Notes under the pieces: generated by a model | The model's input: only the letters and a program-made list of their open reading frames with translations | Databases searched by the model: none | Told to the model about the DNA's origin: nothing | Shown: one piece after another, positions 1 through 64,000 of the stretch | Position numbering within the stretch: position 1 is the stretch's first letter | How the letters are laid out: each line of letters begins with the position of its first letter | Program-made: the position numbers and the translations under genes | Assembly: GCF_024298765.1 (NCBI RefSeq) | Contig: NZ_CP101210.1 | Reading direction: 5' to 3' (one strand) | Length of the DNA: 64,000 bases | From: Escherichia coli | GTDB taxonomy: Bacteria > Pseudomonadota > Gammaproteobacteria > Enterobacterales > Enterobacteriaceae

Positions 1-99
1 CCGGGGTGTGTGTCTGACACGATAAAATCCTCACAGAAAATCGGTTAAGAATGCTCCGATGGTGGCGATAATTCGGCTCATCAGAATGCCCTTTCTGAT

Positions 100-321
100 T
101 CAGTTCAGGGTAACGCTCATCAGACGGACATACGGACCAAAACTGTCCTTACGGCGTTCAGCAAACACGGCCAGCACACCGGGAATATCCTGCACTTCAC
201 GGCCGGTATACGTATCCGTGCTACCGTGCCAGCGGTATTTACCGGTACAGAACGGAAAAAGACGGGATGCAGGATGCTGTTGGTGAATACGCATGGCTTC
301 ACCACGGGTGATGATTTTCAT
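100..321 (-). CDS. DUF987 family protein (YeeT/YpjJ-like), CP4-57-type island
   Basis: 73-aa ORF; N-terminal MKII..AM.I.QHP...F..CTGKY.WHGS pattern recalled for DUF987; sits next to the RadC-like gene as in CP4-57-type islands. Confidence 0.55.
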   Translation of the reverse strand: MKIITRGEAMRIHQQHPASRLFPFCTGKYRWHGSTDTYTGREVQDIPGVLAVFAERRKDSFGPYVRLMSVTLN

Positions 322-383
322 AATGGGATACCTCTGAAGACAGAAGATAAAAGTGAAAACAGGTGTGATGTGGTTGTGACGGG

Positions 384-875
384 TTAAAGCAGACCGTGTT
401 CGGCAAAGGAGAATACCTGGTTGCCACCGACTATCAGATGGTCCGGCACCCGGATATCCACCAGGGCCAGCGCCTGTACCAGACGTTCAGTGATAAGCCG
501 GTCTGCCTTACTGGGGGTGACTTCACCGGACGGGTGATTGTGCGCCAGCACCACGGCAGCGGCATTGTGGTACAGGGCACGTTTAATCACCTCCCGGGGA
601 TGGACTTCTGTGCGGTTGATGGTGCCTGTGAAGAGGGTTTCACCCGCAATCAGCTGATTCTGGTTGTTCAGATACAGCACCCGGAACTCTTCCCGCTCCA
701 GTCCTGCCATGTTCAGAATCAGCCATTCCCGTGCCGCATGCGTGGAGGTGAAGGCCACGCCGGGCTCATGAAGATGACGGTCCAGGGTTTTCAGGGCCCG
801 CTGAATGAGGCTGCGCTCGCCGGGCGTCATCTCTCCGGGCAGAAAGGAAAGCTGTTGCATTGTGCTTCTCTCCAT
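384..875 (-). CDS. RadC-like JAB/JAMM domain protein
   Basis: 163 aa; HNHPSG...D JAMM-type motif; abuts the antirestriction gene (stop 876 / start 875). Confidence 0.75.
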   Translation of the reverse strand: MERSTMQQLSFLPGEMTPGERSLIQRALKTLDRHLHEPGVAFTSTHAAREWLILNMAGLEREEFRVLYLNNQNQLIAGETLFTGTINRTEVHPREVIKRALYHNAAAVVLAHNHPSGEVTPSKADRLITERLVQALALVDIRVPDHLIVGGNQVFSFAEHGLL

Positions 876-1361
876 TCAGTCGATGATGCGCATAATGGCG
901 TTGCATTCCGGATGCTGCAGGGCGTAATCCCGCAACCGATAATAATGGACCGTCATGGCATAATTCTCTGTACGACAGGCGTGATGACTGTACGCCATCA
1001 GACAGGCGGCAATGCCGGCGGCTTCCGGGCTCATTTCAGCGCGGTTGCCGTTCATGGCATTGAACAGTACCCATGTTTCGTCATCATCGTCATCCGGTTC
1101 GGGTACCATAAATGCCCCACCGTTGTTCAGGGTGTACAGATTCCAGATACCACCGCAGTAGTCTTCGCAAAGACGGTCCATCCAGCCGAAGACACGGGGC
1201 TCCAGGGTCACCCACTGTGGAATGAGGCCAAAATGTTGCGGCCAGAAACTGATGCGCTGTTCATCAGGGACGGGAGTGGCAACCAGTTGAGACTGGTTAT
1301 TCCCTGGTGCAGTGGTTACGGAAACAGAAGGCGTGGTGGAGCTATGCGAAAAGGTTGTCAT
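876..1361 (-). CDS. antirestriction protein, ArdB/KlcA family (YfjX-like)
   Basis: 161 aa with acidic DDDDDE stretch; conserved island position between DUF932 and RadC-like genes. Confidence 0.6.
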   Translation of the reverse strand: MTTFSHSSTTPSVSVTTAPGNNQSQLVATPVPDEQRISFWPQHFGLIPQWVTLEPRVFGWMDRLCEDYCGGIWNLYTLNNGGAFMVPEPDDDDDETWVLFNAMNGNRAEMSPEAAGIAACLMAYSHHACRTENYAMTVHYYRLRDYALQHPECNAIMRIID

Positions 1362-1452
1362 GAGATGATTCCTTATAAAAAGTAAATGAATGGAAGAATG
1401 CCCGGGGACTGGTACAGACGTGAGTCAGGGTTGCACTTTCAGGGAAACAGCA

Positions 1453-2271
1453 TCAGCGCATGCTCTCCAGCAGCGTTTCTGCCATCACCCACAATGCGCG
1501 ATTGAGCTTAATGTCCGTGTCGATGCTGTGAATGGCACGGGTGTGGATACGTTTTCCTTTAGCGCTGCGACCAGAAATCCCGCCTTTCAGCATATTTTCC
1601 TGGATGGTCTGATAAGCACTCCACAGGTCCTTACCGTAATCCTCCCGGCGTCGTGGCGTCAGAATGTCGGCGGTGGTGACGGGCTGATGTTCGTCACCAT
1701 AACGGTAAGTCAGTGCCGCCTGTGCCAGCGCCTGGCGTGCCGGTGGCGGCAGGACCAGCGACTGCATGGCATCACGCTTTTCCTCAATCCGGTCAAAAAC
1801 GCCCACCACTTCGTAAGCCCCTTCAATGACTCTGTCCACCACATTTCCCCGGTGCGGAACACGCACTTCCCCCAGAGACTGACCACAGACGCAGCCGTTC
1901 TGGCAGACGAACCTGAAGTAACCCGGCAGCATCTGGTAGCTGGAGGTACCGTCATGGGAGTTCAGCAGGATGATTTCAGGGACATGTTGTCCGTTTATCT
2001 CCCCGTCACGGCGCAGACGCAGCATGTGTTTGGTATACCCCCGGCGGCCCGGGTCACGTACGCGGGTCTGGCAGGCAAAGAAGGGCTGAAAGCCTTCCCG
2101 CTGCAGGCTTTCCAGCACGGTGATGGTGGGGATCCAGGTATAGTTCTCGCTTCTGGATGTGTGCTTATCTTCCCCGAATACGCTGGGGACGACCTGCATC
2201 AGTTCTTCGCGAGTTAAGGGGCGGTCACGGCGTATCTGGTTCGCATAACCAAAACGACTTGCTAATCGCAT
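1453..2271 (-). CDS. DUF932 family protein (YfjQ-like)
   Basis: 272-aa ORF; sequence recalled as the DUF932 island family; same strand and order as neighbours. Confidence 0.55.
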   Translation of the reverse strand: MRLASRFGYANQIRRDRPLTREELMQVVPSVFGEDKHTSRSENYTWIPTITVLESLQREGFQPFFACQTRVRDPGRRGYTKHMLRLRRDGEINGQHVPEIILLNSHDGTSSYQMLPGYFRFVCQNGCVCGQSLGEVRVPHRGNVVDRVIEGAYEVVGVFDRIEEKRDAMQSLVLPPPARQALAQAALTYRYGDEHQPVTTADILTPRRREDYGKDLWSAYQTIQENMLKGGISGRSAKGKRIHTRAIHSIDTDIKLNRALWVMAETLLESMR

Positions 2272-2361
2272 GATTTGCTCCTTATGAATGAGTTAGCGAT
2301 ATAAATGAAAAAGCCGCGCCTCCCGGAGAAGACGCGGCCTGATGGATGAAATGAATGACGT

Positions 2362-2571
2362 TTATTGTCTGAGAAGCCCTTCACTGGCGAGCCACACATT
2401 AAGCTGTTTTCCGGCATCGGATTCAAAATTCCAGTACCGCCAGCGCAACTGACCTTCAGCATTACGGATAACCAGCCGGAAATGCGTTCCCTGGTCATCT
2501 TCAATAAGCACATTGCGGTAAGCTGTTGTGACGGCAACCGCCTGTTCGCGTGAGAAAGGGCCTTCGGGCAA
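2362..2571 (-). CDS. DUF905 family small protein (YkfF-like)
   Basis: 69-aa ORF; [19 protein letters not shown] pattern recalled for DUF905. Confidence 0.45.
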
Positions 2572-2600
2572 TTAAACAGGGTGACAGTCCGACATACCGG

Positions 2601-3278
2601 CTATTTTCCGATAAATTCAACGCTGGCACCGGTGGCATTACCGTCAGCACCAACCGTGACGGTCACTTTGTCGTACGCACGGTCTTCAGGATTGAACACT
2701 TCAAACTCAACCTTATTGCCTTTTACTTCGTAAGAGCCAAAATCAGCGGTTTCTGTTGTTTCCTCGTCATATTCCCGGGCGTATGCCAGCCGGGCAGCCT
2801 GCAGGACGGAATCTTTATTAATGGCGGGTGTCTGTTTCGGGGAAAAACCGGCAAGTGATGTGACAAATTTCGGACAGACCTTCAGCATATCACCGCGGGT
2901 GAATTCCATTCGTACACCAAATGCCTGTAAAACGGACACATCACGCTCTGCTATGGAGTGAACGGCTTTTTTGACCATTTCCGGCGCCTGTCCGATTTCC
3001 ACCTCAACAGCCCTGAATCCCGTCTGCTGATTACACATTTGTGATGTGGGGATCAGGTTACCGTTAATACTGATACGGCTGCCCAGGAGCGTCTGTACAC
3101 CATTCGGGCATCCCTGCATCAGGCCGGTAATACCAATCGTGCCATTTTTCAGCATTACCAGCGCCTGACCATCTTCCGTCATGGTCTGACACCAGCCGTT
3201 TTTGACAGCCCAGTTGCCGGCGGAGGCGGAGAATGATGCCACAGTGAACAGCAGGGGAAAAAGAGCTCTGGTATTCAT
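2601..3278 (-). CDS. secreted or lipoprotein-like island protein (YfjS-like)
   Basis: Start placed at internal ATG (3278) with GAGG RBS and signal-peptide-like MNTRALFPLLFTVASFSASA; ORF is open up to 3383. Confidence 0.45.
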   Translation of the reverse strand: MNTRALFPLLFTVASFSASAGNWAVKNGWCQTMTEDGQALVMLKNGTIGITGLMQGCPNGVQTLLGSRISINGNLIPTSQMCNQQTGFRAVEVEIGQAPEMVKKAVHSIAERDVSVLQAFGVRMEFTRGDMLKVCPKFVTSLAGFSPKQTPAINKDSVLQAARLAYAREYDEETTETADFGSYEVKGNKVEFEVFNPEDRAYDKVTVTVGADGNATGASVEFIGK

Positions 3279-3425
3279 GACTGACCTCTGAAATGAACGT
3301 ACGGTGTTATTGATAATGATGGAAGGTATGCAGTGACTGTTCAGGGAATGACGTAGCCGTATATTTAGTTTTCTGTTCAACATATTGTCTCCATACCTGT
3401 CGGGACGGCTTTGGCAGGCCGGCGA

Positions 3426-4106
3426 TCACAGGTTAAAGGTGTTGATAAGTTTATGGATGAAAGAGAAATGTGGCAGGGCGGAGATAAAACGCTCTTCAGC
3501 GACCAGACTGTGGATGTGGCCTCTCCGTTCAAACCGTTCTGATGTCAGGCTGACTGATTTGATATCTGCCAGAGGAAAGACCTGCAGTTTTCCCTTCTGT
3601 AACGCGATCAGATACCAGCTACCGCTGTAATAAATGAGCCGGCAGGGCTCCAGTGACGGATACCATCGCTCAGTCATCAGAGAGATGTGGATACACTGTC
3701 TTATTGCCAGGATGAGTTGCGAGAAACACTCGGGGAACGTTGCAGTGATATCCGGCGCCGGTAGCCAGATAAGGCAGGGAGAGGGCTCCTGGTTGTCGGT
3801 AAGACAGGTTATCAGTCGTCCGTTCCGGAGCGGAAGTATCCGTGCGATCCCGGTATTCTGTATAAAAGAAAGCATTTCAGGGATCGCACCTGGGCTGCTC
3901 TGTCGTCTGAGGCTGTACCTGCCATTTCTGTACTCTAAATCCAGGTGAACCAGACGCTGATGAAAATCGCGCTGTAAAGTACGTTCTGTAACGCCAAATT
4001 CATCTGACAGTGTTTTTAGTGACAGAGATTCTCCGGCCATCAGTCGGCTGATAATGAGTGATAAGCGAACCGCCAGGCGATCATGCCGGGAACGATTATC
4101 AGACAT
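3426..4106 (-). CDS. WYL-domain transcriptional regulator (YfjR-like)
   Basis: 226 aa; N-terminal HTH (LSLKTLSDEFGVTERTLQRDF) and WYL motif (SGSWYLIAL). Confidence 0.6.
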   Translation of the reverse strand: MSDNRSRHDRLAVRLSLIISRLMAGESLSLKTLSDEFGVTERTLQRDFHQRLVHLDLEYRNGRYSLRRQSSPGAIPEMLSFIQNTGIARILPLRNGRLITCLTDNQEPSPCLIWLPAPDITATFPECFSQLILAIRQCIHISLMTERWYPSLEPCRLIYYSGSWYLIALQKGKLQVFPLADIKSVSLTSERFERRGHIHSLVAEERFISALPHFSFIHKLINTFNL

Positions 4107-4308
4107 AGATGTGCACTCCGTAAGAAAACATCTTTTATTTCATGATGTTATTATGCATCATGATGTTGAAAGGATGTGTCGCATCCGAATAATCAGAAAT
4201 AAAATGCAGCAGAAAAAATATTCCTTTAATTATCTGATTTTTAAGCAGGGTTTCATAAAAAGAAGAATGCTTGTTAATCCAGCGACACATCCTGTCGGCG
4301 TGAGTGTG

Positions 4309-5193
4309 TCAGAACAGACGATCCCACAGTGTGACCAGCAAGTGGATAATGCGGTCCCGGGCCTTACGCAGAAGCTGTAACATCCAGGCCGGAAAGCTGA
4401 ATTGGGCAACGGCAGCGTCAAAGCTTTTCCCGATGGCGTCACCAAAAGTTTGTTGTGCGTGTTTCCGGGCCTGTTCAGAGCGGTTTTCCCCCCGGATATG
4501 TGAATAAACTGCGCTGGTTGCCTGTGGTGGCAGTGCGTGGATCATCAGCGACACCAGTGCCGGAAGATTCCAGCCGACAGGTGCGGCAACGGAGAGTACC
4601 GGAAATGATGACGGGAACAGGGGTGCCACCCGGGCTGTTACTGTCGCCAGTGAGAGTTCCTGCTGACGGGACGGGCATTTTTCTGTGTCGTTCCATTCTT
4701 CAGCAGGAAACACGCGATCGGCATGGCTGAGAACAAACAGAAAACGCGAGGGATCTGCACCTTCATTCAGTAAAAACTGATGCATGGCAATATCAGCAGC
4801 ATACGCACGTTCATCAGCCCGCAGGATCCAGATAATCAGATCCAGTTCCGGCAGTAACTGACGGTAAAGCTCCCGGTATTCCTGATCATGCTGCGGTGTC
4901 TCACCAATGCCGGGCATATCGACCAGCGTCATTCTGCGTTCACCGAGCTGCAGGGTAAGACGATGAGCCTGGCGGGTGCAGCCGTTCAGGGGATGCGTGG
5001 CGCAGATACGGGACTGAAAAATGGCATTACACAGACTGCTTTTGCCGGTGCCGGATTTACCCATAATGCCAATTACGGGCTCGTAATGAATAACACCGTG
5101 GAGATGTTCAAGGATTTTCTGGCGAATTTCTTCAGGAAGAAACGTCAGATATGATTTTACTTGTGCAGAGAGGGAAGAATGGCTGAATGACAT
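4309..5193 (-). CDS. GTP-binding protein, YfjP/YeeP/YkfA family
   Basis: 294 aa; P-loop GKSGTGKSSLCN; DxxG-like MPGIGE. Confidence 0.65.
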   Translation of the reverse strand: MSFSHSSLSAQVKSYLTFLPEEIRQKILEHLHGVIHYEPVIGIMGKSGTGKSSLCNAIFQSRICATHPLNGCTRQAHRLTLQLGERRMTLVDMPGIGETPQHDQEYRELYRQLLPELDLIIWILRADERAYAADIAMHQFLLNEGADPSRFLFVLSHADRVFPAEEWNDTEKCPSRQQELSLATVTARVAPLFPSSFPVLSVAAPVGWNLPALVSLMIHALPPQATSAVYSHIRGENRSEQARKHAQQTFGDAIGKSFDAAVAQFSFPAWMLQLLRKARDRIIHLLVTLWDRLF

Positions 5194-5377
5194 ACCGGTA
5201 TCCTGTTGATTTCGCTGAACCGGATCACACTAATCCGGTTTATCATTCAGGTAATATGGACGTGAAAAATGATGGAATGTCTGAATTACGGACATGATTG
5301 TTAAAGTGTAATGGAGTATGAAGTGAGTTTTTCCGAACGGGAACTAATGACATACTGCGGTTTCAGGAGATGAGAGG

Positions 5378-6508
5378 ATGACCGGACGTAAAAACAAATG
5401 TGTCAGAAAAAATTGTAACAATCAGGTTTTCTCAGTAAAAATGGCAGTGGAGAAAAGACTGTGCAGAAAACATTATGAGAGGTTTTGTGAGCTCAAAAAA
5501 AGAAGAGAGCAAAATCCTGTTCACAGATTAAATGAAGCATTGCCAAGAAAGATAAAAGGACCAAAAAGTAAGAAAAAATTAGTAAAAGAAAGAGAAATCA
5601 TTAACAGCAGAAAAAAACATAAACAGGAGCAGGGACCATCGCTGACTGAACTTAATAAAAAAGTTCGTGAGATACTGAAAACTCCTGCATGGAGAACGCT
5701 GGAAACGAGAATTCGAAGAAACGGAATCACATTTAACTCAAAAGCAGAGTTAGATGCGCTTTCTGAACTTTATGCAATTTATTCATGGGTTTCATATTGC
5801 AAACGGGGCGATAATTATTCTGTGTGGTTTTTGAATTGTCCGGATGTAAATATAAACCTTCATGTGTGCGAATGCCGGTCTTCTGAAAGCGATTGTTATC
5901 TGCCATCTCGTTTTATTATTCTTCCAGCTCCATTAAGGCAAAAAGTAAAAAGAAAATACTCGGCTAATTCGTCTGGGGTACCAGGACATAATGATTCAAA
6001 AAGTCTTTATAAGACAGTTTTGTCTGTTTGTGGTGGGAAAAGAGAAACCGAAATGTTCTTTTATTCATTGCCAGTAAAGACTAATCATCATCCTTACTGG
6101 ATTAAAAGTGGTGTGGTTAAAAGATTCCCTCCTGTTTTTGGTTTGTTGTTTTATGAACAGGAAAGATTAACAGGAGGTGTTTTTCGTTATGTGTTGATAA
6201 GATTTTATAATACTTTTAAAGAGAATTTGTTTTTTGTTGAGATTGTATCGTGCTGTTTTCTTGTTGAGCTTTTTCATGATATTGATTCATTTTTTATAAA
6301 TCAACGATTAAGTAAGCTGGAAAGTTTTATAGATAAGTGGAGGGAGGGTAAAGAAATCTGGATAAAAGTATATTTACAACTGATACATACTATATTGGGA
6401 ATAACTGAAACAGAAAAACTCGTCAATCTATATAATTCATTTTTTACTGATAAAGTGGTTCTCTGGGATGAATCAGTAAAAAAAGTTAAGTGGATTTATG
6501 AGAAATAG
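5378..6508 (+). CDS. hypothetical protein, AT-rich, Cys/His-rich N-terminus
   Basis: 376-aa ORF with GAGAGG RBS; N-terminal C-x5-C...C-x3-H-x4-C then lysine-rich stretch; no family recognised. Confidence 0.4.
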   Translation: MTGRKNKCVRKNCNNQVFSVKMAVEKRLCRKHYERFCELKKRREQNPVHRLNEALPRKIKGPKSKKKLVKEREIINSRKKHKQEQGPSLTELNKKVREILKTPAWRTLETRIRRNGITFNSKAELDALSELYAIYSWVSYCKRGDNYSVWFLNCPDVNINLHVCECRSSESDCYLPSRFIILPAPLRQKVKRKYSANSSGVPGHNDSKSLYKTVLSVCGGKRETEMFFYSLPVKTNHHPYWIKSGVVKRFPPVFGLLFYEQERLTGGVFRYVLIRFYNTFKENLFFVEIVSCCFLVELFHDIDSFFINQRLSKLESFIDKWREGKEIWIKVYLQLIHTILGITETEKLVNLYNSFFTDKVVLWDESVKKVKWIYEK

Positions 6509-8013
6509 TACCATTTAACTGAAAGCCACCATAACGTCTTTTTGACTACATTTATGATAATGCGTCTCATTTTGTTTTCGTTTTTTTGTTCAGGGAAATT
6601 TTCCGAACATCAGTGATAATGAGGGTTTTGTTGTTTTTGTTTCTGCAATGTTTGAGGACTGTTCCTGGAGACGATTCGTTGCTTGTGAGCAAGAGGTGGT
6701 CCGCTTTACTGGACAAGTTTTGCATTTGTTGAGTGGTGAAATGGAAGTAAAAAGAGCCCCTTTCTGGCAATGGTTGAAAAAGTCAGTAGCGTGTGACAGT
6801 AAAAGCTAACATAAAGTGATTATCGTATGATTATGACAATGACTTATAACTTTTATGAAAAGAACAACAGAAACTACGAAGCCATAGCAGATTCCTGAGA
6901 CCATGTTTTCTGAGGTAGAGAAAATAATTCCAGAGTAAATCTGTTCTGTTTTTAGGACAGAAAACTCCATGCTGGCTGTAAAAGTGAAAAATTAACACCC
7001 AGTATGTATGGAAGTCTGAAGATGTTGAGAATGTCGGTATGATACTATATACACATATTTTACTAAGTATTTTTACTAAGCATTTCAGTAAGTGTTATAC
7101 ACGTATTTTCATAAACACTTCTACAATTGTTTTCGTTAAGCATTGCTATACACATCCAGTTTAGTAAATCTTTACGTTAACTAAATCAGTTTAATGCTGC
7201 TGTAAAACCTTTCTGCTTCAGCAATCAATCTGCTATTCGATTTTACTGATGTTACGTTTAACCTTTCCTGAGATTTCGAGTTTCGACGTTAGCATGAGAA
7301 AAGTATCTTTACGCTAAATCAACCCGAACTTTCCTGAAGTAATCTGACGTTCTTTTCGATGTGCTTACAACGATTCTGTTAAATGACTTTCTGGATGTTT
7401 TGATAACAATCAGATTTAGGCATTAACGATTCCTGACGTTTTTCTTTTCCGTGTAAGGTCATTGTTTTCGTCATGAGGTTTCTTCTTGCATTGCGAAAGT
7501 GTGATGAACGGTTTTGGTGTTTTGATTCAGATGAAGTTTACGTTATCGATGGTTAATCGTTTTTATGGTGCGTAGTGAAACGTAACGCTTTCAGGAAGGG
7601 AAAATCGATTCTGATGGGGATGATCGTGTAACGGCGTTATCTGTAAACAGGTTTTAAACATGTCATTCGCATCCGTGATTGAGTTGTGTGATTAAGCTGT
7701 AGGTTTTGGGGTTGTTGTTGATTTGCATTACCAGGAAGCGTTCTGGTTGCGTTTCTGGTGTTTTGTTTGAATGTTCTGTGGATCCTTTTCCCTTCTGACT
7801 TTTCTCGTTGTCTATGTCGTTTTTAAATCCATTCGCTGTTCTTGAGTGTTTTTACCCTGTGTGTAGAATTATCTTTTCGTTCCGGGATGGTTTGTTCCGT
7901 TTCAATCACTCTTAATCAGAAAGTTGTAGCATTGCTCAATGCCGGATGCCGTAAAGTTTTACCGCGGTGATTAATGATGTGAAGTCAATCCAAATCAACG
8001 GAGATCTCTCATC

Positions 8014-8745
8014 ATGAATCAACCAATACACAATGCTTACTGGTTATCCCGTTTTGACAGCCTTCTCGACAGTGCCCTGGCGCAGCACCGTGCCGTCTCG
8101 TTAATCCGGGTGGATTTACGTTTCCCTGAGTATATGCCTGTCACCATCATGGATCCCGATCCGGATTCAGCGGTGATTTCTCGTTTTTTTGCATCCCTGA
8201 AAGCCAAAATTCAGGCTTACCAGCGGAAAAAAAGATGTGCCAATCAGCGTGTGCATGCAACCAGCCTGGGTTATTTCTGGTGCCGGGAGTTCGGCAAGAT
8301 GTATGGCAGGAAACATTATCACGTGATATTACTGCTCAACAAAGATACCTGGTGCTCGCTCGGGGATTTCAGCGAACCGTCTTCGCTGGCGACGATGATC
8401 CAGGAGGCATGGTGCAGCGCCCTGCATCTTGAGCCCTGGCAGGGTAATGGACTGGTTCATTTTTCCAGGCGGACGCCTTTCCGTAAACCGACATCATCTG
8501 ATGCTCGCCCTTCTTCCGATGATACGCCTTTGTCGGGTGGATGTTCTGAAACCAGGAAGGTTTCAGACAAAAAGTCTGGTGAAGCCGCTGTTCTCTGGAT
8601 CAAGCGTGGTGATGTGGAAGCGATGCAGAAAGCCCGGAACAGAGCCAGTTATCTCGTGAAAAATGAAACGAAGTTGCATGATGGTTCAGGTCAACGTAAT
8701 TATGGTTGCAGTCGTGGGCCGGGGCGTCTACTGGATGGCAGGTGA
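8014..8745 (+). CDS. YagK/YfjJ family protein (inovirus Gp2-like)
   Basis: 243 aa; YHVILLLNKD core; preceded by ~1.5 kb AT-rich leader; IS1 lies about 350 bp downstream. Confidence 0.55.
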   Translation: MNQPIHNAYWLSRFDSLLDSALAQHRAVSLIRVDLRFPEYMPVTIMDPDPDSAVISRFFASLKAKIQAYQRKKRCANQRVHATSLGYFWCREFGKMYGRKHYHVILLLNKDTWCSLGDFSEPSSLATMIQEAWCSALHLEPWQGNGLVHFSRRTPFRKPTSSDARPSSDDTPLSGGCSETRKVSDKKSGEAAVLWIKRGDVEAMQKARNRASYLVKNETKLHDGSGQRNYGCSRGPGRLLDGR

Positions 8746-9111
8746 ACCCTGTAAAACAGCATCTGGTGCCTGAGTGTATACCACGGTAAGGGCGTTGGAT
8801 GATGTCTTTAAATAATACAGTGCATTTTCATTCGTTTCCGCACTTTATGTTTTCACTAATCATAATAGGAAAAGTGACCACTAGCCTTGATAAATTGTAT
8901 TCACGGCCATTTCAGGAGTGGATTGTTGTGAATAACACGATGAGATCAGGGGGCTGAAGATTTTTTCTTTATCCGTTCAGACTTCAGTAACTGGAAAAAG
9001 CTTTCTGTAACCGCATTATAGTGGCAGTTACCGCGATGGTCGTGTTATTTCAGGAACGACTGACGCTCATGGCTTGTACACTAAAGAGTGAACTTAGGTA
9101 ATGACTCCAAC

Positions 9112-9615
9112 TTATTGATAGTGTTTTATGTTCAGATAATGCCCGATGACTTTGTCATGCAGCTCCACCGATTTTGAGAACGACAGCGACTTCCGTCCCA
9201 GCCGTGCCAGGTGCTGCCTCAGATTCAGGTTATGCCGCTCAATTCGCTGCGTATATCGCTTGCTGATTACGTGCAGCTTTCCCTTCAGGCGGGATTCATA
9301 CAGCGGCCAGCCATCCGTCATCCATATCACCACGTCAAAGGGTGACAGCAGGCTCATAAGACGCCCCAGCGTCGCCATAGTGCGTTCACCGAATACGTGC
9401 GCAACAACCGTCTTCCGGAGACTGTCATACGCGTAAAACAGCCAGCGCTGGCGCGATTTAGCCCCGACATAGCCCCACTGTTCGTCCATTTCCTCGCAGA
9501 CGATGACGTCACTGCCCGGCTGTATGCGCGAGGTTACCGACTGCGGCCTGAGTTTTTTAAGTGACGTAAAATCGTGTTGAGGCCAACGCCCATAATGCGG
9601 GCAGTTGCCCGGCAT
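9112..9615 (-). CDS. insB: IS1 transposase InsB
   Basis: 167-aa ORF matching IS1 InsB as recalled. Confidence 0.9.
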
Positions 9616-9809
9616 CCGACGCCATTCATGGCCATATCAATGATTTTCTGGTGCGTACCGGGTTGAGAGGCGGTGTAAGTGAACTGTAGTTGCCATGTTT
9701 TACGGCAATGAGAGCAGAGATAGCGCTGATGTCCGGCAGTGCTTTTGCCGTTACGCACCACGCCTTCAGGAGCGGAGCAGGAAGGACATCTGATGGAAAT
9801 GGAAGCCAC
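9534..9809 (-). CDS. insA: IS1 protein InsA
   Basis: 91-aa ORF; Zn-finger CPSC...CSHC and HTH of InsA. Confidence 0.9.
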
Positions 9810-10072
9810 GCAAGCACCTTAAAATCACCATCATACACTAAATCAGTAAGTTGGCACCATTACCTGACCAAGCTTCCTCTATTGCGGCACCTGATTGCAT
9901 CAATATCGAAAGTGATAAGATCCTCTCACTAGCAGGGCATGACAAGTGTAACTGCTGATTTGTTAGCCTGTTTTAAGTTTTTTAAGATCAATTATTTCTC
10001 ATTTTTTGACTTTATTGCTAGCCGTGAAAATGCAAAGCCTATAGGATACAAAAATTACAATTTGTAGGTTTT

Positions 10073-10579
10073 GTGAGTCATATGAAGGCAACCAATATAG
10101 ACCCTCAACTGCTTGAAAAAGCCACGAGTATCTTTGCTGAGTTGGGCTTACCTATTGAGCAGGCTATTAACGTCTTTTTAGCTAAATCCGTTCAAGCCAA
10201 AGGTTTTCCGTTTTCTGTTGCTCTTGAAAATGAAGTAGAGACACGGGAAGTTGCACAAACGCAACACAATATCAGCAATGCAGAGATAACCGAAGCTATC
10301 CAAGACTTGGTTGAACATGCTCTACCACTGAGTGAAATAGAAAACCTCACGCAGCTAACCTATTGTCGCAACATTTTTGGGTTGTCATTCCCCGTGCTCA
10401 AACTGGCTAAATCATCACGGCCAGAAGACATTCGCAGTGCAGCCAAAGATGCCAAAGAGCGAAACCGCTACTCCACCACTAAAGTGGCCCAGCGAGATGA
10501 AAAAACCTATGTTATTTGCACCCAATGGACCGACAGACATCGTTCTGCATTTTGCCGTTGGCAAGCCATCTTTAGCTAG
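10073..10579 (+). CDS. RelB/DinJ-like antitoxin-domain protein with ~100-aa C-terminal extension
   Basis: N-terminal IDPQLLEKATSIFAELGLPIEQAINVFLAKSVQAKGFPFSV resembles DinJ/RelB fold; no toxin ORF adjacent; ends 66 bp before hsdM. Confidence 0.4.
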   Translation: MSHMKATNIDPQLLEKATSIFAELGLPIEQAINVFLAKSVQAKGFPFSVALENEVETREVAQTQHNISNAEITEAIQDLVEHALPLSEIENLTQLTYCRNIFGLSFPVLKLAKSSRPEDIRSAAKDAKERNRYSTTKVAQRDEKTYVICTQWTDRHRSAFCRWQAIFS

Positions 10580-10645
10580 AACGCAAAATAATAACCAAAC
10601 AATACACTGATTTTTTAACGATTTAACTTCATTTAGGTAGTATCA

Positions 10646-12625
10646 ATGAACTTACAAGACAAAGAACAAAGCGCCAAACTCTCCAGTGCTATTTGGCGTA
10701 TGGCAGATGATTTATGGGGTGATTTCAAACACACCGATTTTGCGCGGATTATCCTGCCATTTTTGCTACTGCGTCGTATTGAATGCGTGTTAGAACCCAC
10801 CCGTGAGGAAGTTCGTAAGTTCTATCTGGCCGAAAAACAATCCGGCATAGACCTTGGTTTAGTGTTGCCAGAAATTGCGGGATTCGCCTTTTACAACACC
10901 AGTGAATATAGCCTAGAAACCTTAGGCGCGTCAGACACCGGCGACAACCTAGAACACTACATCAGCCAGTTCAGCAAAAACGTTCGTACCATCTTTGATG
11001 AGTTTAAATTTGGTCAAACCATAGAAGATCTGGAAAAAGCCAAGTTGCTGTATCGCATGGTAAACCATTTTGCCAACCTCGACTTGCATCCTGATGTAGT
11101 GTCTGACCGCGTATTATCAGATGCTTATGAAGAGCTGATTCTAAAGTTCGCCAGTTCGGTTAATGAAAAGGCCGGGGAATTTATGACCCCGCGTGATGCC
11201 GTGCGTCTTGCCACCAAACTGGTGCTGGCGGCGGATGAAGATATCTTTAGTGAAAAGGGTGTGATCCGCACCATCTATGACCCAACCTGTGGCACGGGCG
11301 GTTTCCTTTCCGATGCCATTAGCCAAATTGAAGAAATGGGCAGCAGCGCTAAAGTCGTGCCTTTTGGTCAAGAGCTCGACCCCGCGACCCATGCCATGGC
11401 GCTGACCAATATGATGATCCGCGGTTTTGATGCCAATAACATCAAGCAAGGCAACACCTTATCAGACGATCAGTTACGTGCCGACAAGTTTCACTACGGC
11501 CTTGCCAACCCGCCATTTGGCATTAAGTGGGAAAAAGCCAAGAAAGAAGTAGAACGTGAGCACAAACAGCTCAAATACGCCGGACGCTTTGGGCCAGGCC
11601 TGCCGAGTATTTCTGATGGTTCAATGCTGTTTTTACTGCACTTGGTATCAAAAATGGAAACGCCGGAAAATGGTGGTGGCCGAGTGGGTATAGTCCTTTC
11701 TGGCTCGCCACTGTTTAATGGCGATGCAGGCTCAGGCCCATCAGAAATCCGCCGTTGGCTGCTAGAACAAGACTTAGTCGAAGCGATTGTTGCCCTGCCA
11801 ACCGATATGTTCTTCAACACCGGCATTGGCACCTACATCTGGATTTTGACTAACCATAAAGAGCCAAGACGCAAGAATCAGGTGCAACTGATTAACTTGG
11901 CAGATATTTGGACTCCCATGCGTAAATCGCAAGGCGATAAGCGCAAGTACCTGAGTGATGAACAGATTGACGATATTGTCCGTGCGTACGATGGCTTTGA
12001 AGCCAGTGACAACTGTAAGATCTTCCAGACTACTGATTTTGCCTACCGTAAAGTCACCATTCAGCGTCCACTGCGTGCCAAACTAGATATTACCGCTGCG
12101 GGCATTGCTGCATTTGTGCAGCAAGATACGTTTAAAAAACTCAAACCAGAGCAACAAGCGGCATGGGTACAATACCTCACCGATAACCTTGGCCTTCAGC
12201 CTTATGAATGGGCACGTTTGGCGGTTAAGAAGAATAACAATAAGGGTGACTTTGGTAAGTGCTCAAAAGCACTGGCTACGGCCTTAACTGCGCACTTTGT
12301 AAAAATTGATCCGCAATTTGAGCCTGCACTGGATGAAAAAGGCCAAGTGATCGCCGACCCTAAACTCAAAGACACCGAAAGCATTCCTTTTGACCGCGAC
12401 GTTGAAGATTACTTCGCACAAGAGGTGCTGCCACATGTACCGGATGCCTTTATTGATCACTCAGTGCGTGATGAAAAAGACGGCGAAGTGGGCATTGTCG
12501 GTTATGAAATTAACTTTAACCGCTATTTCTACCAATACGTGCCACCACGCGAGTTGAGTGTGATTGATCGTGAGCTAAAAGCATGTGAAGCGCGCATTCA
12601 GGCTCTGCTGAATGAGGTGGCGTAA
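10646..12625 (+). CDS. hsdM: Type I restriction-modification methyltransferase subunit HsdM
   Basis: 659 aa; motifs FMTPR, DPTCGTGGFL (SAM binding), NPPFG (catalytic); stop overlaps hsdS start (TAATG). Confidence 0.9.
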   Translation: MNLQDKEQSAKLSSAIWRMADDLWGDFKHTDFARIILPFLLLRRIECVLEPTREEVRKFYLAEKQSGIDLGLVLPEIAGFAFYNTSEYSLETLGASDTGDNLEHYISQFSKNVRTIFDEFKFGQTIEDLEKAKLLYRMVNHFANLDLHPDVVSDRVLSDAYEELILKFASSVNEKAGEFMTPRDAVRLATKLVLAADEDIFSEKGVIRTIYDPTCGTGGFLSDAISQIEEMGSSAKVVPFGQELDPATHAMALTNMMIRGFDANNIKQGNTLSDDQLRADKFHYGLANPPFGIKWEKAKKEVEREHKQLKYAGRFGPGLPSISDGSMLFLLHLVSKMETPENGGGRVGIVLSGSPLFNGDAGSGPSEIRRWLLEQDLVEAIVALPTDMFFNTGIGTYIWILTNHKEPRRKNQVQLINLADIWTPMRKSQGDKRKYLSDEQIDDIVRAYDGFEASDNCKIFQTTDFAYRKVTIQRPLRAKLDITAAGIAAFVQQDTFKKLKPEQQAAWVQYLTDNLGLQPYEWARLAVKKNNNKGDFGKCSKALATALTAHFVKIDPQFEPALDEKGQVIADPKLKDTESIPFDRDVEDYFAQEVLPHVPDAFIDHSVRDEKDGEVGIVGYEINFNRYFYQYVPPRELSVIDRELKACEARIQALLNEVA

Positions 12626-13911
12626 TGAATGCTGGCAACATAGTAGATGCTTTCGTATCTGACTCGAAATGGAACTCAGTACCAGCTAAACGTTTATTTA
12701 CGAGTAGCAAAGAAATCAATCAAGGAATGAAAGAATCTAATCGTCTTGCACTAACAATGAAAGGTGTCATAAACCGCTCGTTAGACGATTTACAAGGACT
12801 TCAATCTTCTGATTACTCTGTTTATCAGATTTTTGAAAAAGATGACTTAGTTTTTAAGCTCATAGATCTTGAAAATATAAAGACTAGCCGAGTGGGGATT
12901 GTGCATGAACGAGGAATAATGAGCCCTGCATACATCCGTGTTTCAGCGAGTTCAAATAGCATCTACCCAAGGTTCTATTACTGGTACTTTTTTGCTCTAT
13001 ACCTAACCAATATTTATAACAAACTGGGTGGAGGAGTTCGTCAGAACCTAACAGCTGGTGATCTTTTAGAAATACCTGTTCCACTGATTGATATTTCATT
13101 ACAGAAGCAGGTTAGCACATTCCTTGATCGCGAAACCCAGCGCATCGACAGTCTGATCGAGGAAAAGCAGACCTTTATTAAGCTGCTCAAAGAAAAACGC
13201 CAAGCACTGATCAGCCATGTGGTCACAAAGGGGCTCTATCCCAATGTGGAGATGCAGGACTCTGGCATCGAGTGGATTGGGCAAGTGCCGAAGCATTGGG
13301 AAGTCAAAAAGATAAAGCATATTTGCTCCAACTTTATGTATGGAACCTCTCAAGACTGTAACCAGTCTGATGTTGGCTATCCTGTTCTCAGGATACCAAA
13401 CATCAAGAGTACCAATGTTGATTTTGAAGATCTCAAATATGCAAATATCAGTGATGTTGATGCTTTAACTTATCTTTTATCAAGAGGCGACATTTTAGTC
13501 ATCAGAACTAACGGTAACCCTAATCTGGTCGGCCAAAGCGCGCTTTTTGATTCAAATGGGCAGTATTTATTTGCGTCGTACCTAATAAAGTTAACACCAA
13601 AGCAAGGAGTGGATACTAGCTTCTTAGTGGAAGCGATGAACTCACTATCTGTTCGTCAAGCATTAACATTTCAGTCAAGAACATCGGTAGGTAACTACAA
13701 CCTGAGCATTCCTTCACTAGCTAATACAAGTATTGCTATCCCACCAATTGATGAGCAAAAGACAATAACGAATTACTTGAGTGCAGCAACGATAAACATT
13801 GATTTACTGATTCAAGAGACTGATAAATCGATTGATCTTCTAAAAGAACACCGCACATCGCTGATCAACGCGGCTGTCACAGGAAAAATAGACGTCAGGG
13901 AGGCGGTGTAA
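12625..13911 (+). CDS. hsdS: Type I restriction-modification specificity subunit HsdS
   Basis: 428 aa; two variable target-recognition regions separated by conserved central (ETQRIDSLIEEKQTFIKLLKEKRQALI) and C-terminal repeats; TAATG overlaps on both sides. Confidence 0.85.
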   Translation: MNAGNIVDAFVSDSKWNSVPAKRLFTSSKEINQGMKESNRLALTMKGVINRSLDDLQGLQSSDYSVYQIFEKDDLVFKLIDLENIKTSRVGIVHERGIMSPAYIRVSASSNSIYPRFYYWYFFALYLTNIYNKLGGGVRQNLTAGDLLEIPVPLIDISLQKQVSTFLDRETQRIDSLIEEKQTFIKLLKEKRQALISHVVTKGLYPNVEMQDSGIEWIGQVPKHWEVKKIKHICSNFMYGTSQDCNQSDVGYPVLRIPNIKSTNVDFEDLKYANISDVDALTYLLSRGDILVIRTNGNPNLVGQSALFDSNGQYLFASYLIKLTPKQGVDTSFLVEAMNSLSVRQALTFQSRTSVGNYNLSIPSLANTSIAIPPIDEQKTITNYLSAATINIDLLIQETDKSIDLLKEHRTSLINAAVTGKIDVREAV

Positions 13912-16900
13912 TGGCTGCACATCATGAAGTGCATTTTGAACAATATATTACCGAGCAGTTGGTGAACAATGGCTGGAAAGAAGGCCATTCCTGCCACTAT
14001 GACCAGCAACGCGCCCTTTACCCGCAAGATGTCATGGATTGGGTAAAGGCCACCCAGCCAGATGCCTGGCACAAACTGAATAAACTGCATGGTGTGAATG
14101 CCGAGCAGGTGCTGTTGGAGCGTTTGGAAAAAGCCCTCTCTTCCCACAAAGCTGGCAGTAAAACAGGTGGCACCATTAATGTGCTGCGTAAAGGCTTTAC
14201 CATTGCAGGTTGCGGCACGATTGCCATGGGCCAACGCAAACCCGAAGATGCGCGCAATGAAGAGCGTATAGCCCGTTATGAGCACAACATTTTGCGCGTG
14301 GTGCGCCAACTGAAATATTGCCCGACTCGCGAGTGGGAAATTGACTTGGTGTTCTTTATCAACGGTCTACCCGTTGCCACCGCCGAGCTAAAAACCGATT
14401 TTACCCAGTCGCTAGAATCGGCGATTGCGCAGTACAAAGAGGATCGTCTGCCCGTTGACCCAAAAACCAAGCGTAAAGAGCCGCTGTTAACCTTTAAACG
14501 CGGTGCAGTGGTACATTTTGCCATGTCTGATACAGAAATCGCCATGGCGACCAAACTGGCGGGAGAAAATACCTATTTTCTGCCCTTCAATAAAGGCCAT
14601 GATGGTTCTACCTCTGATTTGCCCGTACACATCAACTTGCCGGGTGAAGATGGAGAGTATCCGGTCAGCTATTTTTGGCAAGAAATTGCCCAAAAAGATA
14701 ATTGGCTACGCATTTTCTACAGCTTTGTGTATGTCGAAACCAAAGAGGTTGCCGATAGCAATGGCAAGGTTGAGCGTAAGGAAACACAGATTTTTCCGCG
14801 TTATCATCAGTTAGCCGCAGTCAACAAGATGATTGATGATGCCCGCCAGAACGGCGCAGGCATGCAGTATCTTTGTGAGCACAGCGCCGGTTCGGGAAAA
14901 ACCTCTACCATAGCCTGGACGGCCCATGATTTGATTCGTTTACGCAGCACCGATGGTAAAGCGGTCTTTAAATCAGTGATCATTGTGACCGACCGCACCG
15001 TGCTGGATTCGCAGTTGCAAGATGCGGTGCAACAGCTGGATCATCAATATGGGGTGATTAAGGCGATTGATCGCGAAAAGAGCAGCGAGTCGAAATCAAA
15101 ACAGCTGACTGAAGCGCTATTGACTGGCACGCCGATCATTGTAGTGACGATTCAAACCTTCCCATATGCGTTAGAAGCGATTCTGACCAATCAATCTTTG
15201 GCACAAAGTAACTTTGCGGTGATCATCGATGAAGCACACACCTCGCAAACAGGCTCTACAGCCAAAGGGTTACGCGCAGCGCTTACTCTAAACCTTAGCC
15301 CTCAAGAGTTGGAGCAAATGAGCATTGAGGACATTCTTACTAAGGTGCAAGAAGCGCGCGCCATGCCCAAGAACGTTTCGCACTTTGCTTTTACGGCAAC
15401 ACCCAAGCACAGCACCAAGATGTTGTTTGGCCGCCCGAAAGACCCTAACCAACCAGTGTCAGATGACAATCTTCCTGAATCGTTCCACCTCTACACCCAA
15501 CGTCAGGCCATTGATGAGGGTTTTATTCTTGATGTGCTGGAGAATTACACCCACTACGATACAGCCTACAAAATTGGTGAGAACAATCTGGATGAGAAGC
15601 GCGTAGACAGCAAACAAGCTCGCCGCGCGTTGGCGCGCTGGATGTCACTGCACCCAACCACGGTCAGCCAAAAAGTCGAATTTATTATTAAGCACTTCAA
15701 GGCCAATATCGCTCACCTACTGGAAGGTGAAGCCAAAGCCATGGTGGTCACATCGGGCAGGCCACAGGCGGTGAAATACAAGCTTGCTTTTGATAAATAC
15801 ATTAAAAAGCATGGTATTGAAGGTATCCAAGCCTTGGTTGCCTTCTCGGGCAAAGTCCCCGGCAAAGATTTGGGTGATGAAGACAGCCAAGACCCGCTAG
15901 AAATTGATTTCGATAAAGAGTACACCGAGTACAACTTAAACCCAGACACGCACGGGGCTGACCTGCGCCATGAGTTTGAGAAAACCGAATATCGCGTCAT
16001 GTTAGTCGCCAACAAGTTCCAAACGGGCTTTAATCAACCAAAACTGGTTGCCATGTATTTGGATAAGAAAATATCCGATGTAGAAGCGGTGCAAACGCTG
16101 TCTCGCCTAAACCGCACCTATCCAGGCAAAGACACAACCTTCGTGATTGATTTTGTTAACGATCCACAAACCATTCTCAATGCGTTCAAAAAGTACGACA
16201 AAGGCGCGCAGCTTAATGAAGTGCAAGATGTGAACGTCATCTATGACATCAAAGATATTTTGGATGAACAGAACATATACAACCATCAAGATTTAGAGTT
16301 GTTTAAGCAAGCGCGTGGTAAATCGATTCTCGGCCAATCACCTGACAAAAAGCCACACGCGCACAAGAAACTGCTAGCTGCCACACAACGCCCTACCGAT
16401 GTGTTCAACGTTAAGCTCAAAGAGCTGGTTGATGCTGCAAACCATTGGGATCAGCAATACAACAAAGCGCACCTTGCGGGTGATGAAAAAGCGGCGAACT
16501 ACGCAGAATCTCAGCGCAGTGATTTCACCAAGCAGCGCGAAGCACTAATGCGTTTTAAGTCAGATTTAGCTCGATTTGTGAAGCACTATAGCTATATGGC
16601 GCAATTGATTGAGTTTGGTGATCCTGAACTGGAAAACTTTGCCGCGTTTGCTCATTTGCTATCACGTCGATTGAAAGGGGTAACACCAGAAAACATCGAT
16701 CTCAGTGCACTGGTACTAGAAAAATTCAAAATCAAATACGACAAAGAGCCGCTTCCAGAAGCGTTTAATCAGGTACTTGAACCTATCCGCCCCAACTATA
16801 ACGACCCTGCGGATCGTGAACAGGCATTTCTTGCCGATATCATTCGCCGCCTAAACGAACTGTTTGGCGATGTCGGCGACGAACCCGGTCGCCGAAACTT

Positions 16901-17147
16901 TGCCAACGGTACTATTACGCGTGTCACCCAAAATCCAATTGTGGTTGAGCAGATAGAAAAGCACGACAAGTCGATTGCCCTCAAAGGCGACTTGCCGCAA
17001 GCGGTGAAGCAAGCCGTTGTGCAGGCTCTGCTGAAAGAAGGTGATATAGCCCGAACGCTACTCAAAGACCCACAAGTTATGGCAAGTTATGTTGAGTTGA
17101 TTTTTGACATGATGAAGCAAGGTGCAGAACAGGCGGCGGTGAAATAA
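13911..17147 (+). CDS. hsdR: Type I restriction enzyme endonuclease/helicase subunit HsdR
   Basis: 1078 aa; Walker A GSGKTST and DEAH box (VIIDEAHTSQ); GGGAGG RBS; TAATG overlap with hsdS and with downstream gene. Confidence 0.9.
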   Translation: MAAHHEVHFEQYITEQLVNNGWKEGHSCHYDQQRALYPQDVMDWVKATQPDAWHKLNKLHGVNAEQVLLERLEKALSSHKAGSKTGGTINVLRKGFTIAGCGTIAMGQRKPEDARNEERIARYEHNILRVVRQLKYCPTREWEIDLVFFINGLPVATAELKTDFTQSLESAIAQYKEDRLPVDPKTKRKEPLLTFKRGAVVHFAMSDTEIAMATKLAGENTYFLPFNKGHDGSTSDLPVHINLPGEDGEYPVSYFWQEIAQKDNWLRIFYSFVYVETKEVADSNGKVERKETQIFPRYHQLAAVNKMIDDARQNGAGMQYLCEHSAGSGKTSTIAWTAHDLIRLRSTDGKAVFKSVIIVTDRTVLDSQLQDAVQQLDHQYGVIKAIDREKSSESKSKQLTEALLTGTPIIVVTIQTFPYALEAILTNQSLAQSNFAVIIDEAHTSQTGSTAKGLRAALTLNLSPQELEQMSIEDILTKVQEARAMPKNVSHFAFTATPKHSTKMLFGRPKDPNQPVSDDNLPESFHLYTQRQAIDEGFILDVLENYTHYDTAYKIGENNLDEKRVDSKQARRALARWMSLHPTTVSQKVEFIIKHFKANIAHLLEGEAKAMVVTSGRPQAVKYKLAFDKYIKKHGIEGIQALVAFSGKVPGKDLGDEDSQDPLEIDFDKEYTEYNLNPDTHGADLRHEFEKTEYRVMLVANKFQTGFNQPKLVAMYLDKKISDVEAVQTLSRLNRTYPGKDTTFVIDFVNDPQTILNAFKKYDKGAQLNEVQDVNVIYDIKDILDEQNIYNHQDLELFKQARGKSILGQSPDKKPHAHKKLLAATQRPTDVFNVKLKELVDAANHWDQQYNKAHLAGDEKAANYAESQRSDFTKQREALMRFKSDLARFVKHYSYMAQLIEFGDPELENFAAFAHLLSRRLKGVTPENIDLSALVLEKFKIKYDKEPLPEAFNQVLEPIRPNYNDPADREQAFLADIIRRLNELFGDVGDEPGRRNFANGTITRVTQNPIVVEQIEKHDKSIALKGDLPQAVKQAVVQALLKEGDIARTLLKDPQVMASYVELIFDMMKQGAEQAAVK

Positions 17148-17701
17148 TGAATACTGCGTTTCGGGTTTTACTTACGTTCAATGCAACATCACTACTAGTG
17201 ATTATCTTTGCGGTACAAAAAGGGTACTCACTCGGATATTTCTTTGGTGGTTTCGCTTGCTTCGATTGGATAGCAGCACTTCCGAACGCAGTATCATATT
17301 TACTCTATTTTCTTATCCCTGTTTTATCGACTGGATTGAGTATTTGGCTGAGTAAGTATTTGGGTAAAGACGATTTTAAGGCGGGTGAAGTAGCGAGTAT
17401 TGAGCATGCCAATAACAGCTTCCTACCAAGTTATTTGGGTTACTTTTTCGTGGCGTTGAGCATTGGTAACTGGGAGACATTGTGGTTTGTTTATGGCGTT
17501 TTGTTTGTTTTTACTCTCTTATCGCAAGCACTCTACTTTAACCCATTGTTTTTACTGTTTGGTTATGAGTTTTATAACATTACAACCAAAAACGGAACGG
17601 CCATTTTCCTTATTAGCCGAGAGCGCTACAAGAAGCCAGATGACATCGAAATATCATTGGCTTATCGAATCAATAATTACACATTTATCGAGCGAGGATA
17701 A
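17147..17701 (+). CDS. small integral membrane protein (about 4 predicted TM helices), translationally coupled to hsdR; KwaA-like candidate
   Basis: 184 aa; hydrophobic segments LLVIIFAV, YLLYFLIPVLSTGLSIWL, YLGYFFVALSI, LWFVYGVLFVFTLL; start overlaps hsdR stop (TAATG); visibly more AT-rich than hsdR. Confidence 0.6.
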   Translation: MNTAFRVLLTFNATSLLVIIFAVQKGYSLGYFFGGFACFDWIAALPNAVSYLLYFLIPVLSTGLSIWLSKYLGKDDFKAGEVASIEHANNSFLPSYLGYFFVALSIGNWETLWFVYGVLFVFTLLSQALYFNPLFLLFGYEFYNITTKNGTAIFLISRERYKKPDDIEISLAYRINNYTFIERG

Positions 17702-18543
17702 TGATGGACCATGTACTGGCACATATAAAAACTAGAGCAAAAAAACGCATTTTCAAATTGGTTTCTGATCAATCTCTTTTTGATACCGTCACAATCGACT
17801 TAAATGCCTGTATTCCATACAATCCAGACCATAACCTTGACGAAGACTCATGGTTTAAAATTGAAGACTTTAGTCAAAAAGAGTTTTGTATTGAACTGCT
17901 AAAAAAAGACTATGATTCAAAAGACTACGATGACTTAACCAAAGATAACTTCGCCAAGATCGCCTACTTATTTGCAATTCAAGGTAATGATTTTTACTTT
18001 CAAAAAATCACTCCAAGCCTATTCGTAAAACGCAAAACGCTTGTTTTTGGTGAAGCCGCAGAAATTGAGAAGAGCCAAACACGTTTAGTAATAAACGCCT
18101 TACCTGATGCAGTGTACTTCAAAGTGGCCGATACCTTGATATTCAAAAATCTGGCAACGATCTCGAGCATTTTTAAAGGTATCGATGAGTTGTACAAGGA
18201 AGCAACAAAAGAAGAAGTTGAGCAGTTTTTAGATGCACAGTTTATAGAGTTGGGTAATGACTACAACGTAGATAGCGTCTCAAAACCTAATAGAAAACGT
18301 ATTGGCCTTGCTATGGCAACACTTGATGCGATGTCTGCTGACGATAAAGCTAACATGCTTGATTATATCGACGGTTACTGCGGTGAACAGAAGCTGAAAT
18401 TCGATAAAGAAAATCAGAAGTTTGAAATATCTAATGACGATGAGTTGAAGTTACTGCTTTATGGCATTGAACAACGCTTCTATACGACCCCGTTTGGCAA
18501 AGAAAAAAGGCTCGCTAACTCTGTAACCGCTATGGATAAATAA
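17701..18543 (+). CDS. hypothetical acidic cytoplasmic protein, coupled to the membrane protein; KwaB-like candidate
   Basis: 280 aa, no TM segments, GAGG RBS, start overlaps upstream stop (TAATG); family not recognised by eye. Confidence 0.6.
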   Translation: MMDHVLAHIKTRAKKRIFKLVSDQSLFDTVTIDLNACIPYNPDHNLDEDSWFKIEDFSQKEFCIELLKKDYDSKDYDDLTKDNFAKIAYLFAIQGNDFYFQKITPSLFVKRKTLVFGEAAEIEKSQTRLVINALPDAVYFKVADTLIFKNLATISSIFKGIDELYKEATKEEVEQFLDAQFIELGNDYNVDSVSKPNRKRIGLAMATLDAMSADDKANMLDYIDGYCGEQKLKFDKENQKFEISNDDELKLLLYGIEQRFYTTPFGKEKRLANSVTAMDK

Positions 18544-18563
18544 TAGCCCATTATCAGTAACAT

Positions 18564-19613
18564 ATGAAGGTTGATTCAATGGCCGATAACATCCCACAAG
18601 CTCCTCAAGGTGAGTTTGTTCTTTTCACCAGTGCTGATGGTCAAACCCGCGTTGAGTGTCGTTTTGAGTCTGACACCTTGTGGCTTTCTCAGGCTGCAAT
18701 GGCAGAGCTTTATCAAGTTAGCTCTCAAGCAATCACCCAACACGTAAAAGCTGTCTATTCTGAAGAAGAGCTTGAGCAAATTTCAACTTGTAAGGATTAC
18801 TTACAAGTTCAACTGGAAGGTGGCAGAGAAGTAAAGCGAAGCATTCGTCACTACAGTCTTCCGGTTATTCTTGCAGTAGGATACCGAGTTCGCTCAACAC
18901 GTGGCACCCAGTTCCGCCAATGGGCAACCAGAATGTTGCAAGAATACCTAATCAAAGGATTCGTCATGGATGACGAGCGCCTGAAAAATCCGCCCATTGG
19001 CCATTCTGCTGTGCCAGATTACTTTGATGAAATGCTGGAACGCATTCGTGATATCCGAGCTAGTGAGCGTCGCGTTTATCTGCGAGTCAAAGAAATCTTT
19101 ACCATGGCTGCTGATTACGAGCCATCTAACCAAGAGACCAACCGCTTCTTCCAAACCATTCAGAATAAGCTGCATTATGCTTGTACGCATATGACGGCTG
19201 CTGAGCTTATCGCCAGCCGTGTGGATGCCAGTAAGCCGGATATGGGCTTAACCAGCTATAAAGGCGATGAAGTGCGCAAGACAGACGTTACTGTTGCCAA
19301 GAACTATTTGCGTGAAGACGAAATCAAAGAGCTTAATCGCATCGTCAATATGTGGCTCGACTTTGCTGAAGACCAAGCACTGCGTCGCAAGCAGGTATTT
19401 TTACAGGACTGGGCCGATAAGCTTGACCAGTTCTTGAGTTTTAACGATAGAGATGTATTAAACGGTGCAGGAAAAATCTCCAAGAAAGACGCTGATGACA
19501 AAGCGAAATTGGAGTTTGACCGCTTTGCCCAGCAGCGCCGTCGTTTAAAAGAAGCCGAAGGCGCACGGGCCAATATCGCAGCCCTCAAGGCCATACTAAA
19601 AAAAGATAAATAG
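18564..19613 (+). CDS. rhuM: RhuM-family protein
   Basis: 349 aa; sequence recalled as RhuM family, often found beside Type I RM loci; likely true start at ATG 18579 (GAAGG RBS). Confidence 0.55.
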   Translation: MKVDSMADNIPQAPQGEFVLFTSADGQTRVECRFESDTLWLSQAAMAELYQVSSQAITQHVKAVYSEEELEQISTCKDYLQVQLEGGREVKRSIRHYSLPVILAVGYRVRSTRGTQFRQWATRMLQEYLIKGFVMDDERLKNPPIGHSAVPDYFDEMLERIRDIRASERRVYLRVKEIFTMAADYEPSNQETNRFFQTIQNKLHYACTHMTAAELIASRVDASKPDMGLTSYKGDEVRKTDVTVAKNYLREDEIKELNRIVNMWLDFAEDQALRRKQVFLQDWADKLDQFLSFNDRDVLNGAGKISKKDADDKAKLEFDRFAQQRRRLKEAEGARANIAALKAILKKDK

Positions 19614-19670
19614 CCGATATAGTACAGCCCTGATCTCTAATGAGTTGAGGGCTGTGTTGTAAGATCATAA

Positions 19671-20347
19671 CTATAAAGGATTATCCATCTTAAAATCGTC
19701 GATATCGCCTGTCATTTTGAATAGATTGGTGTCATTCCAACGGCACAGTTGTCTAACCCGCATTAGATTTGAGTTGGCTCTGCGGATTATTGAGAAAGCA
19801 TCTTCAACAGCAGTAATCACCGATTTTTCCCAATCTTGTGCTCGGGTAAAGGTGCTTTGTGAATAGCGATAATTGCCCTCACGGGGGAGGTAATGGCTGA
19901 TCACCTGGTATTTGTCAGAATTCTTTTTAGGTTTAAACTCGTTGTAAACCCAGAAAATTTCGAGTTTTTTGTTTCTTTGCCTTACACGACAACCAAAATG
20001 ACCTGGGTAGCCTTCAGAGTTTTTACCTCTATGTGCAACGTTGTTCAGCCAGAACAAGTCTGCAATTTTTTGTGCTATGTAGAAGTAGCGGAGCTGTTCT
20101 ATTTCGGTTGATTTATGGGTGTAGTGTAGATATTGCTCTGATATGGTTAAGGAAAAAGCATTGCGTCGTCTTGATTAACATTTGTGCTATTGACAATAAA
20201 GGTTTCCCAAATATTAATTTGTGTTTCTAGTCCTTTAAATGATTTTGAGAAGGCTTCTATGTACTCAGATTGCGGTTGATTTCCCCCATTTAGTGCTGCA
20301 CCAAATGTAGCTATCTATTGTTCTAAAAATGAATGATTTTTGGTCAT
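19671..20347 (-). pseudogene. disrupted gene of unknown function (at least three frame segments)
   Basis: 128-aa ORF has no in-frame ATG at its 5-prime end and is open upstream; two more open segments in other frames up to an ATG near 20347. Confidence 0.4.
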
Positions 20348-20425
20348 TACATAATCCTCTGTGTGGTTGATACTGCGTATTTTCATGAAAGGAGATCACT
20401 CAATAACCCCCCTGTGTCAGCATAG

Positions 20426-20803
20426 TTGTCGCCTCAATTTTTTAAGGAGATAACAATGCCAGGACAACCAATACCAAATGAGCTCAAAGAAAAAGGACTG
20501 ATATGGCTTTTGCCACCATACTGTTGGTCACACCGTCAGATAGCCCGGAAGCTGAAGATCAGTGCCTCAGTTGTATCAAAATGGAGATGTGAGTTAGTGG
20601 AGCAAGGACTTTTACCTGAAAATGAAAAGATTACCTCCGTTGATGTTGAAGACTGGACACCGGAGCGTCGATTCTCAGTTGTTCTTGAGACGGCTACGCT
20701 GTCTGTCACGAACGGTGCAATAGTGGATCACTTTTCATCCGTCGTTGACACTGTCAGAAATGGAGCTTGCCGATTATTGCCGACGCATGGGATTGTTTGT
20801 TGA
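20426..20803 (+). pseudogene. transposase OrfA-like HTH protein, frameshifted
   Basis: HTH SHRQIARKLKISASVVSKW; continuation (leucine-zipper-like RELEKELKRKDKALAEAAALL) lies in another frame. Confidence 0.45.
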
Positions 20804-21376
20804 ACAGGTTAAAGAATGGCGGGCTATCTCAATTCAGGCGCATGAAAAAAATTGACGGAAAATATTCGAACAGACAGGGCATTGCGTGACGCAAAAAATA
20901 AGTTACGAGAACTGGAGAAAGAGCTTAAGCGCAAAGATAAAGCTCTGGCGGAAGCTGCGGCCCTGCTTATATTAAGGGAAAAGTTCAATGCCCTCTGGGA
21001 CAACAGCGAGGAAGACTGCCCCCTCTCCTGGAGCGGCATAAAATTATTTCTCTTGTCCGTGAGGCCGTCGCCAACGGCGCCCGGAAAGGTCAGGCTTGTA
21101 GGTGTATCGGTATTTCTATTCGGACACTTCAGCGCTGGACTAATGGCAACATCATCACCACGGACCGAAGATCCGATACTGTAAACAGCTCTCCCCGAAA
21201 TAAGCTGTCAGAAGCGGAAAGATTGCGAATACTGGAGTTGTGCAACTCTCCAGAGTTTGCATCCTTGCCTCCAAATGTGATCGTACCAACTCTGGCAGAC
21301 AGAGGTATTTATATTGCTTCTGAATCAAGTTTTTATCGTGTACTGAAATCAGCCAAGCAGTTGAAGAAACGATCCC

Positions 21377-21853
21377 GTGAATGCCAGTATAAACTGGCCT
21401 GATGTACTCAGGGCCGTTGCACCGAATCAAGTCTGGAGTTGGGACATCAGCTATTTGCCGTCCTGGGTCAGAGGCCAGCATTTTTACCTCTATATGATCG
21501 TCGATATTTACAGTCGCAAAATTATTGCTGCTGAGGTATTTGCCAGCGAATCTGGAAAACATGCAGCAGAACTACTCCAGCGTGCAGTATGGAATGAAAA
21601 ATGTTCATCCAACAATCTGGTACTCCATTCTGATAACGGTGGTCCCATGCGCAGTGACACGTTGTTGGCGAAAATGTATGCGCTTGGTGTGCTAAGTTCT
21701 TATTCCCGGCCAAGAGTCAGTAATGATAATCCTTACTCAGAATCTTTGTTCCGGACTCTCAAATATTGTCCCTGGTGGCCTGAGAACGGTTTTCGCACTA
21801 TTGATGATGCCAGAGTATGGGTAAACCAGTTTTGTAAACTGGTACAACTTTGA
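21377..21853 (+). pseudogene. DDE transposase catalytic core fragment
   Basis: WSWDISYLP...YLYMIVDIYSRKII...HSDNGGPM motifs; N- and C-terminal parts in other frames. Confidence 0.5.
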
Positions 21854-22180
21854 ACATAAGCACAGCGGGATCAAATACGTCACGCCAGCCGAGCGTCATC
21901 AAGGTAATGACATGAAAATACTGGCAGCCTGAAAAGCGGTATACCAGCTAGCTCGCGAGCAACATCCTGAACGTTGGGGCAAGTATCTACGTAACTGGAA
22001 CTACATATCAGAAGTCTACCTGAATCCAGAAAAAGAGGCTGCATAACGTAATTTTATTACAAAAAGCGACAACTACCTTGAAAAACACCGCCAAATCATG
22101 ATCGATTCGAATGCCAAACTGCGATCGATTCAGATGCCATTTTGCATGCTGCCAGAGCAATATTCCCCCTGATGGTTGTA

Positions 22181-22855
22181 TCAGAGATGGTATGCCGGTA
22201 CTTTGCGGGTTGTTCCTGTCAGGTTATCGTGCACCTCCACATTCGTTGTCACTACCGGCATTCCGTTCTGTCTTAGTCTCAGGACATCAGCCGCAATACG
22301 CTGACTGCCAGACCAGAACAGGCCGTCCAGCGCAGTCACCAGCAATCCCGCCTCCAGCGCATACTTCAGCCGTTCACGGGGCACTTTCACTTCCCGGGCA
22401 ATCTGCTGATAGGGTGATGATGTATTTTCATTCCCAACCATCCGGCGAATACGGTGAGACAGATGATACCGGAATGTATCCGGCACACCGGAAAGACTGG
22501 CCTTCAGGCTGTACACGCAGCCAAATCGCTTATCGTTGAACACCACATTTTTCTGGCTGATATCCCATTCTTCTCGAAGCGCAGCAATCAGCTGTGGCGT
22601 GCGGGTTAAAAGCAGACGAAAAGGCAGTTCAAAACTGGTGACGTAATCCACATTCAGCAGGGCAATACGCAGCCGTTCTTCTGGTCCGGCCTCTGTCTGC
22701 CGACACTCCTCCAGAACATCCTGCCACTGCTGGCAAAGGCGTGGAGATTCATTCAGTTCTGTAAAACAATATTTATCCGCAAGATAGTCAATTTGTGCAG
22801 GCATACTGAAGAGAATTCCGTATAAAGATTCAGCAGACAAAACTTTATCAGTCAA
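22181..22855 (-). CDS. hypothetical protein; its 5-prime region is duplicated upstream of tssF
   Basis: 224-aa ORF; first ~66 codons plus ~25 bp upstream recur (diverged) at 37305-37527. Confidence 0.5.
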   Translation of the reverse strand: MTDKVLSAESLYGILFSMPAQIDYLADKYCFTELNESPRLCQQWQDVLEECRQTEAGPEERLRIALLNVDYVTSFELPFRLLLTRTPQLIAALREEWDISQKNVVFNDKRFGCVYSLKASLSGVPDTFRYHLSHRIRRMVGNENTSSPYQQIAREVKVPRERLKYALEAGLLVTALDGLFWSGSQRIAADVLRLRQNGMPVVTTNVEVHDNLTGTTRKVPAYHL

Positions 22856-22880
22856 TAAGAATCAACGGAAGCACAGAAGG
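22658..22880 (-). repeat. copy 1 of ~220-bp diverged segment (5-prime end of gene at 22855)
   Basis: Pairs with 37305-37527 on the opposite strand; homology ends at GATTACGTCA. Confidence 0.7.
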
Positions 22881-22986
22881 TTCATACGTCCATCACCAAC
22901 TGATTGTTGTCATAACGGGTAACATAAAGGACTGAACGACTGTTTGAACCGCCCCGGGTTTCCTGGAGAGTGTTTTATCTGTGAAC

Positions 22987-26237
<3,251 letters not shown>

Positions 26238-26922
26238 GTTCCAGCTCTTTCAGACGCTGACGTTCAGCGCTGGTGAGCCCACCATCACCGCCCCCGGTAT
26301 CCCGCTCATGCTGGCGAACCCAGACACGCAGAGTCTCCGGCGTACAGCCAATCTTTGGAGCAATGGAACAAATTGCCGCCCACTGTGAGTCATATTCATC
26401 CTGACTTTCCAGAACCATACGAATCGCCCGCTGACGGACTTCGGGGGAAAAACGAGTATTTTTAGTCATCCTGTTTACCTCTTTCTCAGGGAGTTTAGTC
26501 TCCAGGATTTCCGGGGCGGTTCAAATACTGGGCGAAGGGAGATGTTATTGCGAAGCGCGCGCCAATTGGTCAGTGGGAACCTTATTCGGAAGAGTCACTA
26601 CTTGGCATCATCGTCACCAGCGTCTGTCGTATTAAAGTCGCGATGCTAAAACCTGAACCTCCCAGAGATCCCCATATCCCGCTGATGGGGGATTTTAACT
26701 AAAACTTAGCGCTATCGCTGCGTATCGTAACTATCCCGTATTACGTAGCGTAAATTATGACGCCATACGGGGAACAAATACACAGAGGAAGAAAAAGATT
26801 AGATTGGTTTTAAGGGATGTTTTTATCATAAATGGCACTGCTAAAATTATGAGATTATCGAAGATAAAATTCTTGATCATACATAAAAGGCCTCCTGAAT
26901 TAAATCAAGAGGCGTATAGTTT

Positions 26923-28041
26923 TTACATTACTGATGTATGTTTAATGATCTCACTGATTTTCACTTTCCTGTCCTGCGATCTTGAAAGAGTGGCAGCATC
27001 AGCAGTAGCAATCGCCGACATGGCCGCCTCACCATTGAGAAGGTCAATATAATCTTCTTCAGGTTTTGCACCACAGAGGATATTATGGAGGAATAACGTC
27101 TCCTTTCTTATTAAACTGGCAAGCCATAATGGTGTTTTTTTTCCTGGATGACCATATGCTATAGCGCCATCCATTTCTGAGGTCATATTGCCTTTCCGAC
27201 GATCATCATCTTCTTCTTGTGTTTCATGGACCAAAAAATGCTTTGTCTGACCGCCAATCCTAAGTGACCCTGCTGTTTCTTGCATATCAATTTTAATAGA
27301 GCCTTTAGTTCCATTGATGATGACATAATGTTCCGGCCAGTTAAATGCACTCCCCCACTCTAAGGTTGCTAGTTTTCCTGACGGGAATTCCAAGGTCATA
27401 AATAACATATCATCTTCATTGCCAAATCCTGGACCAGAATGGGCCAAATTTCCACCAATCATAGTAACCGTCTCTGGTATTTCTCCAAGTAAATGCTGAA
27501 CACAATCTAACTCATGTATATGATGATATAGATGTCCACCAGATTTTTCTTTCATCTTTTTCCAGGAAAGTCTCTCTTGTTTGTTTTCCCAGCCATTTCT
27601 CTTAGTATGACATGATAATATTTCGCCGATAACACCTTCTTTAATTAACTTCCGTGCATATTGAACCCCATTGAAAAAATTCATAATATGCCCGGCCATA
27701 AAGGTCACACCAGCTTCTTTACACGCTTTGACCATATCCACACAATCTTCATAACTTAATGCAATTGGTTTTTCACAAAAAACATGCTTCTTATTCTTTG
27801 CTGCTTTAATTACTGGTTCTTTATGCAGATAATTTGGGGTGGCTACGATCACGCAATCGACTAATTTACTTGAGACTAAAGCATCCAAGCTTGACATATT
27901 GATACACTGCAATTCACGGGCAATATTTTCTCCATTTTCAGGATCGTATACACATGTAATTTTTGCATTATCATGCATATTCATAAAACGAGCTAATTCA
28001 GCGCCAAAGTATCCAACACCAACAACGCCATAATTAATCAT
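26923..28041 (-). CDS. yjhC: Gfo/Idh/MocA family NAD(P)-dependent oxidoreductase (YjhC-like)
   Basis: 372 aa; N-terminal Rossmann GVVGVGYFG; partner MFS gene immediately upstream. Confidence 0.6.
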   Translation of the reverse strand: MINYGVVGVGYFGAELARFMNMHDNAKITCVYDPENGENIARELQCINMSSLDALVSSKLVDCVIVATPNYLHKEPVIKAAKNKKHVFCEKPIALSYEDCVDMVKACKEAGVTFMAGHIMNFFNGVQYARKLIKEGVIGEILSCHTKRNGWENKQERLSWKKMKEKSGGHLYHHIHELDCVQHLLGEIPETVTMIGGNLAHSGPGFGNEDDMLFMTLEFPSGKLATLEWGSAFNWPEHYVIINGTKGSIKIDMQETAGSLRIGGQTKHFLVHETQEEDDDRRKGNMTSEMDGAIAYGHPGKKTPLWLASLIRKETLFLHNILCGAKPEEDYIDLLNGEAAMSAIATADAATLSRSQDRKVKISEIIKHTSVM

Positions 28042-28052
28042 AAAGCCTCCAA

Positions 28053-29270
28053 TTATTTAGCCACGGATAGTTTATAAATTTTACCTGGAATATCAAAACC
28101 AACTAACAAAATTAATAAGGCAGAGAATGCAACCGTAACAATGAATAATGAAACACCTAAGCCATAATATCCTGAAATGTATGTAGCTAATACAGGTGCG
28201 GCCATTCCTCCAGTTGCCCCTAAGTTATAAATAAGACCGGTCCCTAATCCTCTTAATTTTGTTGGAAAGTAATCATATATAAATTTTGGAACCAACCCTG
28301 CAATACCTAAATTTGTAAACATTAATCCAAAGAGACATAATCCTATAAGAGAAGAGTTTTTCACAGAAATAAAAAAAAGAGGACAAAGGAAAACAAATGA
28401 AGTTATTAGACCGACTACAAAGGCTTTTTTTACACCAATCTTATCACCAACAAAACCAAAAAATATTGTACCTGTCAGTGTTCCTAAACCTGCTATTGTC
28501 ATCAGAGTTGAAATAACCACTGTATTAACTCCATTATCTGCCAGGTAGGAAGGAAGTAGTCCGTTTATCGGCCAGTTTGCACCAAATAGACAAAAACAGA
28601 CGAGGAAAACGATCATAGAGATTGAAAGATGTGGTTTTCTGAAGACAGACAAAAAAGTTGATTTATCCTTATATTTATCTTCAATCCACTCCTGACTTTC
28701 TGGAGCACTTTTTCTGATCCAAAGAACTAGTAAAACTGGTAACAGGCCTATAAAAAAAGAGTTTCTCCATCCATATACTTCAGCAAACTGAGGGATTATT
28801 TGTGCCGCAATAATATTTCCAACAGAAAAACCACTTACCAAAAAAGCACTAGCTTTAGATTGAAGATTTTTAGGCCAACTTTCTACCGCATAAGTTGAAG
28901 CACATGCATATTCACCAGACATCCCTAAGCCAACAATAAAACGGCAAACTGCGAGCATATATAAGTTTGTAGCAATACCGCTAAGGCCTGTTCCGACTGA
29001 GTAAATGATAATTGCCCACATCATCATTGGCTTACGACCATATTTATCAGCCATGGCACCAAAAAAACCACCTCCAATAGGTCTGGCTATGAAGGCCACT
29101 GTCCCTATTAAAGTAGCCTGAATATCCGTAATGCCAAGATCTGCTTTTATAATATGAAGAATGTAAAATATCATCATAAAATCAAAGCCATCAAATACAT
29201 ATCCAAGCCATGCGGAAAAAAGAGCTTTCCGTTGTGGTGGATTAACTTGTTTATACCATGCTGTTGCCAT
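28053..29270 (-). CDS. yjhB: MFS transporter (YjhB-like, sialic-acid-derivative transporter family)
   Basis: Start placed at ATG 29270 (AGGA RBS); multiple TM segments and MFS motif GRKP. Confidence 0.6.
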   Translation of the reverse strand: MATAWYKQVNPPQRKALFSAWLGYVFDGFDFMMIFYILHIIKADLGITDIQATLIGTVAFIARPIGGGFFGAMADKYGRKPMMMWAIIIYSVGTGLSGIATNLYMLAVCRFIVGLGMSGEYACASTYAVESWPKNLQSKASAFLVSGFSVGNIIAAQIIPQFAEVYGWRNSFFIGLLPVLLVLWIRKSAPESQEWIEDKYKDKSTFLSVFRKPHLSISMIVFLVCFCLFGANWPINGLLPSYLADNGVNTVVISTLMTIAGLGTLTGTIFFGFVGDKIGVKKAFVVGLITSFVFLCPLFFISVKNSSLIGLCLFGLMFTNLGIAGLVPKFIYDYFPTKLRGLGTGLIYNLGATGGMAAPVLATYISGYYGLGVSLFIVTVAFSALLILLVGFDIPGKIYKLSVAK

Positions 29271-29681
29271 ATTTGTTTCCTGTGTTATTCTAATATAGCC
29301 CTTAAAGTAAATATTAGGGAGCCTCAACAATATCCAGAAATAATTATATTGTCTTCAAATACGCCAGTACTATTGATGGTTATCAATACCTAATCAGTAC
29401 AATCTTTTCCTCCATTTCTTCTTAACATATTTCACTCTATGAAAGATAAAACTGATACCCACCTACAGTTTTGGGTCACCAACAAAAAACAATGTTCGCC
29501 AGATATTCCACCACTGGCACAGTTCAACCCTGCTTCAAAAATTGACTTATTCATTGTGCTCATTTTCGTAGTCCGTTCAGGTTGAATAAAACTCCCTTAG
29601 TCAAATGAGGAAAGACTGAGAGGTTATTACTTTAGCTTACGTTATAGCTGTTTTCCTTTGCAGTATTTCCTTGCTTTTCTG

Positions 29682-29704
29682 TATACCTTTATACCTGTTA
29701 TACC
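29682..29704 (-). promoter_or_regulatory. NanR-type operator (three tandem GGTATA repeats)
   Basis: Minus strand reads GGTATAACAGGTATAAAGGTATA, about 410 bp upstream of the yjhB-like start. Confidence 0.45.
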
Positions 29705-30023
29705 AGATCAAAAAACAAGCAATCCACATAACAAAACGCGTTTTGTTACTGATGTCACAAATTGAGCATATTTTTGTAGCTGATAGTTTGTTACAAACAC
29801 CAGAACCAAGATGCCTATTTCGTTTCAGCATCAACTGTTAAATTATCTGGTTGCCAACGAGAATACTGAGCTTTTTTGTCCCCAAGACTGACCGTCAACG
29901 CCACAATCTTTGACTGTTTGACATTGTCATGCCCGCAGGCCAGCGGATCTAAAGACATTAGACTGCTTGCATCAGCCAGTTGCGTATCTGGCTATGTCCC
30001 TTAATTGGTAAGGGTTCGAGGAA

Positions 30024-30240
30024 CTCAACATTAACGCATTTTTCAGCGCATCACCGACAGTGTATATGAACGATTGCACTCTGACGATGGTTGATTTATT
30101 TGGTTGCGTAGGGGCTAGCTAGTCTGGTACCGGAGGCTGGATCTGAAGTACTGACCCCAGGAATAACGCCGGGCTGACTCATATTCTGACCCATTGTCAG
30201 CCCGCGTGTTTACTGCTCTAGCTCATTTCCTGTTGTCAGG
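30024..30240 (+). repeat. copy 1 of a diverged intergenic repeat (partner at 55381-55690)
   Basis: Shared blocks GACGATGGTTGATTTATT, GGTACCGRAGGCTGG.TCTGAAGTACTGA, CTGACCC.TTGTCAGCCCGCGTG and GCTCATTTCCTGT.GTCAG. Confidence 0.5.
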
Positions 30241-30282
30241 CGTTCAATTCCCAACTGCAGGTTATGGCCCGGTGCACAAACA

Positions 30283-30670
30283 CCTGACGGCAGGTATCAC
30301 TTACCCGAAGAAGGTAAAGCCCTCAAGAGGCAGTAACTCAGCCAACCTCTCCTCCGGCCACTCCGGCAGACGCGTCAGGACGTCCGTCAGCCAAGCATGT
30401 GGCTCCAGACTGCGGTTCCCAGAAGGCTCATTATCTGTGCCGCGCGGTTCCCGGCCATCAGTGAACCAGCGAACAACCAGGCCTTTCGTCCCATAACGAC
30501 CAGACGGATAGCACGCTCGCAGATATTGTTGTGTGTGCCTTGAAATGCACGATCTTTCCGTCGGTGAAAGTCCGCCCCGGCTAACTCTCGCTCCGACTGG
30601 AAGGACAAGAAGCGGTCCAGGAGGTAACAAAAGGGCTGAATCTCTCCCTGAAACGACTTCTTCAGGAAGT
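30283..30670 (-). pseudogene. IS66-family tnpC 3-prime fragment, frameshifted
   Basis: C-terminal TnpC-like peptides (NNICERAIRLVVMGRKAWLFAGS; HAWLTDVLTRLPEWP) in two frames; GTAAGTGATACC-type IS66 terminus near 30283-30303. Confidence 0.55.
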
Positions 30671-31098
30671 CAACGGGTTATGCGGGCCGTAATGTGAGTG
30701 AACACTGAGCAGCCATCGAAATGCCGTCGAGGGTGCTGACACGCCACAATAACGGGGAAGGCCGACGATGACCGGGAAGAGAGTGAGAAAGGCATCGGTC
30801 ATACCCACCGGGGTTGTGGTGTCAGCATGCATAACAATTGATCGATCGTGCAACAAGAGAAGTCCATAACGATGTCTGTCCGGGTGACGGGCAACAACGC
30901 CTCGCGAGGGGGTGAATCGGTTGTTATGGATGGCAGATGGGGTGTAGTAGTGAAAATACTGAGTAATGTCAGAGGAGCGAAGGCCCCCTCTTGCAGTACC
31001 AGTGTAACATGCAGGAAGAGCCCGGGGATTGCCATCAGCCTCACAACCCCGCTCGAACCGGTTCAGAACCTACAGAAAACACTACAGGAGAAAGCAAA

Positions 31099-32214
31099 GT
31101 GAACCGCCCCGTGTTTCCTGTTTATCATTTTCTGGTCAGTGCCGCGATTCTGGTATTCGTGGTGATTTTCTGGCGGACACACCATCGCGACCACCGTAAC
31201 TGGCTGGCTCTACGGCTATTCGTATTATGCTCTGTAAACCGTTGGCCATTGCGGATGGTTAAAGGAACAGTTGTGGGGACAACTGACACATTACGTGAAA
31301 TGCAGCGTTATGAACAACTGAGTCAGCACGGGGCTGACAACTGGAAAATCCAGCCGGGAGCACCGTTATATGATACGATTGTTATTGTCACTGGTGAGAA
31401 TGTGCGCAGGGATTATATGTCAGTGTATGGCTATCTCGTACCAACCACACCGTGGCTGAATACGGCACCCGGTTTATTTATTGACGATTATACCTTGACA
31501 GCCTCCAGTACAGTGTCTTCCCTGAGCCGGACACTGATTTATGACTATGAGCAGAACCCTGATTCCGGCAACAATGTGGTGGCGCTGGCAGCAAAAGCAG
31601 GATACAGCACATGGTGGATATCCAATCAAGGAAAACTGGGGGAGCATGACACACGCATCTCTGTTATTGCTTCTGATGCGGAGCATGCCACTTTCCTCAA
31701 GAAAGGCAGCTTCGCTTCCCGTAAAACAGATGACAAACTGTTGTTACAGGAAACAGAACGTGCGCTGGCGGATACATCCTCTCCGAAGATAATTTTCCTG
31801 CACATGATGGGTTCTCATCCAAATCCGTGTGACAGCCTTAACTCCTGGCCGAATAATTACCTGGAGCAGTATCCCCGAAAAATTGCCTGTTACCTCGCCA
31901 GCATCAGTAAACTGGATAACTTTCTTGGCCAGCTTGATGGTATCCTTCGCCGGTACTCACATCATTTCGCCATGCTTTACTTTTCTGGCCTTGGGCTGTC
32001 GGTCAGCGACAGTGCCAATCCTGTTCATCATTATGGTCATGTGCAGGGAGGCTACAGTGTGCCACTGATTATTACCGCCAGTGACATAACGTCTCATCAG
32101 CCCGTCAGTAGAAAAATCAGTGCCCGTCATTTCGCAGGTATTTTTCAGTGGATGAACGGTATTTGTACTGAAAATATACCGCCATTCAATCCGCTGACAG
32201 ACGAAGATAATTAA
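31099..32214 (+). CDS. sulfatase-like (alkaline phosphatase superfamily) membrane-anchored hydrolase/transferase, possibly N-terminally truncated
   Basis: GTG start with AGGAG RBS; one N-terminal TM then motifs IVIVTGENVRRDYMSVYGY and YSTWWISNQG...HD resembling phosphoethanolamine-transferase catalytic domains; IS5 abuts the stop codon. Confidence 0.5.
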   Translation: MNRPVFPVYHFLVSAAILVFVVIFWRTHHRDHRNWLALRLFVLCSVNRWPLRMVKGTVVGTTDTLREMQRYEQLSQHGADNWKIQPGAPLYDTIVIVTGENVRRDYMSVYGYLVPTTPWLNTAPGLFIDDYTLTASSTVSSLSRTLIYDYEQNPDSGNNVVALAAKAGYSTWWISNQGKLGEHDTRISVIASDAEHATFLKKGSFASRKTDDKLLLQETERALADTSSPKIIFLHMMGSHPNPCDSLNSWPNNYLEQYPRKIACYLASISKLDNFLGQLDGILRRYSHHFAMLYFSGLGLSVSDSANPVHHYGHVQGGYSVPLIITASDITSHQPVSRKISARHFAGIFQWMNGICTENIPPFNPLTDEDN

Positions 32215-33409
<1,195 letters not shown>

Positions 33410-34823
33410 CTAGTGGTTAAAGTGGCAGCACTGATGACTTAAGCGATATTGTCTTTGTATACCAGATGAATATCTGCTCCTCGCTCATAGCAGACTTTTG
33501 CATAGGTTCTTTTCCTAAAATAGCATGACATTTGTTTCAAAATTAGCCTGTAAGTCAAGAAAATACTTGGAGAATAATAATCTAGGCATTGGTAGCAACG
33601 ATAAATATCTACATAACCGATATTATCGAGTTACTAAATTGATGTGTTCCGGTAGATGAACAAAATGGTAGATCCTTCTAGAAACAAATAGAGTGTGGAT
33701 GAGGTAACCTGACTCAGCCAATTTATTGAGTCCGTTGAGCATCTGATCGGTTAATCTCTGAGAAAGAGTTTTCAGACAGATTCATTTTCTAGAATTATTT
33801 TTACTCATCAAACAAGGATGATTTTAATTTAGGTTTATTACTATAATTATATTTATTCTTTATATATTCTTTATTCACTCCCTTTTTCATACAATCTCTA
33901 TTGTTATTTACTTCCTGTCTTCACTCACTCTCAATCTTTACACATTCCATTAGTATTACTCTTGTTATCGTATTCACTCCATCCCTCAATCATAACTACT
34001 GTAACTCATATGATGTTCAGGTAAGTTATTCTCTACTACGCTATTGTTGATATTCATCTATTCTCATCTTCAGTAAAACAGTAATTGATTCTAATTTATC
34101 CATTATGAACCGTATTTGCTTAACAATGATTGTTTATCTGAAGTGTTTTAACTATTCTGGTGAACATCAATTTCTCTGTCATTACTGATTAACTGAATGC
34201 TTACTCTTTAATAAGGTATCCATTATTCTGTAACGATTAGCCGAGCAGGGTAAATAACAGAATTAATAGAGTGAATTTCTGATTGTGTTTGTTCGTTCCT
34301 GATTATCTTGTATTTTAAACAAAATGAAAATTATCCATCCATGGTATGTTTCATTCTGGTACCGTGTACCCGTTAACGTTCATATCTTGAACATGAGTTG
34401 TTTTTAACAGATAAAATGAGTGCGTGTAAGTTTATTGGGTTACAGGTATCGTGTTGGCCTTGTACACGGTTTTTTAGAACCATTGAGAGCAAGTTTGTAA
34501 TTTATGATGGTGATTAGTCGTAATATGTTTCTTGAACTTCTGATCGTGGGTTTTTATCGCATATTTTGCAGTATTTCGTGATGTTTATTGATTCTGTATT
34601 TTATTCACTCCTCGTTTATCTCATCTCTTTAGCTAATACCATCAGATAATCCATTTATTTCTGCACAACGCTACGTGTCGTTAATAACCGACGTATCCAT
34701 TCTGTTACAGCATGCCTGATAAATACCGTCTGTAAGTTATTACCGTTTTAGATCTGATTATGAGCGAAAGCATTAATTCGTTTACAGCACTTAAAACGTC
34801 ATTAACTTTCAGGAGTCATCAGC

Positions 34824-35390
34824 ATGCCTAAATCTTACACACCAAACTGGTTTTTTACCGCTTTACTTGACAATCACATCAATCAGTTGGTCGCACGCTA
34901 TTCCCGCCTGCGGGCCTTACGCATGGATTTCTTCTACAGGAAAGATACGCCTGATTTCTTACAACCTGATCATCGCTGGCTTGAATTGCAGTTGCGTATG
35001 CTGCTGGAGCAGGTGGAACAATTTGAAAATATCGTTGGTTTCTTCTGGGTGATTGAATGGACGGCTGATCATGGTTTTCATGCGCATGCGGTTTTCTGGC
35101 TCGATCGTCAGAGGGTTAAAAAAATATATCCCTTTGCGGAGCGGATTACGGAATGCTGGCAGTCTATTACGCATAACAGCGGTTCGGCACACCGCTGTAC
35201 ATATCAGCCGCATTATACATACAACATCAACATTCCCGTGCGTCATAACGATCCCGGGAGCATCGATAATATTCGCGGTGTCCTGCATTATCTGGCGAAA
35301 GAAGAGCAAAAAGACGGACTGTGCGCATACGGTTGCAGTGAAGTTCCTGAACGACCTGCTGCAGGGCGTCCTCGTAAGCCTCACTTCTGA
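34824..35390 (+). CDS. YagK/YfjJ family protein (inovirus Gp2-like), paralogue
   Basis: 188 aa; GFHAHAVFWLD core; AGGAG RBS; preceded by 1.4 kb AT-rich leader. Confidence 0.5.
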   Translation: MPKSYTPNWFFTALLDNHINQLVARYSRLRALRMDFFYRKDTPDFLQPDHRWLELQLRMLLEQVEQFENIVGFFWVIEWTADHGFHAHAVFWLDRQRVKKIYPFAERITECWQSITHNSGSAHRCTYQPHYTYNINIPVRHNDPGSIDNIRGVLHYLAKEEQKDGLCAYGCSEVPERPAAGRPRKPHF

Positions 35391-35647
35391 AGCTTAAATC
35401 CTGAGCTTCCTGTCCTGGAAACATTCCGTCGGTAAAACCTTACCGCCTTGCTTAATGATGTGAACTGAAGTCAACGGAGATCATTCACTCTGAACCACAT
35501 CCGGTGTTCTGTCCCTTGTCGGTGACCTGATCTTCCCGTTCTGCCCCGGTTCTTCACTTATTCCATCAACCCCATCCGCAAACCATAACACGTCAGCTTA
35601 TTCACGGGCAGGACGCATTGTGGGCTGCGCATAACGGAGCATATCTT

Positions 35648-36208
35648 ATGAATGCTATCCCTTATTTCGACTATAGCCTGGCCCCCTTCTGGCCATCTTA
35701 TCAGAACAAAGTCATCGGCGTCCTTGAGCGTGCGCTGCGTGAGCAGTCCGGCTCACGGATACGGCGGATCCTGCTTCGTCTGCCGTGTGAATATGACAAT
35801 ACCTTCAACAGCAGAACGACCTGGTTTGGTATGGATTTTATCGAAACCGTCAGTGCGCTGATGAATGCAACACCCGGACGTGACCTTTGCTGGCTCCTGA
35901 CCCGTCATCCTGAAAAACCGGAATACCATGTGGTGCTGTGCGTCAGACAGGAGTATTTCGACGGCCCCGAACTGGATCGGTTGATTCTGGATGCCTGGAG
36001 TAACGTGCTGGGTTTCGCGTCACCAGGTGAAGCAAAGCCGTACCAGAAGCAGATCACCCGGGATGTGGTACTGGATCGCCGGTCACCGGACTGCGAAGCC
36101 CTGTTTAAGGACCTTATCTGGGCGTTCAGTGATTTCGCCCGCGATCGCCGTGGAGTGCGCGATCCGGAAGCCCGTTGCCTCGCCGGTAATCCCGGTTGGC
36201 AGTGCTGA
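35648..36208 (+). CDS. YagK/YfjJ family protein (inovirus Gp2-like), second paralogue
   Basis: Start placed at ATG 35648 (ACGGAG RBS); YHVVLCVRQEYFD core. Confidence 0.45.
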   Translation: MNAIPYFDYSLAPFWPSYQNKVIGVLERALREQSGSRIRRILLRLPCEYDNTFNSRTTWFGMDFIETVSALMNATPGRDLCWLLTRHPEKPEYHVVLCVRQEYFDGPELDRLILDAWSNVLGFASPGEAKPYQKQITRDVVLDRRSPDCEALFKDLIWAFSDFARDRRGVRDPEARCLAGNPGWQC

Positions 36209-36276
36209 AAGCAGCATTCCATCCCATACCTCGTATTACCCCATTCTTCATCAATCTCACAGAGGATATTCTGACC

Positions 36277-36507
36277 ATGTTGACCACAATAAGCCACGAC
36301 AGCGTGTTGCTGCGTGCCGACGATCCCCTGATCGACATGAACTACATCACCAGTTTCACCGGCATGACCGATAAATGGTTTTACAGGCTGATCAGTGAAG
36401 GTCATTTCCCTAAACCCATCAAACTGGGGCGCAGCAGCCGCTGGTACAAAAGTGAAGTAGAGCAGTGGATGCAGCAGCGAATTGAGGAATCACGAGGAGC
36501 AGCATGA
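36277..36507 (+). CDS. alpA: AlpA-family phage/island transcriptional regulator
   Basis: Small HTH protein ...FTGMTDKWFYRLISEGHFPKPIKLGRSSRWYKSEVEQW; start chosen at internal ATG of the 103-aa ORF. Confidence 0.5.
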   Translation: MLTTISHDSVLLRADDPLIDMNYITSFTGMTDKWFYRLISEGHFPKPIKLGRSSRWYKSEVEQWMQQRIEESRGAA

Positions 36508-36732
36508 AACGAGTTGTGATGCCGGTACGCTGGCAATGTGCAAAATGCCGGCGCTGGTATTGCGGAAATCAGCTCTGTCCCTGGTGCTGGCGACATTACC
36601 GTTCATTTTCCTGCTGACCCTCTCCGGTCAGCCAGCAGGTTGTAGCTCTTTCCTGACTGATTCGTTATTCCTTTCGTCCCGTCAGTCACTGGTGTTTGTA
36701 TCGTACTGTGCTGGTGTTGATGTGCGTTTTCC

Positions 36733-37275
36733 GTGTGTCTGCACCGGCTTAACAAAATTCACAGGGGTAAAATAGTGCAAATAACCGAAGCCTTACTTTC
36801 AGCGCCGGGGGAAATCCGGCGTTTTGTTCAGCAGGGGGTGGACCACTGGCCGCGTCTGCTGGCATTTCACTTCACGCTCCATTCGGCAGAAGGAAACATC
36901 AACGGGCAACAGATTCATGCATTCTGTACTTCCTTTTATGAACGTATTACTGAGCGTAATCACACGACCAGTCCATCATCGCCGGTGGTATTACGCTGGT
37001 TGCGGGAACAACATGGAGGAGCAACAATGCGATGCCTGTTGCTGCTCAGCCAGACGAGTATTTGTCACCCGCGAGCCAGTGTCACAGTTGATGAACAATG
37101 TTCGCAAGTGGTGGATTTACTGCAGCAGACCTGGCGGGGGATGGATACGGGCGGACAATGTCGGGTGGAAAGGTGTTTTCGGGTTACCCGGCCTGATACA
37201 TCAGAGCAATACGTTGCGTTAAAAACGGCTGTTCAGTCTCTGATGCCACTGGTTATTGCAACAATCATCCGGTGA
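36733..37275 (+). CDS. hypothetical island protein, possibly truncated
   Basis: 180-aa ORF downstream of alpA; no family recognised. Confidence 0.3.
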   Translation: MCLHRLNKIHRGKIVQITEALLSAPGEIRRFVQQGVDHWPRLLAFHFTLHSAEGNINGQQIHAFCTSFYERITERNHTTSPSSPVVLRWLREQHGGATMRCLLLLSQTSICHPRASVTVDEQCSQVVDLLQQTWRGMDTGGQCRVERCFRVTRPDTSEQYVALKTAVQSLMPLVIATIIR

Positions 37276-37304
37276 TGACCGGGAGAAATATCGACTCTTC
37301 CGTT

Positions 37305-37527
37305 AATTTTTACAGACTGATAAAGTTTTGTCTGCTGAATCTTTATACGGAATTCTTTTCAGTATGCGTACACGAATTGATTATCTGGCGGATAAATACT
37401 GTTTTACAGAACTGAATGAATCGCCCCGTCTTCGCCGGCAATGGCAGGATGTCCTGGATGAGTGCCGGCAGACAGAGGCAGGGCCGGAAGAACGGTTGCG
37501 TATTGCACTGTTGAATGTGGATTACGT
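37305..37527 (+). repeat. copy 2 of ~220-bp diverged segment (5-prime end of gene at 22855), fused to tssF
   Basis: Encodes ..AESLYGILFSMRTRIDYLADKYCFTELNESPRL.. up to ..LLNVDYV, then switches into the tssF frame. Confidence 0.7.
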
Positions 37528-39206
37528 CAGCAATGCTGAATCTGGATAAGCCTGGTGCCTGCGATCCCAGTGTGGAACGTCTGTTTGAAGGCTTTGCCTT
37601 CCTGATGGGACGTTTGCGTGAAAAGCTGGATGATGACCTGCCGGAGCTCACCGAAGGTCTGGTGAGTCTGCTGTGGCCGCACTATATGCGGACTATCCCG
37701 TCGCTGGCCATCGTTGAGTTCTCGCCTGACTGGCGTAGTCTGCGTCAGGCCGAAATACTGGCTGAAGGCTTTTCCGTTCTGTCCCGTCCTGTCGGGCCGC
37801 ATAAAACCGCCTGCCAGTACCGGGCGACCCGCGATGTGTTGCTACAACCGCTGCACCTTGCAGATGCCCGTCTCCATACTGAATCCGATGGCCGCTCTGC
37901 TATCCGTCTGCGCTTCGAATGCCCTGAAAAAGTGGACTGGAGTAAAGCCGGGATCGACAAAGTCGCCATTTTTCTTAACGCAGAGGCGCCGGTAAGTGCT
38001 GCGCTACATCTGGCAATGACCCGGCGTGTACATGCCATGTATGCGCGTCATGCCGGGACATATACCGGACGTCGTCAGTTTGACGGCTGGTGCAGACCCA
38101 TGGGCTTTGACGACAATGACTGCCTGTGGAAGAAAGCTGATACAGCCTTCAGTGGTTACCAGTTGCTGCTGGAGTATTTCAGCTTCCGTCCGAAGTTTAT
38201 GTTTGTTGAACTGCGCGGCCTCGACACCATTGGGCTCACTGCGGCCAGTACCTGGTTTGAAATCGACATTGTGCTCAGTGAAGCCTGGTCATCCGGTTTG
38301 CCTTTTGAGACAGAAAACTTCCGCCTGCACTGTGCGCCGGTTATCAATCTCTTTACCCTGGAAGCCGACCCGCTGATCCTTAACCCGCTGGATAACGAGT
38401 ACCTGCTCAGGCCGCTGCGTCTTCAGGATGGTCACACCGAAATTTACAGCGTCGATAACATTCACGGCTCGGTGAAGAACGGCAGACACCCTTATGTCCC
38501 GTTCACCAGCTTCCGGCACCGGGGCGGTATGATGCGCCACGATGCTCCTGAACGTTATTACCACACCCGTGTGAAACGGGGACCCTCCGGCCTGTATGAC
38601 ACATGGTTAGTTCTCGGGGGGCGTTCGTTCGAGCTGGAGCAGTTGTCCGATAAACCGGAGTCCCTCTCGATGCGAATCACCGCGACCAACGGGCAGCTTC
38701 CGCGCAGGGCGCTGGAAAGTACGCTCCTGGACAGGGTGGTCAAAACCGGCAAAGTCCCCGTCAGAGTCCTGAACCTGACCGCACCGACGATGCCACTGTA
38801 TCCCCCGGCAAATGACCGGTTTCACTGGCGGGTGATGAGTCACCTCGGATCAAACTTTCTCAGCATGATGGACAATCCGGAGGTGCTGCGGGGGACGCTG
38901 GCGCTCTATGACTGGACCGACGATGAAATGAACCGCCGCCGGCTTGAAGCCATCGTTGCTGTGAAGCACACCCTGATCCGCCGTTTTGAAAAGGGCTTTA
39001 TGCTCCGTGGCGTGGACATTGAGGTCACGCTGAATATGGATAATTTTGCCGGCGAGGGCGATGTGAATCTCTTCGGGGAGATGCTGCACCGTTTCTTTGC
39101 GCTCTATGCTGATGTTCACCTTTTCAACCAGCTCACACTGGTACTGCAACCCACAGGGAAACGACTGAGATGGAAAGAGAATCACAGCCAGCACGTACCG
39201 GGCTGA
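37515..39206 (+). pseudogene. tssF: type VI secretion baseplate subunit TssF, N-terminally truncated
   Basis: DPSVERLFEGFAFLMGRLREKLDDDLPELTEGLVSLLWPHY matches the TssF N-region; first ~40-50 residues replaced by unrelated sequence. Confidence 0.7.
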
Positions 39207-40015
39207 CGCAGGCCCTGGCCCTTAACAACGATATCTGGCGGGCCAGTTTTTATCGTTTCTGCCAGCTGCTGGAGCTGGAAAATCCGGACGGGCCAAAACT
39301 GGGCACGACCAGCCATCCGGGCGATGACCCGGTGCGATTCAGGCCCTGGCCCGGGATGGGATTCCCGGTCAGCACCCTGAAAGCGGTGGAGATCGACGAA
39401 GACCGTCCGACATTACCCCCAACGATCCGCACGACATTTCTCGGAATGTATGGGGTGGACTCACCTCTGCCGACGTCCTGGCTGGATGATATTGCGCAGC
39501 GCCGTGAAGGACATGAGGCGCTCACCTCATTTCTGGATATTTTCAGCCACCGCATCACCACCCAGTACTACCGGATCTGGCGAAAATATGCGTATCCGGC
39601 CACTTTCGAGGAGGGGGGGCGCGATGCCACATCGCAGTGTCTGCTGGGACTGGTCGGACTCGGTATACCCGGCACCGCTGAACAGGTGGCAACGCCGGTT
39701 TCCCGTTTCCTGGCCTTACTGGGTGCCATGCGATTACCCACCCGCAATGCTGAAGGCATCCGGGCTCTGGTGAGTCTGCTGGCACCGGATACCCGCGCAC
39801 TTATCACCGAACCCGATCCGGTTAAGGTCCATATCGATAACCGCAGTGGGCTGGGTGCCGGAAACCGCATCCGTCTTTCGCAGCGGGCCACGCTGGGTAA
39901 AACGGCAGGGGAAGCATGCAGCCGGCTCCTGATGACACTGGAAACAGCGGATCCGGACGAGGCGGAAGGCTGGTTGCCCACAGATAACCGGAGCAGGATT
40001 TACCGCCTTTCTTAG
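39170..40015 (+). pseudogene. tssG: type VI secretion baseplate subunit TssG, C-terminally truncated
   Basis: 281 aa with TssG-like FYRFCQLLE...VRF...FPVS...FLGMYGVDSPLP...FLDIFSHRITTQYYRIWRKY; overlaps tssF end; IS66 fragment starts about 50 bp downstream. Confidence 0.65.
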
Positions 40016-40066
40016 TGTTCAGGATCTTCAGGGTAGTCTCATCTGCATGCACCACCGGACGGTTTA

Positions 40067-40849
40067 TCAACTCGCGATGGAGTAACGCCGCCAGGGGAGA
40101 TAATGCGGCACCCGCCGCGCCAACCATGTCAGCCATCGAACTGACGGGCAGCCCGACACTGAACGGGCAAAGACCTGTTGCTGGCGATACAGAGGCAGGT
40201 GGTCACCGTATTTATTGATGATCACCTGTGTGATGACTGATGGCTCAACGGCACTTTTCGGGAGGATATGTGCCGGCATTTCACCGCTGAACACCTTCTG
40301 GCAACAGGAACAACTGTATTGCGGACGGACATAACGGTTCACCACGAAGTGAACGGGAATATACTCCAGCTTTTCACTCACCGCATCACGGATATAGTGC
40401 AGCGGCTCGTCACATTCAGGGCAATGGTCAGTGTCCGGCTGGATAATTTTTTCCACCCGTGGAAGATGAGCCGGTAAGGGTTTGCGTATCGGGCGTGAAC
40501 GGGACGCTTTTTCGTCTTCTTCAGGGGATTGCGGGAGCAGTTTATCCAGATGTGCGGTAAGCGCGGCGATATCGACATCAACATCCTCTTCGAACAGGGA
40601 GCGTTGCATACCAGCCAGCGTTTCACATTTTTTACCGAAGCGCTGTTGACGAACCAGTTTCAGCATTTCTTCCAGAAGCTGGATGCGCCGGCTTTTCTCC
40701 AGTAATTCCCGCTCTTTTTCGGCATTCTCCGACATGACTTTTTGTACCATGGTAAGTGCCATAGCACGCAGTTTTTCGATGTCATTCGTGGTGTTGAGAG
40801 CGGAGATATCCATACAGGGGAGTATACCACTCCAGATACGGATATTCAT
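40067..40849 (-). pseudogene. tnpC: IS66 TnpC, N-terminal part only
   Basis: Coiled-coil N-terminus, Zn finger CPECDEPL...CSCC, DHLPLYRQ motif; C-terminal half missing. Confidence 0.7.
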
Positions 40850-40855
40850 TATTTT

Positions 40856-41248
40856 TCACTGAGTTAGCAGTGTATTTTGCGTGTTTTCAGGGCGCAGTTC
40901 AGGTTCATTCTGCCAGCCCCATTTCGTCAGGTCATGTCCCTTAACCTGCTGCCAGTCAACACCGGCAATCAGCCAGTTAAACTCGTCGGGAGTTAGGTGC
41001 CAGGCAGCATCATTTGCACGTGGCCAGCGGAAGCTGCCTTTGTGCAGACGGCGGGTACACAACCACACCCCGTGTTTATCCCACCGGAGAACTTTGATAC
41101 GCGAACGGACTTTGTTAACAAAGACGAAGGCGGCTCCCTCATGCCATGTCGACCGGAGTTCATCCTGTATATACTGCGTCAGTGTGTCGATGCCCCGGCG
41201 CATGTCAACAGGTTTAATCGCGATGAAGACATTATCAGGACTGAGCAT
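40856..41248 (-). CDS. tnpB: IS66 TnpB (Orf2)
   Basis: Start at internal ATG (MLSPDNVFIAIKPVDMRRGIDTL...); typical ~130-aa TnpB. Confidence 0.7.
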   Translation of the reverse strand: MLSPDNVFIAIKPVDMRRGIDTLTQYIQDELRSTWHEGAAFVFVNKVRSRIKVLRWDKHGVWLCTRRLHKGSFRWPRANDAAWHLTPDEFNWLIAGVDWQQVKGHDLTKWGWQNEPELRPENTQNTLLTQ

Positions 41249-41564
41249 ATTTGAGCGCCCTGAAGACATCGGTAAGTTGTGACGGCTGACAGCACATCCG
41301 TACTCCGCCGGGAAGGAAGAGCGTGACTGGCTCATTCGTGACGGGCTGTGGTACATCAGCATGCAGTGGTGGCGCAATATGAACGGGAAGAACGGTCGGT
41401 TCATTTGCCCGGCGTTCAGCTTTTGCGACATCCTGCGGCCATTCGCGAAGTGATGTGAAGGGAATATCGTTGAGTTCACAGTATTGCTGACGTGTAAGAC
41501 CACTGGCGCGCCAGGCAGCAACGTGCTGCCTTTTCTGTTCAATGGTCCATCGGGGTTTTGACAT
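41235..41564 (-). CDS. tnpA: IS66 TnpA (Orf1)
   Basis: 109 aa; overlaps the tnpB start. Confidence 0.65.
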   Translation of the reverse strand: MSKPRWTIEQKRQHVAAWRASGLTRQQYCELNDIPFTSLREWPQDVAKAERRANEPTVLPVHIAPPLHADVPQPVTNEPVTLFLPGGVRMCCQPSQLTDVFRALKYAQS

Positions 41565-41670
41565 TGATTATCTCCGGTAAGTTGGTGAATGAATGTCGGT
41601 AATGCTAACTGACTGAAAATCTCTGTGAAGATGACTTCCCCGTAACGACACCTTCTTTATCGCCTGCCGA

Positions 41671-42394
41671 ATGACGCTGTTCAGCGATTCGATGGCTATC
41701 GTCGTGTCCGGGCTATTCTCAGACGGCAGTCTTAACGAAGGACTGCAGTTCGTGAATGCAAATCGCGTTTATCGAATAATGAGCGAGAATAACCTGTTGT
41801 TATTACATGACAAACCTTCACGACCGCAGAGGGAACATAAAGGCCCGAATATCGGTGAAGGAAAGCGACCCGCGCTGGTGTGCCGATGGCTTTGAGTTCG
41901 GTTGTGATGATGACGAAAAACTGCGTGTCACGTTCGCACTGGACTGTTGCGATCTTGAATCCATAGACTGGGCCGCAAGCACGGGAGGTTATGGCAAAGC
42001 AACGGTGCAGGATGTCATGTCAGGAGCGATAGAAAAACGCTTTGGCGATAGACCGGGATGGCCCATCCAGTGGCTGACCGATAACGGTTCGGCTTATACA
42101 ACTCATGAAACACGGCAGTTCGCCAGAGAGTTGAATCTGGAGCTCTGCACGACGGCAGTCAGTAGCCCTCAGAGTAATGGAATGAGAGAACGGTTCGTGA
42201 AAACGATGAAGAGCGATTACATCAGTATCATACCTAAACCGGACGGGTTAATGGCAGCAAAGAACCTTGCAGAGGCGTTCGAGCATTATAACGAATGGCA
42301 TCCGCATAGTGCACTGGGTTATCGCTCGCCACGGGAATATCTACGGCAGCGGGCCAGTAATGGGTTAAGTGATAACAGGTGTCTGGAAATATAG
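41671..42394 (+). pseudogene. DDE transposase/integrase (rve domain) fragment, frameshifted
   Basis: [10 protein letters not shown] and [16 protein letters not shown] integrase-core motifs; N-terminal part in a different frame. Confidence 0.55.
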
Positions 42395-42650
42395 GGGCAA
42401 ATCCATTTCGCAAGCAAAGACTCTGGTAAATACTCGTCATATTTATCCAGATCCTTATCAGGAACAACTGTAGCAGGCTCAAATTCTGAAGGTGCAAAAT
42501 GGCATCTGAATCGATCACGACTTGGCATGCTTCCGATCATTGATTGGCATCCTGCCAGTCGTATCGTAAGCGTAAACCGACCGCCGTATGTAGCCATTAG
42601 ACAAGAATTGGTAACTTAGACGCCCATCTGACACAGACGGACATCTAAGT

Positions 42651-43070
42651 ATGGAATTGCAGGACTGGCGAAAAGAACCTCGTAAAAAGTATTCGAATGA
42701 ATTCAAACTTCGTATGGTTGAACTGGCATCACAACCCGGTGCTTGTGTGGTCCAGATTGCACGAGAAAATGGCGTCAATGATAATGTTATATTCAAATGG
42801 CTCAGACTCTGGCAAAACGAAGGGTGTATATCGCAGCGTCTTCCGGTGACAACCACTTCTGACGCAGGCGTTGAATTATTACCTGTAGAGATAACGCCTG
42901 ATGAGCCGAAAGAACCGGTGGCTGCTCTTACTCCGTCTTTATCCACCCAGACTACTGTCAGTGCCAGCTCCTGCAAGGTGGAGTTCCGTCACGGTAACAT
43001 GACGCTGGAAAATCCTTCACCAGAGCTGCTCACTGTGTTGATCCGTGAACTGACCGGGAGGGGACGATGA
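42651..43070 (+). CDS. tnpA: IS66 TnpA (Orf1)
   Basis: 139 aa; ATGA overlap with tnpB. Confidence 0.7.
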   Translation: MELQDWRKEPRKKYSNEFKLRMVELASQPGACVVQIARENGVNDNVIFKWLRLWQNEGCISQRLPVTTTSDAGVELLPVEITPDEPKEPVAALTPSLSTQTTVSASSCKVEFRHGNMTLENPSPELLTVLIRELTGRGR

Positions 43071-43417
43071 TCTCACTCCCGTCAGGCACCCGCATCTGGC
43101 TCGTTGCCGGCGTTACCGATATGCGTAAATCCTTCAACGGACTGGGAGAACAGGTACAGCATGTGCTGAATGATAATCCCTTCTCCGGTCACCTGTTCAT
43201 CTTCCGTGGCCGACGGGGTGACACGATTAAAATCCTGTGGGCTGATGCTGATGGTCTGTGCCTGTTCACCAAACGCCTGGAGGAAGGCCAGTTTATCTGG
43301 CCTGCGGTGCGTGACGGCAAGATATCCATTACCCGCTCGCAACTGGCAATGCTCCTCGATAAGCTGGACTGGCGTCAGCCAAAAACATCCCGTCTTAACG
43401 CACTGACAATGTTGTAA
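43067..43417 (+). CDS. tnpB: IS66 TnpB (Orf2)
   Basis: 116 aa; MISLPSGTRIWLVAGVTDMRKSFNGL typical TnpB. Confidence 0.8.
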   Translation: MISLPSGTRIWLVAGVTDMRKSFNGLGEQVQHVLNDNPFSGHLFIFRGRRGDTIKILWADADGLCLFTKRLEEGQFIWPAVRDGKISITRSQLAMLLDKLDWRQPKTSRLNALTML

Positions 43418-43447
43418 AAATGTCATGGCCGGATTATAAAAACGGTC

Positions 43448-44212
43448 ATGAGTCAGAAATACCTCATTCGGATCACTGAGCTGGAAAGGTTGCTCTCTGA
43501 GCAGGCTGAAGCCCTCCGTCAGAAAGACCAACAACTGAGTCTGGTTGAAGAGACGGAGGCCTTCCTGCGTTCTGCGCTGGCACGTGCCGAAGAAAAGATC
43601 GAAGAAGATGAGCGGGAAATAGAGCATCTGCGGGCCCAGGTGGAAAAACTGCGCCGGATGCTGTTCGGTACCCGTTCTGAAAAACTGCGTCGTGAAGTTG
43701 AACAGGCTGAAGCCCTGCTGAAACGACGCGAACAGAACAGCGATCGTTACAGCGGGCGTGAGGATGACCCGCAGGTTCCCCGCCAGTTGCGACAGTCGCG
43801 TCATCGTCGCCCGTTACCGGCGCATCTGCCCCGCGAAATAAACCGCCTGGAGCCAGAAGAAAGCTGTTGCCCGGAGTGTGGTGGTGAGCTGGATTATCTG
43901 GGGGAAGTCAGCGCAGAACAACTGGAACTGGTGAGCAGCGCCCTGAAAGTGATCCGCACAGAACGGGTAAAAAAAGCCTGTACAAAATGTGACTGCATCG
44001 TTGAAGCACCGGCACCGTCCCGTCCGATAGCGCGTGGTGTCGCGGGCCCGGGGTTACTTGCCCGCGTGTTAACGGGAAAATACTGCGAACACCTGCCACT
44101 GTATCGTCAGAGTGAAATCTTTGCCCGTCAGGGTGTCGAACTGAGCCGTGCGTTACTCTCCAACTGGGTTGACGAGCTCCTGCCATGGAACGTAGCACTC
44201 ACCAATAAATAA
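43448..44212 (+). pseudogene. tnpC: IS66 TnpC, N-terminal part only
   Basis: 254 aa; Zn finger CPECGGEL...CTKCDC, HLPLYRQ motif; C-terminal half missing. Confidence 0.7.
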
Positions 44213-44437
44213 GTATCAATACGGCACTCCGTTAACGCTTACTGAAACGACGCCGGGGACCATCTTCTTTTGGGTAAAAAAGGCCGCGCCAGAATTCGAC
44301 ACGACCACTGCTATATGCGTATTATTCTGTTCCGGGAGATTGCCTCTCTTCTGGTTATTCAGCAATACAACGGACAAAAAGCACTGGCATAAATAACCCC
44401 TTGTTAAACGGAGAATAGTGATAATGTATTGACGCTA

Positions 44438-45685
44438 TTACTCATTTCTCATCTTCATCCTTCGGGTAAGCAGAGTCGCACAAATGAATCCCAGCAGACT
44501 AAATGCCACCATTACAGAAAAAACATAGTTATAGCCCTGTATGCCAGAAAAATTATCTAACAGCGAACCATAAAGCGTGTAAGCAAACATGGAAGGCATG
44601 TAACCAATAATGCACCCAAACGCCATTGCTGAACCAGCAAATTCTCTGGGGGTACCGATTTCATCCATTGGCGCAAAAAAAATTGCCCGTTGTGAAAAAA
44701 TGATTGCACCAAATCCAAGAGTTGCAGTCATTCCAAGATAAACATTCATTGAGTCGTGTGGTAGTTGAATAAAAAGTAGCATAGCGACTGCTGAAATAAG
44801 GAAAGTCCATTTCAGATAGATGACCGGAGAATGAGAAATTTTATCTGCGAGATAACCGCCAACTGGCCCGCCCACCATTTTTAGTCCGTACTGGTTAATA
44901 ATCCCGTAAGCACCCACGAGTGCAACGGGAAGGGCATAGATATCTTTCAGGAATGGTATGAAATATGTTAGCCCACAATATGCGGAGTACACAAAGAATA
45001 TACAAAATGAGGCCAGCCACAGATTTGGTGATTTAACGACATTCTTTATCCCCTTGAATATCTGTTTATTAACATCTTCGTCATTCTGTGGAATGGTCCT
45101 GTCGTCTGCATCCACAATAAAGTAGGTGATAATTCCAACAATAATGGTGATTAATGTGTAATAAACAAGACCAGCCTGCATGCCAGCTTTTCCTTCGCCA
45201 AACTGCACAAAGACGAATAAAGCGCCGGACGCAATTAATACATCCACGACTCCTCGTCCAGCTTCCAGAAAGCCGAACATACGTCCCTGTTCATCCCTGT
45301 TCCCCAACAGACGAACAGCTTTAAGTAGCACGGGCCAGTAGACCACTTCGCCAAAGAAAGCCATAGCACCAAAAGCTATAAGGTAACCAGAGAAGGGGGG
45401 TAATGTTGTGAGGTAAGCGCCGCACAGACCCACACCGATTAAACCTGCAGGAAGAAGTATTTTTTTGGAAAAGCGATCTGCTATATATAATGAACTAAAT
45501 AGTCCGATAGTCTGAACAGCAGCATATATTGTAAATCCAAAGCCAATCTGTGTATTAGTCAATCCCCAGTCAGCCTGCATAGGAACATAAAATACGTCCT
45601 TCATACTGGACAATTTGAAAATTGTCCCACCGCCAAGAATAAGGAAGCATAGCTTCATCCATTTATTCATCTGGTTATCCCCCAT
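44438..45685 (-). CDS. MFS transporter
   Basis: 415-aa ORF with ~12 hydrophobic segments; start may be the second ATG (45670); 1-nt overlap with RidA gene. Confidence 0.7.
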   Translation of the reverse strand: MGDNQMNKWMKLCFLILGGGTIFKLSSMKDVFYVPMQADWGLTNTQIGFGFTIYAAVQTIGLFSSLYIADRFSKKILLPAGLIGVGLCGAYLTTLPPFSGYLIAFGAMAFFGEVVYWPVLLKAVRLLGNRDEQGRMFGFLEAGRGVVDVLIASGALFVFVQFGEGKAGMQAGLVYYTLITIIVGIITYFIVDADDRTIPQNDEDVNKQIFKGIKNVVKSPNLWLASFCIFFVYSAYCGLTYFIPFLKDIYALPVALVGAYGIINQYGLKMVGGPVGGYLADKISHSPVIYLKWTFLISAVAMLLFIQLPHDSMNVYLGMTATLGFGAIIFSQRAIFFAPMDEIGTPREFAGSAMAFGCIIGYMPSMFAYTLYGSLLDNFSGIQGYNYVFSVMVAFSLLGFICATLLTRRMKMRNE

Positions 45686-46062
45686 TATTTGATAACCGCA
45701 ATGGCTTCAATTTCTATCAGCACGTCTTTCGGTAATCTGGCGACTTCAACACAGGACCTGGCCGGGTATTTGTCTGATGAGAAATATTCACTGTACAGAA
45801 GGTTAAATTGAGAAAAATTATCCATGTTACTGATAAAACAGGTTGTTTTTACGATGTTATCCATTCCGATTCCTGCAGATTCAATAATTGCCTTCAGATT
45901 ATCCATCGCTTGCCTGGTTTGCCTTTCTATAGTCTCGCCATTTACGGTTCCGTCTTCTGGTTTGAAAGGACAACATCCGGAAATGAACAATAAATTACCA
46001 GTTGATACTGCCTGTACATAGGGACCGATAGCTTTGGGGGCATGTTTAGTATCAATGATCAT
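45685..46062 (-). CDS. RidA/YjgF family reactive-intermediate deaminase
   Basis: 125 aa; MIIDTKHAPKAIGPYVQAV...ARSCVEVARLP pattern typical of RidA. Confidence 0.75.
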   Translation of the reverse strand: MIIDTKHAPKAIGPYVQAVSTGNLLFISGCCPFKPEDGTVNGETIERQTRQAMDNLKAIIESAGIGMDNIVKTTCFISNMDNFSQFNLLYSEYFSSDKYPARSCVEVARLPKDVLIEIEAIAVIK

Positions 46063-46083
46063 AAAAGTATCCTTTTAAATTTA

Positions 46084-47043
46084 TTAACAATATTTTTTTC
46101 TTAAATTCTTCAGAGTCTGAACAGAAACCTCAACACAACGATTTTGGGCTGCCATTAGTTCCTGTAATACAGAGTCAGATATTTTGGCAGGGTAGTAATA
46201 ATCAAGTGGCTTTATTTTCAGGTGTTCAAATGGTGCCTCTTTTACGGAGAATGCCCCTTCCAGAGAATATACGCCGCCAGTACCCTTTGGACGGGCAAAA
46301 GGTGAGGCATATGGGAAACATGTTTCGATGTTTATTCTGGTTAAAGAGGACTCTTTAACCAGAGTTTTAAAGCAGGTATCAATATCAATGCTTCCTTCTC
46401 CGACAGGAACACCACAGACAACCAGGTCTTCGCCGTTGCGTGTGACAATATGATCCTTGAAATGCGTGCTGTAAGCATAAGGAGCCAGTTTACGAACTGT
46501 TTCTACTGGTTCTTCCCATGCCATCATTCCATTACCTATATCACAGTGTGCTCCCACCCACTCAGAATTAACAGATTTGATAACTTCGATTATCTCGTCG
46601 GCAGTTTCATCTTCATGGTTTTCTATTGCCAGTTTAATTTTCTTTCTACTGAGTAAGGATGTCAGTGATTTTAACTGTTCTACTATTTCCGGATATTTCA
46701 GAGGGTTATATTCTCCTCTCCTGAACATATAAGTTCGGATAACTTCTGCTCCAAGTGCAGATGCAATTTCCACTGCTCTGGTGATAGCTTCACAGGAAGT
46801 GAATCGGGTATCTATCTCACAATAAAGACCATGAGAATCAATGGATTTTCTGACTTTTGACAGATATTCAGGAGATATACTGTTCAGGACACCAAATTCC
46901 GGATGCAGACCAACATCCGGAATGATATTAATTTCGACCCCATCCAGCCCCAGTTCACTGGTTTTATCAATGAAGTCGAAAATATCCATCATTCCCTGCT
47001 GAAAGAACAGATGATATGACTCAGTCTCAAGGCCTAGTTTCAT
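46084..47043 (-). CDS. sugar phosphate isomerase/epimerase (xylose-isomerase-like TIM barrel)
   Basis: Start at ATG 47043 with GGAGG RBS; family call from overall sequence resemblance. Confidence 0.55.
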   Translation of the reverse strand: MKLGLETESYHLFFQQGMMDIFDFIDKTSELGLDGVEINIIPDVGLHPEFGVLNSISPEYLSKVRKSIDSHGLYCEIDTRFTSCEAITRAVEIASALGAEVIRTYMFRRGEYNPLKYPEIVEQLKSLTSLLSRKKIKLAIENHEDETADEIIEVIKSVNSEWVGAHCDIGNGMMAWEEPVETVRKLAPYAYSTHFKDHIVTRNGEDLVVCGVPVGEGSIDIDTCFKTLVKESSLTRINIETCFPYASPFARPKGTGGVYSLEGAFSVKEAPFEHLKIKPLDYYYPAKISDSVLQELMAAQNRCVEVSVQTLKNLRKKYC

Positions 47044-47228
47044 GGCGAACCTCCATAGTATTTGAGACTGATTGTAGTTTTTTATACATTTGTAAAATGT
47101 GATCAAAGTAGAATAATTTCTCACTTAGTGAATAAATTTACTACCTGGTGTTATTTTGAGCCACTTTGGTGGACTCTGTTCTGCATCTGGTATAGCATTC
47201 AGATGTACTTTGTTCATGAGGTTATTAT

Positions 47229-47891
47229 ATGAAATCTATTGTTAATCATGAGTTTACTGAGGATGACAGGCAGCTTTTGCTCTCATATATTCCATTCATC
47301 GACAGTCTTGGTCAGTTCTTGGGTGAGTATTGCGAGATCGTCCTGCATAGTTTTGAGGACTTGCATCATTCCGTTATTCATATCGTTAACGGGCATGTGA
47401 CGGGGAGAGAGAAGGGGGCACCTGTAACAAATATAGCACTGGAAAAACTGGCAGAATTTAACTCAACAAACGATATGTGGGATGTCTATTTCAACCATAA
47501 AGGCGTTCGCCCTTTTAAATCATCGTCATCACTTATTCTGAATAAAAATAAAGAACCAGTAGGTATGATATGTATGAACTTTGCTCTGGATATGCCTCTT
47601 AATGCATTTATTGAAAACTTTGCAAAATCGTCAAACTGTAAAAACGAAAATTTCACTCAGGATATCAATAATCTTGTGCTTAGTCACCTTGAACCTGTTA
47701 AAAATATGGTTTACTCCAATAAGAATATACCAAGTAAAAACAAGAACTTTGAAATAGTAAAAGAACTTAATTCTATTGGGTTGTTTAAGTTCCCGGTTAC
47801 AACAAAAATTGTTTCATCGGTTCTTGGTATCAGTGCTAACACTATTTATAAACATCTCAGGGTATTAAATAATAAGGGGAAGGAGAATTAA
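47229..47891 (+). CDS. YheO-like PAS-domain transcriptional regulator
   Basis: 220 aa; divergent from the MFS-RidA-isomerase operon; C-terminal HTH VLGISANTIYKHLR. Confidence 0.5.
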   Translation: MKSIVNHEFTEDDRQLLLSYIPFIDSLGQFLGEYCEIVLHSFEDLHHSVIHIVNGHVTGREKGAPVTNIALEKLAEFNSTNDMWDVYFNHKGVRPFKSSSSLILNKNKEPVGMICMNFALDMPLNAFIENFAKSSNCKNENFTQDINNLVLSHLEPVKNMVYSNKNIPSKNKNFEIVKELNSIGLFKFPVTTKIVSSVLGISANTIYKHLRVLNNKGKEN

Positions 47892-48778
47892 GGTGTCTGT
47901 ATTCTGAACTTATAAGTAAGTTGTTTGTCTGAAGCGTATTGATATTTATTTTTCGGTTAGAGCAACTTTCTAGGGAAACAGATCGCGTATCCAGTTTGCC
48001 TGTCATTCCTAGATATGTTCAATGACGTAACGCAGCCATTTTTCTGGAGCCATATTGTTCAGACGGCATGTACCAATCCGCAGGTACAGCATCGCCGCAT
48101 CCTCAAGTAATGCCGGTAATTTGGGGCGTAATTCTGTTGCGCTTTTACTGAACACAATGCCGTATTCAGTAAGAAGTCCAAGAACATGATCTATCAGTTG
48201 TGTCCTTCCATCGAGATCAACCGATGCATTTTCAAAAAAGCCTGGACGTTCTGTAGGTCCAGACTTTTTATTGGTACCAGTCGTATAGTTCTATATTGAT
48301 AGGTTTCAGCTATTGCTGTGCGTTGTTATAATCATTTTTCTGACGCCATTGATAAGATTTAACATGTTGTGCTGGATGCAATATTACATCATAGTTGAGT
48401 TCCCTTATTTCCTGTGGGCAGTGATGGGATGTCCCGCAAGCCTTCATCGCAACGGTCATTTTGGCTGTTATACCAGCCAGTTAAGCAGTTGGTTGTGAGA
48501 AAGTTTGATCTTTCCCGCGTGATTGCCACGAGCATTGATACTGAAAAGATAAAAGTTCGTTTTAGCCTGAGCGATGTCGGTAATTTTCTGTTCAATCATG
48601 GCCTTTCTCTTACTTTTGTGGTTAAAATTTATTCGCTATGGCGCAATTGAAAGCGGTCGTGAAGGTGGGGGAAGACTATCTCATCACTTACCATATTTCC
48701 GACATATTCTCACAACAAAATACCACGTAACTATTGATGAATATTGTTCTCTCCTGAGCAGCGTTTATGCTTTAATTG

Positions 48779-48794
48779 CTAAATCGATTTAATT
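48779..48794 (+). promoter_or_regulatory. candidate ScrR operator upstream of scrK
   Basis: Near-palindrome GCTAAATCGATTTAAT inside larger inverted repeat AATTGCTAAA...TTTAGCAATT, 30 bp before the scrK start. Confidence 0.45.
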
Positions 48795-48823
48795 AGTTTA
48801 GCAATTAGTATATTGGAGCCTTT

Positions 48824-49744
48824 ATGAGCACAAGAGTATGGGTACTTGGTGATGCGGTTGTTGATTTATTACCCGAAAGCCAGGGGAGACTACTACAGTG
48901 TCCTGGCGGGGCGCCTGCTAATGTTGCAGTCGGTATCGCAAGGCTGGGGGGGAAAAGTGCCTTTATTGGCAAAGTTGGCGATGATCCTTTCGGTCGCTTT
49001 ATGTATCAGACACTGAGTACAGAAAATGTTGATACACGTTATATGTCTCTTGATCCTCAACATCGCACCTCAATTGTGGCTGTAGGACTTGATGAGCAAG
49101 GAGAAAGAAACTTTACCTTTATGGTACGCCCAAGTGCCGATCTTTTTTTACAACCTGATGGCCTTCCTGCATTTGGGCCGGGTGAATGGCTCCATCTTTG
49201 TTCCATTGCGCTCAGTGCAGAACCTTCCCGAAGTACCGCATTTCTGGCTATGGAGAAAATACGTCAGGCTGGCGGAAACATCAGTTTTGATCCCAATATC
49301 CGCAGCGATCTCTGGCAGAGTGAAGCGCTATTAAGGAAATACCTTGATCGCGCACTTTCGCTGGCGAATATCGCTAAATTGTCCGAAGAAGAGTTGCTAT
49401 TCATCAGTGGCGAAAGCCAGGTTCAGCAAGGCGCATATTCATTAGTACAACGTTATTCGTTGACTTTATTGCTTATCACACAAGGAAAAAATGGCGTACT
49501 TGTGTATTTTCAGGGGCAGTTTATCCACTATCCCGCCAAACCTGTTTCTGTCGTCGATACGACCGGGGCAGGAGATGCTTTTGTCGCTGGATTACTTGCC
49601 GGTCTGGCTGATTCTGGAATACCAACAAATACCAGACAGCTTGAACGAATCATTGTACAAGCTCAGATTTGTGGTGCTCTGGCGACCACGGCTAAAGGCG
49701 CGATGACCGCCTTACCCCGACAACACGATCTCCCTTCACAATAG
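48824..49744 (+). CDS. scrK: fructokinase
   Basis: 306 aa; ribokinase/pfkB family motifs (GGAPANVA; DTTGAGDAF); first gene of scr cluster. Confidence 0.85.
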   Translation: MSTRVWVLGDAVVDLLPESQGRLLQCPGGAPANVAVGIARLGGKSAFIGKVGDDPFGRFMYQTLSTENVDTRYMSLDPQHRTSIVAVGLDEQGERNFTFMVRPSADLFLQPDGLPAFGPGEWLHLCSIALSAEPSRSTAFLAMEKIRQAGGNISFDPNIRSDLWQSEALLRKYLDRALSLANIAKLSEEELLFISGESQVQQGAYSLVQRYSLTLLLITQGKNGVLVYFQGQFIHYPAKPVSVVDTTGAGDAFVAGLLAGLADSGIPTNTRQLERIIVQAQICGALATTAKGAMTALPRQHDLPSQ

Positions 49745-49795
49745 TGATCCTGCTGTTGTATCTGTAACCCGATTTGTCGTGCCTGTCACATTTAC

Positions 49796-49866
49796 TAAAT
49801 CGGTTTAGCGAAAATAATTGCTTTGGCTAAAAAGTCAGCTTTATTATCAACACCTAAACCGGTTTA
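49796..49866 (+). promoter_or_regulatory. scrY promoter region with two palindromic LacI-type operators
   Basis: TAAATCGGTTTA at 49796-49807 and perfect palindrome TAAACCGGTTTA at 49855-49866. Confidence 0.55.
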
Positions 49867-49887
49867 GCATTTTAGCAATTTTTATAA

Positions 49888-51429
<1,542 letters not shown>

Positions 51430-51489
51430 TACCAGACAACCTCACAGATGTGAAGTTTTTACTGAAATAACAATGAATTAGAGGGTTAT

Positions 51490-52860
51490 ATGGATTTCGA
51501 TAAAATCGCCCAATCGTTGCTTCCTTTATTAGGTGGTAAGGAGAACATCGCCAGTGCAGCACATTGCGCCACTCGCCTACGGCTGGTACTGGTTGACGAC
51601 ACACTTGCCGATCAACATGCCATTGGCCAGATTGATGGAGTGAAAGGTTGTTTTCGTAATTCAGGGCAAATGCAAATTATCTTTGGCACCGGCGTGGTTA
51701 ATAAAGTCTATGCTGCCTTTATTCAGGTTGCAGGTATTAGCGAATCCAGTAAAGCAGATATCGCTCGACTCGCCGCTCAAAAACTCAATCCTTTTCAGCG
51801 AATAGCACGGCTACTTTCTAATATTTTTGTCCCCATCATTCCAGCCATTGTTGCTTCTGGTTTATTAATGGGGCTTCTGGGAATGGTGAAAACATATGGC
51901 TGGGTGAATACCGATAATGCGATTTATATCCTGCTGGATATGTGCAGTTCAGCCGCATTTATTATTCTCCCCATCCTTATTGGCTTTACTGCTGCTCGTG
52001 AATTTGGTGGAAATCCTTATCTTGGCGCGACATTAGGAGGGATTCTGACTCACCCGGCACTCACAAATGCCTGGGGCGTTGCTGCGGGATTTCAGACAAT
52101 GAACTTCTTCGGTTTTGAAATCGCCATGATTGGCTATCAGGGAACGGTTTTCCCCGTGCTTCTGGCAGTATGGTTTATGAGCATAGTGGAAAAACAGTTA
52201 CGCAGGTTTATCCCTGATGCTCTGGATCTCATTCTGACGCCATTTCTGACTGTCGTCATTTCTGGCTTTATCGCTCTTTTGATTATTGGTCCGGCAGGAC
52301 GAGCGTTAGGTGACGGTATCTCTTTCGTTCTCAGCACGCTGATTGCACACGCAGGCTGGTTAGCAGGGTTGTTATTCGGCGGGCTATATTCAGCGATTGT
52401 TATTACGGGTATTCATCATAGCTTCCACGCAATTGAAGCAGGACTTTTAGGTAACCCTGCAATCGGTGTTAATTTCCTGCTGCCTATTTGGGCAATGGCA
52501 AACGTTGCGCAAGGCGGTGCATGTCTGGCGGTATGGTTTAAAACCAAAGATACAAAAATTAAAGCAATCACCCTACCCTCGGCCTTTTCCGCAATGTTAG
52601 GGATTACTGAAGCCGCTATTTTTGGTATCAACCTTCGTTTTGTTAAACCTTTTATTGCGGCCTTAATTGGTGGCGCTGCCGGCGGTGCCTGGGTTGTCTC
52701 TGTTCACGTTTATATGACTGCCGTTGGTCTGACCGCAATACCCGGCATGGCAATCGTTCAGCCAACATCGTTGGTTAATTATATTATTGGAATGGTGATT
52801 GCTTTCGCTGTCGCTTTTAGCCTCTCTTTATTATTCAAATACAAAACGGACGAGGAGTAA
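51490..52860 (+). CDS. scrA: PTS sucrose-specific EIIBC component
   Basis: 456 aa; EIIB Cys motif (AAHCATRLRL) then membrane EIIC domain. Confidence 0.85.
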   Translation: MDFDKIAQSLLPLLGGKENIASAAHCATRLRLVLVDDTLADQHAIGQIDGVKGCFRNSGQMQIIFGTGVVNKVYAAFIQVAGISESSKADIARLAAQKLNPFQRIARLLSNIFVPIIPAIVASGLLMGLLGMVKTYGWVNTDNAIYILLDMCSSAAFIILPILIGFTAAREFGGNPYLGATLGGILTHPALTNAWGVAAGFQTMNFFGFEIAMIGYQGTVFPVLLAVWFMSIVEKQLRRFIPDALDLILTPFLTVVISGFIALLIIGPAGRALGDGISFVLSTLIAHAGWLAGLLFGGLYSAIVITGIHHSFHAIEAGLLGNPAIGVNFLLPIWAMANVAQGGACLAVWFKTKDTKIKAITLPSAFSAMLGITEAAIFGINLRFVKPFIAALIGGAAGGAWVVSVHVYMTAVGLTAIPGMAIVQPTSLVNYIIGMVIAFAVAFSLSLLFKYKTDEE

Positions 52861-54269
52861 TGTCGATGCCTTCACAAATGCCCGCGATTTTACAGGCAGT
52901 GATGAAAGGTCAGTCCAAAGCACTGGCAGATGCCCACTATCCTTGTTGGCATCTCGCTCCCGTCACCGGACTAATGAACGATCCAAATGGCTTTTGCTGG
53001 TCTGGAGGCCGCTATCATCTGTTTTATCAGTGGAATCCACTGGCTTGTGATCATAAGTACAAATGTTGGGGGCACTGGAGTTCGACGGATTTATTGCACT
53101 GGCAGCATGAACCATTAGCGCTAATGCCCGATAAAGAGTACGACCGTAATGGTTGTTACTCAGGAAGCGCGGTTAATAATCAGGGCGTTCTCACACTTTG
53201 CTATACCGGTAATGTTAAGTTTGATGATGGCAGCAGAACGGCATGGCAATGTCTGGCCACCGAAAATAACCAGGGCGGGTTTGATAAACTAGGCCCTGTC
53301 ATATCGTTACCTGATGGTTACACCGGACATGTTCGTGATCCAAAAGTCTGGAAGCACAACAGCCAATGGTACATGGTGCTTGGCGCGCAAGATAAAGAGA
53401 AACGGGGGAAAGTGCTGCTGTATTCCTCTGTCGATCTGAATACCTGGTCTTTTCATGGAGAAATTGCTGGTAACGGTCTGAATGAAATAGATAACGCAGG
53501 ATACATGTGGGAATGTCCTGATCTTTTCGCCCTTGATGGTGAATACATTCTCCTCTGTTGCCCCCAGGGAATGGTGCGCGAACATGAGCGCTATCTGAAT
53601 ACTTATCCCTGCGCCTGGCTACATGGACAGTTTGATTACGAGACAGGCAAATTTACGCATGGCGCTTTCTCAGAGCTGGATGCGGGATTTGAATTCTATG
53701 CACCACAGACGATGGAAGCCCCGGACGGGCGACGATTGCTGGTCGGCTGGATGGGGGTTCCTGATGGCGAAGAGATGTTGCAGCCAACCAGAAAGCATCA
53801 TTGGCAGCATCAAATGACCTGTTTTCGCGAACTCTCATTCCAGAAGGGAAAATTGTTTCAGATGCCAATCAGGGAACTCGCGCAACTGCGTGAAGCTGAA
53901 CACTTCTGGCAAGGAAAAGCGGATCATGCGCCGCATGTCGAAATTGAACGCCTGGAAATGGACATCATTCCGTCGGGTGAGCTGTATCTGAATTTTGGCA
54001 ATGCGCTGGCACTGCATCTTAATGACGATGGTATTCAACTACAGAGGAGAAGCCTTGCAGGGCAAGAGAAACTAACTCGTTACTGGCGAGGAAGCGTAAC
54101 GTCACTGAAGATTCTCTGTGACAGTTCCAGCGTAGAGATATTCATCAATAATGGTGAAGGTGTAATGAGTAATCGTTATTTTCCCCATCATCCAGCTTCG
54201 CTGATATTACAGGGTGAGTCTGACGTCACGTTACGCTACTGGTCGCTACGCGCCTGCATGGTAGAATGA
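52860..54269 (+). CDS. scrB: sucrose-6-phosphate hydrolase (GH32)
   Basis: 469 aa; GH32 motifs NDPNG, RDP, EC; start overlaps scrA stop (TAATG). Confidence 0.85.
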
Positions 54270-54294
54270 GGGTTTTGAATTACGGATCCTCGTC

Positions 54295-55302
54295 GTGAGA
54301 AAAACCAAACGCGTTACTATTAAAGACATTGCTGAACTGGCGGGAGTGTCGAAAGCAACCGCCAGTCTGGTTCTCAATGGTCGTGGCAAAGAGTTACGTG
54401 TTGCGCAGGAAACGCGTGAGCGTGTGCTGAGTATTGCCCAACAGCAGCATTATCAGCCCAGCATTCATGCCCGCTCATTACGGGACAACCGCAGTCATAC
54501 CATTGGTCTCGTCGTTCCTGAAATCACTAACTACGGATTTGCAGTATTTTCCCATGAACTGGAAACATTGTGTCGGGAAGCGGGCGTCCAACTCCTCATA
54601 TCCTGTACTGATGAAAATCCTTCACAGGAAACAATGGTGGTGAACAATATGATTGCCCGCCAGGTTGATGGGTTAATCGTCGCATCCAGTATGCTGCATG
54701 ATAATGACTATCAAAAACTTAGCGAGCAATTACCTGTTGTGTTGTTCGATCGCCACATGAACGGCAGCACATTGCCATTGGTCATTACTGACTCTGTTTC
54801 TCCCACCGCCGCTCTGGTGGCAGATATTGCACGGAGTCACCCGGATGAATTCTATTTTCTGGGGGGACAACCCCGTTTGTCACCGACTCGCGATCGACTG
54901 GAAGGATTTACACAAGGCTTGCAGCAAGCCGGAGTAACGCTACAACCTGAATGGATTATTCACGGTAATTATCATCCGAGCTCAGGCTATGAAATGTTTG
55001 CCGCGCTATGCGCTCGTTTAGGACGTCCTCCTAAAGCCTTATTCACTGCCGCTTGTGGATTACTGGAAGGCGTTCTGCGCTATATGAGCCAATATAATTT
55101 ACTCGACAGTACAATCCACCTGGCGAGTTTTGATGATCATTATTTGTATGATTCACTTTCGGTAAGAATCGACACAATACAACAGGATAATCGCCAACTT
55201 GCTTTTCACTGCTTTGAGCTTATTTCGCAACTGATTGAAGGTGAAACGCCATCCCCATTACAGCGTTATCTTCCTGCCAGTTTACAAAAACGCTATAGAT
55301 AA
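54295..55302 (+). CDS. scrR: LacI-family sucrose operon repressor
   Basis: 335 aa; GTG start; N-terminal [25 protein letters not shown]. Confidence 0.8.
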
Positions 55303-55380
55303 TTTATTAATTATCTTATGTAGCTGAGTATTAGGTGACAAATGATCAGTCTTTCCCACGACAATTGTATCGTTCTGATG

Positions 55381-55690
55381 AACTCATATTGACGCATTTT
55401 TCGGGCGTATCAGCCCCCGGTGTTACGAATGGTGCATACGAACGATCGCAGTTTGACGATGGTTGATTTATTTTGTTGCGCAGGGGCAATCGCCTGCTAG
55501 GTACCGAAGGCTGGCTCTGAAGTACTGAGTCGGGTGATCGCGTCTGGCCGCTGGCTGCGAATTACTGACACGGGATTGGTGGCAGGTGATGAAATCCTGT
55601 CCCGGAAATGGCTCCGGATTGATTCAAGTTCTGACCCGCTGTCAGCCCGCGTGGTTGCTGCTCTGGCTCATTTCCTGTCGTCAGTTTTCT
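55381..55690 (+). repeat. copy 2 of diverged intergenic repeat (partner at 30024-30240), ~110 bp longer
   Basis: Same conserved blocks as copy 1 with an extra internal segment (about 55520-55630). Confidence 0.5.
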
Positions 55691-55853
55691 CATGCCCGGC
55701 TGCGGGTTTTCGGACTGAATGATAATATCTGACGACAGGAGTCGCTCATCTATCGAAGGTAAATCTCCCTGAAAGTAATAGTTCTGGCAGGGGGAACAGA
55801 ACTGTAATCATTGTGCCGTAATTTGAGTTGGCTACCTTTGCTACATGAAAACT

Positions 55854-56327
55854 TTATTCACTTTGTTCATGTTGATTGGGTTTTTCAATGAGGAAAGTTT
55901 CCAGGGTACAATCTCCATTAACCTGTTTCCGCAAAGCAAGTGGCATTTTACCGTTACCAGACCACGTCCTGGTTTCGCCGTTCTCATCCTCAAAGATATA
56001 TTTCGCTTTTCTCACACCGCCTTTGGGTTTTCGTTTGGTTTCCGTTGTCCCTGCAATAGCAGAAACTGGACCCTGCCATTCTTCCGGGTCAAGCCCCACA
56101 GAAACGATGTACTCAAATACCTGTTGACATTTAGTTTCCAGTTCCTTACGTTCAGCCGCTTTTCGTTCAGCATCTTCACGGCGTTCTTCAATAACAGTGT
56201 TGAGCTTTTCCTGCATGTCGAGTAATTGCTCAAAATCAAGTTCGCGTACATACGTGCGTAGTGAACGAATATTCGTCATTGTCCGACTGATGATGCTGTA
56301 TTCTTCTTCTTTAGTCAGTTTGCACAT
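55854..56327 (-). CDS. H-NS family nucleoid-associated protein (island-borne paralogue)
   Basis: 157 aa; C-terminal KYIFEDENGETRTWSGNGKMP matches the H-NS DNA-binding motif; strong RBS AGAGGGG. Confidence 0.75.
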   Translation of the reverse strand: MCKLTKEEEYSIISRTMTNIRSLRTYVRELDFEQLLDMQEKLNTVIEERREDAERKAAERKELETKCQQVFEYIVSVGLDPEEWQGPVSAIAGTTETKRKPKGGVRKAKYIFEDENGETRTWSGNGKMPLALRKQVNGDCTLETFLIEKPNQHEQSE

Positions 56328-56645
56328 AATTCCCCTCTCTTTTGCAATAAACGTGTTTTCTCTGGTGGGTTGATTACCCAGTCTTTTTTACTGTGTCTGA
56401 CATTTTGTACTGTGGTGCAGTTGTAATGCAAACCTTCCGGGCTTCTGGGACACAGCATTTCAGTCCGGGCCCCATCATTACCATTTTGTTGATTCGAAAC
56501 GAAAACCCTCACCAATATCGATCGATTTTACCGATCGATATGATCACATCGATCGGTTGTAACCATTTTACCCTGTCTTTTGCATGGTTTTAAAATAGGC
56601 AACCCTCTTTGTCGGGTAGGGCAAGAACCAACGGAGATGATTGAA

Positions 56646-57383
56646 ATGAAAAAGGTTATTGCGGTTTCAGCGCTTGCAATGGCAGGCATGTTTTCGGCCC
56701 AGACTCTGGCTGATGAGAGCAAAACAGGCTTTTATGTGACCGGTAAAGCCGGTGTTTCTGTTATGTCACTTTCAGAGCAACGTTTCGTTGATGGTGAAGG
56801 GGCATGGGCGGATAAATACAAAGGCAGTGACAAAAGTGATACGGTTTTTGGCGCAGGCCTTGCGGTGGGATACGATTTTTATCAGCACTACAATGTGCCG
56901 GTGCGTACTGAAGTGGAGTTTTATGGCCGCGGTAACGCTGAATCAAAATATCGTCTGAGTTATTGGGAAAGTGCCGGTGGTGCCGAGTTCGATGATGCAC
57001 AGAACAAGCTCAGTGTAAACACGCTGATGCTGAATGCGTATTATGATTTCAGAAACAGCAGTGCATTCACGCCATGGATATCTGCTGGTCTGGGTTATGC
57101 ACGGGTTCATCATAAAACTTCGTACATATATACCGATAACAGCCCGGCAGGCAGTGAAGTTTATTCAGCTTCAGCGTCAAAATACGAAAACAACCTGGCA
57201 TGGAGCCTGGGTGCCGGTGTTAAATACGATGTGACGCAGGATTTCAGCCTTGACCTCAGCTACCGGTATCTGGATGCAGGGGATTCCACTCTGACTTATA
57301 AAGATGAGGATGGTGCTAAATATAAATCCTCTGTTGATGTCAGAAGTAACGAGTTTATGTTAGGTGCAACATATAACTTCTGA
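56646..57383 (+). CDS. outer-membrane beta-barrel protein (OmpA-like/opacity family)
   Basis: Start at ATG 56646; signal peptide MKKVIAVSALAMAGMFSAQTLA; alternating aromatic pattern and C-terminal ...YNF. Confidence 0.6.
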   Translation: MKKVIAVSALAMAGMFSAQTLADESKTGFYVTGKAGVSVMSLSEQRFVDGEGAWADKYKGSDKSDTVFGAGLAVGYDFYQHYNVPVRTEVEFYGRGNAESKYRLSYWESAGGAEFDDAQNKLSVNTLMLNAYYDFRNSSAFTPWISAGLGYARVHHKTSYIYTDNSPAGSEVYSASASKYENNLAWSLGAGVKYDVTQDFSLDLSYRYLDAGDSTLTYKDEDGAKYKSSVDVRSNEFMLGATYNF

Positions 57384-58039
57384 CAGCCATTTCTGCCTGC
57401 GCTTTGGAGCACAGTAAAGTGCAGGTATGACAAATCAATAACAGATATCCTGATGATATTCTCCCTCTGGCAACTAATAATTTCAGATGAATGAAATATA
57501 AATAGAGCAAAAATATTACTTTCGTTGATTTTTTACAGGGGGCAGGTAGCGCGCAGTATGGTTGTCAGTCTGTTAAATGAAAAAGGACTGTTGTTGGGAC
57601 ACGTTGTTTTTTGTCATATCAGCCCTTCCGGAAACAATAAACCGTATTACGAAGGAGGCTCCCGGACATCTGGTTTAAAGTTTGAACATAATCAAATAAA
57701 AATCTGTTGCCGGAGGGCGTAGTTTTGTGGAACTGACAAATGATGTCAGGAGTATTTATATAATTCACTTACACAAGAGTAATACTACAGGTGCAGTGAT
57801 TTATGGTTGACTCAACGAGAAATCGCTCAGCGGAGCGTTTGACTGGATATCGGTAGCGGGATGTCCTTTATGTCATTTTTGCCTTCTGCCGTAGGAACCA
57901 CAACGTGGGCCCAGACCCGTTGCTTCTCCTTCGGACTCTGTGCCGTATCATCACTGCGGAAGTTCCTGAGAAACCACTGTGAGAGCATGTGCTGATTTCT
58001 GGTGTATCCCATAATAGTATCCTTACATCACTGAATACA

Positions 58040-58712
58040 ATTTAATCGTAAGCTCCATCGGCGGCGGCTGACCTGATTTTCCGGTGGGTTTGCCGGATTA
58101 ACCCGGGGAAGGCCTCTGAGTCCGTAACGTTGTTCAGCGACAGGTCAGCGCAGATGATTTCATGTGTTTTACTGTCAACTGCCAGATGCAGCTTACGCCA
58201 TATACGACGGCGTTCCTGGCCATGCTTTTTGACTTTCCACTCGCCTTCACCGAAGACCTTCAGCCCGGTGGAATCAATTACCAGGTGTGCGATTTCACCC
58301 CGGGTGGGCGTTTTGAAACTGATATTAACCGACTTTGCCCGCCTGCTGACACAGCTGTAATCCGGGCAGCGTAGCGGAACGTTCATCAGAGAAAAAATGG
58401 AATCAATAAAGCCCTGCGCAGCGCGCAGGGTCAGCCTGAATACGCGTTTAATGACCAGCACAGTCGTGATGGCAAGGTCAGAATAGCGCTGAGGTCTGCC
58501 TCGTGAAGAAGGTGTTGCTGACTCATACCAGGCCTGAATAGCTTCATCATCCAGCCAGAAAGTTATGGAGCCACGGTTGATGAGGGCTTTATTGTAGGTG
58601 GGCCAGTTGGTGATTTTGAACTTTTGCTTTGCCACGGAACGGTCTGCGTTGTCGGGAAGATACGTGATCTGATCCTTCAACTCAGCAAAAGTTCGATTTA
58701 TTCAACAAAACC
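58040..58712 (-). mobile_element. IS903: IS903, truncated (about 670 of 1057 bp retained)
   Basis: Inverted repeat GATTTATTCAACAAAACC ending at 58712 beside the bla stop; transposase ORF breaks off after ...ADGAYD. Confidence 0.8.
58042..58680 (-). pseudogene. IS903 transposase, C-terminally truncated
   Basis: 212 aa matching the N-terminal two-thirds of IS903 transposase as recalled. Confidence 0.8.
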
Positions 58713-58714
58713 AG

Positions 58715-59608
<894 letters not shown>

Positions 59609-59706
59609 TCAATCCGTGTTACATCAGTATTCCCTAAATTCCACGTGTGTTTTTTATTAGCTTCAAAAATCACTATTTCACGAAGAATTTAGACTGCTTC
59701 TCACAC

Positions 59707-59736
59707 ATTGTAACATTATTTACAACCACCTTTCAA
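59707..59736 (-). promoter_or_regulatory. ISEcp1 outward promoter for blaCTX-M (-35 TTGAAA, -10 TACAAT)
   Basis: Minus strand reads TTGAAA-18 bp-TACAAT between the IS10 insertion and the ISEcp1 right end. Confidence 0.6.
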
Positions 59737-59821
59737 TCATTTTTGATAAATCATTGATTTCATCTTTGCTGCAATGATACTTAATAAACTCTGCAAGTTA
59801 TCCACAGAGCAACACTCAATT

Positions 59822-61150
59822 CTGAGAGATCCCCTCATAATTTCCCCAAAGCGTAACCATGTGTGAATAAATTTTGAGCTAGTAGGGTTGCAGCCACGAG
59901 TAAGTCTTCCCTTGTTATTGTGTAGCCAGAATGCCGCAAAACTTCCATGCCTAAGCGAACTGTTGAGAGTACGTTTCGATTTCTGACTGTGTTAGCCTGG
60001 AAGTGCTTGTCCCAACCTTGTTTCTGAGCATGAACGCCCGCAAGCCAACATGTTAGTTGAAGCATCAGGGCGATTAGCAGCATGATATCAAAACGCTCTG
60101 AGCTGCTCGTTCGGCTATGGCGTAGGCCTAGTCCGTAGGCAGGACTTTTCAAGTCTCGGAAGGTTTCTTCAATCTGCATTCGCTTCGAATAGATATTAAC
60201 AAGTTGTTTGGGTGTTCGAATTTCAACAGGTAAGTTAGTTGCTAGAACCCATGGCTCCTTTGCCGACGCTGAGTAGATTTTAGGTGACGGGTGGTGACAA
60301 TGAGTCCGTGTCGAGCGCTGATTTTTTCGGCCTTTAGAGCGAGATTTATACAATAGAATTTGGCATGAGATTGGATTGCTTTTAGTCAGCCTCTTATAGC
60401 CTAAAGTCTTTGAGTGACTAGATGACATATCATGTAAGTTGCTGATAGGTTTCCAGTTTTCCGCTCCTAGGTCTGCATATTGTACTTTTCCTCTTACTCG
60501 ACTTAACCAGTACCAACCCAGCTTCTCAACGGATTTATACCATGGCACTTTAAAGCCAGCATCACTGACAATGAGCGGTGTGGTGTTACTCGGTAGAATG
60601 CTCGCAAGGTCGGCTAGAAATTGGTCATGAGCTTTCTTTGAACATTGCTCTGAAAGCGGGAACGCTTTCTCATAAAGAGTAACAGAACGACCGTGTAGTG
60701 CGACTGAAGCTCGCAATACCATAAGTCGTTTTTGCTCACGAATATCAGACCAGTCAACAAGTACAATGGGCATCGTATTGCCCGAACAGATAAAGCTAGC
60801 ATGCCAACGGTATACAGCGAGTCGCTCTTTGTGGAGGTGACGATTACCTAACAATCGGTCGATTCGTTTGATGTTATGTTTTGTTCTCGCTTTGGTTGGC
60901 AGGTTACGGCCAAGTTCGGTAAGAGTGAGAGTTTTACAGTCAAGTAATGCGTGGCAAGCCAACGTTAAGCTGTTGAGTCGTTTTAAGTGTAATTCGGGGC
61001 AGAATTGGTAAAGAGAGTCGTGTAAAATATCGAGTTCGCACATCTTGTTGTCTGATTATTGATTTTTCGCGAAACCATTTGATCATATGACAAGATGTGT
61101 ATCCACCTTAACTTAATGATTTTTACCAAAATCATTAGGGGATTCATCAG
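59822..61150 (-). mobile_element. IS10: IS10 (1329 bp) inserted in ISEcp1
   Basis: Ends CTGAGAGATCCCCTCATAATTTCCCC (59822) and CTGATGAATCCCCTAATGATTTTGG (61150); perfect 9-bp direct repeat CACTCAATT at 59813-59821 and 61151-61159. Confidence 0.95.
59835..61043 (-). CDS. IS10 transposase
   Basis: 402-aa ORF matching IS10 transposase as recalled. Confidence 0.9.
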   Translation of the reverse strand: MCELDILHDSLYQFCPELHLKRLNSLTLACHALLDCKTLTLTELGRNLPTKARTKHNIKRIDRLLGNRHLHKERLAVYRWHASFICSGNTMPIVLVDWSDIREQKRLMVLRASVALHGRSVTLYEKAFPLSEQCSKKAHDQFLADLASILPSNTTPLIVSDAGFKVPWYKSVEKLGWYWLSRVRGKVQYADLGAENWKPISNLHDMSSSHSKTLGYKRLTKSNPISCQILLYKSRSKGRKNQRSTRTHCHHPSPKIYSASAKEPWVLATNLPVEIRTPKQLVNIYSKRMQIEETFRDLKSPAYGLGLRHSRTSSSERFDIMLLIALMLQLTCWLAGVHAQKQGWDKHFQANTVRNRNVLSTVRLGMEVLRHSGYTITREDLLVAATLLAQNLFTHGYALGKL

Positions 61151-61177
61151 CACTCAATTTTATTGATGATATTCTTA

Positions 61178-62440
61178 TTATACCAGACATTTTTCATACA
61201 CTCCCTTGTACGGATAGTTTTCCGACAACTTCATGATTACATATCTTGCGGTTTTGATTATTTTTGCTGCAAGAAATACATACTTCAAACGAAAGGTCTT
61301 TATTTGCTGTCTGTATTCTGAAGAGTCCAAGGAATCAAACTTGAACAACAAAAATAGGTTATATGAAAGCATCATCATTTGAAACACGGCTTCATTCGCC
61401 CAAAATGACTTTAGCAAGAGATGACCCACCGCCATGTCGTATTTGGCTTCTTTGATATAGTTTTCAGCATTACCACGCTTTTCATAGTATATAACTACTT
61501 TTTCAGAAAGCAAGGTAGTATTTGTTACAAAGAAAAAGTAGTCGTATTCGGAACCTTCTAAAAGTGATAATTGTGCTCTTTCTTTTTCTGGTTTCAGTAC
61601 GCGAGATACGACAAATCTTCTGTCTTTTTCCCATTTAACTAATTTTGTATACAGTTCTGTAGTTTCTCTACCTTCTTCTCCTTTAACGAATACAATTGAT
61701 GAATTCGTTGCTTGTGAGGTGAGTGTAGAATAACTTTTGGCTTTAATTAAATATTTGCATCCAAGAGATTCTATCGTTTCGATAATTTTTTCATCAAAGT
61801 AGCCACTATCCATTCGAAATAAAATTTCTAAATCGTCTGATTTGATGTTAGCAACAATTTCTTTGATCATTTCCGCAGCACCGTTTGCAGTGTAAGTATT
61901 GCCACTTCTTACAAATCCGGTAACATATGCTTTTAATTCGTCGCAAAATGCAAATTGGATATTGTAGCATCGGTTTCCCAGTTTCTTAGGATTATATCCT
62001 TTTGACGCACCTTCTTGATGACCTTCTACGTTAATTACACTACTATCAATATCAATCGTAATGGATGTCAATTTACTTTTAGTGAGCAGTTTTTTAAAGA
62101 CTTTAAAATTAATGTCTCTAAACATTTGGGTTGTCTTGAAGTTGAAGTTTCCTAGAAACCGTGACACTGTTTCAGGTTCTTTTACGGAAATATCAAACTC
62201 GTTGACGAGGGGATCATTTTGAAGTAGCTTTAGACGTTCTAACTTATCAATGCCAATGAAGTGACCGCAGAGCATGGTCTTTATATGATTCATCTTGATT
62301 TTATTTGTTGAGTCATTATCAAATACGAGGTCATTTTCAATAAAATCAAAAATCCCATTGCTTTTTGCATTCTCAAGGAGCAGAAAAAGACCTGCATTTG
62401 ATGTTAGATTCTTAGCTTTGAAATCAATTTTATTAATCAT
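61178..62440 (-). CDS. tnpA: ISEcp1 transposase
   Basis: 420-aa ORF matching ISEcp1 transposase as recalled. Confidence 0.9.
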   Translation of the reverse strand: MINKIDFKAKNLTSNAGLFLLLENAKSNGIFDFIENDLVFDNDSTNKIKMNHIKTMLCGHFIGIDKLERLKLLQNDPLVNEFDISVKEPETVSRFLGNFNFKTTQMFRDINFKVFKKLLTKSKLTSITIDIDSSVINVEGHQEGASKGYNPKKLGNRCYNIQFAFCDELKAYVTGFVRSGNTYTANGAAEMIKEIVANIKSDDLEILFRMDSGYFDEKIIETIESLGCKYLIKAKSYSTLTSQATNSSIVFVKGEEGRETTELYTKLVKWEKDRRFVVSRVLKPEKERAQLSLLEGSEYDYFFFVTNTTLLSEKVVIYYEKRGNAENYIKEAKYDMAVGHLLLKSFWANEAVFQMMMLSYNLFLLFKFDSLDSSEYRQQIKTFRLKYVFLAAKIIKTARYVIMKLSENYPYKGVYEKCLV

Positions 62441-62627
62441 AATTAGAACCCCTTTTTACTACTTTTCTTACTATTATTTTACCATATATCGAGTCATAAA
62501 AGCTGATAATTTAACATATTTTTGAGCACTTTTCTTTCACCCAATGGGTGAAAGCTGAATTTCGAAGGAATGCATATTTATCAAGGCTTTGATTATGCTT
62601 TTTGAAGTACTGACGTAGAATCTAGGT

Positions 62628-63488
62628 TTGATTGATATCCTTGTTGAATTACAAAATTATGGCGTGGTCAGTCGCTATAATTTGATGAAAAAATACAACA
62701 TCACTGAGCGAACAGCATATCGTGATCTGAATATGCTTTCTCCCTTTATTGAAGCCTGTGGCGATGGAAAATACCGGCTTATTTCGGCAAGAGCAGGAAA
62801 CCAGAGCAAAGAATCACTGCACAAATCTCTGGCCAGGTTACTGGATACTGATGCGATTTTTCCTGAACGGGATGAAGGTTTCTGGCAGAAATTAGAAAAC
62901 AGGGCAACCGAAAGGCATATTCGTGTTCAGTTTCATAACCCTGAGCACACCATCAGGGATGATTTAAGAAAATATCTTGATGTTCTTGAAAAAGCGATCT
63001 GCAACAGTAATGTTTGCCAGATTGCATATGCCGGTAAGACCAGAATCGTTCATCCCTATAAATTAACTAATCAGAGAGGTATATGGTATTTGCTGGCTAC
63101 TGAAGAGAACAAGTTAAAGTCGTTTTCATTAGCTAAAATAAAATGGCTGGATATAAAAAAAGAAAAGTTTGCAAAGAGTGATGAAATCCAGTCACTGGTA
63201 AGTGAGTCATGTGACCCGTGGGTGAGCGACAAAACATTTGATGTTGTGTTGTTCATTTACAGTAATATCGCCCATTATTTTTTGCGACGGGACTTACTTC
63301 CTTACCAGCAATTGCTACACAAACATGACAATGGCATTACGCTGTCATGCAAGGCTGCACATAAAAATCAAATTGTCCCGTTGATTTTATACTGGCTACC
63401 GAATGTTGAAATTATTGAACCAGTATGGCTGAAAGAAGCCGTGTTAACAATGTTAGGAAAATACCTTACTGCTGAGAATGTTTCCTGA
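62628..63488 (+). pseudogene. WYL-domain transcriptional regulator, 5-prime end removed by ISEcp1 insertion
   Basis: HTH (YNITERTAYRDLNML) and WYL motif (RGIWYLLA); ORF begins 2 bp after the ISEcp1 inverted repeat with no ATG. Confidence 0.6.
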
Positions 63489-63536
63489 AATATTTCAGTT
63501 GACTGATGATAAAGCAATCTGTACAGGAGGAAAAGA

Positions 63537-64000
63537 ATGGCGTTACCTTTTATTATTTTGGGTGTGGCTGCCGGCGCTGCGGCATTCGGCGGAAAAAAAG
63601 CTTACGATGGATATCAAAAAAAGTCAGAAGCAGAGGATATCCTCGAAAAAGCAAAAGAGCGTTACGAGGAGCATAAAGAAAAATTTGAGCAGGCTGAAGC
63701 TCAGACATCATCAAAATTAACAACGCTCGGAAATAAAGAGCTTGAGATTGGTAAAGATTTCAGTGAGTTCGACAGGATTGCTGCTGAGCTCCTGGCGCGT
63801 CTGGAAAAAGAGGGCAATAAAGACCTGAAACTGAGTGTCCCGCAACATAACATCAATAAGATTCAGAACCTGGCCATTTCAGCGACAGAATATCTCAGTA
63901 CGGTCGTTGCTGCCGGAGTTTCCGGGGCTGCTGCGGGTTTTGCTGTGTATAGCGGAGTGATGGCATTTGCTGCGGCTTCTACAGGTACACCCATTGCAGC
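63537..64000 (+). CDS. hypothetical protein (N-terminal hydrophobic segment, coiled coil), partial, runs off window
   Basis: AGGAGG RBS then ATG at 63537; open frame to window end (MALPFIILGVAAGAAAFGG...); absent from ORF track because no stop. Confidence 0.5.
   Translation, partial: MALPFIILGVAAGAAAFGGKKAYDGYQKKSEAEDILEKAKERYEEHKEKFEQAEAQTSSKLTTLGNKELEIGKDFSEFDRIAAELLARLEKEGNKDLKLSVPQHNINKIQNLAISATEYLSTVVAAGVSGAAAGFAVYSGVMAFAAASTGTPIA

What the first reader, a model, noticed from the sequence alone, without database searches (positions are those of the whole stretch)
5378..6508. AT-rich 376-aa unknown gene in the cargo slot of a CP4-57-type island
It lies between the YfjP-like GTPase gene and a Gp2-like gene, the position where CP4-57-type islands typically carry variable cargo, often defence genes. 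The protein has a Cys/His-rich N-terminus and a lysine-rich stretch, a strong RBS, and AT content much higher than its neighbours. No family was recognised.
Basis: inference. Interest (0 to 1): 0.5.

Follow-up and report, generated by a model that had tools for sequence, protein, structure and literature searches.

The report
Hypervariable dead-HNH zinc-finger island gene
The AT-rich 376-aa gene is real, but it is a fixed part of a common class of E. coli genomic islands rather than random cargo: it belongs to an unnamed zinc-finger protein family descended from HNH nucleases, it has lost the nuclease catalytic residues, and very different versions of it fill the same slot in different islands.

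Summary
The ORF at 5378-6508 (+) is confirmed. It encodes 376 aa, has GC 0.335 against about 0.51-0.55 for its neighbours, and has an AGGAG 8 nt before the ATG. It lies between a YfjP-like GTPase gene (-) and a Gp2-like gene (+). Pfam, NCBIfam, PADLOC and PHROGs recognise nothing.

It is a real gene. It is present in 462 of 5426 complete E. coli genomes, has no indels, and gives dN/dS 0.33 against an 80%-identical allele. Homologues at 30% identity in Klebsiella sit in the same position.

An exhaustive profile search found only 38 cluster representatives; the members that carry an organism name are all Enterobacterales. Eleven distant members carry an HNH motif (LEvCHxYPNSxGGxNxxxNxxIaPxxINR). 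The window protein is homologous along its whole length (hhalign 99.9%, E 1e-31) but has lost the His and Asn residues.

The AF2 model (pLDDT 83.8) shows an N-terminal CCCH zinc finger, a basic linker, a beta-beta-alpha remnant and an all-alpha C-terminal domain with no solved relative.

All 10 sampled E. coli islands with this GTPase (94-97% nt identity) carry a family member there. These alleles share only about 21% identity, are bounded by the same breakpoints (5270 and 6921), and the slot is never empty in 5426 genomes. It is a hypervariable backbone gene, not a cargo slot.

Its function is inferred: a non-catalytic DNA-binding or specificity factor of the island.

The parts
5378..6508 (+). 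Gene X: 376-aa protein of an unnamed family whose named members are all Enterobacterales (zinc finger, degenerate HNH, all-alpha C-terminal domain)
   Evidence: ORF and translation. RefSeq hypothetical protein WP_097546996. Present in 462 E. coli genomes. dN/dS 0.33. Family of 38 cluster representatives. AF2 model with pLDDT 83.8.
5365..5369 (+). Shine-Dalgarno AGGAG, 8 nt before the ATG
   Evidence: Read directly from the sequence.
5378..5539 (+). Residues 1-54: CCCH zinc finger (C8, C13, C29, H32) followed by a basic helix
   Evidence: The four ligands are invariant in the enteric subgroup and nearly invariant in the HNH+ subgroup. pLDDT is 90-97. Lowest dN/dS, 0.17. pI 10.3. Weak motif-level resemblance to the TtuA N-terminal Zn finger, E about 5.
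5540..5641 (+). Residues 55-88: Lys/Arg-rich linker, mostly low-confidence in the model and probably disordered. HNH+ relatives have a second Cys motif (CxYC...NxKYCSxxxR) here.
   Evidence: pLDDT is below 50 for residues 60-82. 13 K+R, pI 10.9. Alignments A2 and A4.
5849..5959 (+). Residues 158-194: degenerate HNH (beta-beta-alpha-Me) core. E165 replaces the catalytic His; the GG and the three Asn are also replaced.
   Evidence: Aligned block. hhalign register. AF2 strands 161-165 and 179-183 and helix 184-194. The HNH+ subgroup profile hits only HNH nucleases in the PDB and only Pfam HNH_4/HNH_5.
5978..6505 (+). Residues 201-376: all-alpha C-terminal domain with family-wide motifs (SLY, PLFxLLxxExxRL, LE, YNSFF). 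No solved structural relative.
5271..6920 (.). Allelic cassette: 107 nt upstream of the ATG, gene X, and about 410 nt of non-coding DNA. It is replaced as a block in islands carrying type B or type C alleles.
   Evidence: The same homology breakpoints, 5269/5270 and 6921/6922, are seen against L016 and L017, while the flanks stay 92-96% identical on the left and about 78-82% on the right.
4309..5193 (-). YfjP-like GTPase gene, divergent neighbour. It is the first gene of the GTPase-WYL-DUF932-ArdB-RadC-CbeA/CbtA operon.
   Evidence: Annotation. 2505 places in 1870 E. coli genomes. 94-95% aa identity between islands whose X alleles share about 21%.
5183..5250 (.). Inverted repeat (16-nt arms, with an inner AACCGGAT/ATCCGGTT palindrome) spanning the GTPase start codon, in the flank shared by all alleles
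   Evidence: Function untested.
6509..8013 (+). AT-rich, ORF-free 1.5-kb leader between X and the Gp2-like gene, with ATACACRT iteron-like repeats at 7048, 7096 and 7147
   Evidence: No conserved ORF: the 53-aa ORF at 6648-6809 is broken in L006 and L015. It is indel-rich. Repeat enrichment. The repeats are shared by type A and type B islands. No Rfam family.
8014..8745 (+). Inovirus Gp2 / YagK-YfjJ family (HUH-type rolling-circle initiator-like) gene, downstream member of the module that X leads
   Evidence: Annotation. PHROG 25019 plus weak matches to replication-initiator families. Same order X, Gp2, AlpA in L006, L012, L013, L015 and L022.

Best explanation
SHOWN. The gene encodes a member of an unnamed protein family; every member that carries an organism name is from Enterobacterales. 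The family is a fixed backbone component of tRNA-integrated islands of the CP4-57 / RadC-ArdB-CbtA 'moron module' class. The gene always sits at the junction between the GTPase-WYL-DUF932-ArdB-RadC-CbtA operon and the replication/excision module (Gp2/HUH or DUF3987, plus AlpA).

The protein has four parts: an N-terminal CCCH zinc finger with a basic helix, a Lys/Arg-rich linker, a central beta-beta-alpha (HNH) core, and an all-alpha C-terminal domain. One clade of the family keeps the HNH residues H...N...N. The window's protein, like all three common E. coli allele types, has lost them (E165 in place of the His), so it is almost certainly not a nuclease.

In E. coli the locus is a 1.65-kb allelic cassette. 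Types A (this one), B and C share only about 21% identity, between flanks that are 94-97% identical. The slot is never empty.

INFERRED. Four features fit a nucleic-acid-binding protein that no longer cuts: the zinc finger is the best-conserved part, the N-terminal third is strongly basic (pI above 10), the family-wide conserved motifs lie outside the catalytic site, and the gene heads the module containing the rolling-circle-initiator-like gene and AlpA. I therefore propose that X binds the island's own DNA, or a partner, as a specificity or regulatory factor for island transcription, replication or excision. The allele would set the specificity.
For: Gene reality and selection.

Small family, no named family. 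Its named members and its AFDB structural relatives are all Enterobacterales.

Conserved position:
- Klebsiella, L002-5.
- E. coli 80% allele, L006.
- L012, GTPase divergent from X, then AlpA and YagK_YfjJ.
- L013/14.
- L010 and L011.
- L019, DUF3987, X, GTPase, WYL through to CbtA.
- Providencia, L022.
- E24377A, L015.

HNH ancestry:
- Motif block in 11 members.
- The A3 profile hits only three PDB chains, all HNH nucleases, in motif register.
- The only Pfam families touched are HNH_4 and HNH_5.
- Two AFDB structural relatives are named 'HNH endonuclease'.
- The enteric subgroup aligns to the HNH+ subgroup at hhalign 99.9%, E 1e-31, over 350 columns.
- The AF2 model has a beta-beta-alpha at residues 161-194.

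Loss of catalytic residues.

Allelic cassette:
- Type B in 975 genomes.
- Type C in 741 genomes.
- Type A in 462 genomes.
- GTPase in 1870 genomes.
- Common breakpoints.
- Family membership of every sampled allele.
- GTPase about 95% against X about 21% identity.
- Zero empty sites in 5426 genomes.

Basic character.

Island class and the position of true cargo: and PMC12458937 section 11.
Against: No experiment or DNA-binding evidence exists. Everything about function is inference from domain make-up and position.

The HNH assignment for the active clade rests on sub-threshold matches: PDB E about 1.2, best Pfam E 2.6e-3. That clade also has Cys or Ser where canonical HNH has Asp or His before the catalytic His.

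Type C alleles lack the zinc finger entirely, so the finger cannot be essential for whatever the family has in common.

The ATACACRT repeats downstream do not co-vary with the X allele, so no allele-specific DNA target was found.

No convincing sigma-70 promoter was found for X.

K-12 CP4-57 itself lacks the family, so it is not universal to every island of this broad class.
Confidence: 0.45

Rival explanations
1. X is a conflict protein, for defence or counter-defence, that works with the adjacent GTPase and WYL regulator. The ancestral form would be a GTPase plus HNH-nuclease pair of McrBC-like logic. The dead-HNH alleles would act as sensors or decoys. The extreme allelic divergence would come from an arms race with phages or host defences.
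For: Linkage with an MMR_HSR1 GTPase survives down to 19-23% X identity. In two HNH+ contexts X is co-directional and immediately upstream of the GTPase. The GTPase weakly matches the Eleos LeoBC and LeoA models, 8e-8 and 2.5e-4. A WYL regulator follows the GTPase. The neighbouring operon holds anti-restriction genes, ArdB/KlcA and RadC. Hypervariability with conserved flanks is typical of conflict genes.
Against: No allele matches any PADLOC model. dN/dS between the two type-A alleles is 0.33, with no sign of positive selection overall. Some family members occur without a GTPase (L011, L009, L022). The gene is obligatory in the backbone rather than patchy as defence cargo usually is. No relatives were found in phage records or IMG/VR.
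Confidence: 0.25
2. X is a decaying free-standing HNH homing endonuclease gene: a selfish cassette lodged between conserved island genes that has lost activity and is on its way out.
For: Zinc finger plus HNH is, from my own knowledge, a common architecture of phage free-standing homing endonucleases. The gene is a discrete AT-rich cassette with sharp breakpoints between conserved genes. The catalytic residues are lost in most alleles.
Against: There is no presence/absence polymorphism: 0 empty sites in 5426 genomes. Dead alleles remain full length and under purifying selection. They are retained at 19-30% identity across genera in the same position. The strongest conservation lies outside the nuclease core. 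Different alleles are all one family rather than unrelated invaders.
Confidence: 0.1
3. One reading: an arbitrary, exchangeable cargo gene, probably anti-phage defence, in the island's variable slot.
For: In K-12 CP4-57 the yfjJ-yfjP interval does hold AbpAB and RnlAB. The gene is AT-rich and of unknown family. Only 462 of 1870 GTPase-bearing genomes carry this particular allele.
Against: The other islands carry homologues of the same family at the same place. The position is conserved across genera. There are no defence-model hits. The real cargo of this island lies between the Gp2-like gene and the integrase.
Confidence: 0.05

Closest known systems
HNH (beta-beta-alpha-Me) endonuclease superfamily (Pfam HNH_4 / HNH_5; PDB 4h9d, 8w2z, 8zq9)
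   Same: Distant family members carry H-x-x-P-x-x-x-GG-x-N-x-x-x-N...N in the HNH register and are the only source of any database similarity. The window protein is homologous to them along its whole length. It is predicted to keep the beta-beta-alpha topology.
   Different: The window protein has none of the catalytic or metal-binding residues (E165 for His; GG and Asn replaced). No Pfam HNH model matches it. About 85% of the protein (zinc finger, helical domains) has no counterpart in known HNH proteins, and no solved structure resembles the whole.
Backbone genes of CP4-57-like / 'defensive MGE' islands of Enterobacterales (int, AlpA, HUH/Gp2-like initiator, RadC-ArdB-CbtA moron module; described in PMC12458937 section 11; analogous Pseudomonas islands in PMC12595487)
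   Same: Same island architecture and neighbours. Like those genes, X holds a fixed position and is found in tRNA-integrated islands.
   Different: X is not among the core functions listed in either paper. K-12 CP4-57 itself lacks it. Unlike its neighbours, it is hypervariable: about 21% identity against about 95% for the GTPase.
Free-standing phage HNH homing endonucleases with zinc-finger DNA-binding modules (from my own knowledge)
   Same: Zinc finger plus HNH architecture. An AT-rich cassette sitting between conserved genes with sharp boundaries.
   Different: The slot is never empty. The gene is catalytically dead yet maintained under purifying selection. No phage relatives were found.
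Allele-specific master regulators of phage satellites, such as SaPI Stl (analogy only, from my own knowledge)
   Same: The gene is divergently transcribed at the junction of two island operons, and its sequence is extremely divergent between otherwise similar islands.
   Different: No HTH domain. No evidence of repression or of any phage-protein sensing. This is a working analogy, not homology.

Membership tests
HNH endonuclease superfamily | Catalytic His (general base) at the end of the first beta-strand | tested here: not met
   The aligned position is E165 in the window protein. It is T, K or S in the Klebsiella-like homologues. His is present in 11 distant members.
HNH endonuclease superfamily | Conserved Asn residues and the metal ligand (the N...N or N...H of the motif) | tested here: not met
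   All three Asn positions and the GG are substituted in the window protein, which reads SD-CYLPSRF...LRQ.
HNH endonuclease superfamily | Beta-beta-alpha fold of the core | tested here: met
   The AF2 model (pLDDT 83.8) has strands 161-165 and 179-183 followed by helix 184-194. This is a prediction only. Whole-model fold searches do not retrieve HNH structures from the PDB.
HNH endonuclease superfamily | Significant profile match to an HNH family model | tested here: not met
   No Pfam or NCBIfam hit for the window protein. HNH+ relatives reach only HNH_4 at 2.6e-3 and HNH_5 at 6.7e-3 and PDB HNH chains at E about 1.2. Descent from an HNH-bearing family is supported indirectly by hhalign to the HNH+ clade, 99.9%.
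HNH endonuclease superfamily | Metal-dependent nuclease activity | not testable with these tools
   Needs a biochemical assay. Predicted to be absent from the residue losses.
Anti-phage defence systems (PADLOC-DB v2) | Match to a defence-protein model, or co-occurrence as a known system | tested here: not met
   No families match X type A, B, C or HNH+. Only the neighbours match: weak LeoA/LeoBC for the GTPase and WYL for the regulator.
Variable island cargo | Unrelated genes, or no gene, at the same position in related islands | tested here: not met
   10 of 10 sampled islands carry a homologue. The empty junction is absent from 5426 genomes. The position is the same in other genera.
CCCH zinc finger (treble-clef-like) | Four conserved Zn ligands in a CxxxxC...CxxH arrangement | tested here: met
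   C8, C13, C29 and H32 are invariant in A1 and A5 and nearly invariant in A4. pLDDT is above 90. Metal content was not tested. Type C alleles lack the module.
Free-standing homing endonuclease gene | Presence/absence polymorphism at a conserved target site, with an intact nuclease | tested here: not met
   No empty sites. Catalytic residues lost.
Phage or phage-satellite protein families (PHROGs, BFVD, INPHARED, IMG/VR) | A detectable relative in phage or viral collections | tested here: not met

The most novel reading that the evidence does not exclude
X is the obligatory, allele-specific 'identity' determinant of a very common class of enterobacterial islands. It would be an HNH-derived protein that no longer cuts and now acts as the island's master switch or sensor, analogous to the divergent Stl repressors of SaPIs. 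Each allele would recognise a different DNA site or a different inducing helper-phage or plasmid protein, and so decide when and by what the island is mobilised.
Probability: 0.15. Interest if true: 0.75.

Novelty: new variant of a known kind. Interest (0 to 1): 0.5.

Why it matters
About a third of complete E. coli genomes (1870 of 5426) carry islands with this backbone. Those islands deliver virulence, resistance and defence cargo, yet nobody knows how they are regulated, replicated or moved (PMC12458937 section 11 and PMC12595487 describe the class as uncharacterised). All 10 sampled islands contain a member of this unannotated family at the same junction, and it is the most divergent point of an otherwise near-identical backbone. 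That pattern is what one expects of a specificity determinant. A named family, a domain model (zinc finger plus inactivated HNH) and defined allele types (A, B, C, HNH+) give an experimental handle on the biology of these islands. They also correct the default assumption that AT-rich unknown genes in islands are cargo.

Tried and rejected
1. Direct family searches of the window protein against Pfam, NCBIfam, PADLOC and PHROGs gave nothing.

2. AF2 with the shallow alignment A1 gave an unusable model, pLDDT 44.6. Only the 27-sequence alignment A2 worked.

4. A second word-index search with the A2 profile added no new members.

5. A phage or plasmid origin was checked. tblastn against phage records found nothing and against plasmids found one record. 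The IMG/VR scan found nothing. The first attempt, with A2, failed for lack of a conserved stretch.

6. Rfam on 4000-9500 found no family, and the promoter/terminator scan found nothing above chance.

7. The 53-aa ORF at 6648-6809 downstream of X is rejected as a gene, because it has stops or frameshifts in L006 and L015.

8. I tested whether the ATACACRT repeats are allele-specific X binding sites. This is rejected, because type B islands have the same repeats.

9. I tested whether K-12 CP4-57 has a named homologue such as YfjH. There is none.

10. The 5.1-kb contig L009 (AlpA-like, X, ParM) gave no informative repeats or families, so nothing can be concluded about X as a replication protein.

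11. The HNH+ E. coli allele was not found in complete genomes by megablast.

12. Literature searches found no description of this protein. The searched terms were YfjP/YeeP/YkfA; DUF932/CbtA/RadC; inovirus Gp2/AlpA; and inactive HNH. SEN1998 of ROD21 is an AlpA-type RDF and is unrelated.
Full report
OBSERVATION

The ORF at 5378-6508 (+) exists as described. It has an ATG start, encodes 376 aa, and is the only long ORF in that stretch. AGGAG at 5365-5369 lies 8 nt before the ATG. GC of the gene is 0.335, with 400-nt windows of 0.29-0.38. The GTPase gene on its left is 0.51-0.55 and the Gp2-like gene on its right is about 0.50-0.52.

The N-terminus is Cys/His-rich (C8, C13, C29, H32, C37). Residues 55-88 are Lys/Arg-rich, with pI 10.9; the whole protein has pI 9.7.

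The window is E. coli. It is identical to strain FY10 (NZ_CP095816), where the ORF is annotated 'hypothetical protein' WP_097546996 between 'GTPase family protein' and 'inovirus Gp2 family protein'. Pfam, NCBIfam, PADLOC and PHROGs give no significant hit.

IS IT A GENE?

Yes. It occurs in 462 of 5426 complete E. coli genomes, full length in 458, at 95.8-100% nt identity and at several chromosomal sites. An 80%-identical allele (L006) differs at 14% of nucleotides without a single indel. The non-coding DNA immediately downstream, by contrast, is riddled with indels. dN/dS against that allele is 0.33 overall and 0.17 for residues 1-60. Homologues of 30-38% identity exist in Klebsiella, Atlantibacter and others.

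THE FAMILY

A profile search that read all 1.84 billion representatives found only 38 proteins. About 20 of them are full-length relatives of 370-432 aa. Every cluster member that carries an organism name is from Enterobacterales: E. coli, Klebsiella, Lelliottia, Scandinavium, Providencia, Proteus and Moellerella. All are labelled hypothetical. Foldseek against AFDB50 likewise returned only Enterobacterales proteins at significant E-values. Two of them are labelled 'HNH endonuclease'.

In the 27-sequence alignment A2, eleven distant members share the block L-E-v-C/S-H-x-Y-P-N-S-x-G-G-x-N-x-x-x-N-x-x-I-a-P-x-x-I-N-R. A profile of that region (A3), searched against all PDB sequences, hit three chains and nothing else. 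All three are HNH nucleases (8w2z, 8zq9, 4h9d), aligned so that H, GG, N and N fall on the HNH motif; E is about 1.2. The only Pfam families touched by these segments are HNH_4 (3 members, best 2.6e-3) and HNH_5 (2 members, best 6.7e-3). Each match is individually sub-threshold, but they are concordant.

The enteric subgroup containing the window protein aligns to this HNH+ subgroup with hhalign probability 99.9%, E 1.1e-31, over 350 columns. In that register the window protein reads NLHVCECRSSESD-CYLPSRFIILPAPLRQKV. E165 replaces the catalytic His, and the GG and all three Asn are replaced. The Klebsiella-like proteins have T, K or S at the His position. The window protein is therefore an HNH-derived protein that has lost the catalytic residues.

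STRUCTURE

With the shallow alignment, AF2 failed (pLDDT 44.6). With A2 it gave pLDDT 83.8 and pTM 0.71. The model has these parts:
- A small zinc-finger-like N-terminus and long helix, residues 1-54, pLDDT 90-97.
- A low-confidence, probably disordered basic linker, residues 60-82.
- A helical domain, residues 89-152.
- Strands 161-165 and 179-183 followed by helix 184-194, which is the beta-beta-alpha topology at the position of the degenerate motif.
- An all-alpha C-terminal domain, residues 210-354.

The family-wide conserved motifs lie outside the catalytic site. They are W105 in KTPAWR, SLY at 209-211, PLFxLLxxExxRL around 252-264, E288, and YNSFF at 352-356. This implies that the family's common function does not depend on cleavage.

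CONTEXT: BACKBONE, NOT CARGO

The 30%-identical Klebsiella homologue sits in the same place. It is divergent from an MMR_HSR1 GTPase gene that heads a DUF932-RadC-DUF987-CbeA-CbtA operon, and it is followed by AlpA and a Gp2-like gene. Other contexts agree:
- A 19% relative (L012) has GTPase divergent from X, then AlpA and YagK_YfjJ.
- A 21% relative in an Enterobacteriaceae bacterium has WYL ... X, Gp2, AlpA.
- HNH+ Providencia proteins have the moron module divergent from X, followed by Gp2 and AlpA.
- An HNH+ E. coli allele lies co-directionally: DUF3987, X, GTPase, WYL..., DUF932, ArdB, RadC, CbeA/CbtA.
- Others read int ... X, GTPase or int, DUF6387, small ORF, X, DUF932.

In FY10 the island runs from tRNA-Sec (selC) and its integrase to the yicL side. 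The order is: selC and integrase; cargo (tia, pEtN transferases, nanXY, a group II intron, mobI, RhuM, a type I R-M system, RelB); IS1; the Gp2-like gene; X; the GTPase-to-DUF4942 module; IS1.

This matches the class of 'defensive MGEs' described in PMC12458937 section 11. That class has an integrase, an excisionase and an HUH rolling-circle endonuclease, cargo, and a RadC/ArdB/CbtA moron module at the far end. Similar Pseudomonas islands are moved by a jumbo phage (PMC12595487). Neither paper mentions X. In this island the cargo lies between the integrase and the Gp2-like gene, not where X is.

HYPERVARIABLE ALLELIC CASSETTE

The GTPase gene is found in 1870 genomes, at 2505 places. That is four times more genomes than carry X type A. 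In islands lacking type A, the same position holds other 'hypothetical proteins':
- Type B, 407 aa, with a zinc finger (L016, L027).
- A group of 310-320-aa proteins without the finger, type C (L017, L026, L028, L029).

All are family members. hmmsearch with the A2 profile gives E 5e-75 for type B and 1e-15 to 5e-20 for type C. hhalign of A2 against L017 gives 97.8%, E 1e-12. All are HNH-dead.

Type B occurs in 975 genomes at 1068 places, and type C-like sequences in 741 genomes at 815 places. With type A (514 places) this roughly accounts for all GTPase copies.

Relative to the window, GTPase protein identity and X identity compare as follows:

| Locus | GTPase aa identity | X aa identity |
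|---|---|---|
| Type B (L016) | 94.9% | 20.7% |
| Type C (L017) | 94.6% | 21.8% |
| Type A variant (L006) | 93.9% | 79.5% |
| Klebsiella (L002) | 51.9% | 29.9% |
| HNH+ E. coli allele (L019) | 69.0% | 23.4% |

Homology between islands breaks at the same two points, window 5269/5270 and 6921/6922, for both type B and type C. This defines a 1.65-kb cassette: 107 nt of upstream DNA, the gene, and about 410 nt of non-coding DNA.

An artificial 'empty site' junction (5171-5270 joined to 6921-7020) is found contiguous in none of the 5426 genomes, although 1862 genomes match its halves. K-12 CP4-57 itself has no family member. There, the yfjJ-yfjP interval holds abpAB and rnlAB.

HOW IT MOST LIKELY WORKS

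Shown:
- The domain make-up.
- The loss of catalytic residues.
- The obligatory position at the junction of two operons.
- The allelic hypervariability.
- Purifying selection within an allele type.

Inferred: a conserved zinc finger, a strongly basic N-terminal third and a dead nuclease core make a nucleic-acid-binding protein that no longer cuts. Its position at the head of the Gp2/AlpA module, back-to-back with the GTPase operon, suggests a regulatory or accessory role in island transcription, replication or excision. The cassette-like allelism suggests that it sets a specificity. I put about 0.45 on this package. The descriptive half is much firmer than the functional half.

Rivals:
- A conflict module with the GTPase and WYL regulator, 0.25. 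For it: the linkage with the GTPase, the weak LeoA/LeoBC similarity of the GTPase, and the anti-restriction neighbours. Against it: no defence-model hits, dN/dS 0.33, and family members without a GTPase.
- A decaying homing endonuclease, 0.10. For it: the cassette form and the architecture. Against it: no empty sites, purifying selection, and retention across genera.
- Arbitrary defence cargo, 0.05.

Weak points. Type C alleles lack the finger. I found no allele-specific DNA target, because the ATACACRT repeats downstream are shared by type A and type B islands. No promoter for X was identified. The catalytic competence of the HNH+ clade is itself unproven, since it has Cys or Ser where canonical HNH has Asp or His before the catalytic His.

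NOVELTY AND VERDICT

The family has no Pfam, NCBIfam, PHROG or PADLOC model, and I found no paper that describes it. Its only link to known biology is a distant HNH ancestry. I class it as a new variant of a known kind: an inactivated HNH derivative recruited as a fixed, hypervariable backbone gene of a very common island class.

Interest is 0.5. The function is unknown. However, the pattern gives a concrete, testable handle on how these islands, present in about a third of E. coli genomes, are controlled. That pattern is an obligatory slot, about 21% identity between alleles within about 95%-identical flanks, and active and dead nuclease versions.

Noticed in passing
window 6509-8013: This is a 1.5-kb AT-rich stretch (GC 0.37) with no conserved ORF between X and the Gp2-like gene. 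It holds three ATACACRT repeats about 50 bp apart (7048, 7096, 7147; 0.65 expected in the whole 64 kb) and a tandem TTTTACTAAG(T/C)AT (7058-7083). Copy number varies between islands, and the repeats are present in both type A and type B islands. It may be an origin or operator region for the Gp2/HUH-like protein.
   Followed up: partly
window 5183-5250: An inverted repeat with 16-nt arms (CTGAATGACATACCGG / CCGGTTTATCATTCAG) encloses a perfect AACCGGAT...ATCCGGTT palindrome. It spans the GTPase start codon and is conserved in islands with different X alleles. It could be an operator, or an mRNA hairpin that masks the GTPase start.
   Followed up: partly
window 4309-5193 (-): The YfjP-like GTPase weakly matches PADLOC models LeoBC (8e-8) and LeoA (2.5e-4) of the Eleos/dynamin-like defence system. 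It is followed by a WYL-domain regulator at 3426-4106 (-).
   Followed up: no
window ~10073-20057: To the right of an IS1 lie a RelB/DinJ antitoxin gene, a complete type I R-M system (hsdM 10646-12625, hsdS 12625-13911, hsdR 13911-17147), two hypothetical genes, RhuM, and mobI(A/C) at about 19671-20057 (-). This looks like a piece of an IncA/C-mobilisable genomic island (MGI-like) embedded in the selC island.
   Followed up: no
window ~38772-38866 (-): RefSeq annotates tRNA-Sec (selC), the island's integration site, here, with a P4-type integrase next to it at about 37282-38472. ARAGORN reported no tRNA at all in the window.
   Followed up: partly
window ~23550-25058 (-): A group II intron reverse transcriptase/maturase gene (ltrA) is inserted in an IS3-family element inside the island cargo. 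Several IS3, IS1 and IS66 fragments show that the island is a decayed composite.
   Followed up: no
L017 7950-8804, L026 5432-6241, L028 5421-6230, L029 5032-5820: Every finger-less type C allele is followed by a convergent hypothetical gene of about 262-284 aa that overlaps its 3' end by 4 nt. Types A and B have no such partner. It may be a replacement partner or part of the type C cassette.
   Followed up: no
L015 20194-20628 (E24377A island): An intact copy of this island type carries its own H-NS-family gene downstream of the X-Gp2-AlpA module. In the window this part of the island is cut off by IS1 at about 9100.
   Followed up: no
window 6648-6809 (+): A 53-aa ORF in the cassette's non-coding tail is interrupted by stops or frameshifts in L006 and L015, so it is not a gene.
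   Followed up: yes

What the first reader, a model, noticed from the sequence alone, without database searches (positions are those of the whole stretch)
6510..8013. Long AT-rich non-coding leaders upstream of Gp2-like genes share a short conserved motif
About 1.5 kb (6510-8013) and 1.4 kb (33410-34823) of ORF-poor AT-rich DNA precede Gp2-like genes. A ~55-bp element TTACCGC..G.TTAATGATGTGAA...GTCAA...CGGAGATC occurs at 7957-8010 (directly before the start codon at 8014) and at 35443-35485 (upstream of the second Gp2-like gene at 35648). These look like regulatory or silenced leader regions, possibly containing small RNAs.
Basis: seen in the sequence. Interest (0 to 1): 0.45.

Follow-up and report, generated by a model that had tools for sequence, protein, structure and literature searches.

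The report
Conserved leader before island nuclease genes
The shared ~55-base motif is real and is the local version of a widely conserved control element that sits directly in front of genes for a Rep-like DNA-nicking enzyme in bacterial genomic islands, whereas most of the long AT-rich DNA further upstream is fast-evolving non-coding spacer with one extra conserved repeat block.

Summary
Two AT-rich, ORF-free stretches precede Gp2-like genes, and their only shared piece is a ~55-nt motif (7951-8006 and 35432-35482), with none expected by chance.

The genes encode stand-alone HUH/Tyr nucleases of the YagK/YfjJ family, with a Rep/NS1-like predicted fold. The window carries three: an active-looking 243-aa gene, a 188-aa gene, and a degenerate one at 35648.

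The motif is the most conserved part of the region, diverging 1-3% against ~7% at the gene's synonymous sites. It is the E. coli form of an element found before Gp2 homologues in many Gamma- and Betaproteobacteria. That element has a W-run/TACA box, an imperfect hairpin capped by a TATG box about 30 nt before the start codon (which always opens a mini-ORF), and a 3' arm over the Shine-Dalgarno.

I read it most plausibly as a promoter-proximal leader that limits translation of the nuclease. A nick or binding hairpin for the nuclease itself is the serious rival, and a strand test did not separate RNA from DNA.

The ~1-kb upstream modules are not pseudogenes, Rfam RNAs or structured RNAs. They diverge faster than synonymous sites and tolerate a gene insertion. 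Module 1 holds one conserved repeat block (TATACACRT x3-7, resembling a DnaA box).

The parts
6510..6920 (.). AT-rich spacer specific to this island variant, next to the 376-aa hypothetical gene. It is not part of the conserved module.
   Evidence: Blast matches in diverged islands begin at query position 412, which is window 6921. Alignment left of 6921 is lost when the neighbouring cargo differs.
6921..8013 (+). Conserved non-coding module 1 (1.09 kb) that travels with the 243-aa Gp2 gene. It has a sharp left edge.
   Evidence: Found in 1879 of 5426 complete E. coli genomes, down to 72% identity, mostly with no annotated feature. Indel lengths are not multiples of 3 and the sequences form mosaic haplotypes.
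7048..7200 (+). Distal conserved block with direct repeats of TATACACRT at 7048, 7096 and 7147. Related islands hold up to 6-7 copies. The repeats resemble a DnaA box.
   Evidence: Four matches in 64 kb against 0.65 expected, three of them here on one strand and 48-51 nt apart. Copy number varies, and L006 has six DnaA-box-like hits in 213 nt, including a perfect TTATACACA. The block diverges 0.077, against 0.14-0.18 for its flanks.
7535..7858 (.). Dispensable middle segment. In L007-type islands it is replaced by 1186 nt carrying a minus-strand 176-aa ORF. It contains a terminator-like hairpin at 7734-7756 followed by a T-run.
   Evidence: Local blastn of the window against L007. Annotation of L007. 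Terminator-like site.
7929..8013 (+). Its parts are a TAAAGT/T-run/TTAC box (7952-7962), a variable 7-8 nt stretch, TTAATGATGTGAA (7970-7983) holding the mini-ORF ATG ATG TGA (7974-7982), GTCAA, and the SD GGAG (8000-8003). In the predicted fold ATGATG (7974-7979) pairs with CATCAT (8010-8015) and TCC (7989-7991) pairs with GGA (8000-8002).
   Evidence: Sequence. Divergence of 0.028 for 7941-8013 against 0.058 at 4-fold sites of the gene. Fold of -13.4 kcal/mol. Homologous elements in other genera.
8014..8745 (+). Gp2#1, a 243-aa YagK/YfjJ ('inovirus Gp2') HUH-Tyr nuclease.
33795..34823 (+). Conserved non-coding module 2 (1.03 kb), upstream of the 188-aa Gp2#2. It is unrelated in sequence to module 1. 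ATTCACTCC occurs three times (33873, 33972, 34603).
   Evidence: Found in 1575 of 5426 genomes, down to about 80% identity, unannotated. Repeats. The proximal 150 nt diverge 0.04-0.08, against 0.10-0.16 at the gene's 4-fold sites and 0.1-0.4 distally.
34730..34831 (+). Leader of Gp2#2 with the same architecture as copy 1. It has a 21-nt imperfect inverted repeat (34730-34750 / 34792-34812) and TTACCG at 34740. TTATGAG in the loop opens a 23-codon uORF (34760-34831) that overlaps the start codon. The SD CAGGAG abuts the 3' arm.
   Evidence: Inverted repeat I1, 81% complementary. Sequence. Conservation.
34824..35390 (+). Gp2#2, a 188-aa YagK/YfjJ-domain protein with HAH and YLAK motifs.
   Evidence: Translation, annotation and alignment.
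35414..35486 (+). Motif copy 2, the conserved head of the leader of the Gp2#3-alpA unit. It runs CCTGGAAAC..GGTAAAACCTTACCGC..TTAATGATGTGAA..GTCAACGGAGATCATTC. Its GGAG (35476-35479) is not followed by a start codon.
   Evidence: The block is nearly invariant in five diverged islands, while the following ~160 nt diverge strongly. The homology boundary in islands with a different upstream gene lies at 35405.
35648..36208 (+). Gp2#3, a degenerate Gp2 paralogue with EYH in place of HYH and no Tyr motif. An AlpA-family HTH gene follows at 36277-36507.
   Evidence: hhalign against the family alignment gives probability 77%, E 2e-5. No Pfam domain. Annotation.

Best explanation
The shared motif is the promoter-proximal leader of paralogous genes for a stand-alone HUH/Tyr (Rep-like) nuclease. 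It is the E. coli form of an element that precedes this gene family in many proteobacteria.

The element has three parts. First comes an A/T run ending in TACA or TTAC. Next is an imperfect stem-loop whose apex carries a TATG box about 30 nt before the start codon. Last is a 3' arm that covers the Shine-Dalgarno sequence.

Proposed mechanism (inferred, not shown). The mRNA starts at or near the TACA/TTAC box, so the short 5' UTR is essentially the hairpin. The hairpin occludes the ribosome-binding site and keeps synthesis of the nuclease very low. Occasional initiation at the exposed apical AUG opens a mini-ORF of 2-23 codons. In some loci that mini-ORF ends on or near the main start codon, and in others it runs in frame into the main ORF. 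Its translation, or binding of a trans-factor to the conserved loop, would melt the 3' arm and permit translation.

Copy 2 is the same leader head placed in front of the degenerate paralogue-alpA unit, which suggests that the nuclease gene and the AlpA regulator are controlled alike.

The ~1 kb of AT-rich DNA further upstream is not a leader. It is largely unconstrained intergenic spacer, plausibly bound by H-NS, and contains one additional conserved block of direct repeats that is a probable protein-binding array.
For: Shown:
- The motif occurs twice, against none expected by chance.
- It is the slowest-evolving part of the region: 0.014-0.028 divergence between deep haplotypes, against ~0.07 at 4-fold sites and up to 0.31 in neighbouring non-coding blocks. 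The same pattern holds for module 2 and for copy 2 against its downstream flank.
- Homologous or analogous elements precede Gp2 genes in other genera.
- TATG lies at -25 to -34 in 32 of 74 distinct 5' regions, against 32 of 351 control ORFs.
- That TATG sits at the apex of a helix of at least 5 bp in 20 of 32 cases, against 8.45 +/- 2.6 (maximum 14) when the flanks are shuffled.
- The 3' end of the helix falls at -3 to -10, over the SD.
- Stem sequences differ completely between clades but still pair, for example CTCCGGTG/CACCGGAG, TTACCTATG/CATAGGTAA and TCCTCCTATGA/TCATAGGAGGA.
- Within one clade 87% of cells pair, against 32-52% when the partners are slid. Three pairs show compensatory changes.
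- Mean folding z-score is -1.4 over 66 leaders.
- The TATG always opens a short ORF. In the window these are 7974-7982, a GTG ORF ending in TGA at 8015-8017 that overlaps the ATG, and 34760-34831 overlapping the start at 34824.
- The 5' box recurs in the Gp2-alpA spacer of other genera.

From established knowledge: RBS-occluding leaders, sometimes with coupled leader peptides, are the usual way transposase and Rep genes are throttled. Examples are IS200 tnpA, IncI/IncB repY-repZ and R1 tap-repA.
Against: - No transcription start is known. A simple sigma-70 consensus scan finds no promoter at the box in two other genera. In the window it finds only a non-conserved site at 7842-7869.
- The fraction of leaders with a paired SD (62%) is close to that of control genes (50%).
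- Folding is not better on the sense strand than on its complement: mean -7.7 against -8.6 kcal/mol. RNA is therefore not favoured over a DNA hairpin or palindrome.
- Morganellaceae keep the boxes but have almost no stable hairpin.
- Copy 2 is strongly conserved although its GGAG is not followed by a start codon. RBS occlusion alone does not explain that.
- A conserved loop over variable stems is also the signature of an HUH nick site.
- The mini-ORF has no convincing SD of its own, and neither its length nor its sequence is conserved.
Confidence: 0.42

Rival explanations
1. Origin or nick-site model. The hairpin with its conserved TATGA loop is the DNA site that the Gp2 HUH nuclease recognises and nicks, or binds to repress itself. 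The AT-rich module with direct repeats upstream is the rest of an origin. Together they would let the excised island, or the segment between two direct copies of the site, replicate or be mobilised by a rolling-circle mechanism.
For: - The protein has an HUH/Tyr Rep fold, and the catalytic motifs are kept in about 90-95% of homologues.
- The site lies directly upstream of the rep-like gene, as in many rolling-circle replicons (established knowledge).
- The loop is conserved while the stems vary.
- There is no sense-strand preference in folding.
- Copy 2 is conserved without any adjacent start codon, and the two copies are direct repeats that flank Gp2#1 plus cargo.
- A same-strand cluster of TATACACRT repeats varies in copy number and resembles DnaA box TTATACACA.
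- Upstream ORF-free gaps are long across the family, with a median of 432 nt.
- E. coli Nissle isolates from mouse gut showed copy-number gain of an integrase and a Gp2 gene (bioRxiv 10.1101/364505).
Against: - The hairpin always overlaps the SD at a fixed distance from the start codon. An origin has no need for that.
- Every paralogue has its own version, including the catalytically dead one, and alpA has a related leader. There would then be several 'origins' per island.
- Repeats are not found upstream of homologues in other genera.
- Self-similarity within the modules does not exceed shuffled controls.
- DnaA-like 9-mers with one mismatch are common in the window: 75 found, 64 expected.
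- The middle of the module is replaceable, and most of it evolves faster than synonymous sites.
Confidence: 0.28
2. Descent-only model. The two motif copies are similar only because the genes are old tandem duplicates whose ordinary RBS and promoter regions were kept or homogenised by gene conversion. The long AT-rich regions are neutral, H-NS-coated horizontally acquired spacer with no specific function.
For: - Most of the modules diverge faster than synonymous sites and carry many indels.
- Haplotypes are mosaic, so recombination is frequent.
- Insertions of IS elements and of a gene are tolerated.
- The regions are AT-rich.
- No RNA structure was found.
Against: - The leader copies are 75% identical, while the proteins they precede are only about 17-22% identical.
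- The motif blocks evolve more slowly than synonymous sites.
- The TATG-apex architecture recurs in distant genera whose stem sequences are unrelated.
Confidence: 0.15
3. Operator model. The inverted repeat is a double-stranded DNA operator for a dimeric island regulator (AlpA-family, WYL-HTH or another) that sits over the promoter and early transcribed region of both the Gp2 and alpA units.
For: - Folding is equally good on both strands.
- The same 5' box occurs in front of Gp2 and alpA units.
- HTH regulators are encoded in the island.
Against: - The arms vary and often contain bulges, and their spacing differs (loop and arm lengths vary by more than 10 nt), while the centre is conserved. 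Typical operators show the opposite pattern.
Confidence: 0.1
4. The long regions encode small RNAs, or one long structured non-coding RNA, or are decayed protein-coding genes.
For: - The regions are large, conserved and unannotated.
- The sense strand is T-rich.
- There is a terminator-like hairpin at 7734-7756.
Against: - No Rfam hit at gathering threshold or at E<=1, apart from one chance-level match.
- An alifold scan shows weak energies, with z-scores near or above 0 across 7200-7730.
- The middle of the region is replaceable.
- No tblastn similarity to any ORF from 77 related loci.
- No meaningful NCBIfam or PHROG hit for the small ORFs; the only match, at E 0.015, scores below its curated cut-off.
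- Indel lengths are not multiples of three.
Confidence: 0.05

Closest known systems
IS200 tnpA 5' UTR stem-loop, which occludes the Shine-Dalgarno of an HUH-Y1 transposase gene (from my own knowledge of the literature)
   Same: A small HUH/Tyr nuclease gene is preceded by a short leader whose stem-loop covers the SD. An upstream hairpin with a T-run may insulate it from read-through. The result is very low expression.
   Different: There is no sequence similarity. The element here has a conserved apical TATG with a mini-ORF, and the gene sits in an integrase/AlpA island rather than an IS. No antisense RNA was seen. Function is untested.
Leader-peptide-coupled translation of plasmid rep genes (IncI/IncB repY-repZ, R1 tap-repA; from my own knowledge)
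   Same: A short upstream ORF starts in an accessible position and ends at or near the rep start codon. A hairpin sequesters the rep RBS.
   Different: The mini-ORF here varies from 2 codons to an in-frame fusion, and it lacks a clear SD. No antisense RNA or pseudoknot was identified.
Double-strand origins of rolling-circle replicons and CRESS-DNA/parvovirus origins (hairpin with a conserved loop nicked by an HUH Rep, next to the rep gene)
   Different: The loop motif TATGA matches no nick sequence I know. The hairpin is locked to the SD and start codon. There are several versions per island. Cleavage is not demonstrated.
Filamentous-phage intergenic region upstream of gene II
   Same: A long non-coding region lies directly upstream of a gene annotated as 'inovirus Gp2'-like. 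In Ff phages this region carries the origins and the gene II leader, which is under translational repression.
   Different: There is no sequence similarity. The modules here show no conserved hairpin set. The phage collection holds no match apart from one short (~260 nt, 67% identity) hit within the Gp2 coding region. The islands have no other inovirus genes.
Iteron/DnaA-box type plasmid origins (pSC101-like: DnaA box, AT-rich DNA, iterons, then an inverted repeat at the rep promoter)
   Same: A same-strand repeat cluster resembling TTATACACA and an AT-rich stretch lie upstream of a rep-like gene, and an inverted repeat sits at the gene's 5' end.
   Different: HUH Reps are not known to use this origin type. 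The repeats are restricted to the E. coli lineage and lie 0.9 kb from the gene. The similarity to DnaA boxes is not statistically distinctive.

Membership tests
RBS-occluding 5' leader (translational operator) | A stem-loop whose 3' arm includes the Shine-Dalgarno or start codon of the downstream gene. | tested here: met
   The window fold pairs TCC with GGA of the SD and ATGATG with CATCAT at the start. The 3' helix end falls at -3 to -10 in the hairpin-bearing homologues. However, the generic 'SD paired' measure (62%) is close to control genes (50%).
RBS-occluding 5' leader (translational operator) | The structure is conserved through compensatory change. | tested here: inconclusive
   Stems differ completely between clades yet still pair. 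In the Enterobacterales clade 87% of cells pair, three pairs show compensatory change, and the covariation score is 0.203 against 0.149, reached by 9 of 500 shuffles. RNAalifold on a family-wide MAFFT alignment gave no consensus. The covariance model found only its own seed sequences.
RBS-occluding 5' leader (translational operator) | The element acts as RNA, so the sense strand is the folding strand and the transcript includes both arms. | tested here: not met
   There is no sense-strand advantage in folding: -7.66 against -8.61 kcal/mol, n=73. The transcription start is unknown and cannot be tested here.
Rolling-circle double-strand origin / HUH nick site | A cognate HUH-Tyr nuclease is encoded next to the site. 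| tested here: met
   [not shown]
Rolling-circle double-strand origin / HUH nick site | A hairpin with a conserved loop sequence over variable stems. | tested here: met
   A TATG(A) box lies at the apex in 20 of 32 cases, against 8.45 for shuffled flanks. It is enriched 32/74 against 32/351.
Rolling-circle double-strand origin / HUH nick site | Site-specific cleavage and covalent attachment by the nuclease, and replication or mobilisation dependent on the site. | not testable with these tools
   This needs biochemistry or genetics.
Iteron/DnaA-box origin | A cluster of direct repeats and DnaA boxes significantly above background, conserved across the family. | tested here: inconclusive
   TATACACRT occurs three times in 108 nt (4 in the window against 0.65 expected), with 6-7 copies in L006/L010. 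However, no repeats were found in five other genera, self-similarity does not exceed shuffles, and 1-mismatch DnaA boxes number 75 against 64 expected.
Known RNA families (Rfam 15) | A match to a curated covariance model. | tested here: not met
   There was no hit in 6400-8100 at gathering threshold. At E<=1 the only hit was STnc550 at 18 bits against a 48-bit threshold.
Pseudogene / decayed coding region | Residual protein similarity, or a codon-like substitution and indel pattern. | tested here: not met
   No ORF from 77 related loci gave a tblastn hit. The small ORFs gave no NCBIfam or PHROG match that passes a curated cut-off; the only match, at E 0.015, scores below its cut-off. Indels of 1, 2, 4, 5 and 11 nt occur.
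H-NS-silenced xenogeneic DNA | AT-rich relative to the host, and bound by H-NS. | not testable with these tools
   AT-richness is met (GC 0.33-0.37 against about 0.51 for flanking genes). Binding needs ChIP data.
YagK/YfjJ ('inovirus Gp2') family, for the gene at 35648 | A Pfam PF11726 match and the HUH and Tyr motifs. | tested here: not met
   There is no Pfam hit. It has EYH in place of HYH and no YxxK. Only remote profile similarity is seen (probability 77%, E 2e-5), so it is a degenerate relative rather than a functional member.

The most novel reading that the evidence does not exclude
The conserved hairpin (TATGA loop), together with the AT-rich module and its DnaA-box-like direct repeats, is the cis-acting origin and nick site of the Gp2 HUH nuclease. 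After AlpA-triggered excision the island would replicate by a rolling-circle mechanism. Alternatively, the segment between the two direct motif copies (Gp2#1 plus defence cargo) would be peeled off as a single-stranded circle. Either way, this very common class of integrase/AlpA/RadC/CbtA islands would gain an autonomous replication or cargo-shuffling mechanism that has not been described.
Probability: 0.2. Interest if true: 0.75.

Novelty: new member of a known kind. Interest (0 to 1): 0.42.

Why it matters
Islands of this type are found in about a third of complete E. coli genomes. They carry anti-phage cargo next to the Gp2 genes: a TIR protein, restriction enzymes and, in this window, a type I R-M system. 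Related integrase/AlpA/RadC/Gp2 islands in Pseudomonas are defence-carrying elements moved by jumbo phages (bioRxiv 10.1101/2024.08.29.610337).

The Gp2-like HUH nuclease is a core gene of these elements, and no function is assigned to it. A precisely delimited, family-wide cis element at its 5' end gives a direct experimental handle. The element is either the switch that keeps a potentially genotoxic nickase silent or the site on which the nickase acts.

The result also corrects the picture of 1.5-kb 'leaders'. Only about 85-150 nt next to each gene, plus one repeat block, look functional.

Tried and rejected
- Tandem or dispersed repeat structure of the whole modules. TRF and the repeat finder gave only short families, and Smith-Waterman self-scores did not exceed dinucleotide shuffles.
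- A large structured RNA. The alifold window scan was weak and Rfam found nothing.
- Pseudogenes. No protein similarity was found.
- Homology between module 1 and module 2. Only the motif is shared.
- A family-wide covariance model. The MAFFT/RNAalifold consensus was empty, and model R1, built from nine Enterobacterales leaders, retrieved only its seeds.
- G-U strand asymmetry as evidence for RNA. I first thought single wobble pairs favoured the sense strand, but the systematic test showed no such bias.
- Reading the boxes TTTACA-N14-TATGAA as a sigma-70 promoter. The spacing is 11-15 nt and variable, and the consensus scans were negative. The predicted promoter at 7842-7869 lies in a fast-diverging block.
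- E. coli K-12 yfjJ and yagK as experimentally tractable proxies. Their leaders are short and too diverged to map the motif.
- Plasmid or phage origin of the module. It is rare on plasmids (17 records) and, apart from one short hit within the Gp2 coding region, absent from phages.
- Defence-system models for Gp2, the 376-aa neighbour and the L007 insert. There were no PADLOC hits.
- A literature search found no functional study of YagK/YfjJ or of its upstream region.
Full report

Around the finding the gene order is:
- a leftward core: CbtA/CbeA, RadC, antirestriction, DUF932 and a YfjP-like GTPase at 4309-5193(-);
- a 376-aa AT-rich hypothetical gene at 5378-6508(+);
- no annotated gene in 6510-8013;
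- an 'inovirus Gp2 family' gene at 8014-8745(+).

In strains with the simpler layout (Ecol_517, TUM12355) the order continues with Gp2, a TIR-domain gene(-), 1.4-1.5 kb of non-coding DNA, a YagK/YfjJ 188-aa gene, a 186-aa hypothetical gene, and an AlpA HTH gene. In this window about 25 kb separates Gp2#1 from the second non-coding region. That stretch holds IS1, RelB/DinJ, a type I R-M system, RhuM, MobI, IS3, a group II intron, nanXY and IS5.

**Checking the observation.** It is correct.
- The largest ORFs in the two stretches are 67 aa and 49 aa.
- GC is 0.33-0.37, and the sense strand is 38% T in both.
- The motif pattern matches only at 7959 and 35440, with zero expected.
- It is the only significant similarity between the two regions: 7951-8006 against 35432-35482, 75% over 56 nt, E 5e-6.
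- Not all of each stretch is a unit. Blast against 5426 complete E. coli genomes shows a sharply bounded conserved module at 6921-8013 (1879 genomes, down to 72% identity). A second, unrelated module lies at about 33795-34823 (1575 genomes, down to about 80%). Both are almost always unannotated.

**What the neighbouring genes are.**
- Gp2#1 matches Pfam YagK_YfjJ_C (1e-35) and REP_ORF2-G2P (1e-5).
- Alignments show RVDLRFP, KHYHVxLLLNKD and RAxYLAKxxTK, which correspond to the three Rep motifs including HUH and the catalytic Tyr. These are kept in about 95% and 90% of 76 homologous loci.
- Gp2#2 (34824-35390) has HAH and YLAK.
- The gene at 35648 is only a remote, probably inactive relative. 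It has EYH, no Tyr motif and no Pfam hit, and hhalign gives probability 77%, E 2e-5.

**The motif is the constrained part.**
- In an alignment of eight islands, 7941-8013 differs by 0.028 on average and by 0.014-0.027 between the deep haplotypes. The Gp2 gene differs by 0.058-0.084 at 4-fold sites, and neighbouring non-coding blocks by up to 0.31.
- Module 2 behaves the same way. Its proximal 150 nt diverge 0.04-0.08, the gene's 4-fold sites 0.10-0.16, and distal blocks 0.1-0.4.
- Copy 2 (35414-35486) is nearly invariant in five diverged islands, while the 160 nt that follow are heavily diverged.
- In islands where the 243-aa Gp2 directly precedes the 186-aa gene, copy 2 is still there. The homology boundary is at 35405. 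Copy 2 therefore belongs to the leader of the Gp2#3-alpA unit.
- The real RBS of that gene (AACGGAGCATATCTTATG) resembles the 3' end of the motif.
- The two leader copies are 75% identical, although the proteins they precede share only about 17% identity.

**The motif is one instance of a family-wide architecture.** A protein-guided scan of one genome per species returned 77 loci from Enterobacterales, Morganellaceae, Vibrio, Shewanella, Aeromonas, Alcaligenaceae and others. The 100 nt before the start codons show three features.
1. An A/T run ending in TACA, TTAC or TAAC at about -50.
2. A TATG(A) box at -25 to -34, present in 32 of 74 distinct leaders against 32 of 351 control ORFs.
3. In most clades, an imperfect hairpin with the TATG at its apex and the SD in its 3' arm. 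This holds in 20 of 32 leaders, against 8.45 +/- 2.6 when the flanks are shuffled. The helix ends at -3 to -10.

Stem sequences are unrelated between clades but complementary within each leader. In the best-sampled clade 87% of cells pair, against 32-52% when slid, and three pairs show compensatory changes.

Gp2#2 in the window has the same plan. It has an inverted repeat at 34730-34750/34792-34812, TTATGAG in the loop, and the SD CAGGAG at the 3' foot.

The TATG always opens a mini-ORF of 2-12 codons, or an ORF in frame with the main one. In the window these are:
- ATG ATG TGA at 7974-7982;
- a GTG ORF ending in TGA at 8015-8017, which overlaps the ATG;
- a 23-codon ORF at 34760-34831 that overlaps the start at 34824.

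In other genera the gene after Gp2 is alpA. The Gp2-alpA spacer repeats the 5' box (for example GGTATTTTTTTACAG) in front of a different hairpin. In E. coli, copy 2 occupies that position.

**RNA or DNA?** This is not resolved.
- For an mRNA leader that occludes the RBS: the hairpin is locked to the SD and start codon across very distant taxa, and every paralogue has its own version.
- Against, or neutral:
  - Folding is no better on the sense strand than on its complement.
  - The generic 'SD paired' score is close to control genes.
  - Morganellaceae keep the boxes without a stable stem.
  - Copy 2 is conserved without an adjacent start codon.
  - Simple promoter scans find nothing at the 5' box.
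- A conserved loop on variable stems next to an HUH gene is also what a Rep nick site looks like.

I therefore give the translational-leader model 0.42 and the nick-site/origin model 0.28.

**The long AT-rich modules.**
- They are not decayed genes. There is no tblastn similarity to any ORF of the related loci and no meaningful family hit for their small ORFs; the only match, at E 0.015, scores below its curated cut-off. Indel lengths are not multiples of three.
- They match no Rfam family.
- They show no convincing conserved secondary structure.
- Most blocks diverge two- to four-fold faster than synonymous sites of the adjacent gene.
- About a quarter of evenly sampled hits (10 of 40 rows) are of the L007 type. 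In these, 7535-7858 is replaced by 1186 nt carrying an opposite-strand 176-aa ORF. A continuous 1-kb transcribed leader is therefore unlikely.
- The replaced segment includes the terminator-like hairpin at 7734-7756 and part of the only sigma-70-like site (7842-7869).
- One distal block stands out. 7048-7200 diverges 0.077 and holds three same-strand copies of TATACACRT, 48-51 nt apart. Related islands hold up to 6-7 copies.
- These repeats resemble the DnaA box TTATACACA (my recollection of oriC R2). One-mismatch DnaA boxes are common in the window, so this is a lead and not a finding.
- Module 2 has three copies of ATTCACTCC.
- Upstream ORF-free gaps are long for the whole family (median 432 nt). 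Repeats were not seen in five other genera.
- The module is rare on plasmids and, apart from one short hit within the Gp2 coding region, absent from phages.

**Literature.** I found no functional study of YagK/YfjJ or of its upstream DNA. Gp2-like genes are listed as core genes of Pseudomonas integrase/AlpA/RadC defence islands transduced by jumbo phages. A copy-number gain of an integrase and a Gp2 gene was noted in E. coli Nissle from mouse gut.

**Verdict.** The motif is a genuine conserved cis element, undescribed as far as I could find, at the 5' end of Rep-like nuclease genes. It is a new member of the class of promoter-proximal control hairpins, with a real chance of being the nuclease's own target site. 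The 'long leaders' are mostly spacer, with one additional conserved repeat block of unknown role.

Noticed in passing
window 8746-33409: The slot between Gp2#1 and the second non-coding module is a cargo hotspot. Here it holds IS1, RelB/DinJ, a type I R-M system (10646-17147), RhuM, MobI(A/C) (19671-20057, -), IS3, a group II intron and nanXY. Other strains have a TIR-domain gene, a restriction endonuclease, an acyltransferase or YfjI at the same place.
   Followed up: partly
window 19671-20057 (-): A gene annotated as conjugative transfer protein MobI(A/C) lies next to RhuM and the type I R-M system. This suggests a fragment of an IncC-mobilisable island inserted in this island.
   Followed up: no
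window 23460-25073 (-) and 30558-30697 (+): Rfam finds group II intron pieces: domain V/VI next to an ltrA-type reverse transcriptase ORF (23550-25073), and a separate D1-D4 fragment on the other strand 7 kb away. It also finds the IS3 ALIL frameshift pseudoknot (26073-26188) and IS10 RNA-OUT (61036-61105).
   Followed up: no
window 8014-8745, residues ~153-188: The E. coli 243-aa Gp2 carries a ~45-aa Ser/Pro/Thr-rich, low-confidence insertion between the HUH and Tyr motifs. The 189-195-aa homologues of other genera lack it. Among islands, divergence at codon positions 1+2 (0.046) is nearly as high as at 4-fold sites (0.058). Several database variants have frameshifted C-termini that lose the Tyr motif (P0034, P0046, P0073). 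Constraint on this copy therefore looks relaxed, unlike Gp2#2 (0.02 against 0.10-0.16).
   Followed up: partly
L012-L018, L021, L046: about 50-150 nt downstream of the Gp2 stop codon: In other genera the alpA leader has its own conserved hairpin, with a loop close to TTTGAGGA/CTGAAGGAG that contains an SD-like sequence about 90 nt before the real alpA RBS. In some loci a GC-rich stem precedes the T-run of the 5' box, so that box may double as the terminator tail of the Gp2 gene.
   Followed up: partly
window 5378-6508 (+): A 376-aa AT-rich (GC ~0.36) hypothetical protein sits between the GTPase gene and module 1. It has no NCBIfam, PHROG or PADLOC match. In other islands this slot holds different hypothetical genes.
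   Followed up: partly
[not shown]
   Followed up: no
L088 4588-5096 (-); L002 9422+: Some related islands carry a ProQ/FinO-family gene (frameshifted) or an H-NS family gene as cargo. These are possible trans-factors for hairpin leaders or AT-rich DNA.
   Followed up: no

Follow-up and report, generated by a model that had tools for sequence, protein, structure and literature searches.

A Hybrid IS1 Element Joining an Island Remnant to a Type I Restriction-Modification Block in Escherichia coli, a Probable Product of Recombination between Two IS1 Copies

Main Finding

The IS1 element at positions 9097-9864 of a 64,000-nucleotide stretch of Escherichia coli DNA (contig NZ_CP101210.1; the whole stretch that was analysed is called the window below) is very probably a hybrid, formed when two IS1 copies in direct orientation underwent homologous recombination. 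The element, which lacks a target-site duplication, joins a prophage-like island remnant to a type I restriction-modification (RM) block and would represent the scar of a recombination event that rebuilt a genomic island. In this event a CP4-like island would have lost its integrase-proximal part, with an ATP-dependent nuclease gene in it, and gained the RM block in its place. The first-pass annotation of this DNA had proposed that an IS1-mediated deletion or recombination set the RM operon beside the island remnant. That proposal is supported by the occurrence of the two junctions separately with other partners and by the two-part mosaic structure of the element itself. Moreover, the comparison with 5,426 complete E. 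coli genomes narrows the reading to homologous recombination between IS1 copies, with loss of the DNA downstream of the left site.

The IS1 Element and Its Flanks

Elements of the IS1 family are about 768 bp long and carry imperfect terminal inverted repeats of about 23 bp, which start with GGTRATG. They encode insA, with a zinc ribbon and an HTH, followed by insB′, with a DDE transposase domain, and an A6C programmed −1 frameshift site lies in the overlap of the two frames. A primary insertion of IS1 is flanked at both ends by an 8-9 bp direct duplication of the target DNA. The element in the window, a complete IS1 of 768 bp on the minus strand, shows the length, the inverted repeats, the insA/insB′ domains, and the A6C site of the family; of these features only the flanking target duplication is missing. 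Its two ends, GGTAATGACTCCAACTTATTGATAGTG at 9097-9123 and minus-strand GGTAATGGTGCCAACTTACTGATTTAGTG at 9836-9864, are each present once in the window, and a search of the window by these ends found no second IS1, leaving 9097-9864 as the sole copy.

Both reading frames of the element are open, and their Pfam scores are far above the cut-offs. The insA frame in the ORF list (91 aa; 9534-9809, minus strand) matches Zn_ribbon_InsA (E=2e-19) and HTH_Tnp_IS1 (E=4.9e-31), and the insB′ frame (167 aa; 9112-9615, minus strand) matches DDE_Tnp_IS1 (E=2.8e-77). The A6C programmed −1 frameshift motif, TTAAAAAACTC at 9550-9560 on the minus strand, is also intact and lies at position 305 of the element in the minus-strand reading. 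The corresponding copy in strain FY10 (NZ_CP095816), which differs from that of the window by one base, is annotated as an intact IS1 family transposase with programmed frameshift. The missing duplication is the product of later recombination and not a sign of another family.

The nine bases immediately outside the element are GTGAACTTA on the left (9088-9096) and TGACCAAGC on the right (9865-9873), as the first-pass annotation had written them, and they differ at five of nine positions. A recount of the exact termini confirmed that the element has no target-site duplication: with all shifts of the termini tried, no 8-9 bp repeat turned up in any register, and the best one, TGAACTTA against TGACCAAG, agrees at 4 of 8 positions. 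The termini are fixed independently by other genomes, in which the left site either is empty or carries IS1 with a clean 8-bp duplication.

A missing duplication is recognised to result from IS-IS recombination or from adjacent deletion, and decay of the duplication is listed as well (PMC11708052). Ordinary transposition, followed by decay of the 9-bp duplication through point mutations, is extremely improbable at this locus, since it would have to account for five differences in nine flank positions next to DNA that otherwise matches other genomes at 99.9-100% identity, and the left and right flanks are contiguous without IS1 in none of the 5,426 genomes.

The Left Junction

The IS1-free left site was reconstructed and searched against the 5,426 complete E. 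coli genomes. The site is uninterrupted, in one piece and at 99-100% identity, in 14 genomes, for example in the strain named ST-131 (NZ_CP157672). In the same search, seven records were found in which an identically oriented IS1 occupies exactly this base, with an 8-bp duplication, TGAACTTA, at its two ends. These records are EC15, EC7, B1, MMC-J-0085, UID2309220009, and two assemblies of strain 167, and the matched pieces are 1476 bp long, corresponding to 700 + 768 + 8. Rightward of the left site, the empty-site and the duplication-flanked genomes alike continue with CACAGATG... into an ATP-dependent nuclease gene. The window retains a single TGAACTTA at 9089-9096. This 8-bp target of the left-parent IS1A stands on both sides of IS1 in EC15, B1, and MMC-J-0085 and is present once in the 14 empty-site genomes. 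Judged by these matches, the left junction of the window is the junction of an ordinary primary IS1A insertion.

The target site of this insertion is intergenic. It lies 351 bp downstream of a YagK/YfjJ gene of the inovirus Gp2 family (8014-8745, plus strand; Pfam YagK_YfjJ_C, E=4.6e-36; RefSeq in FY10 and Z226-7), which is the last gene of the left CP4-like island remnant, and upstream of the ATP-dependent nuclease gene. Neither the window nor any of the five genomes that have its two flanks contains the nuclease-side DNA.

A small plus-strand ORF, probably not a gene, is found at the left flank (9036-9101). From an ATG at 9036 it reads MVVLFQERLTLMACTLKSEL, followed by R and a stop codon within IS1, and it comprises 21 codons here and 38 codons in the translation of the reconstructed empty site. 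The first-pass annotation had described an ORF whose start, just left of IS1, is cut by the element. This holds literally, in that the frame is present and ends inside IS1, but the intact frame has only 38 codons, is unannotated, and is intergenic. There is no annotation over the 38-codon frame in ST-131, where the annotation was read, and no feature name at this place in the other 13 empty-site genomes. The other half of the interrupted ORF, for which a search elsewhere in the genome had been suggested, was looked for and found neither in the window nor in any genome with the same junction. Probably no gene is interrupted by IS1, and the 38-codon frame should not be treated as one.

On the reverse strand, the stretch over the left IS1 target (8950-9096 and its deleted continuation) translates as MSSKR, a stop, LAEFKIKAVKQIVEHGYSVSQRCNTSV, and a second stop. 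It gives a Pfam match to HTH_Tnp_1 (E=0.0026) that is under the cut-off, and it looks like a decayed remnant of an IS3-family orfA.

The Right Junction

To the right of the element, the flank that starts with TGACCAAGC extends over 9865-10072 to a RelB/DinJ-like gene (10073-10579, plus strand; Pfam RelB, E=2.6e-5; RefSeq), the first gene of the RM block. The type I restriction-modification genes hsdM (10646-12625), hsdS (12625-13911), and hsdR (13911-17147) follow on the plus strand, covering 10646-17147 together, as given by the ORF list and by RefSeq annotation of identical loci. This right-parent junction is invariant. The right flank occurs in 76 of the 5,426 E. coli genomes, and IS1 stands at the identical base in 76 of 76, 208 bp before the RelB-like gene; the same junction between IS1 and the right flank is present in all five of the metagenome contig matches.

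The whole block downstream of the right-site IS1 (9865-20000 of the window) contains the RelB-like gene, hsdMSR, two hypothetical genes, rhuM, and mobI. The RelB/DinJ-like protein (10073-10579) is 168 aa long and is encoded upstream of hsdM with no adjoining toxin gene, and its RelB domain match covers residues 7-70 only.

An uninterrupted right site was not found in the 5,426 E. coli genomes, all 76 carriers having IS1. The right flank gave no match in the GTDB representative genomes, and a search for the right site on plasmids returned only hsdM relatives at about 67% identity. In the form of either a duplication or an empty site, no primary insertion of the right-parent IS1 was found in the E. 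coli genomes, the GTDB representatives, or the metagenome contigs.

The left partners of the right junction were read in 18 copies, namely the window and 17 genomes. At least nine left-partner types were distinguished, that of the window and eight others, and a TGACCAAGC duplication was present in none of the 18 copies. In the window the partner is the YagK/YfjJ site. The other types are an integrase fragment (S30, MEW, SMS-3-5, and 219), cybC (PK8275 and CM2), a sul2 region, a Tn3/IS5075 region, daaF, an IS3 fragment, a DNA-binding protein gene adjoining ythA and nanY, and a hypothetical gene beside an aminoimidazole riboside kinase gene. In addition, the bodies of the right-site IS1 in other genomes are differing mosaics of the same two sequence types.

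The flanks opposite the RM block include islands associated with selC, leuX, and pap, as well as the cybC region and resistance regions with sul2/Tn3. This single unchanging junction between IS1 and the RM block, with its many partners, is an example of IS copies working as recombination hubs, through which defence genes are shuffled from island to island. It could be tentatively suggested that the IS1 of the RM block serves as a portable homology "handle", by which the block is re-partnered or relocated through recombination with resident IS1 copies. If this rather doubtful suggestion were true, the RM block would be a defence cassette mobilised via IS homology and not by transposition.

Mosaic Structure of the Element

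The window element was aligned with two types of IS1, the IS1A that has flanking duplications in EC15 and B1 and the isoform at the right site of SMS-3-5. Compared to IS1A, there are no differences in positions 1-521 of the element and 22 in positions 522-768; the 43 differences from the right-site isoform all fall in positions 1-516, with none in positions 517-768. If the differences were evenly scattered, the chances of such clustering would be 1.5e-11 and 3.7e-8. The left-parent segment of IS1A type (9097-9612, minus strand), which comprises the IRR end and most of insB′, is identical to the IS1A of EC15 and B1. The right-parent segment of the divergent isoform (9618-9864, minus strand), with the IRL end and most of insA, is identical to SMS-3-5. 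The table of variable sites places the crossover interval at 9613-9617, the last left-parent marker being 9612 and the first right-parent marker 9618. On this alignment, the window IS1 is a two-part mosaic of two isoforms with one switch.

Both parents are collinear with the window in the alignment, which indicates two IS1 copies in direct orientation. The crossover could be placed within 5 bp because the parental copies differ in sequence, and it is unusual that a crossover can be read to within five bases.

The switch point of the window recurs in FY10, and the other four genomes that combine the two flanks of the window (Z226-7, STE15, UID2309220015, and CT282) have an earlier one, between 9572 and 9600. 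Two versions of the hybrid IS1 are found in these five genomes, and they are distinguished by five substitutions clustered in 13 bp (9600-9612). The two switch points would require either two independent crossovers or a later short patch of gene conversion.

The isoform structure bears directly on adjacent deletion, or inversion followed by deletion, in which the RM-side IS1 would have hit a nearby target by intramolecular replicative transposition and the intervening DNA would have been deleted. Missing duplications commonly arise in this way too (PMC11708052), and some of the many left partners of the right-site IS1 could stem from it. For the window it is very improbable. Adjacent deletion predicts an unchanged resident IS, whereas the left two-thirds of the window element are a different isoform. 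It also predicts a fresh target, whereas the left junction agrees, to the base and in orientation, with the duplication-flanked IS1A insertion of seven records. Furthermore, the 14 empty left sites argue against the idea that the TGAACTTA-duplicated IS1A insertions are derivatives of a window-type junction.

Recombination between Two IS1 Copies

The preferred reading, homologous recombination between two IS1 copies, can be set out in a few steps. Copy a, of IS1A type, would have inserted by ordinary transposition into TGAACTTA downstream of the YagK/YfjJ gene of a CP4-like island. Copy b would be the divergent isoform, which in all known copies of the RM block precedes the RelB-like gene by 208 bp. 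One crossover in the shared IS1 sequence (9613-9617) would have connected the DNA left of a with the DNA right of b, and its product would be a single hybrid IS1 without matching target repeats. The DNA natively following a, namely the nuclease gene and the integrase-proximal part of the CP4-like island, would have been lost. Each of the two junctions exists separately elsewhere, the left one with the nuclease flank in seven records and the right one with eight other left flanks.

The presumed agent is RecA-type homologous recombination by the host, as opposed to the transposase. The route could have been a deletion in cis between two copies on one chromosome, for example in tandem islands, or a replacement by incoming DNA. 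The replacement route would involve a second crossover elsewhere, in shared backbone or island sequence. The two flanks of the window are combined in only 5 of the 5,426 genomes. A genome with both parental flanks, representing either a cis precursor or a reciprocal product, was found in 0 of 97 genomes (21 with the nuclease flank and 76 with the RM flank). Deletion in cis and horizontal replacement are not told apart because no genome has both parental junctions.

Genomic Setting

Positions 1-32214 of the window match FY10, with two mismatches in the 11.8 kb around IS1 that were compared base by base. In FY10 the whole stretch lies within one composite island between tRNA-Sec (selC) and yicL. 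From selC, the island starts with an integrase, ept, tia, an integrase fragment, nanX, nanY, ythA, and IS3 remnants with a group II intron. It continues with mobI, rhuM, hsdR, hsdS, hsdM, the RelB-like gene, and IS1. After IS1 follow the YagK/YfjJ gene, a CP4-like module ending in CbtA/CbeA, a second IS1, and yicL. This second IS1 of FY10, which separates yicL from the distal end of the CP4-like module, corresponds to a place about 3.7 kb left of window position 1. It is 92% identical to the IS1 of the window, and the CP4-like module is thus bracketed by two IS1 copies.

The hybrid junction occurs in different settings: FY10 has it between selC and yicL, Z226-7 has it in the leuX-fim region, and in STE15 it adjoins papC, and the YagK/YfjJ gene is truncated there. 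The junction has therefore since moved with its surroundings.

Two larger rearrangements were considered and rejected. The first was a rearrangement of about 660 kb between selC and leuX, in view of the location of nanX, nanY, and ythA near leuX in K-12; the DNA of FY10 from selC to yicL is one composite island. The second was a simple inversion that would have started from an arrangement like that of S30; in FY10 a reciprocal IS1 is missing at the integrase fragment, and the nuclease-side DNA is absent.

An assembly artefact, in which two IS1-bounded contigs were misjoined via a collapsed IS1 repeat, has also to be weighed. IS copies are classic sites of misjoining, and the match of the window in the genome collection ends at 32214. 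The junction is nevertheless present in five independently sequenced complete genomes, from China (avian isolates and one hospital isolate) and Thailand (one human isolate), and a collapsed repeat is not expected to yield a clean single-switch mosaic that FY10 has as well. Misassembly is thus very improbable.

Other mobile elements lie further along the window. An IS5/ISKpn26-like element of 1195 bp (32215-33409) lacks its 4-bp target duplication, with TTAA on the left and CTAG on the right. The match to the selC island of FY10 stops at this element, and another island with YagK/YfjJ, IS66, and tssF/tssG follows. The element is probably a second recombinant IS junction. In addition, a group II intron with a reverse transcriptase/maturase (about 22900-26300; ltrA ORF at 23550-25073, minus strand) lies within an IS3/IS1203-like element, which in S30 and in strain 201609 is present without the intron.

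Comparison with Known Systems

The window element shares with IS1 of the IS1A/IS1R type, known from Escherichia coli and Shigella, the length of 768 bp, the terminal inverted repeats, insA/insB′, the A6C site, and the DDE_Tnp_IS1 domain. RefSeq-annotated IS1A copies are identical to its left 516 bp. It differs from IS1A in the right 247 bp, which belong to the other isoform (22 differences), and in having no flanking duplication.

IS1 adjacent deletion also gives a single IS1 without duplication beside a deletion, as is seen in the window. However, an unaltered resident IS and a novel junction are expected from it, and neither is found in the window.

Recombination between IS copies has been described as a source of deletions, inversions, and replacements in laboratory evolution and comparative genomics (PMC11708052). 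Beyond the general statement of that paper, a literature search for IS1 isoform mosaics found nothing specific. The formation of a hybrid IS by IS-IS recombination is a well-known, textbook kind of event and nothing conceptually new. Hybrid copies that arise in this way have mismatched flanks, each of which can be traced to its own parental insertion, and the DNA following one of the parents is lost; the window IS1 is alike in these respects. In the usual hybrid IS the parental copies are identical and the exchange is traceless, whereas the parents of the window IS1 differ in sequence.

What the first reader, a model, noticed from the sequence alone, without database searches (positions are those of the whole stretch)
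10073..10579. Orphan DinJ/RelB-like antitoxin-domain protein directly upstream of hsdM
A 168-aa ORF has an N-terminal RelB/DinJ-like segment but a ~100-aa unrelated C-terminal extension, and no RelE/YafQ-like toxin ORF is adjacent. It ends 66 bp before hsdM, so it could be a transcriptional controller of the RM/defence operon or a remnant of a TA module.
Basis: inference. Interest (0 to 1): 0.5.

Follow-up and report, generated by a model that had tools for sequence, protein, structure and literature searches.

The report
Leader regulator gene of defence operons
The ORF is a real, conserved gene, mislabelled as an antitoxin, that sits with its own conserved palindromic DNA site at the head of at least seven different anti-phage systems, so it is most likely a self-repressing switch for the restriction/defence operon behind it.

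Summary
The ORF 10073-10579 is real; its likely start is ATG 10082, giving 165 aa (RefSeq WP_000648433.1). It ends 66 bp before hsdM and has a weak DinJ/RelB ribbon-helix-helix N-terminus. A fast-evolving linker follows, then a roughly 100-aa globular C-domain with no Pfam model. No toxin gene is adjacent, here or in any relative.

It is not a toxin-antitoxin remnant. Relatives (52-90% identity, plus two more distant RHH+C-domain proteins) always lie first, on the same strand, before different defence cargo. The cargo types are two type I RM systems, a type II methyltransferase, an SNF2/DUF4391/MTase/Res system, HEC-03, PDC-S06 with Septu-like genes, and PDC-S41. Upstream neighbours are never conserved.

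Every member carries the same four-half-site palindrome just before its start codon. In the window it is ATACAA-N3-TTACAA-T-TTGTAG-N3-TTGTG, at 10046-10075.

The best reading is an autoregulatory leader repressor, a functional analogue of RptR and BrxR/CapW from an undescribed family. DNA binding, repression and the inducing signal are inferred, not shown.

The parts
10082..10579 (+). Coding sequence of the leader protein: 165 aa, WP_000648433.1. The mechanical ORF starts at GTG 10073.
   Evidence: ORF list and RefSeq annotation. Homologues start at the equivalent ATG. The substitution pattern fits a coding sequence.
10082..10216 (+). N-terminal DinJ/RelB-like ribbon-helix-helix domain, residues 1-45: a very short beta-strand (MKATNID) and two helices (8-20, 25-40) ending in the GFPF motif.
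   Evidence: Pfam RelB 5.4e-5. TIGR02384 scores 40.6 bits, below its cut-off. Profile against DinJ 4q2u gives E 0.003. AlphaFold helices.
10217..10270 (+). Variable, disordered linker, residues about 46-63.
   Evidence: pLDDT is below 50 for residues 47-60. There are 3 synonymous against 11 amino-acid-changing codons versus Vibrio. These are the variable alignment columns.
10271..10576 (+). Conserved alpha/beta C-domain, residues about 64-165, with topology a-a-a-b-a-b-b-a. Invariant motifs are FG..FPVLK, KD...NRYST and CTQWTDRHR.AF.RW. It has no Pfam model.
10046..10075 (.). Putative operator: a 30-bp palindrome of four half-sites, with its dyad at 10061. The half-sites are TACAA 10047-10051, TACAA 10056-10060, TTGTA 10062-10066 and TTGTG 10071-10075. 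It ends 6 nt before the ATG and contains the alternative GTG start.
   Evidence: Inverted repeat 10048-10060 / 10062-10074. Conserved at the same place in all family loci despite unrelated upstream DNA. It is the only match in the 64-kb window. 34 half-sites were seen against 1.3 expected.
10000..10045 (+). Conserved upstream segment that travels with the gene and presumably holds the promoter. It contains TTGACT at 10006-10011 and a TAnnAT hexamer at 10042-10047. The promoter itself is not defined.
   Evidence: Similarity to the Vibrio and Shewanella loci begins here. The consensus scan found no canonical sigma-70 site on the + strand.
10580..10645 (+). 66-bp spacer to hsdM, with no terminator-like site and no second operator copy.
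10646..17147 (+). Type I RM genes hsdM (10646-12625), hsdS (12625-13911) and hsdR (13911-17147), with overlapping stop and start codons.
   Evidence: ORFs, PADLOC MTase_I and REase_I, RefSeq names.
17147..18543 (+). Kiwa defence genes kwaA (17147-17701) and kwaB (17701-18543), fused to the end of the hsd operon.
   Evidence: PADLOC KwaA 9.3e-16 and KwaB 7.1e-14. RefSeq calls them hypothetical.
18564..19613 (+). RhuM-family gene (PADLOC PDC-S05), the last gene of the co-oriented block.
   Evidence: PADLOC 8.4e-167 and RefSeq 'virulence RhuM family protein'.
9100..9867 (-). IS1 element. It forms the left boundary of the cassette in E. coli, about 215 bp upstream of the ATG, and does not touch the conserved promoter/operator segment.
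   Evidence: insA/insB ORFs, RefSeq IS1 annotation. Matches of genomes without the cassette stop at 9867.

Best explanation
The gene encodes a two-domain DNA-binding protein that acts as the autoregulatory leader of the downstream defence operon (hsdM-hsdS-hsdR-kwaA-kwaB-rhuM). It is not an antitoxin.

Proposed mechanism:
- The DinJ-like ribbon-helix-helix N-terminus makes a dimer.
- Dimers occupy the conserved four-half-site palindrome at 10046-10075, which lies directly before the start codon.
- Occupancy limits transcription of the gene itself and of the co-oriented defence genes behind it.
Which of the two applies is unresolved.

Shown here:
- The gene is real and under selection.
- Its two-domain architecture.
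- The absence of any toxin partner.
- Its constant position as first gene before at least seven kinds of defence cargo.
- Co-conservation of the palindrome.

Inferred:
- DNA binding and repression.
- Co-transcription with hsdM.
- The nature of the signal.
For: 1. Position. In every context the family gene is first and co-oriented, separated from defence genes by between -10 and about 570 bp. The cargo seen:
- type I RM + Kiwa + RhuM (window, L001, L002, L023, L028);
- a different type I RM (L025);
- SNF2/DUF4391/N6_N4-MTase/Res, with or without HEC-01 (L006-L021, L027, L032);
- HEC-03 + RNA ligase (L003);
- PDC-S06 + Septu-like genes (L024);
- PDC-S41 (L155);
- a type II MTase (L157).
Sources. 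Upstream neighbours all differ: IS1, JetD, DUF4747, nuoN, primase island, Tn3 resolvase.

2. Operator. The palindrome ATACAA-N3-TTACAA-W-TTGTA-N3/4-TTGT lies within about 45 nt of the start codon in all members, including a roughly 35%-identical metagenomic outgroup with the identical core TACAATTTGTA. There is one copy per locus and one in the 64-kb window. In the 60 nt upstream of 11 loci, 34 half-sites were found against 1.3 expected.

3. Not an RNA element. As RNA the leader folds no better than shuffles, z = -0.66.

4. N-terminus. It resembles the DNA-binding, dimerising RHH of DinJ.

5. C-domain. It is joined to four kinds of small DNA-binding N-termini: RelB RHH, Arc-like RHH, Phd/YefM and excisionase HTH_17. 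It is also fused to HNH, DUF6946 (PD-(D/E)xK clan), DUF3427, McrB-like AAA_5 and KAP NTPases. That pattern is typical of a sensing or targeting module.

6. Co-occurrence. In 5426 complete E. coli genomes, 76 carry this hsdM and 76 carry the ORF region, all at >=99% identity. The counts match; the two genome lists were not cross-checked.

7. Precedent. RptR is the first ORF of a type I RM island in EPEC and represses its own promoter through repeated palindromes over the -10 box (PMC12255303).
Against: - No experiment and no protein-DNA model supports binding.
- No canonical sigma-70 promoter was found next to the palindrome, so overlap with the -10 box or the transcription start is assumed.
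- The RHH beta-strand is very short. Its outward-facing residues vary between members and are sometimes acidic (MDEIID, MEEQID), while the DNA motif is nearly constant.
- Placing M, S and R under one repressor gives no obvious way to delay restriction relative to methylation.
- The 76 E. coli copies are near-identical, so their co-occurrence with hsdM is weak evidence.
- Only about 15 independent contexts were examined.
Confidence: 0.6

Rival explanations
1. The protein binds DNA but is not mainly a transcription factor. Its SeqA-like C-domain would read a DNA state, such as hemimethylated, unmodified or modified sites, and the protein would work at the protein/DNA level as an accessory of the defence systems, for example by marking or shielding DNA. 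The upstream palindrome would then be only a secondary autoregulatory site.
For: - The overall layout copies SeqA: an RHH-like oligomerisation N-terminus, a flexible linker and a C-terminal domain.
- One C-domain protein gave a sub-threshold Pfam SeqA_C hit, E 3.9e-3.
- C-domain fusions to HNH, PD-(D/E)xK and McrB-like modules suggest a DNA-targeting reader.
- C-domain proteins on Bacillus and Priestia plasmids sit beside Sau3AI/MutH-family (GATC) endonucleases.
Against: - Profile comparisons with SeqA are negative.
- The partner systems are mechanistically unrelated and include non-RM systems (HEC-03, PDC-S06, PDC-S41). A shared accessory role is therefore less economical than shared regulation.
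- The strictly conserved site at its own start codon is what an autoregulator needs.
Confidence: 0.15
2. It is a C-protein-like activator or timer. At low concentration it would switch the defence operon on after entry into a new host, and at high concentration it would limit expression. It would not be a simple repressor.
For: - It sits at the head of mobile RM cassettes that move between genera: the Vibrio and E. coli cassettes are 93-96% identical in HsdM, HsdR and KwaAB.
- Multiple half-sites could provide graded occupancy, as in C-boxes.
- No strong promoter is visible, which would fit a need for activation.
Against: - It lies upstream of M, S and R together, so it cannot delay R relative to M.
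- It has no Xre-type HTH.
- It also heads non-RM systems.
Confidence: 0.1
3. It is an antitoxin-like protein-level neutraliser. An antitoxin-type DNA-binding domain would be joined to a promiscuous C-domain that holds the downstream toxic effectors in check, in the manner of the Panacea/PanA domain.
For: The N-termini paired with the C-domain are the classic antitoxin set: RelB, Phd/YefM and VapB-like. Phd-type members are followed by roughly 390-400-aa proteins of unknown function.
Against: - One domain would have to neutralise type I, II and III RM enzymes, ATPases and others.
- The same domain is fused directly to nucleases and NTPases and also occurs alone.
- RM systems already carry their own antidote, the methyltransferase.
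Confidence: 0.08
4. It is an orphan or decaying RelB/DinJ antitoxin left over from a lost TA module, with no present function.
For: The RefSeq name and the weak RelB/DinJ hits.
Against: - No toxin appears in any context.
- The C-terminal toxin-binding part is replaced by a highly conserved folded domain.
- Purifying selection acts across genera.
- The score is below the NCBIfam cut-off.
Confidence: 0.03

Closest known systems
RptR (RMS-proximal transcriptional regulator, EPEC; PDB 9R2Z; PMC12255303)
   Same: [quoted passage not shown] It is found before other cargo too. Its binding motif is conserved together with the protein and repeated next to the promoter, and the protein represses its own promoter and the island.
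BrxR/CapW wHTH-WYL-WCX repressors of BREX, CBASS and defence islands
   Same: A regulator family that sits next to many unrelated defence systems. It combines a DNA-binding domain with a ligand-sensing domain that is also found fused to nucleases and helicases, and it binds inverted repeats at its own promoter.
   Different: There is no wHTH, WYL or WCX domain here. BrxR is often divergently transcribed, as in L009 before Wadjet, whereas this family is always co-oriented as the first gene. The ligand of BrxR/CapW is ssDNA; the ligand here is unknown.
DinJ/RelB type II antitoxins (for example DinJ-YafQ, PDB 4q2u and 4ml0)
   Same: The N-terminal ribbon-helix-helix segment, including the (A/G)(L/F)PF motif. 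Autoregulation through palindromic operators is the norm for this fold.
   Different: There is no toxin gene and no toxin-wrapping C-terminal tail. A 100-aa globular domain takes its place, and the score is below the TIGR02384 cut-off.
Controller (C) proteins of type II RM systems
   Same: A small regulator gene at the head of a restriction operon, with a palindromic operator before its own start.
   Different: C proteins are Xre-type HTH proteins placed just before the endonuclease gene. Here the fold is an RHH, the gene order is regulator-M-S-R, and non-RM cargo also occurs.
SeqA (negative modulator of replication initiation)

Membership tests
Type II antitoxin, RelB/DinJ family | [quoted passage not shown] | tested here: met
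   Pfam RelB i-E 5.4e-5, residues 5-67. Family profile against DinJ 4q2u: E 0.003, residues 3-47. Two helices at 8-20 and 25-40 in the model. This is similarity at domain level only.
Type II antitoxin, RelB/DinJ family | Reaches the curated whole-protein cut-off of the NCBIfam family model | tested here: not met
   TIGR02384 scores 40.6 bits against a cut-off of 45.65. NF050811 scores 32 bits against 60.
Type II antitoxin, RelB/DinJ family | C-terminal extended segment that wraps and neutralises the toxin | tested here: not met
   Residues 64-165 form a compact alpha/beta domain, pLDDT 96.6, unrelated to RelB/DinJ C-termini.
Type II antitoxin, RelB/DinJ family | Adjacent cognate RelE/YafQ/ParE-type toxin gene | tested here: not met
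   None in the window. None in any of about 15 other contexts.
RptR-type defence-island repressors | 79-aa four-helix fold with a conserved alpha-4 recognition helix | tested here: not met
RptR-type defence-island repressors | Two or more TAGCTA-type palindromes in its own promoter | tested here: not met
   The sequence 9940-10081 has no TAGCTA, TAGATA or TATCTA repeats. The conserved motif is TACAA/TTGTA.
RptR-type defence-island repressors | First ORF of a defence island, with the motif co-conserved with the protein | tested here: met
   This is a functional analogy, not homology.
BrxR/CapW (wHTH-WYL-WCX) | wHTH, WYL and WCX domains | tested here: not met
   No such Pfam hits. By contrast, the BrxR gene in L009 shows PF26109, PF13280 and PF26107.
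BrxR/CapW (wHTH-WYL-WCX) | Co-localisation with many unrelated defence systems | tested here: met
   Seven cargo types.
RM controller (C) proteins | Xre-type helix-turn-helix protein of about 80 aa | tested here: not met
   The fold is an RHH with no HTH_3 or Xre hit.
RM controller (C) proteins | Palindromic operator (C-box) before its own gene, controlling the downstream restriction gene | tested here: inconclusive
   A palindrome is present at 10046-10075. Control of hsdR was not tested, and the gene order is regulator-M-S-R.
SeqA-like DNA-binding domain | Fold of the SeqA C-terminal domain | tested here: inconclusive
SeqA-like DNA-binding domain | Sequence or profile similarity to SeqA_C (PF03925) | tested here: not met
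   There is no Pfam SeqA hit for this protein. hhalign probability is <=1%. One distant C-domain protein hit at E 3.9e-3 only.
SeqA-like DNA-binding domain | Binding of hemimethylated GATC | not testable with these tools
   This needs biochemistry.

The most novel reading that the evidence does not exclude
The C-terminal module is a previously undescribed nucleic-acid-reading domain, distantly SeqA-like, used in two ways. Tethered to small dimerising domains (RHH, Phd/YefM, HTH), it forms a broad class of defence-operon switches and itself recognises TACAA half-sites or a DNA state. Fused to HNH, PD-(D/E)xK, McrB-like and KAP modules, it acts as their targeting or sensing domain. On this reading the E. 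coli protein works like a miniature SeqA, with two tethered readers on a dimeric hub, gating expression of a mobile type I RM-Kiwa-RhuM cassette.
Probability: 0.25. Interest if true: 0.75.

Novelty: new variant of a known kind. Interest (0 to 1): 0.58.

Why it matters
Regulation of anti-phage systems is poorly known. Only a few regulator families have been characterised: C proteins, BrxR/CapW, CapH/CapP and RptR.

This gene would add another family, one that public annotation hides under the name 'RelB/DinJ antitoxin'. It comes with a ready-made, testable operator. Its partner domain occurs in hundreds of protein clusters, many of them nuclease or NTPase fusions in defence contexts.

It also matters for counting. 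Genome surveys would score these genes as orphan antitoxins, which inflates toxin-antitoxin counts and misses a control point of mobile RM/Kiwa cassettes that move between Vibrio and E. coli.

Tried and rejected
- SeqA homology by sequence. I ran hhalign of the C-domain alignments against E. coli SeqA, of the Arc-like subgroup against SeqA, and the narrow profile against PDB sequences. All were negative. A SeqA homologue search meant to build a deeper profile listed only relatives >=82% identical, so it was of no use.\n\n- Operator scan of the metagenome collection. Only 3 carried the gene, all E. coli-type copies; the rest were chance matches in AT-rich DNA. The motif alone is not specific at that scale.\n\n- Phage and viral collections. 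There were no relatives in IMG/VR or in GenBank phages. The species-representative genome scan returned only 6 loci.\n\n- RNA element in the leader. Rejected: MFE -7.9 kcal/mol, z = -0.66. Half-site sequence is conserved, not base pairing.\n\n- Promoter assignment. No sigma-70 consensus site lies on the + strand. Manual candidates (TTGACT 10006-10011, TAGGAT 10042-10047, TACAAT 10056-10061) lack a properly spaced partner hexamer, so the promoter is left undefined.\n\n- Hidden toxin. The small overlapping ORFs around the gene match nothing.\n\n- A Fusobacterium tblastn hit (H31) proved to be an ordinary 93-aa RelB-like protein without the C-domain.\n\n- Literature searches for the protein accessions, for DUF4391/SNF2, for DUF1413/DUF6946 and for RHH defence regulators found no description of this family. 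RptR is unrelated in fold.

Full report
**Observation**

The window holds a 168-codon ORF from GTG 10073 to the stop at 10579 on the + strand. RefSeq annotates the same gene from ATG 10082 (165 aa, WP_000648433.1, 'type II toxin-antitoxin system RelB/DinJ family antitoxin'), and homologues begin at the equivalent Met.

The N-terminal similarity to RelB/DinJ is real but weak:
- Pfam RelB gives i-E 5.4e-5.
- TIGR02384 gives 40.6 bits, below its curated cut-off of 45.65.
- DinJ structures match at E 0.011 with the single sequence and 0.003 with the family profile, covering residues 3-47.

Residues about 64-165 match nothing in Pfam, NCBIfam, PADLOC or PHROGs.

The ORF is a real gene. Against Vibrio and Shewanella copies, most differences fall at third codon positions (47 of 71 for L023). 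Synonymous changes outnumber replacements in both terminal domains. The 18-residue linker shows the opposite, 3 synonymous against 11 replacement codons.

**No toxin**

IS1 (about 9100-9867) lies upstream and hsdM downstream. The short ORFs overlapping the gene match no family. In relatives the upstream neighbour is different every time: JetD of a Wadjet system, DUF4747, nuoN, a primase/AlpA island, a Tn3 resolvase. None is toxin-like.

**What lies downstream**

The window carries hsdM-hsdS-hsdR with overlapping stops and starts. These are followed directly by KwaA/KwaB (Kiwa) and a RhuM/PDC-S05 gene. The same block occurs in Vibrio (L023, L028) with 93-96% identical HsdM, HsdR and KwaAB but a different HsdS.

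Members of the protein family at lower identity head other cargo:
- a different type I RM (L025);
- an SNF2 (HKD+Snf2)-DUF4391-N6_N4 methyltransferase-Res system, with or without an embedded HEC-01 pair (L006-L021, L027, and Photobacterium plasmid L032);
- HEC-03B/HEC-03A plus an RNA ligase in Aeromonas (L003);
- PDC-S06 followed by Septu-like PtuA/PDC-M01B (L024).

Two more distant RHH+C-domain proteins precede PDC-S41 (L155) and a type II methyltransferase (L157).

In all cases the gene is first and co-oriented. It abuts or overlaps the next gene or lies within a few hundred bases of it.

In 5426 complete E. coli genomes, 76 carry this hsdM and 76 carry the ORF region, all at >=99% identity. 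The counts match, but I did not cross-check the two genome lists.

**A conserved DNA site travels with the gene**

Upstream regions were aligned from ten loci whose flanking DNA is otherwise unrelated. They share ATACAA-N3-TTACAA-W-TTGTA(G)-N3/4-TTGT, ending 5-20 nt before the start codon.

In the window the site is 10046-10075. It has four half-sites:
- TACAA 10047-10051
- TACAA 10056-10060
- TTGTA 10062-10066
- TTGTG 10071-10075

They are symmetric about 10061. The repeat finder reports arms 10048-10060 and 10062-10074 at 85% complementarity.

The core TACAAWTTGTA occurs once in the 64-kb window and once in each of the 17 loci that have an exact copy, always at this position. The roughly 35%-identical outgroup P0056 has the identical core. 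Across 11 loci the 60 nt before the gene hold 34 TACAA/TTGTA half-sites against 1.3 expected. These loci are related, so the Poisson P value overstates independence.

Folded as RNA, the leader is no more stable than shuffles, z = -0.66. Sequence is conserved rather than pairing, so this is a protein-binding DNA site, not an RNA structure.

No terminator-like site, and no second copy of the motif, lies between the gene and hsdM.

**The C-domain**

AlphaFold gives a confident compact domain: pLDDT 96.6 with a 64-sequence alignment, topology a-a-a-b-a-b-b-a.

A profile of it finds 352 clusters (E<=1e-3) among 1.84 billion representatives. They fall into three groups:
- Many are roughly 170-aa proteins with a small N-terminal DNA-binding domain of a different kind. 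Of 47 scanned, 13 hit Phd/YefM and 6 hit HTH_17 at E<=0.1, alongside RelB and an Arc-like RHH.
- Some are the domain alone.
- Others are fusions to HNH, DUF6946 (placed in the PD-(D/E)xK clan by PMC10584680), DUF3427, McrB-like AAA_5 and KAP NTPases.

One further lead: TACAA/TTGTA half-sites are also enriched before five C-domain genes that have Phd, HTH or Arc-type N-termini, with 6 observed against 1.1 expected. If this holds in a larger sample, the C-domain rather than the RHH reads the site. This would fit the poor conservation of the short RHH beta-strand (MKATNID, MKDSKLD, MDEIID, MLTQLD). The sample is small and the test was chosen after seeing the data.

**Interpretation**

The most economical reading is an autoregulatory leader protein. 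It would bind its own palindromic site and so set the expression of the co-oriented defence operon. Its second domain would either sense a nucleic-acid-type signal or be the DNA reader.

This is the logic demonstrated for RptR, the first ORF of a type I RM/DarTG2 island in EPEC (PMC12255303), and for BrxR/CapW. The protein here shares neither their folds nor their motifs. I found no description of it in the searchable literature.

The following were not shown: DNA binding, the direction of regulation, co-transcription with hsdM, and the signal.

The rivals considered are:
- a SeqA-like DNA-state reader acting at the protein level;
- a C-protein-like activator;
- a promiscuous antitoxin-like neutraliser;
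- a decayed antitoxin.

The last is contradicted by the conservation data.

**Verdict**

The gene is a new variant of a known kind, a defence-island leader regulator. It is built from a DinJ-like RHH and an undescribed, widely distributed domain. Interest is moderate to good, because the hypothesis can be tested directly with a defined 30-bp site.

Noticed in passing
window 17147-18543 (+): Two genes that RefSeq calls 'hypothetical protein' are a Kiwa defence pair: KwaA, a 184-aa membrane protein, and KwaB, a 280-aa DUF4868 protein. They are fused to the 3' end of hsdR by overlapping stop/start codons, so type I RM and Kiwa look like one transcription unit.
   Followed up: partly
window 18564-19613 (+) and 19671-20057 (-): A RhuM-family gene (PADLOC PDC-S05, E 8e-167) closes the co-oriented block. 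On the other strand sits a MobI(A/C) conjugative-transfer gene. Together with the 93-96% identity to Vibrio loci L023 and L028, this suggests an IncC-mobilisable cassette recently shared between Vibrio and E. coli.
   Followed up: partly
window 9100-9867 (-): IS1 forms the left junction of the cassette in the three E. coli genomes whose annotation was inspected (S30, 2009C-3133, FY10). The DNA beyond IS1 differs between strains: a tRNA-Leu island in S30, a class 1 integron/Tn21-like region in 2009C-3133, and a CP4-like island next to tRNA-Sec in FY10 and in the window. The cassette therefore appears to have been moved by IS1-linked rearrangements.
   Followed up: partly
RefSeq naming of WP_000648433.1 and relatives: The family is named 'RelB/DinJ family antitoxin' or 'addiction module antitoxin' across NCBI and UniRef. 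It scores below the TIGR02384 cut-off and never has a toxin partner. This looks like a systematic misannotation that inflates counts of orphan antitoxins.
   Followed up: yes
L009 10498-20498; also L006, L014, L016, L032: A recurrent RM-like operon has the order SNF2 (HKD+Snf2, PADLOC C3a139) - DUF4391 - N6_N4 methyltransferase - ResIII/RE_endonuc. A HEC-01 (AAA_21 + DUF4276) pair or an Abi_2 gene is inserted between the methyltransferase and the Res gene in some copies. I found no paper on the DUF4391 component.
   Followed up: no
L161 3299-4321 and L163 3056-4294 (Priestia and Bacillus plasmids): Longer proteins ending in the same C-domain lie immediately upstream of Sau3AI/MutH-family (GATC-specific) endonuclease genes in two unrelated plasmids. 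This is intriguing, because SeqA, the weak structural match of the domain, is also a GATC reader.
   Followed up: no
L033 8770-9483 (IncC plasmid pKAZ2, KR827391.1): An unannotated 237-aa ORF encodes an HNH nuclease fused to the C-domain. The same architecture recurs in metagenomic proteins P0059 and P0063.
   Followed up: no
L029 835-2010 and L030 1861-3066: Phd/YefM-type C-domain proteins are followed by roughly 390-400-aa proteins with no Pfam or PADLOC family. In L030 the next genes are a DEDDh exonuclease and an ADP-ribosylglycohydrolase. This may be an undescribed two-gene module.
   Followed up: no
L009 3371-9879: In Vibrio parahaemolyticus the family gene and its SNF2 operon sit directly after a Wadjet (MksB/E/F-JetD) system that has its own divergent BrxR regulator. 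Two regulator families therefore serve adjacent systems in one island.
   Followed up: no
window 1-9000: This region is CP4-like island content: a YeeU-type antitoxin, DUF987, RadC, an antirestriction protein, DUF932, DUF905, a YafY-family regulator and a GTPase. An inovirus Gp2-family gene lies at 8014-8745 and an unannotated-function 376-aa ORF at 5378-6508. Identifications are by position in strain FY10.
   Followed up: no

What the first reader, a model, noticed from the sequence alone, without database searches (positions are those of the whole stretch)
10646..18543. Type I RM operon with two extra translationally coupled genes: candidate Kiwa-like or undescribed defence module
hsdM, hsdS, hsdR, a 184-aa 4-TM membrane protein and a 280-aa acidic soluble protein are joined by four consecutive TAATG stop/start overlaps (12623-12627, 13909-13913, 17145-17149, 17699-17703), so all five are almost certainly co-transcribed and translationally coupled. 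The two extra genes are visibly more AT-rich than hsdM/hsdR, suggesting separate acquisition. A small multi-TM protein paired with a ~300-aa soluble protein is the architecture of Kiwa (KwaA/KwaB, DUF4868) and of other membrane-anchored abortive-infection pairs, but no family was recognised by eye. A direct fusion of such a pair into an hsd operon is not something I know to be described.
Basis: partly seen in the sequence, partly recalled or inferred. Interest (0 to 1): 0.85.

Follow-up and report, generated by a model that had tools for sequence, protein, structure and literature searches.

The report
Kiwa defence genes on restriction operon
The two extra genes are a divergent copy of the known Kiwa anti-phage system (KwaA/KwaB) joined to the end of a type I restriction-modification operon, a new combination of two known things; the modestly new point is that this Kiwa branch sits behind restriction operons in over half of the species examined.

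Summary
hsdM, hsdS, hsdR, a 184-aa membrane protein and a 280-aa acidic protein are joined by four TAATG stop/start overlaps at the stated coordinates. The last two genes are more AT-rich than hsdM and hsdR.

The pair is Kiwa. PADLOC models call them KwaA (E 9e-16) and KwaB (E 7e-14). AlphaFold models match only solved KwaA and KwaB structures in the PDB. At sequence level the branch is remote: the Pfam KwaB model misses this protein, and family profiles miss solved KwaB.

The window is an E. coli genomic island. The block is in 76 of 5,426 complete genomes and is 87-90% identical in DNA to Vibrio loci.

The arrangement is not a one-off. In 77 species-level loci, kwaAB lies directly behind a co-oriented type I hsd operon in 43 (56%). 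These span at least 8 HsdR families and three gene orders. Other loci follow type II or type III restriction genes.

Defence genes embedded in type I RM loci are already described (PrrC, DarTG2, "guilt-by-embedding"). A specific Kiwa-RM link was found only as one table row.

Most likely this is an autonomous Kiwa layer co-transcribed with restriction. Functional cooperation is possible but untested.

Interest is moderate to low. I class it as a new member of a known kind.

The parts
10082..10579 (+). RelB/DinJ-like gene: an N-terminal antitoxin-type DNA-binding domain plus about 90 aa of unknown function. It is a candidate regulator or first gene of the block.
   Evidence: NCBIfam TIGR02384 RelB_DinJ, E 1.7e-10, residues 7-78, just below the curated cut-off. 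PGAP annotates it in L001. It is conserved upstream of hsdM in Vibrio L011 and L012. A regulatory role is inference only.
10646..12625 (+). hsdM, the type I RM methyltransferase subunit (659 aa)
   Evidence: PADLOC MTase_I PDLC03029, E 1.9e-243, full length. PGAP calls it 'type I restriction-modification system subunit M'.
12625..13911 (+). hsdS, the specificity subunit (428 aa)
   Evidence: PADLOC Specificity_I, E 4e-97. Against the Vibrio relatives only the central (about w13117-13316) and terminal parts match in DNA, which I read as target-recognition-domain swapping.
13911..17147 (+). hsdR, the restriction/translocase subunit (1078 aa). Its last about 5 codons (QAAVK*) look derived from an hsdS 3' end.
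   Evidence: PADLOC REase_I, E 3e-30; NCBIfam TIGR00348, E 8e-49.
17147..17701 (+). kwaA, the Kiwa membrane subunit (184 aa, about 4 TM helices plus a beta-rich C-terminal domain)
   Evidence: PADLOC KwaA PDLC00216, E 9.3e-16, residues 2-182 on model positions 3-170 of 173. NCBIfam KwaA, E 1e-5, below cut-off. AF2 model pLDDT 84.9. The top five Foldseek PDB hits are all KwaA (9mrx_A, 9mrg, 9mrr; E 1.4e-4 to 2e-3; best TM 0.62) and the next hit has E 2.9. dN/dS is 0.03-0.10.
17701..18543 (+). kwaB, the Kiwa soluble DNA-binding effector with the DUF4868/KwaB fold (280 aa)
   Evidence: PADLOC KwaB PDLC00222, E 7.1e-14, residues 33-276. AF2 model pLDDT 92.5. The top six Foldseek PDB hits are all KwaB (9mtn, 9mrx_D, 9nyu; E 5e-7 to 5e-6; TM 0.62; 11% identity) and the next hit has E 0.57. 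Pfam PF16162 KwaB hits 3 of 67 family representatives but not this protein. dN/dS is 0.04-0.06.
18579..19613 (+). RhuM-family gene (PADLOC candidate PDC-S05), 35 nt after the kwaB stop; probably the last gene of the transcription unit
   Evidence: PADLOC PDC-S05, E 8e-167. PGAP calls it 'virulence RhuM family protein'. It is conserved with the block in Vibrio, and with kwaAB alone in L014.
17130..17149 (+). Left boundary of the mobile kwaAB cassette: the hsdR stop / kwaA start overlap, plus about 15 nt resembling the 3' end of hsdS (…QVTVK*)
   Evidence: DNA homology to other loci begins at w17130-17144. There is a 16-nt exact match between L011 and the hsdS 3' end of L020. hsdS 3' remnants lie upstream of kwaA in L017, L005-L010, L021 and L014.

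Best explanation
Window 10082-19613 is one horizontally acquired defence block in an E. coli genomic island that, in a relative strain, is integrated at the leuX tRNA. It holds a RelB-like gene, a complete type I RM system (hsdM-hsdS-hsdR), a Kiwa system (kwaA-kwaB) and a RhuM-family gene. kwaA-kwaB is a promoterless 1.4-kb cassette from a deep Kiwa branch. It is joined to the 3' end of hsdR by a one-base stop/start overlap, so it is most likely transcribed from the hsd promoter and translated by coupling. I infer that it works as described for Kiwa. KwaA forms a membrane-embedded oligomer that holds KwaB dimers and senses membrane perturbation when phage DNA is ejected or a plasmid conjugates. 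KwaB then binds the incoming DNA and blocks its replication and late transcription. The type I enzyme cuts unmodified DNA independently. The result is two layers of defence against incoming DNA, inherited and expressed as one unit. The cassette probably came from an hsdR-hsdM-hsdS-kwaA-kwaB locus and carried the last few hsdS codons with it. Shown here: gene structure, family and fold identity, cassette boundaries, recurrence next to restriction operons, and purifying selection. Inferred: co-transcription, complex formation, the mechanism, and any anti-phage activity.
For: ORFs and overlaps. Kiwa identity: PADLOC KwaA and KwaB models, and AF2 models whose only significant PDB matches are KwaB and KwaA. 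The gene order (kwaA then kwaB) and the sizes (184 and 280 aa) are close to the solved pair (195 and about 300-315 aa). Mechanism of Kiwa: 10.1101/2023.02.26.530102. Selection: dN/dS 0.03-0.10 for both genes. Cassette autonomy: the same pair at 65-81% DNA identity follows different operons. These include three type I gene orders and at least 8 HsdR clusters, type III and type II restriction genes, a PLD-DEAD-DUF3427 helicase and PDC-M26; some loci stand alone with their own upstream spacer. Homology boundaries are exactly at the ORF ends. Origin: Vibrio L011 and L012 share the whole block at 87-90% DNA identity. hsdS fossils. HsdR tail against its homologues. No internal promoter or terminator signal above chance. 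In E. coli, hsdR and kwaAB always occur together, in the same 76 genomes.
Against: No expression or phenotype data exist for this locus. The branch is so remote from the solved Kiwa (11-20% identity) that conservation of the DNA-binding residues and of the KwaA-KwaB interface was not checked. The Pfam KwaB model and the family profiles do not reach solved KwaB at sequence level. I could not establish that any tested Kiwa belongs to this branch. The strong bias towards restriction operons (56% type I) is more than a purely independent module would need. It hints at a functional or mechanistic link that this explanation leaves open.
Confidence: 0.72

Rival explanations
1. Functional integration with restriction. 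This Kiwa branch cooperates with, or backs up, the adjacent restriction enzyme rather than acting alone. KwaB might hold incoming DNA at the entry site and stall replication, lengthening the time restriction has to act. Alternatively it might soak up, or be triggered by, DNA-mimic anti-restriction proteins such as Ocr, ArdA or Gam, so that one inhibitor cannot disable both layers.
For: kwaAB lies directly behind a co-oriented type I operon in 43 of 77 species loci, 30 of them with an overlap or a gap of at most 6 nt. The junctions involve at least 8 HsdR clusters and three gene orders, four of them nested M-S-kwaAB-R. Other loci follow type III and type II restriction genes. Kiwa is inhibited by the DNA mimic Gam, and Gam is partitioned between Kiwa and RecBCD (10.1101/2023.02.26.530102). 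Type I enzymes are well-known targets of DNA mimics (established knowledge). PrrC in EcoprrI is the precedent for an embedded backup.
Against: The partners differ in type (I, II, III, helicase-nuclease). That argues against a specific protein-protein contact with Hsd subunits. About a third of loci have no restriction genes in view. Some sit beside SoFic, Dodola or a PAPS reductase instead. Part of the bias can be explained by shared descent from one R-M-S-kwaAB ancestor, as the hsdS fossils suggest. No experimental data exist.
Confidence: 0.22
2. Pure hitch-hiking (genomic sink). The promoterless cassette is tolerated at the 3' end of restriction operons because they are steadily expressed, hard to lose and often transferred. 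The linkage then brings the host no benefit beyond having two unrelated systems.
For: The cassette has no flanking sequence of its own. Embedding in defence loci is widespread for many unrelated systems, and the genomic-sink idea is discussed in 10.1101/2024.01.29.577857. The hsdS 3' fossils show spread by recombination from one ancestral context.
Against: Several independent junctions, with precise overlaps re-created in different operon types, suggest selection for coupling. This rival is hard to separate from the best explanation by sequence alone. It differs only in denying an advantage to the linkage.
Confidence: 0.3
3. The genes are not a defence module. They might be a housekeeping membrane complex or decaying passenger genes.
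For: PGAP labels both 'hypothetical protein' in most records. Some records carry the odd name 'ATP F0F1 synthase synthase'.
Against: Both folds match only Kiwa proteins. dN/dS is 0.03-0.10. The neighbours are always defence or mobile-element genes. The block is present in only 1.4% of complete E. coli genomes. The 'ATP synthase' name has no support from Pfam or NCBIfam.
Confidence: 0.03

Closest known systems
Kiwa (KwaA/KwaB; Doron et al. 2018; the structure and mechanism paper, read here as preprint 10.1101/2023.02.26.530102; PDB 9mrx, 9mtn, 9mrg, 9mrr, 9nyu)
   Same: It is a two-gene unit with kwaA before kwaB. KwaA is a small multi-pass membrane protein and KwaB is a soluble protein of about 280-315 aa. 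Both predicted folds match the solved proteins and nothing else in the PDB. PADLOC Kiwa models hit both.
   Different: Sequence identity to the solved proteins is only 11-20%. The Pfam KwaB model misses the window protein, NCBIfam KwaA is below its cut-off, and family profiles do not detect solved KwaB. KwaB is about 20-35 aa shorter. The cassette has no promoter region of its own and mostly rides on restriction operons. The preprint reports Kiwa co-localising with prophages, plasmids and genomic islands. This branch was absent from 50,697 phage records and found in only 20 of 72,556 plasmid records.
prr locus: PrrC anticodon nuclease nested in the EcoprrI type I RM operon (hsdM-hsdS-prrC-hsdR)
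   Same: A second defence function sits inside or on a type I hsd operon, co-oriented and tightly packed. Four relatives (L058, L060, L069, L073) have kwaAB in exactly the prrC position, between hsdS and hsdR.
   Different: There is no homology: PrrC is an ABC-ATPase anticodon nuclease. PrrC is held silent by physical contact with EcoprrI and released by the phage Stp peptide (as summarised). No such dependence is shown or likely here, because the partners are of several restriction types. In the window the pair is appended after hsdR rather than nested.
RRDM island of EPEC E2348/69: RptR-hsdM-hsdS-DarT-DarG-hsdR-M48 (PMC12255303)
   Same: It is an E. coli genomic-island type I RM operon carrying an embedded two-gene defence system, flanked by IS elements and shown to act as one regulated anti-phage island. 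DarTG also lies next to kwaAB in Shewanella and marine loci.
   Different: The embedded system there is DarTG2, not Kiwa. The regulator there is the 79-aa RptR. Here the upstream gene is an unrelated 166-aa (PGAP call) RelB/DinJ-like protein.
[quoted passage not shown]
   Same: The general phenomenon and its proposed rationales (co-regulation, linked transfer, backup) apply here. RhuM (PDC-S05), the next gene, is one of the candidates that PADLOC carries.
   Different: Kiwa is not mentioned in that paper's text or in its held supplements. Their definition needs genes nested between system genes. In the window kwaAB is appended to the 3' end.

Membership tests
Kiwa defence system | Two adjacent co-oriented genes, kwaA followed by kwaB | tested here: met
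   kwaA is at 17147-17701 and kwaB at 17701-18543, with a one-base overlap. The order is kept in every one of the 77 intact species-level loci, plus the 9 metagenome/genome relatives L002-L010.
Kiwa defence system | [quoted passage not shown] | tested here: met
   Hydropathy and AF2 helices are consistent with about 4 TM helices. Foldseek's top 5 PDB hits are all KwaA, E 1.4e-4 to 2e-3, best TM 0.62. PADLOC KwaA gives E 9e-16 over the full length. The NCBIfam equivalog is below its cut-off, 25 against 100 bits. No dedicated TM predictor was run.
Kiwa defence system | KwaB carries the DUF4868/KwaB domain (Pfam PF16162) | tested here: inconclusive
   By sequence, the Pfam model does not hit the window protein. 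It hits 3 of 67 family representatives at E<=1e-3. PADLOC KwaB models do hit, at E 7e-14. By fold the test is clearly met: the top 6 PDB hits are all KwaB, E 5e-7, TM 0.62, and the next hit has E 0.57.
Kiwa defence system | KwaA tetramer and KwaB dimer form a membrane supercomplex | not testable with these tools
   Only monomer prediction was available. This needs multimer modelling or pull-down.
Kiwa defence system | KwaB binds DNA through conserved basic or polar residues; Gam inhibits it | not tested
   The family has near-invariant Q101, D136, T169, N197 and R198, within an NRKR motif at 197-200. No structural superposition onto the DNA-contact residues of the solved protein was possible.
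Kiwa defence system | Protects against phage and reduces conjugation | not testable with these tools
   This is experimental.
Type I restriction-modification system | HsdM, HsdS and HsdR genes are all present and intact | tested here: met
   PADLOC MTase_I gives E 2e-243, Specificity_I E 4e-97 and REase_I E 3e-30. NCBIfam hsdM and hsdR models also hit, below their cut-offs. The ORFs are intact and PGAP does not flag them as pseudogenes.
PrrC-type guard embedded in a type I RM operon | The embedded protein is an ABC-ATPase anticodon nuclease nested between hsdS and hsdR and silenced by the RM enzyme | tested here: not met
   No PrrC or ABC-ATPase model hit either protein. In the window the pair lies after hsdR. 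Dependence on the RM enzyme is not testable here.
'Embedded' defence system in the sense of Payne et al. 2024 | Genes nested between genes of a host defence system, in the same orientation | tested here: not met
   In the window kwaAB follows the last hsd gene, so it is appended rather than nested. The feature is met in the relatives L058, L060, L069 and L073, which have the order M-S-kwaAB-R.

The most novel reading that the evidence does not exclude
This deep Kiwa branch may be a dedicated companion of restriction enzymes. It has been captured repeatedly at the 3' end of type I, II and III restriction operons. The proposed reason is that KwaB acts on the same incoming DNA. It could hold that DNA and stall its replication so that restriction wins the race against methylation. 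Or it could compete for DNA-mimic anti-restriction proteins (Ocr, ArdA, Gam), so that a single inhibitor cannot disarm both layers. That would make RM-Kiwa a functionally integrated composite system rather than two neighbours.
Probability: 0.22. Interest if true: 0.6.

Novelty: new member of a known kind. Interest (0 to 1): 0.38.

Why it matters
As it stands, the finding re-labels two 'hypothetical' or mis-named genes as a divergent Kiwa system. The wrong name in circulation is 'ATP F0F1 synthase synthase'. The genes are present in 76 complete E. coli genomes and in many Vibrio, Shewanella and Aeromonas genomes.

It also adds Kiwa to the list of systems hard-wired to type I RM operons. The comparative result goes a little further. 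One Kiwa branch is found behind restriction operons in over half of the species sampled. It has exact-ORF cassette boundaries and a fossil of an hsdS 3' end.

This gives a concrete natural test case for two open questions. The first is whether operon-level linkage of defence systems reflects synergy or mere hitch-hiking. The second is whether 'inhibitor partitioning' between DNA-binding defences extends from RecBCD to restriction enzymes. If neither holds, this is an ordinary defence-island arrangement.

Tried and rejected
- **Direct sequence links to solved Kiwa.** Searching the PDB with either protein by phmmer, or with profiles of 67 (A1) or 25 divergent (A5) family members, found no KwaB. 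Only the fold comparison made the link.
- **Pfam-A on the two proteins.** There were no significant hits. Pfam KwaB appears only for 3 of 67 relatives.
- **Genome scan with the broad alignment A1.** I repeated it with the narrower A2.
- **Promoter and terminator scan of 9800-20400.** It found fewer sites than the shuffled expectation, so it says nothing about internal signals.
- **An integron-type cassette.** I considered an attC site after kwaB and rejected it. Only 20-35 nt separate kwaB from rhuM, and homology ends at the stop codon.
- **RptR as the regulator.** The upstream gene is an unrelated RelB/DinJ-like protein, whereas RptR is 79 aa.
- **Comparison with canonical Kiwa loci.** I could not compare RM linkage because I could not obtain a canonical KwaB sequence with these tools. 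The preprint's supplements are not held and the published Cell version is not in the library.
- **Which published cluster this branch belongs to.** I could not tell whether any experimentally tested Kiwa (ECOR8, ECOR12, ECOR49, D9, Ralstonia, S. thermophilus) belongs to it. Accession searches found nothing.
- **Literature searches for an explicit Kiwa-hsd operon.** They found only an incidental table row.

Full report
**1.

The + strand carries five ORFs:
- hsdM, 10646-12625, 659 aa
- hsdS, 12625-13911, 428 aa
- hsdR, 13911-17147, 1078 aa
- a 184-aa ORF, 17147-17701
- a 280-aa ORF, 17701-18543

TAATG is present at 12623, 13909, 17145 and 17699, so each start codon overlaps the previous stop by one base.

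GC content is 0.389 and 0.371 for the last two genes. It is 0.476 for hsdM and 0.480 for hsdR, and hsdS is also low at 0.402. The 184-aa protein is hydrophobic, with a pattern consistent with four TM helices. The 280-aa protein is acidic, with pI 5.0.

Overlapping stops and starts are a normal operon signature rather than a statistical oddity. A consensus scan found no promoter-like or terminator-like sites above shuffled expectation in the region.

- A RelB/DinJ-like gene (10082-10579 as called by PGAP) lies 66 nt upstream of hsdM.
- A RhuM-family gene (18579-19613; PADLOC candidate PDC-S05, E 8e-167) starts 35 nt after kwaB.

**2. What the two extra genes are**

PADLOC profile HMMs identify the 184-aa protein as KwaA (PDLC00216, E 9.3e-16, nearly full length). 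They identify the 280-aa protein as KwaB (PDLC00222, E 7.1e-14, residues 33-276).

Other libraries are weak or silent:
- NCBIfam KwaA scores 25 bits against a 100-bit cut-off, and there is no NCBIfam KwaB hit.
- Pfam-A gives nothing for either protein.
- phmmer, and profiles of 67 or 25 family members, find no solved KwaB in the PDB sequence set.

I therefore tested the fold.
- **KwaB.** An AlphaFold2 model of the 280-aa protein, built on 67 diverse relatives, has mean pLDDT 92.5. Its only significant Foldseek matches in the PDB are six KwaB chains (9mtn, 9mrx_D, 9nyu; E 5e-7 to 5e-6, TM 0.62, 11% identity). The next hit has E 0.57.
- **KwaA.** The model of the 184-aa protein has pLDDT 84.9. 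It matches only KwaA chains (9mrx_A, 9mrg, 9mrr; E 1.4e-4 to 2e-3, best TM 0.62). The next hit has E 2.9.
- **Transitive link.** The Pfam KwaB model (PF16162) hits 3 of the 67 relatives.

Gene order and sizes also fit. The pair is a Kiwa system from a deep, sequence-remote branch.

Both genes are under strong purifying selection, with dN/dS 0.03-0.10 against five relatives.

Databases already partly know this:
- DefenseFinder labels this family 'Kiwa KwaB_2' (PMC12409351).
- PGAP names the 184-aa protein 'KwaA family protein' in some E. coli records.
- KwaB is still called 'hypothetical protein', or carries the spurious name 'ATP F0F1 synthase synthase'.

**3. Where it comes from**

The window is E. 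coli chromosome. Window 10000-19700 is in 76 of 5,426 complete genomes at >=95% identity, 75 of them at >=99%, and always on the chromosome. The hsdR gene and kwaAB occur in the same number of genomes, 76 each.

In strain EM10-18-28 the block lies in a mosaic island bounded by an integrase next to a tRNA-Leu gene beside ahr/yjgR, which I take to be the leuX site. It is flanked by IS1 and by a mobI(A/C)-like gene.

Two Vibrio loci (L011, L012) share the whole block w10034-19612 at 87-90% DNA identity. The exception is most of hsdS, which I read as swapped target-recognition regions. The block was therefore imported as a unit from a Vibrio-like source.

**4. kwaAB is a mobile, promoterless cassette**

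Against dozens of other loci, DNA homology (65-81%) begins at w17130-17144 and ends at w18524-18545. That is 3-17 nt before the kwaA ATG to the kwaB stop. Relatives show the same pair in different settings:
- behind hsdR-hsdM-hsdS and followed by DarT-DarG, in a Shewanella island next to yicC;
- behind a PLD-DEAD-DUF3427 helicase, in marine metagenome contigs.

**5. How often it sits on restriction operons**

A scan of one genome per species returned 80 loci. In 77 of them both genes are intact. I annotated neighbours with iterated HMMs built from the Hsd proteins.

| Context of kwaAB (77 intact loci) | Loci |
|---|---|
| Co-oriented type I hsd gene ends within 150 bp upstream of kwaA | 39 |
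| ...of which overlap it or leave a gap of at most 6 nt | 30 |
| Co-oriented type I hsd gene 262-745 bp upstream | 4 |
| Total behind a type I operon | 43 (56%) |

Three gene orders occur:
- R-M-S-kwaAB, the most common.
- M-S-R-kwaAB, as in the window.
- M-S-kwaAB-R, in four loci, which is the position prrC holds in EcoprrI.

The adjacent HsdR proteins fall into at least 8 clusters at 35% identity. The junction has therefore formed several times.

Among the rest:
- L071 follows a type III res gene and a further restriction-enzyme-like gene, with a 4-nt overlap onto the latter.
- L090 follows a type II methylase-endonuclease pair.
- L077 lies 2 kb after a type IIG enzyme.
- L053 and L057 precede a type I operon.
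- Others sit beside SoFic, Dodola, PDC-M26, PDC-S06 or PDC-M09.

In E. coli, 33 further genomes carry 60-80% relatives. One is again M-S-R-kwaAB beside the same tRNA-Leu. Others lie next to a PAPS reductase/IbrB-like pair.

The branch is rare on plasmids (20 of 72,556 records) and absent from 50,697 phage records.

**6. A molecular fossil**

In R-M-S-kwaAB loci, the 45 nt before kwaA encode the conserved HsdS C-terminus (…DWLLPMLMNGQVTVK*). Remnants of this sequence lie before kwaA in loci that have no hsdS there:
- L017: 41 of 45 nt, with 60-70 nt alignable at E 4e-15
- L005-L010: 31 of 45
- L021: 27 of 45
- L014: 25 of 45

The background 99.9th percentile is 23 of 45.

In Vibrio L011 the HsdR protein itself ends in QVTVK*. 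It shares a 16-nt exact match with the hsdS 3' end of L020. In the window this tail has drifted to QAAVK*. HsdR homologues elsewhere end differently, for example …GESKDLIE.

I infer that the cassette was captured from an R-M-S-kwaAB locus and brought the last hsdS codons with it. This rests on short matches and is an inference.

**7. How it most likely works**

According to the Kiwa study (10.1101/2023.02.26.530102):
- The complex senses membrane changes at phage infection or conjugation.
- KwaB then binds the incoming DNA through its DUF4868 domain.
- This stalls replication and blocks late transcription.
- The DNA mimic Gam inhibits KwaB, but is shared out between KwaB and RecBCD.

I propose the same mechanism here, running in parallel with type I restriction and expressed from the same transcript.

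Evidence for autonomy: the pair attaches to restriction systems of several types and to non-restriction neighbours, and it sometimes stands alone.

What this leaves unexplained is the strength of the bias towards restriction operons. Two readings remain open:
- **Functional cooperation.** KwaB buys time for restriction, or partitions DNA-mimic anti-restriction proteins. I rate this at about 0.2.
- **Hitch-hiking.** The cassette rides on stably expressed, hard-to-lose operons after descent from one ancestral context.

**8. Comparison with what is known**

- Kiwa itself is a characterised system with solved structures.
- Defence genes nested in type I RM, BREX, DISARM and Hma loci are described as a general rule (10.1101/2024.01.29.577857).
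- PrrC/EcoprrI and DarTG2 in the EPEC RRDM island are worked examples (PMC12255303).
- The preprint of the Kiwa paper never uses the phrase 'type I', and its two uses of 'restriction', as far as shown, are general. The embedding paper and its held supplements do not mention Kiwa.
- The only link I found is one row of a co-occurrence table for Vibrio (PMC12409351).

The specific RM-Kiwa operon and its recurrence therefore appear undescribed in the searchable literature. They combine two known things in a known way.

**9. Verdict**

The 'undescribed module' reading and the 0.85 interest score are not justified.

I score interest at 0.38 and class it as a new member of a known kind. The score is not lower because of the clade-wide linkage to restriction operons and the hsdS fossil. 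Together they make a clean natural system for testing whether operon-level linkage of defences reflects synergy.

Noticed in passing
window 10082-10579 (+): A RelB/DinJ-type antitoxin-like domain (residues 7-78) is fused to about 90 aa of unknown function. It lies 66 nt upstream of hsdM, has no toxin partner nearby, and is conserved in the same place in Vibrio L011 and L012. It could be the operon's repressor, playing the role of RptR or C proteins without being related to them.
   Followed up: partly
window 18579-19613 (+): A RhuM-family gene (PADLOC candidate PDC-S05, E 8e-167) starts 35 nt after kwaB and is probably the last gene of the operon. It also travels with kwaAB alone in L014 (78% DNA identity across w17142-19613). 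In L082 it is nested between hsdM and hsdS.
   Followed up: partly
window 19671-20144 (-), 9112-9809 (-), 20426-22000: A mobI(A/C)-like gene converges on the block, and IS1 and IS3 remnants flank it. This suggests the block is a fragment of a genomic island that IncC or SXT-type conjugative elements can mobilise. That would fit its Vibrio, Shewanella and Aeromonas relatives.
   Followed up: no
L002-L010, L037, L061 (kwaAB then DarT-DarG); L027-L029 (DarT-DarG then kwaAB): DarT-DarG repeatedly lies immediately next to this Kiwa branch, with gaps of 2-12 nt downstream of kwaB. This is a second recurrent partner besides restriction genes.
   Followed up: partly
window 17130-17147; L011 9430-9447; L017 9380-9443: There is a fossil of the hsdS 3' end (…MNGQVTVK*) directly upstream of kwaA in loci without an hsdS there. 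In the window and Vibrio lineage these codons now form the C-terminus of HsdR.
   Followed up: yes
protein family of window 17701-18543 (P0001 and relatives): Many NCBI and UniRef records name this KwaB-like protein 'ATP F0F1 synthase synthase'. The name has no support from any profile library used here and seems to have spread by annotation transfer.
   Followed up: partly
E. coli NZ_CP098211.1 4250180-4257518 (L092); NZ_AP022298.1 901802-905097 (L094): Other E. coli lineages carry 60-80% relatives of kwaAB. One is a different type I operon (M-S-R, 135-nt gap) followed by kwaAB, next to the same tRNA-Leu integrase. Another is kwaAB followed by a PAPS reductase and an IbrB-like gene, beside T6SS remnants.
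   Followed up: partly
window 1-9100: This stretch is the backbone of a common E. coli integrative island. It includes a GTPase family protein, a DUF932 protein, an inovirus Gp2 family protein (8014-8745) and a YafY/WYL regulator. Partial matches occur in about 4,900 of 5,426 complete genomes, and 425 hold at least 80% of the stretch.
   Followed up: no
window 32000-56900: This stretch holds a type VI secretion fragment (tssF), sucrose-utilisation genes (porin, sucrose-6-phosphate hydrolase, PTS IIBC) and an AAA-domain protein. Outside about 9100-32200 the window differs from the best-matching strain for the hsd block, so the island is mosaic.
   Followed up: no
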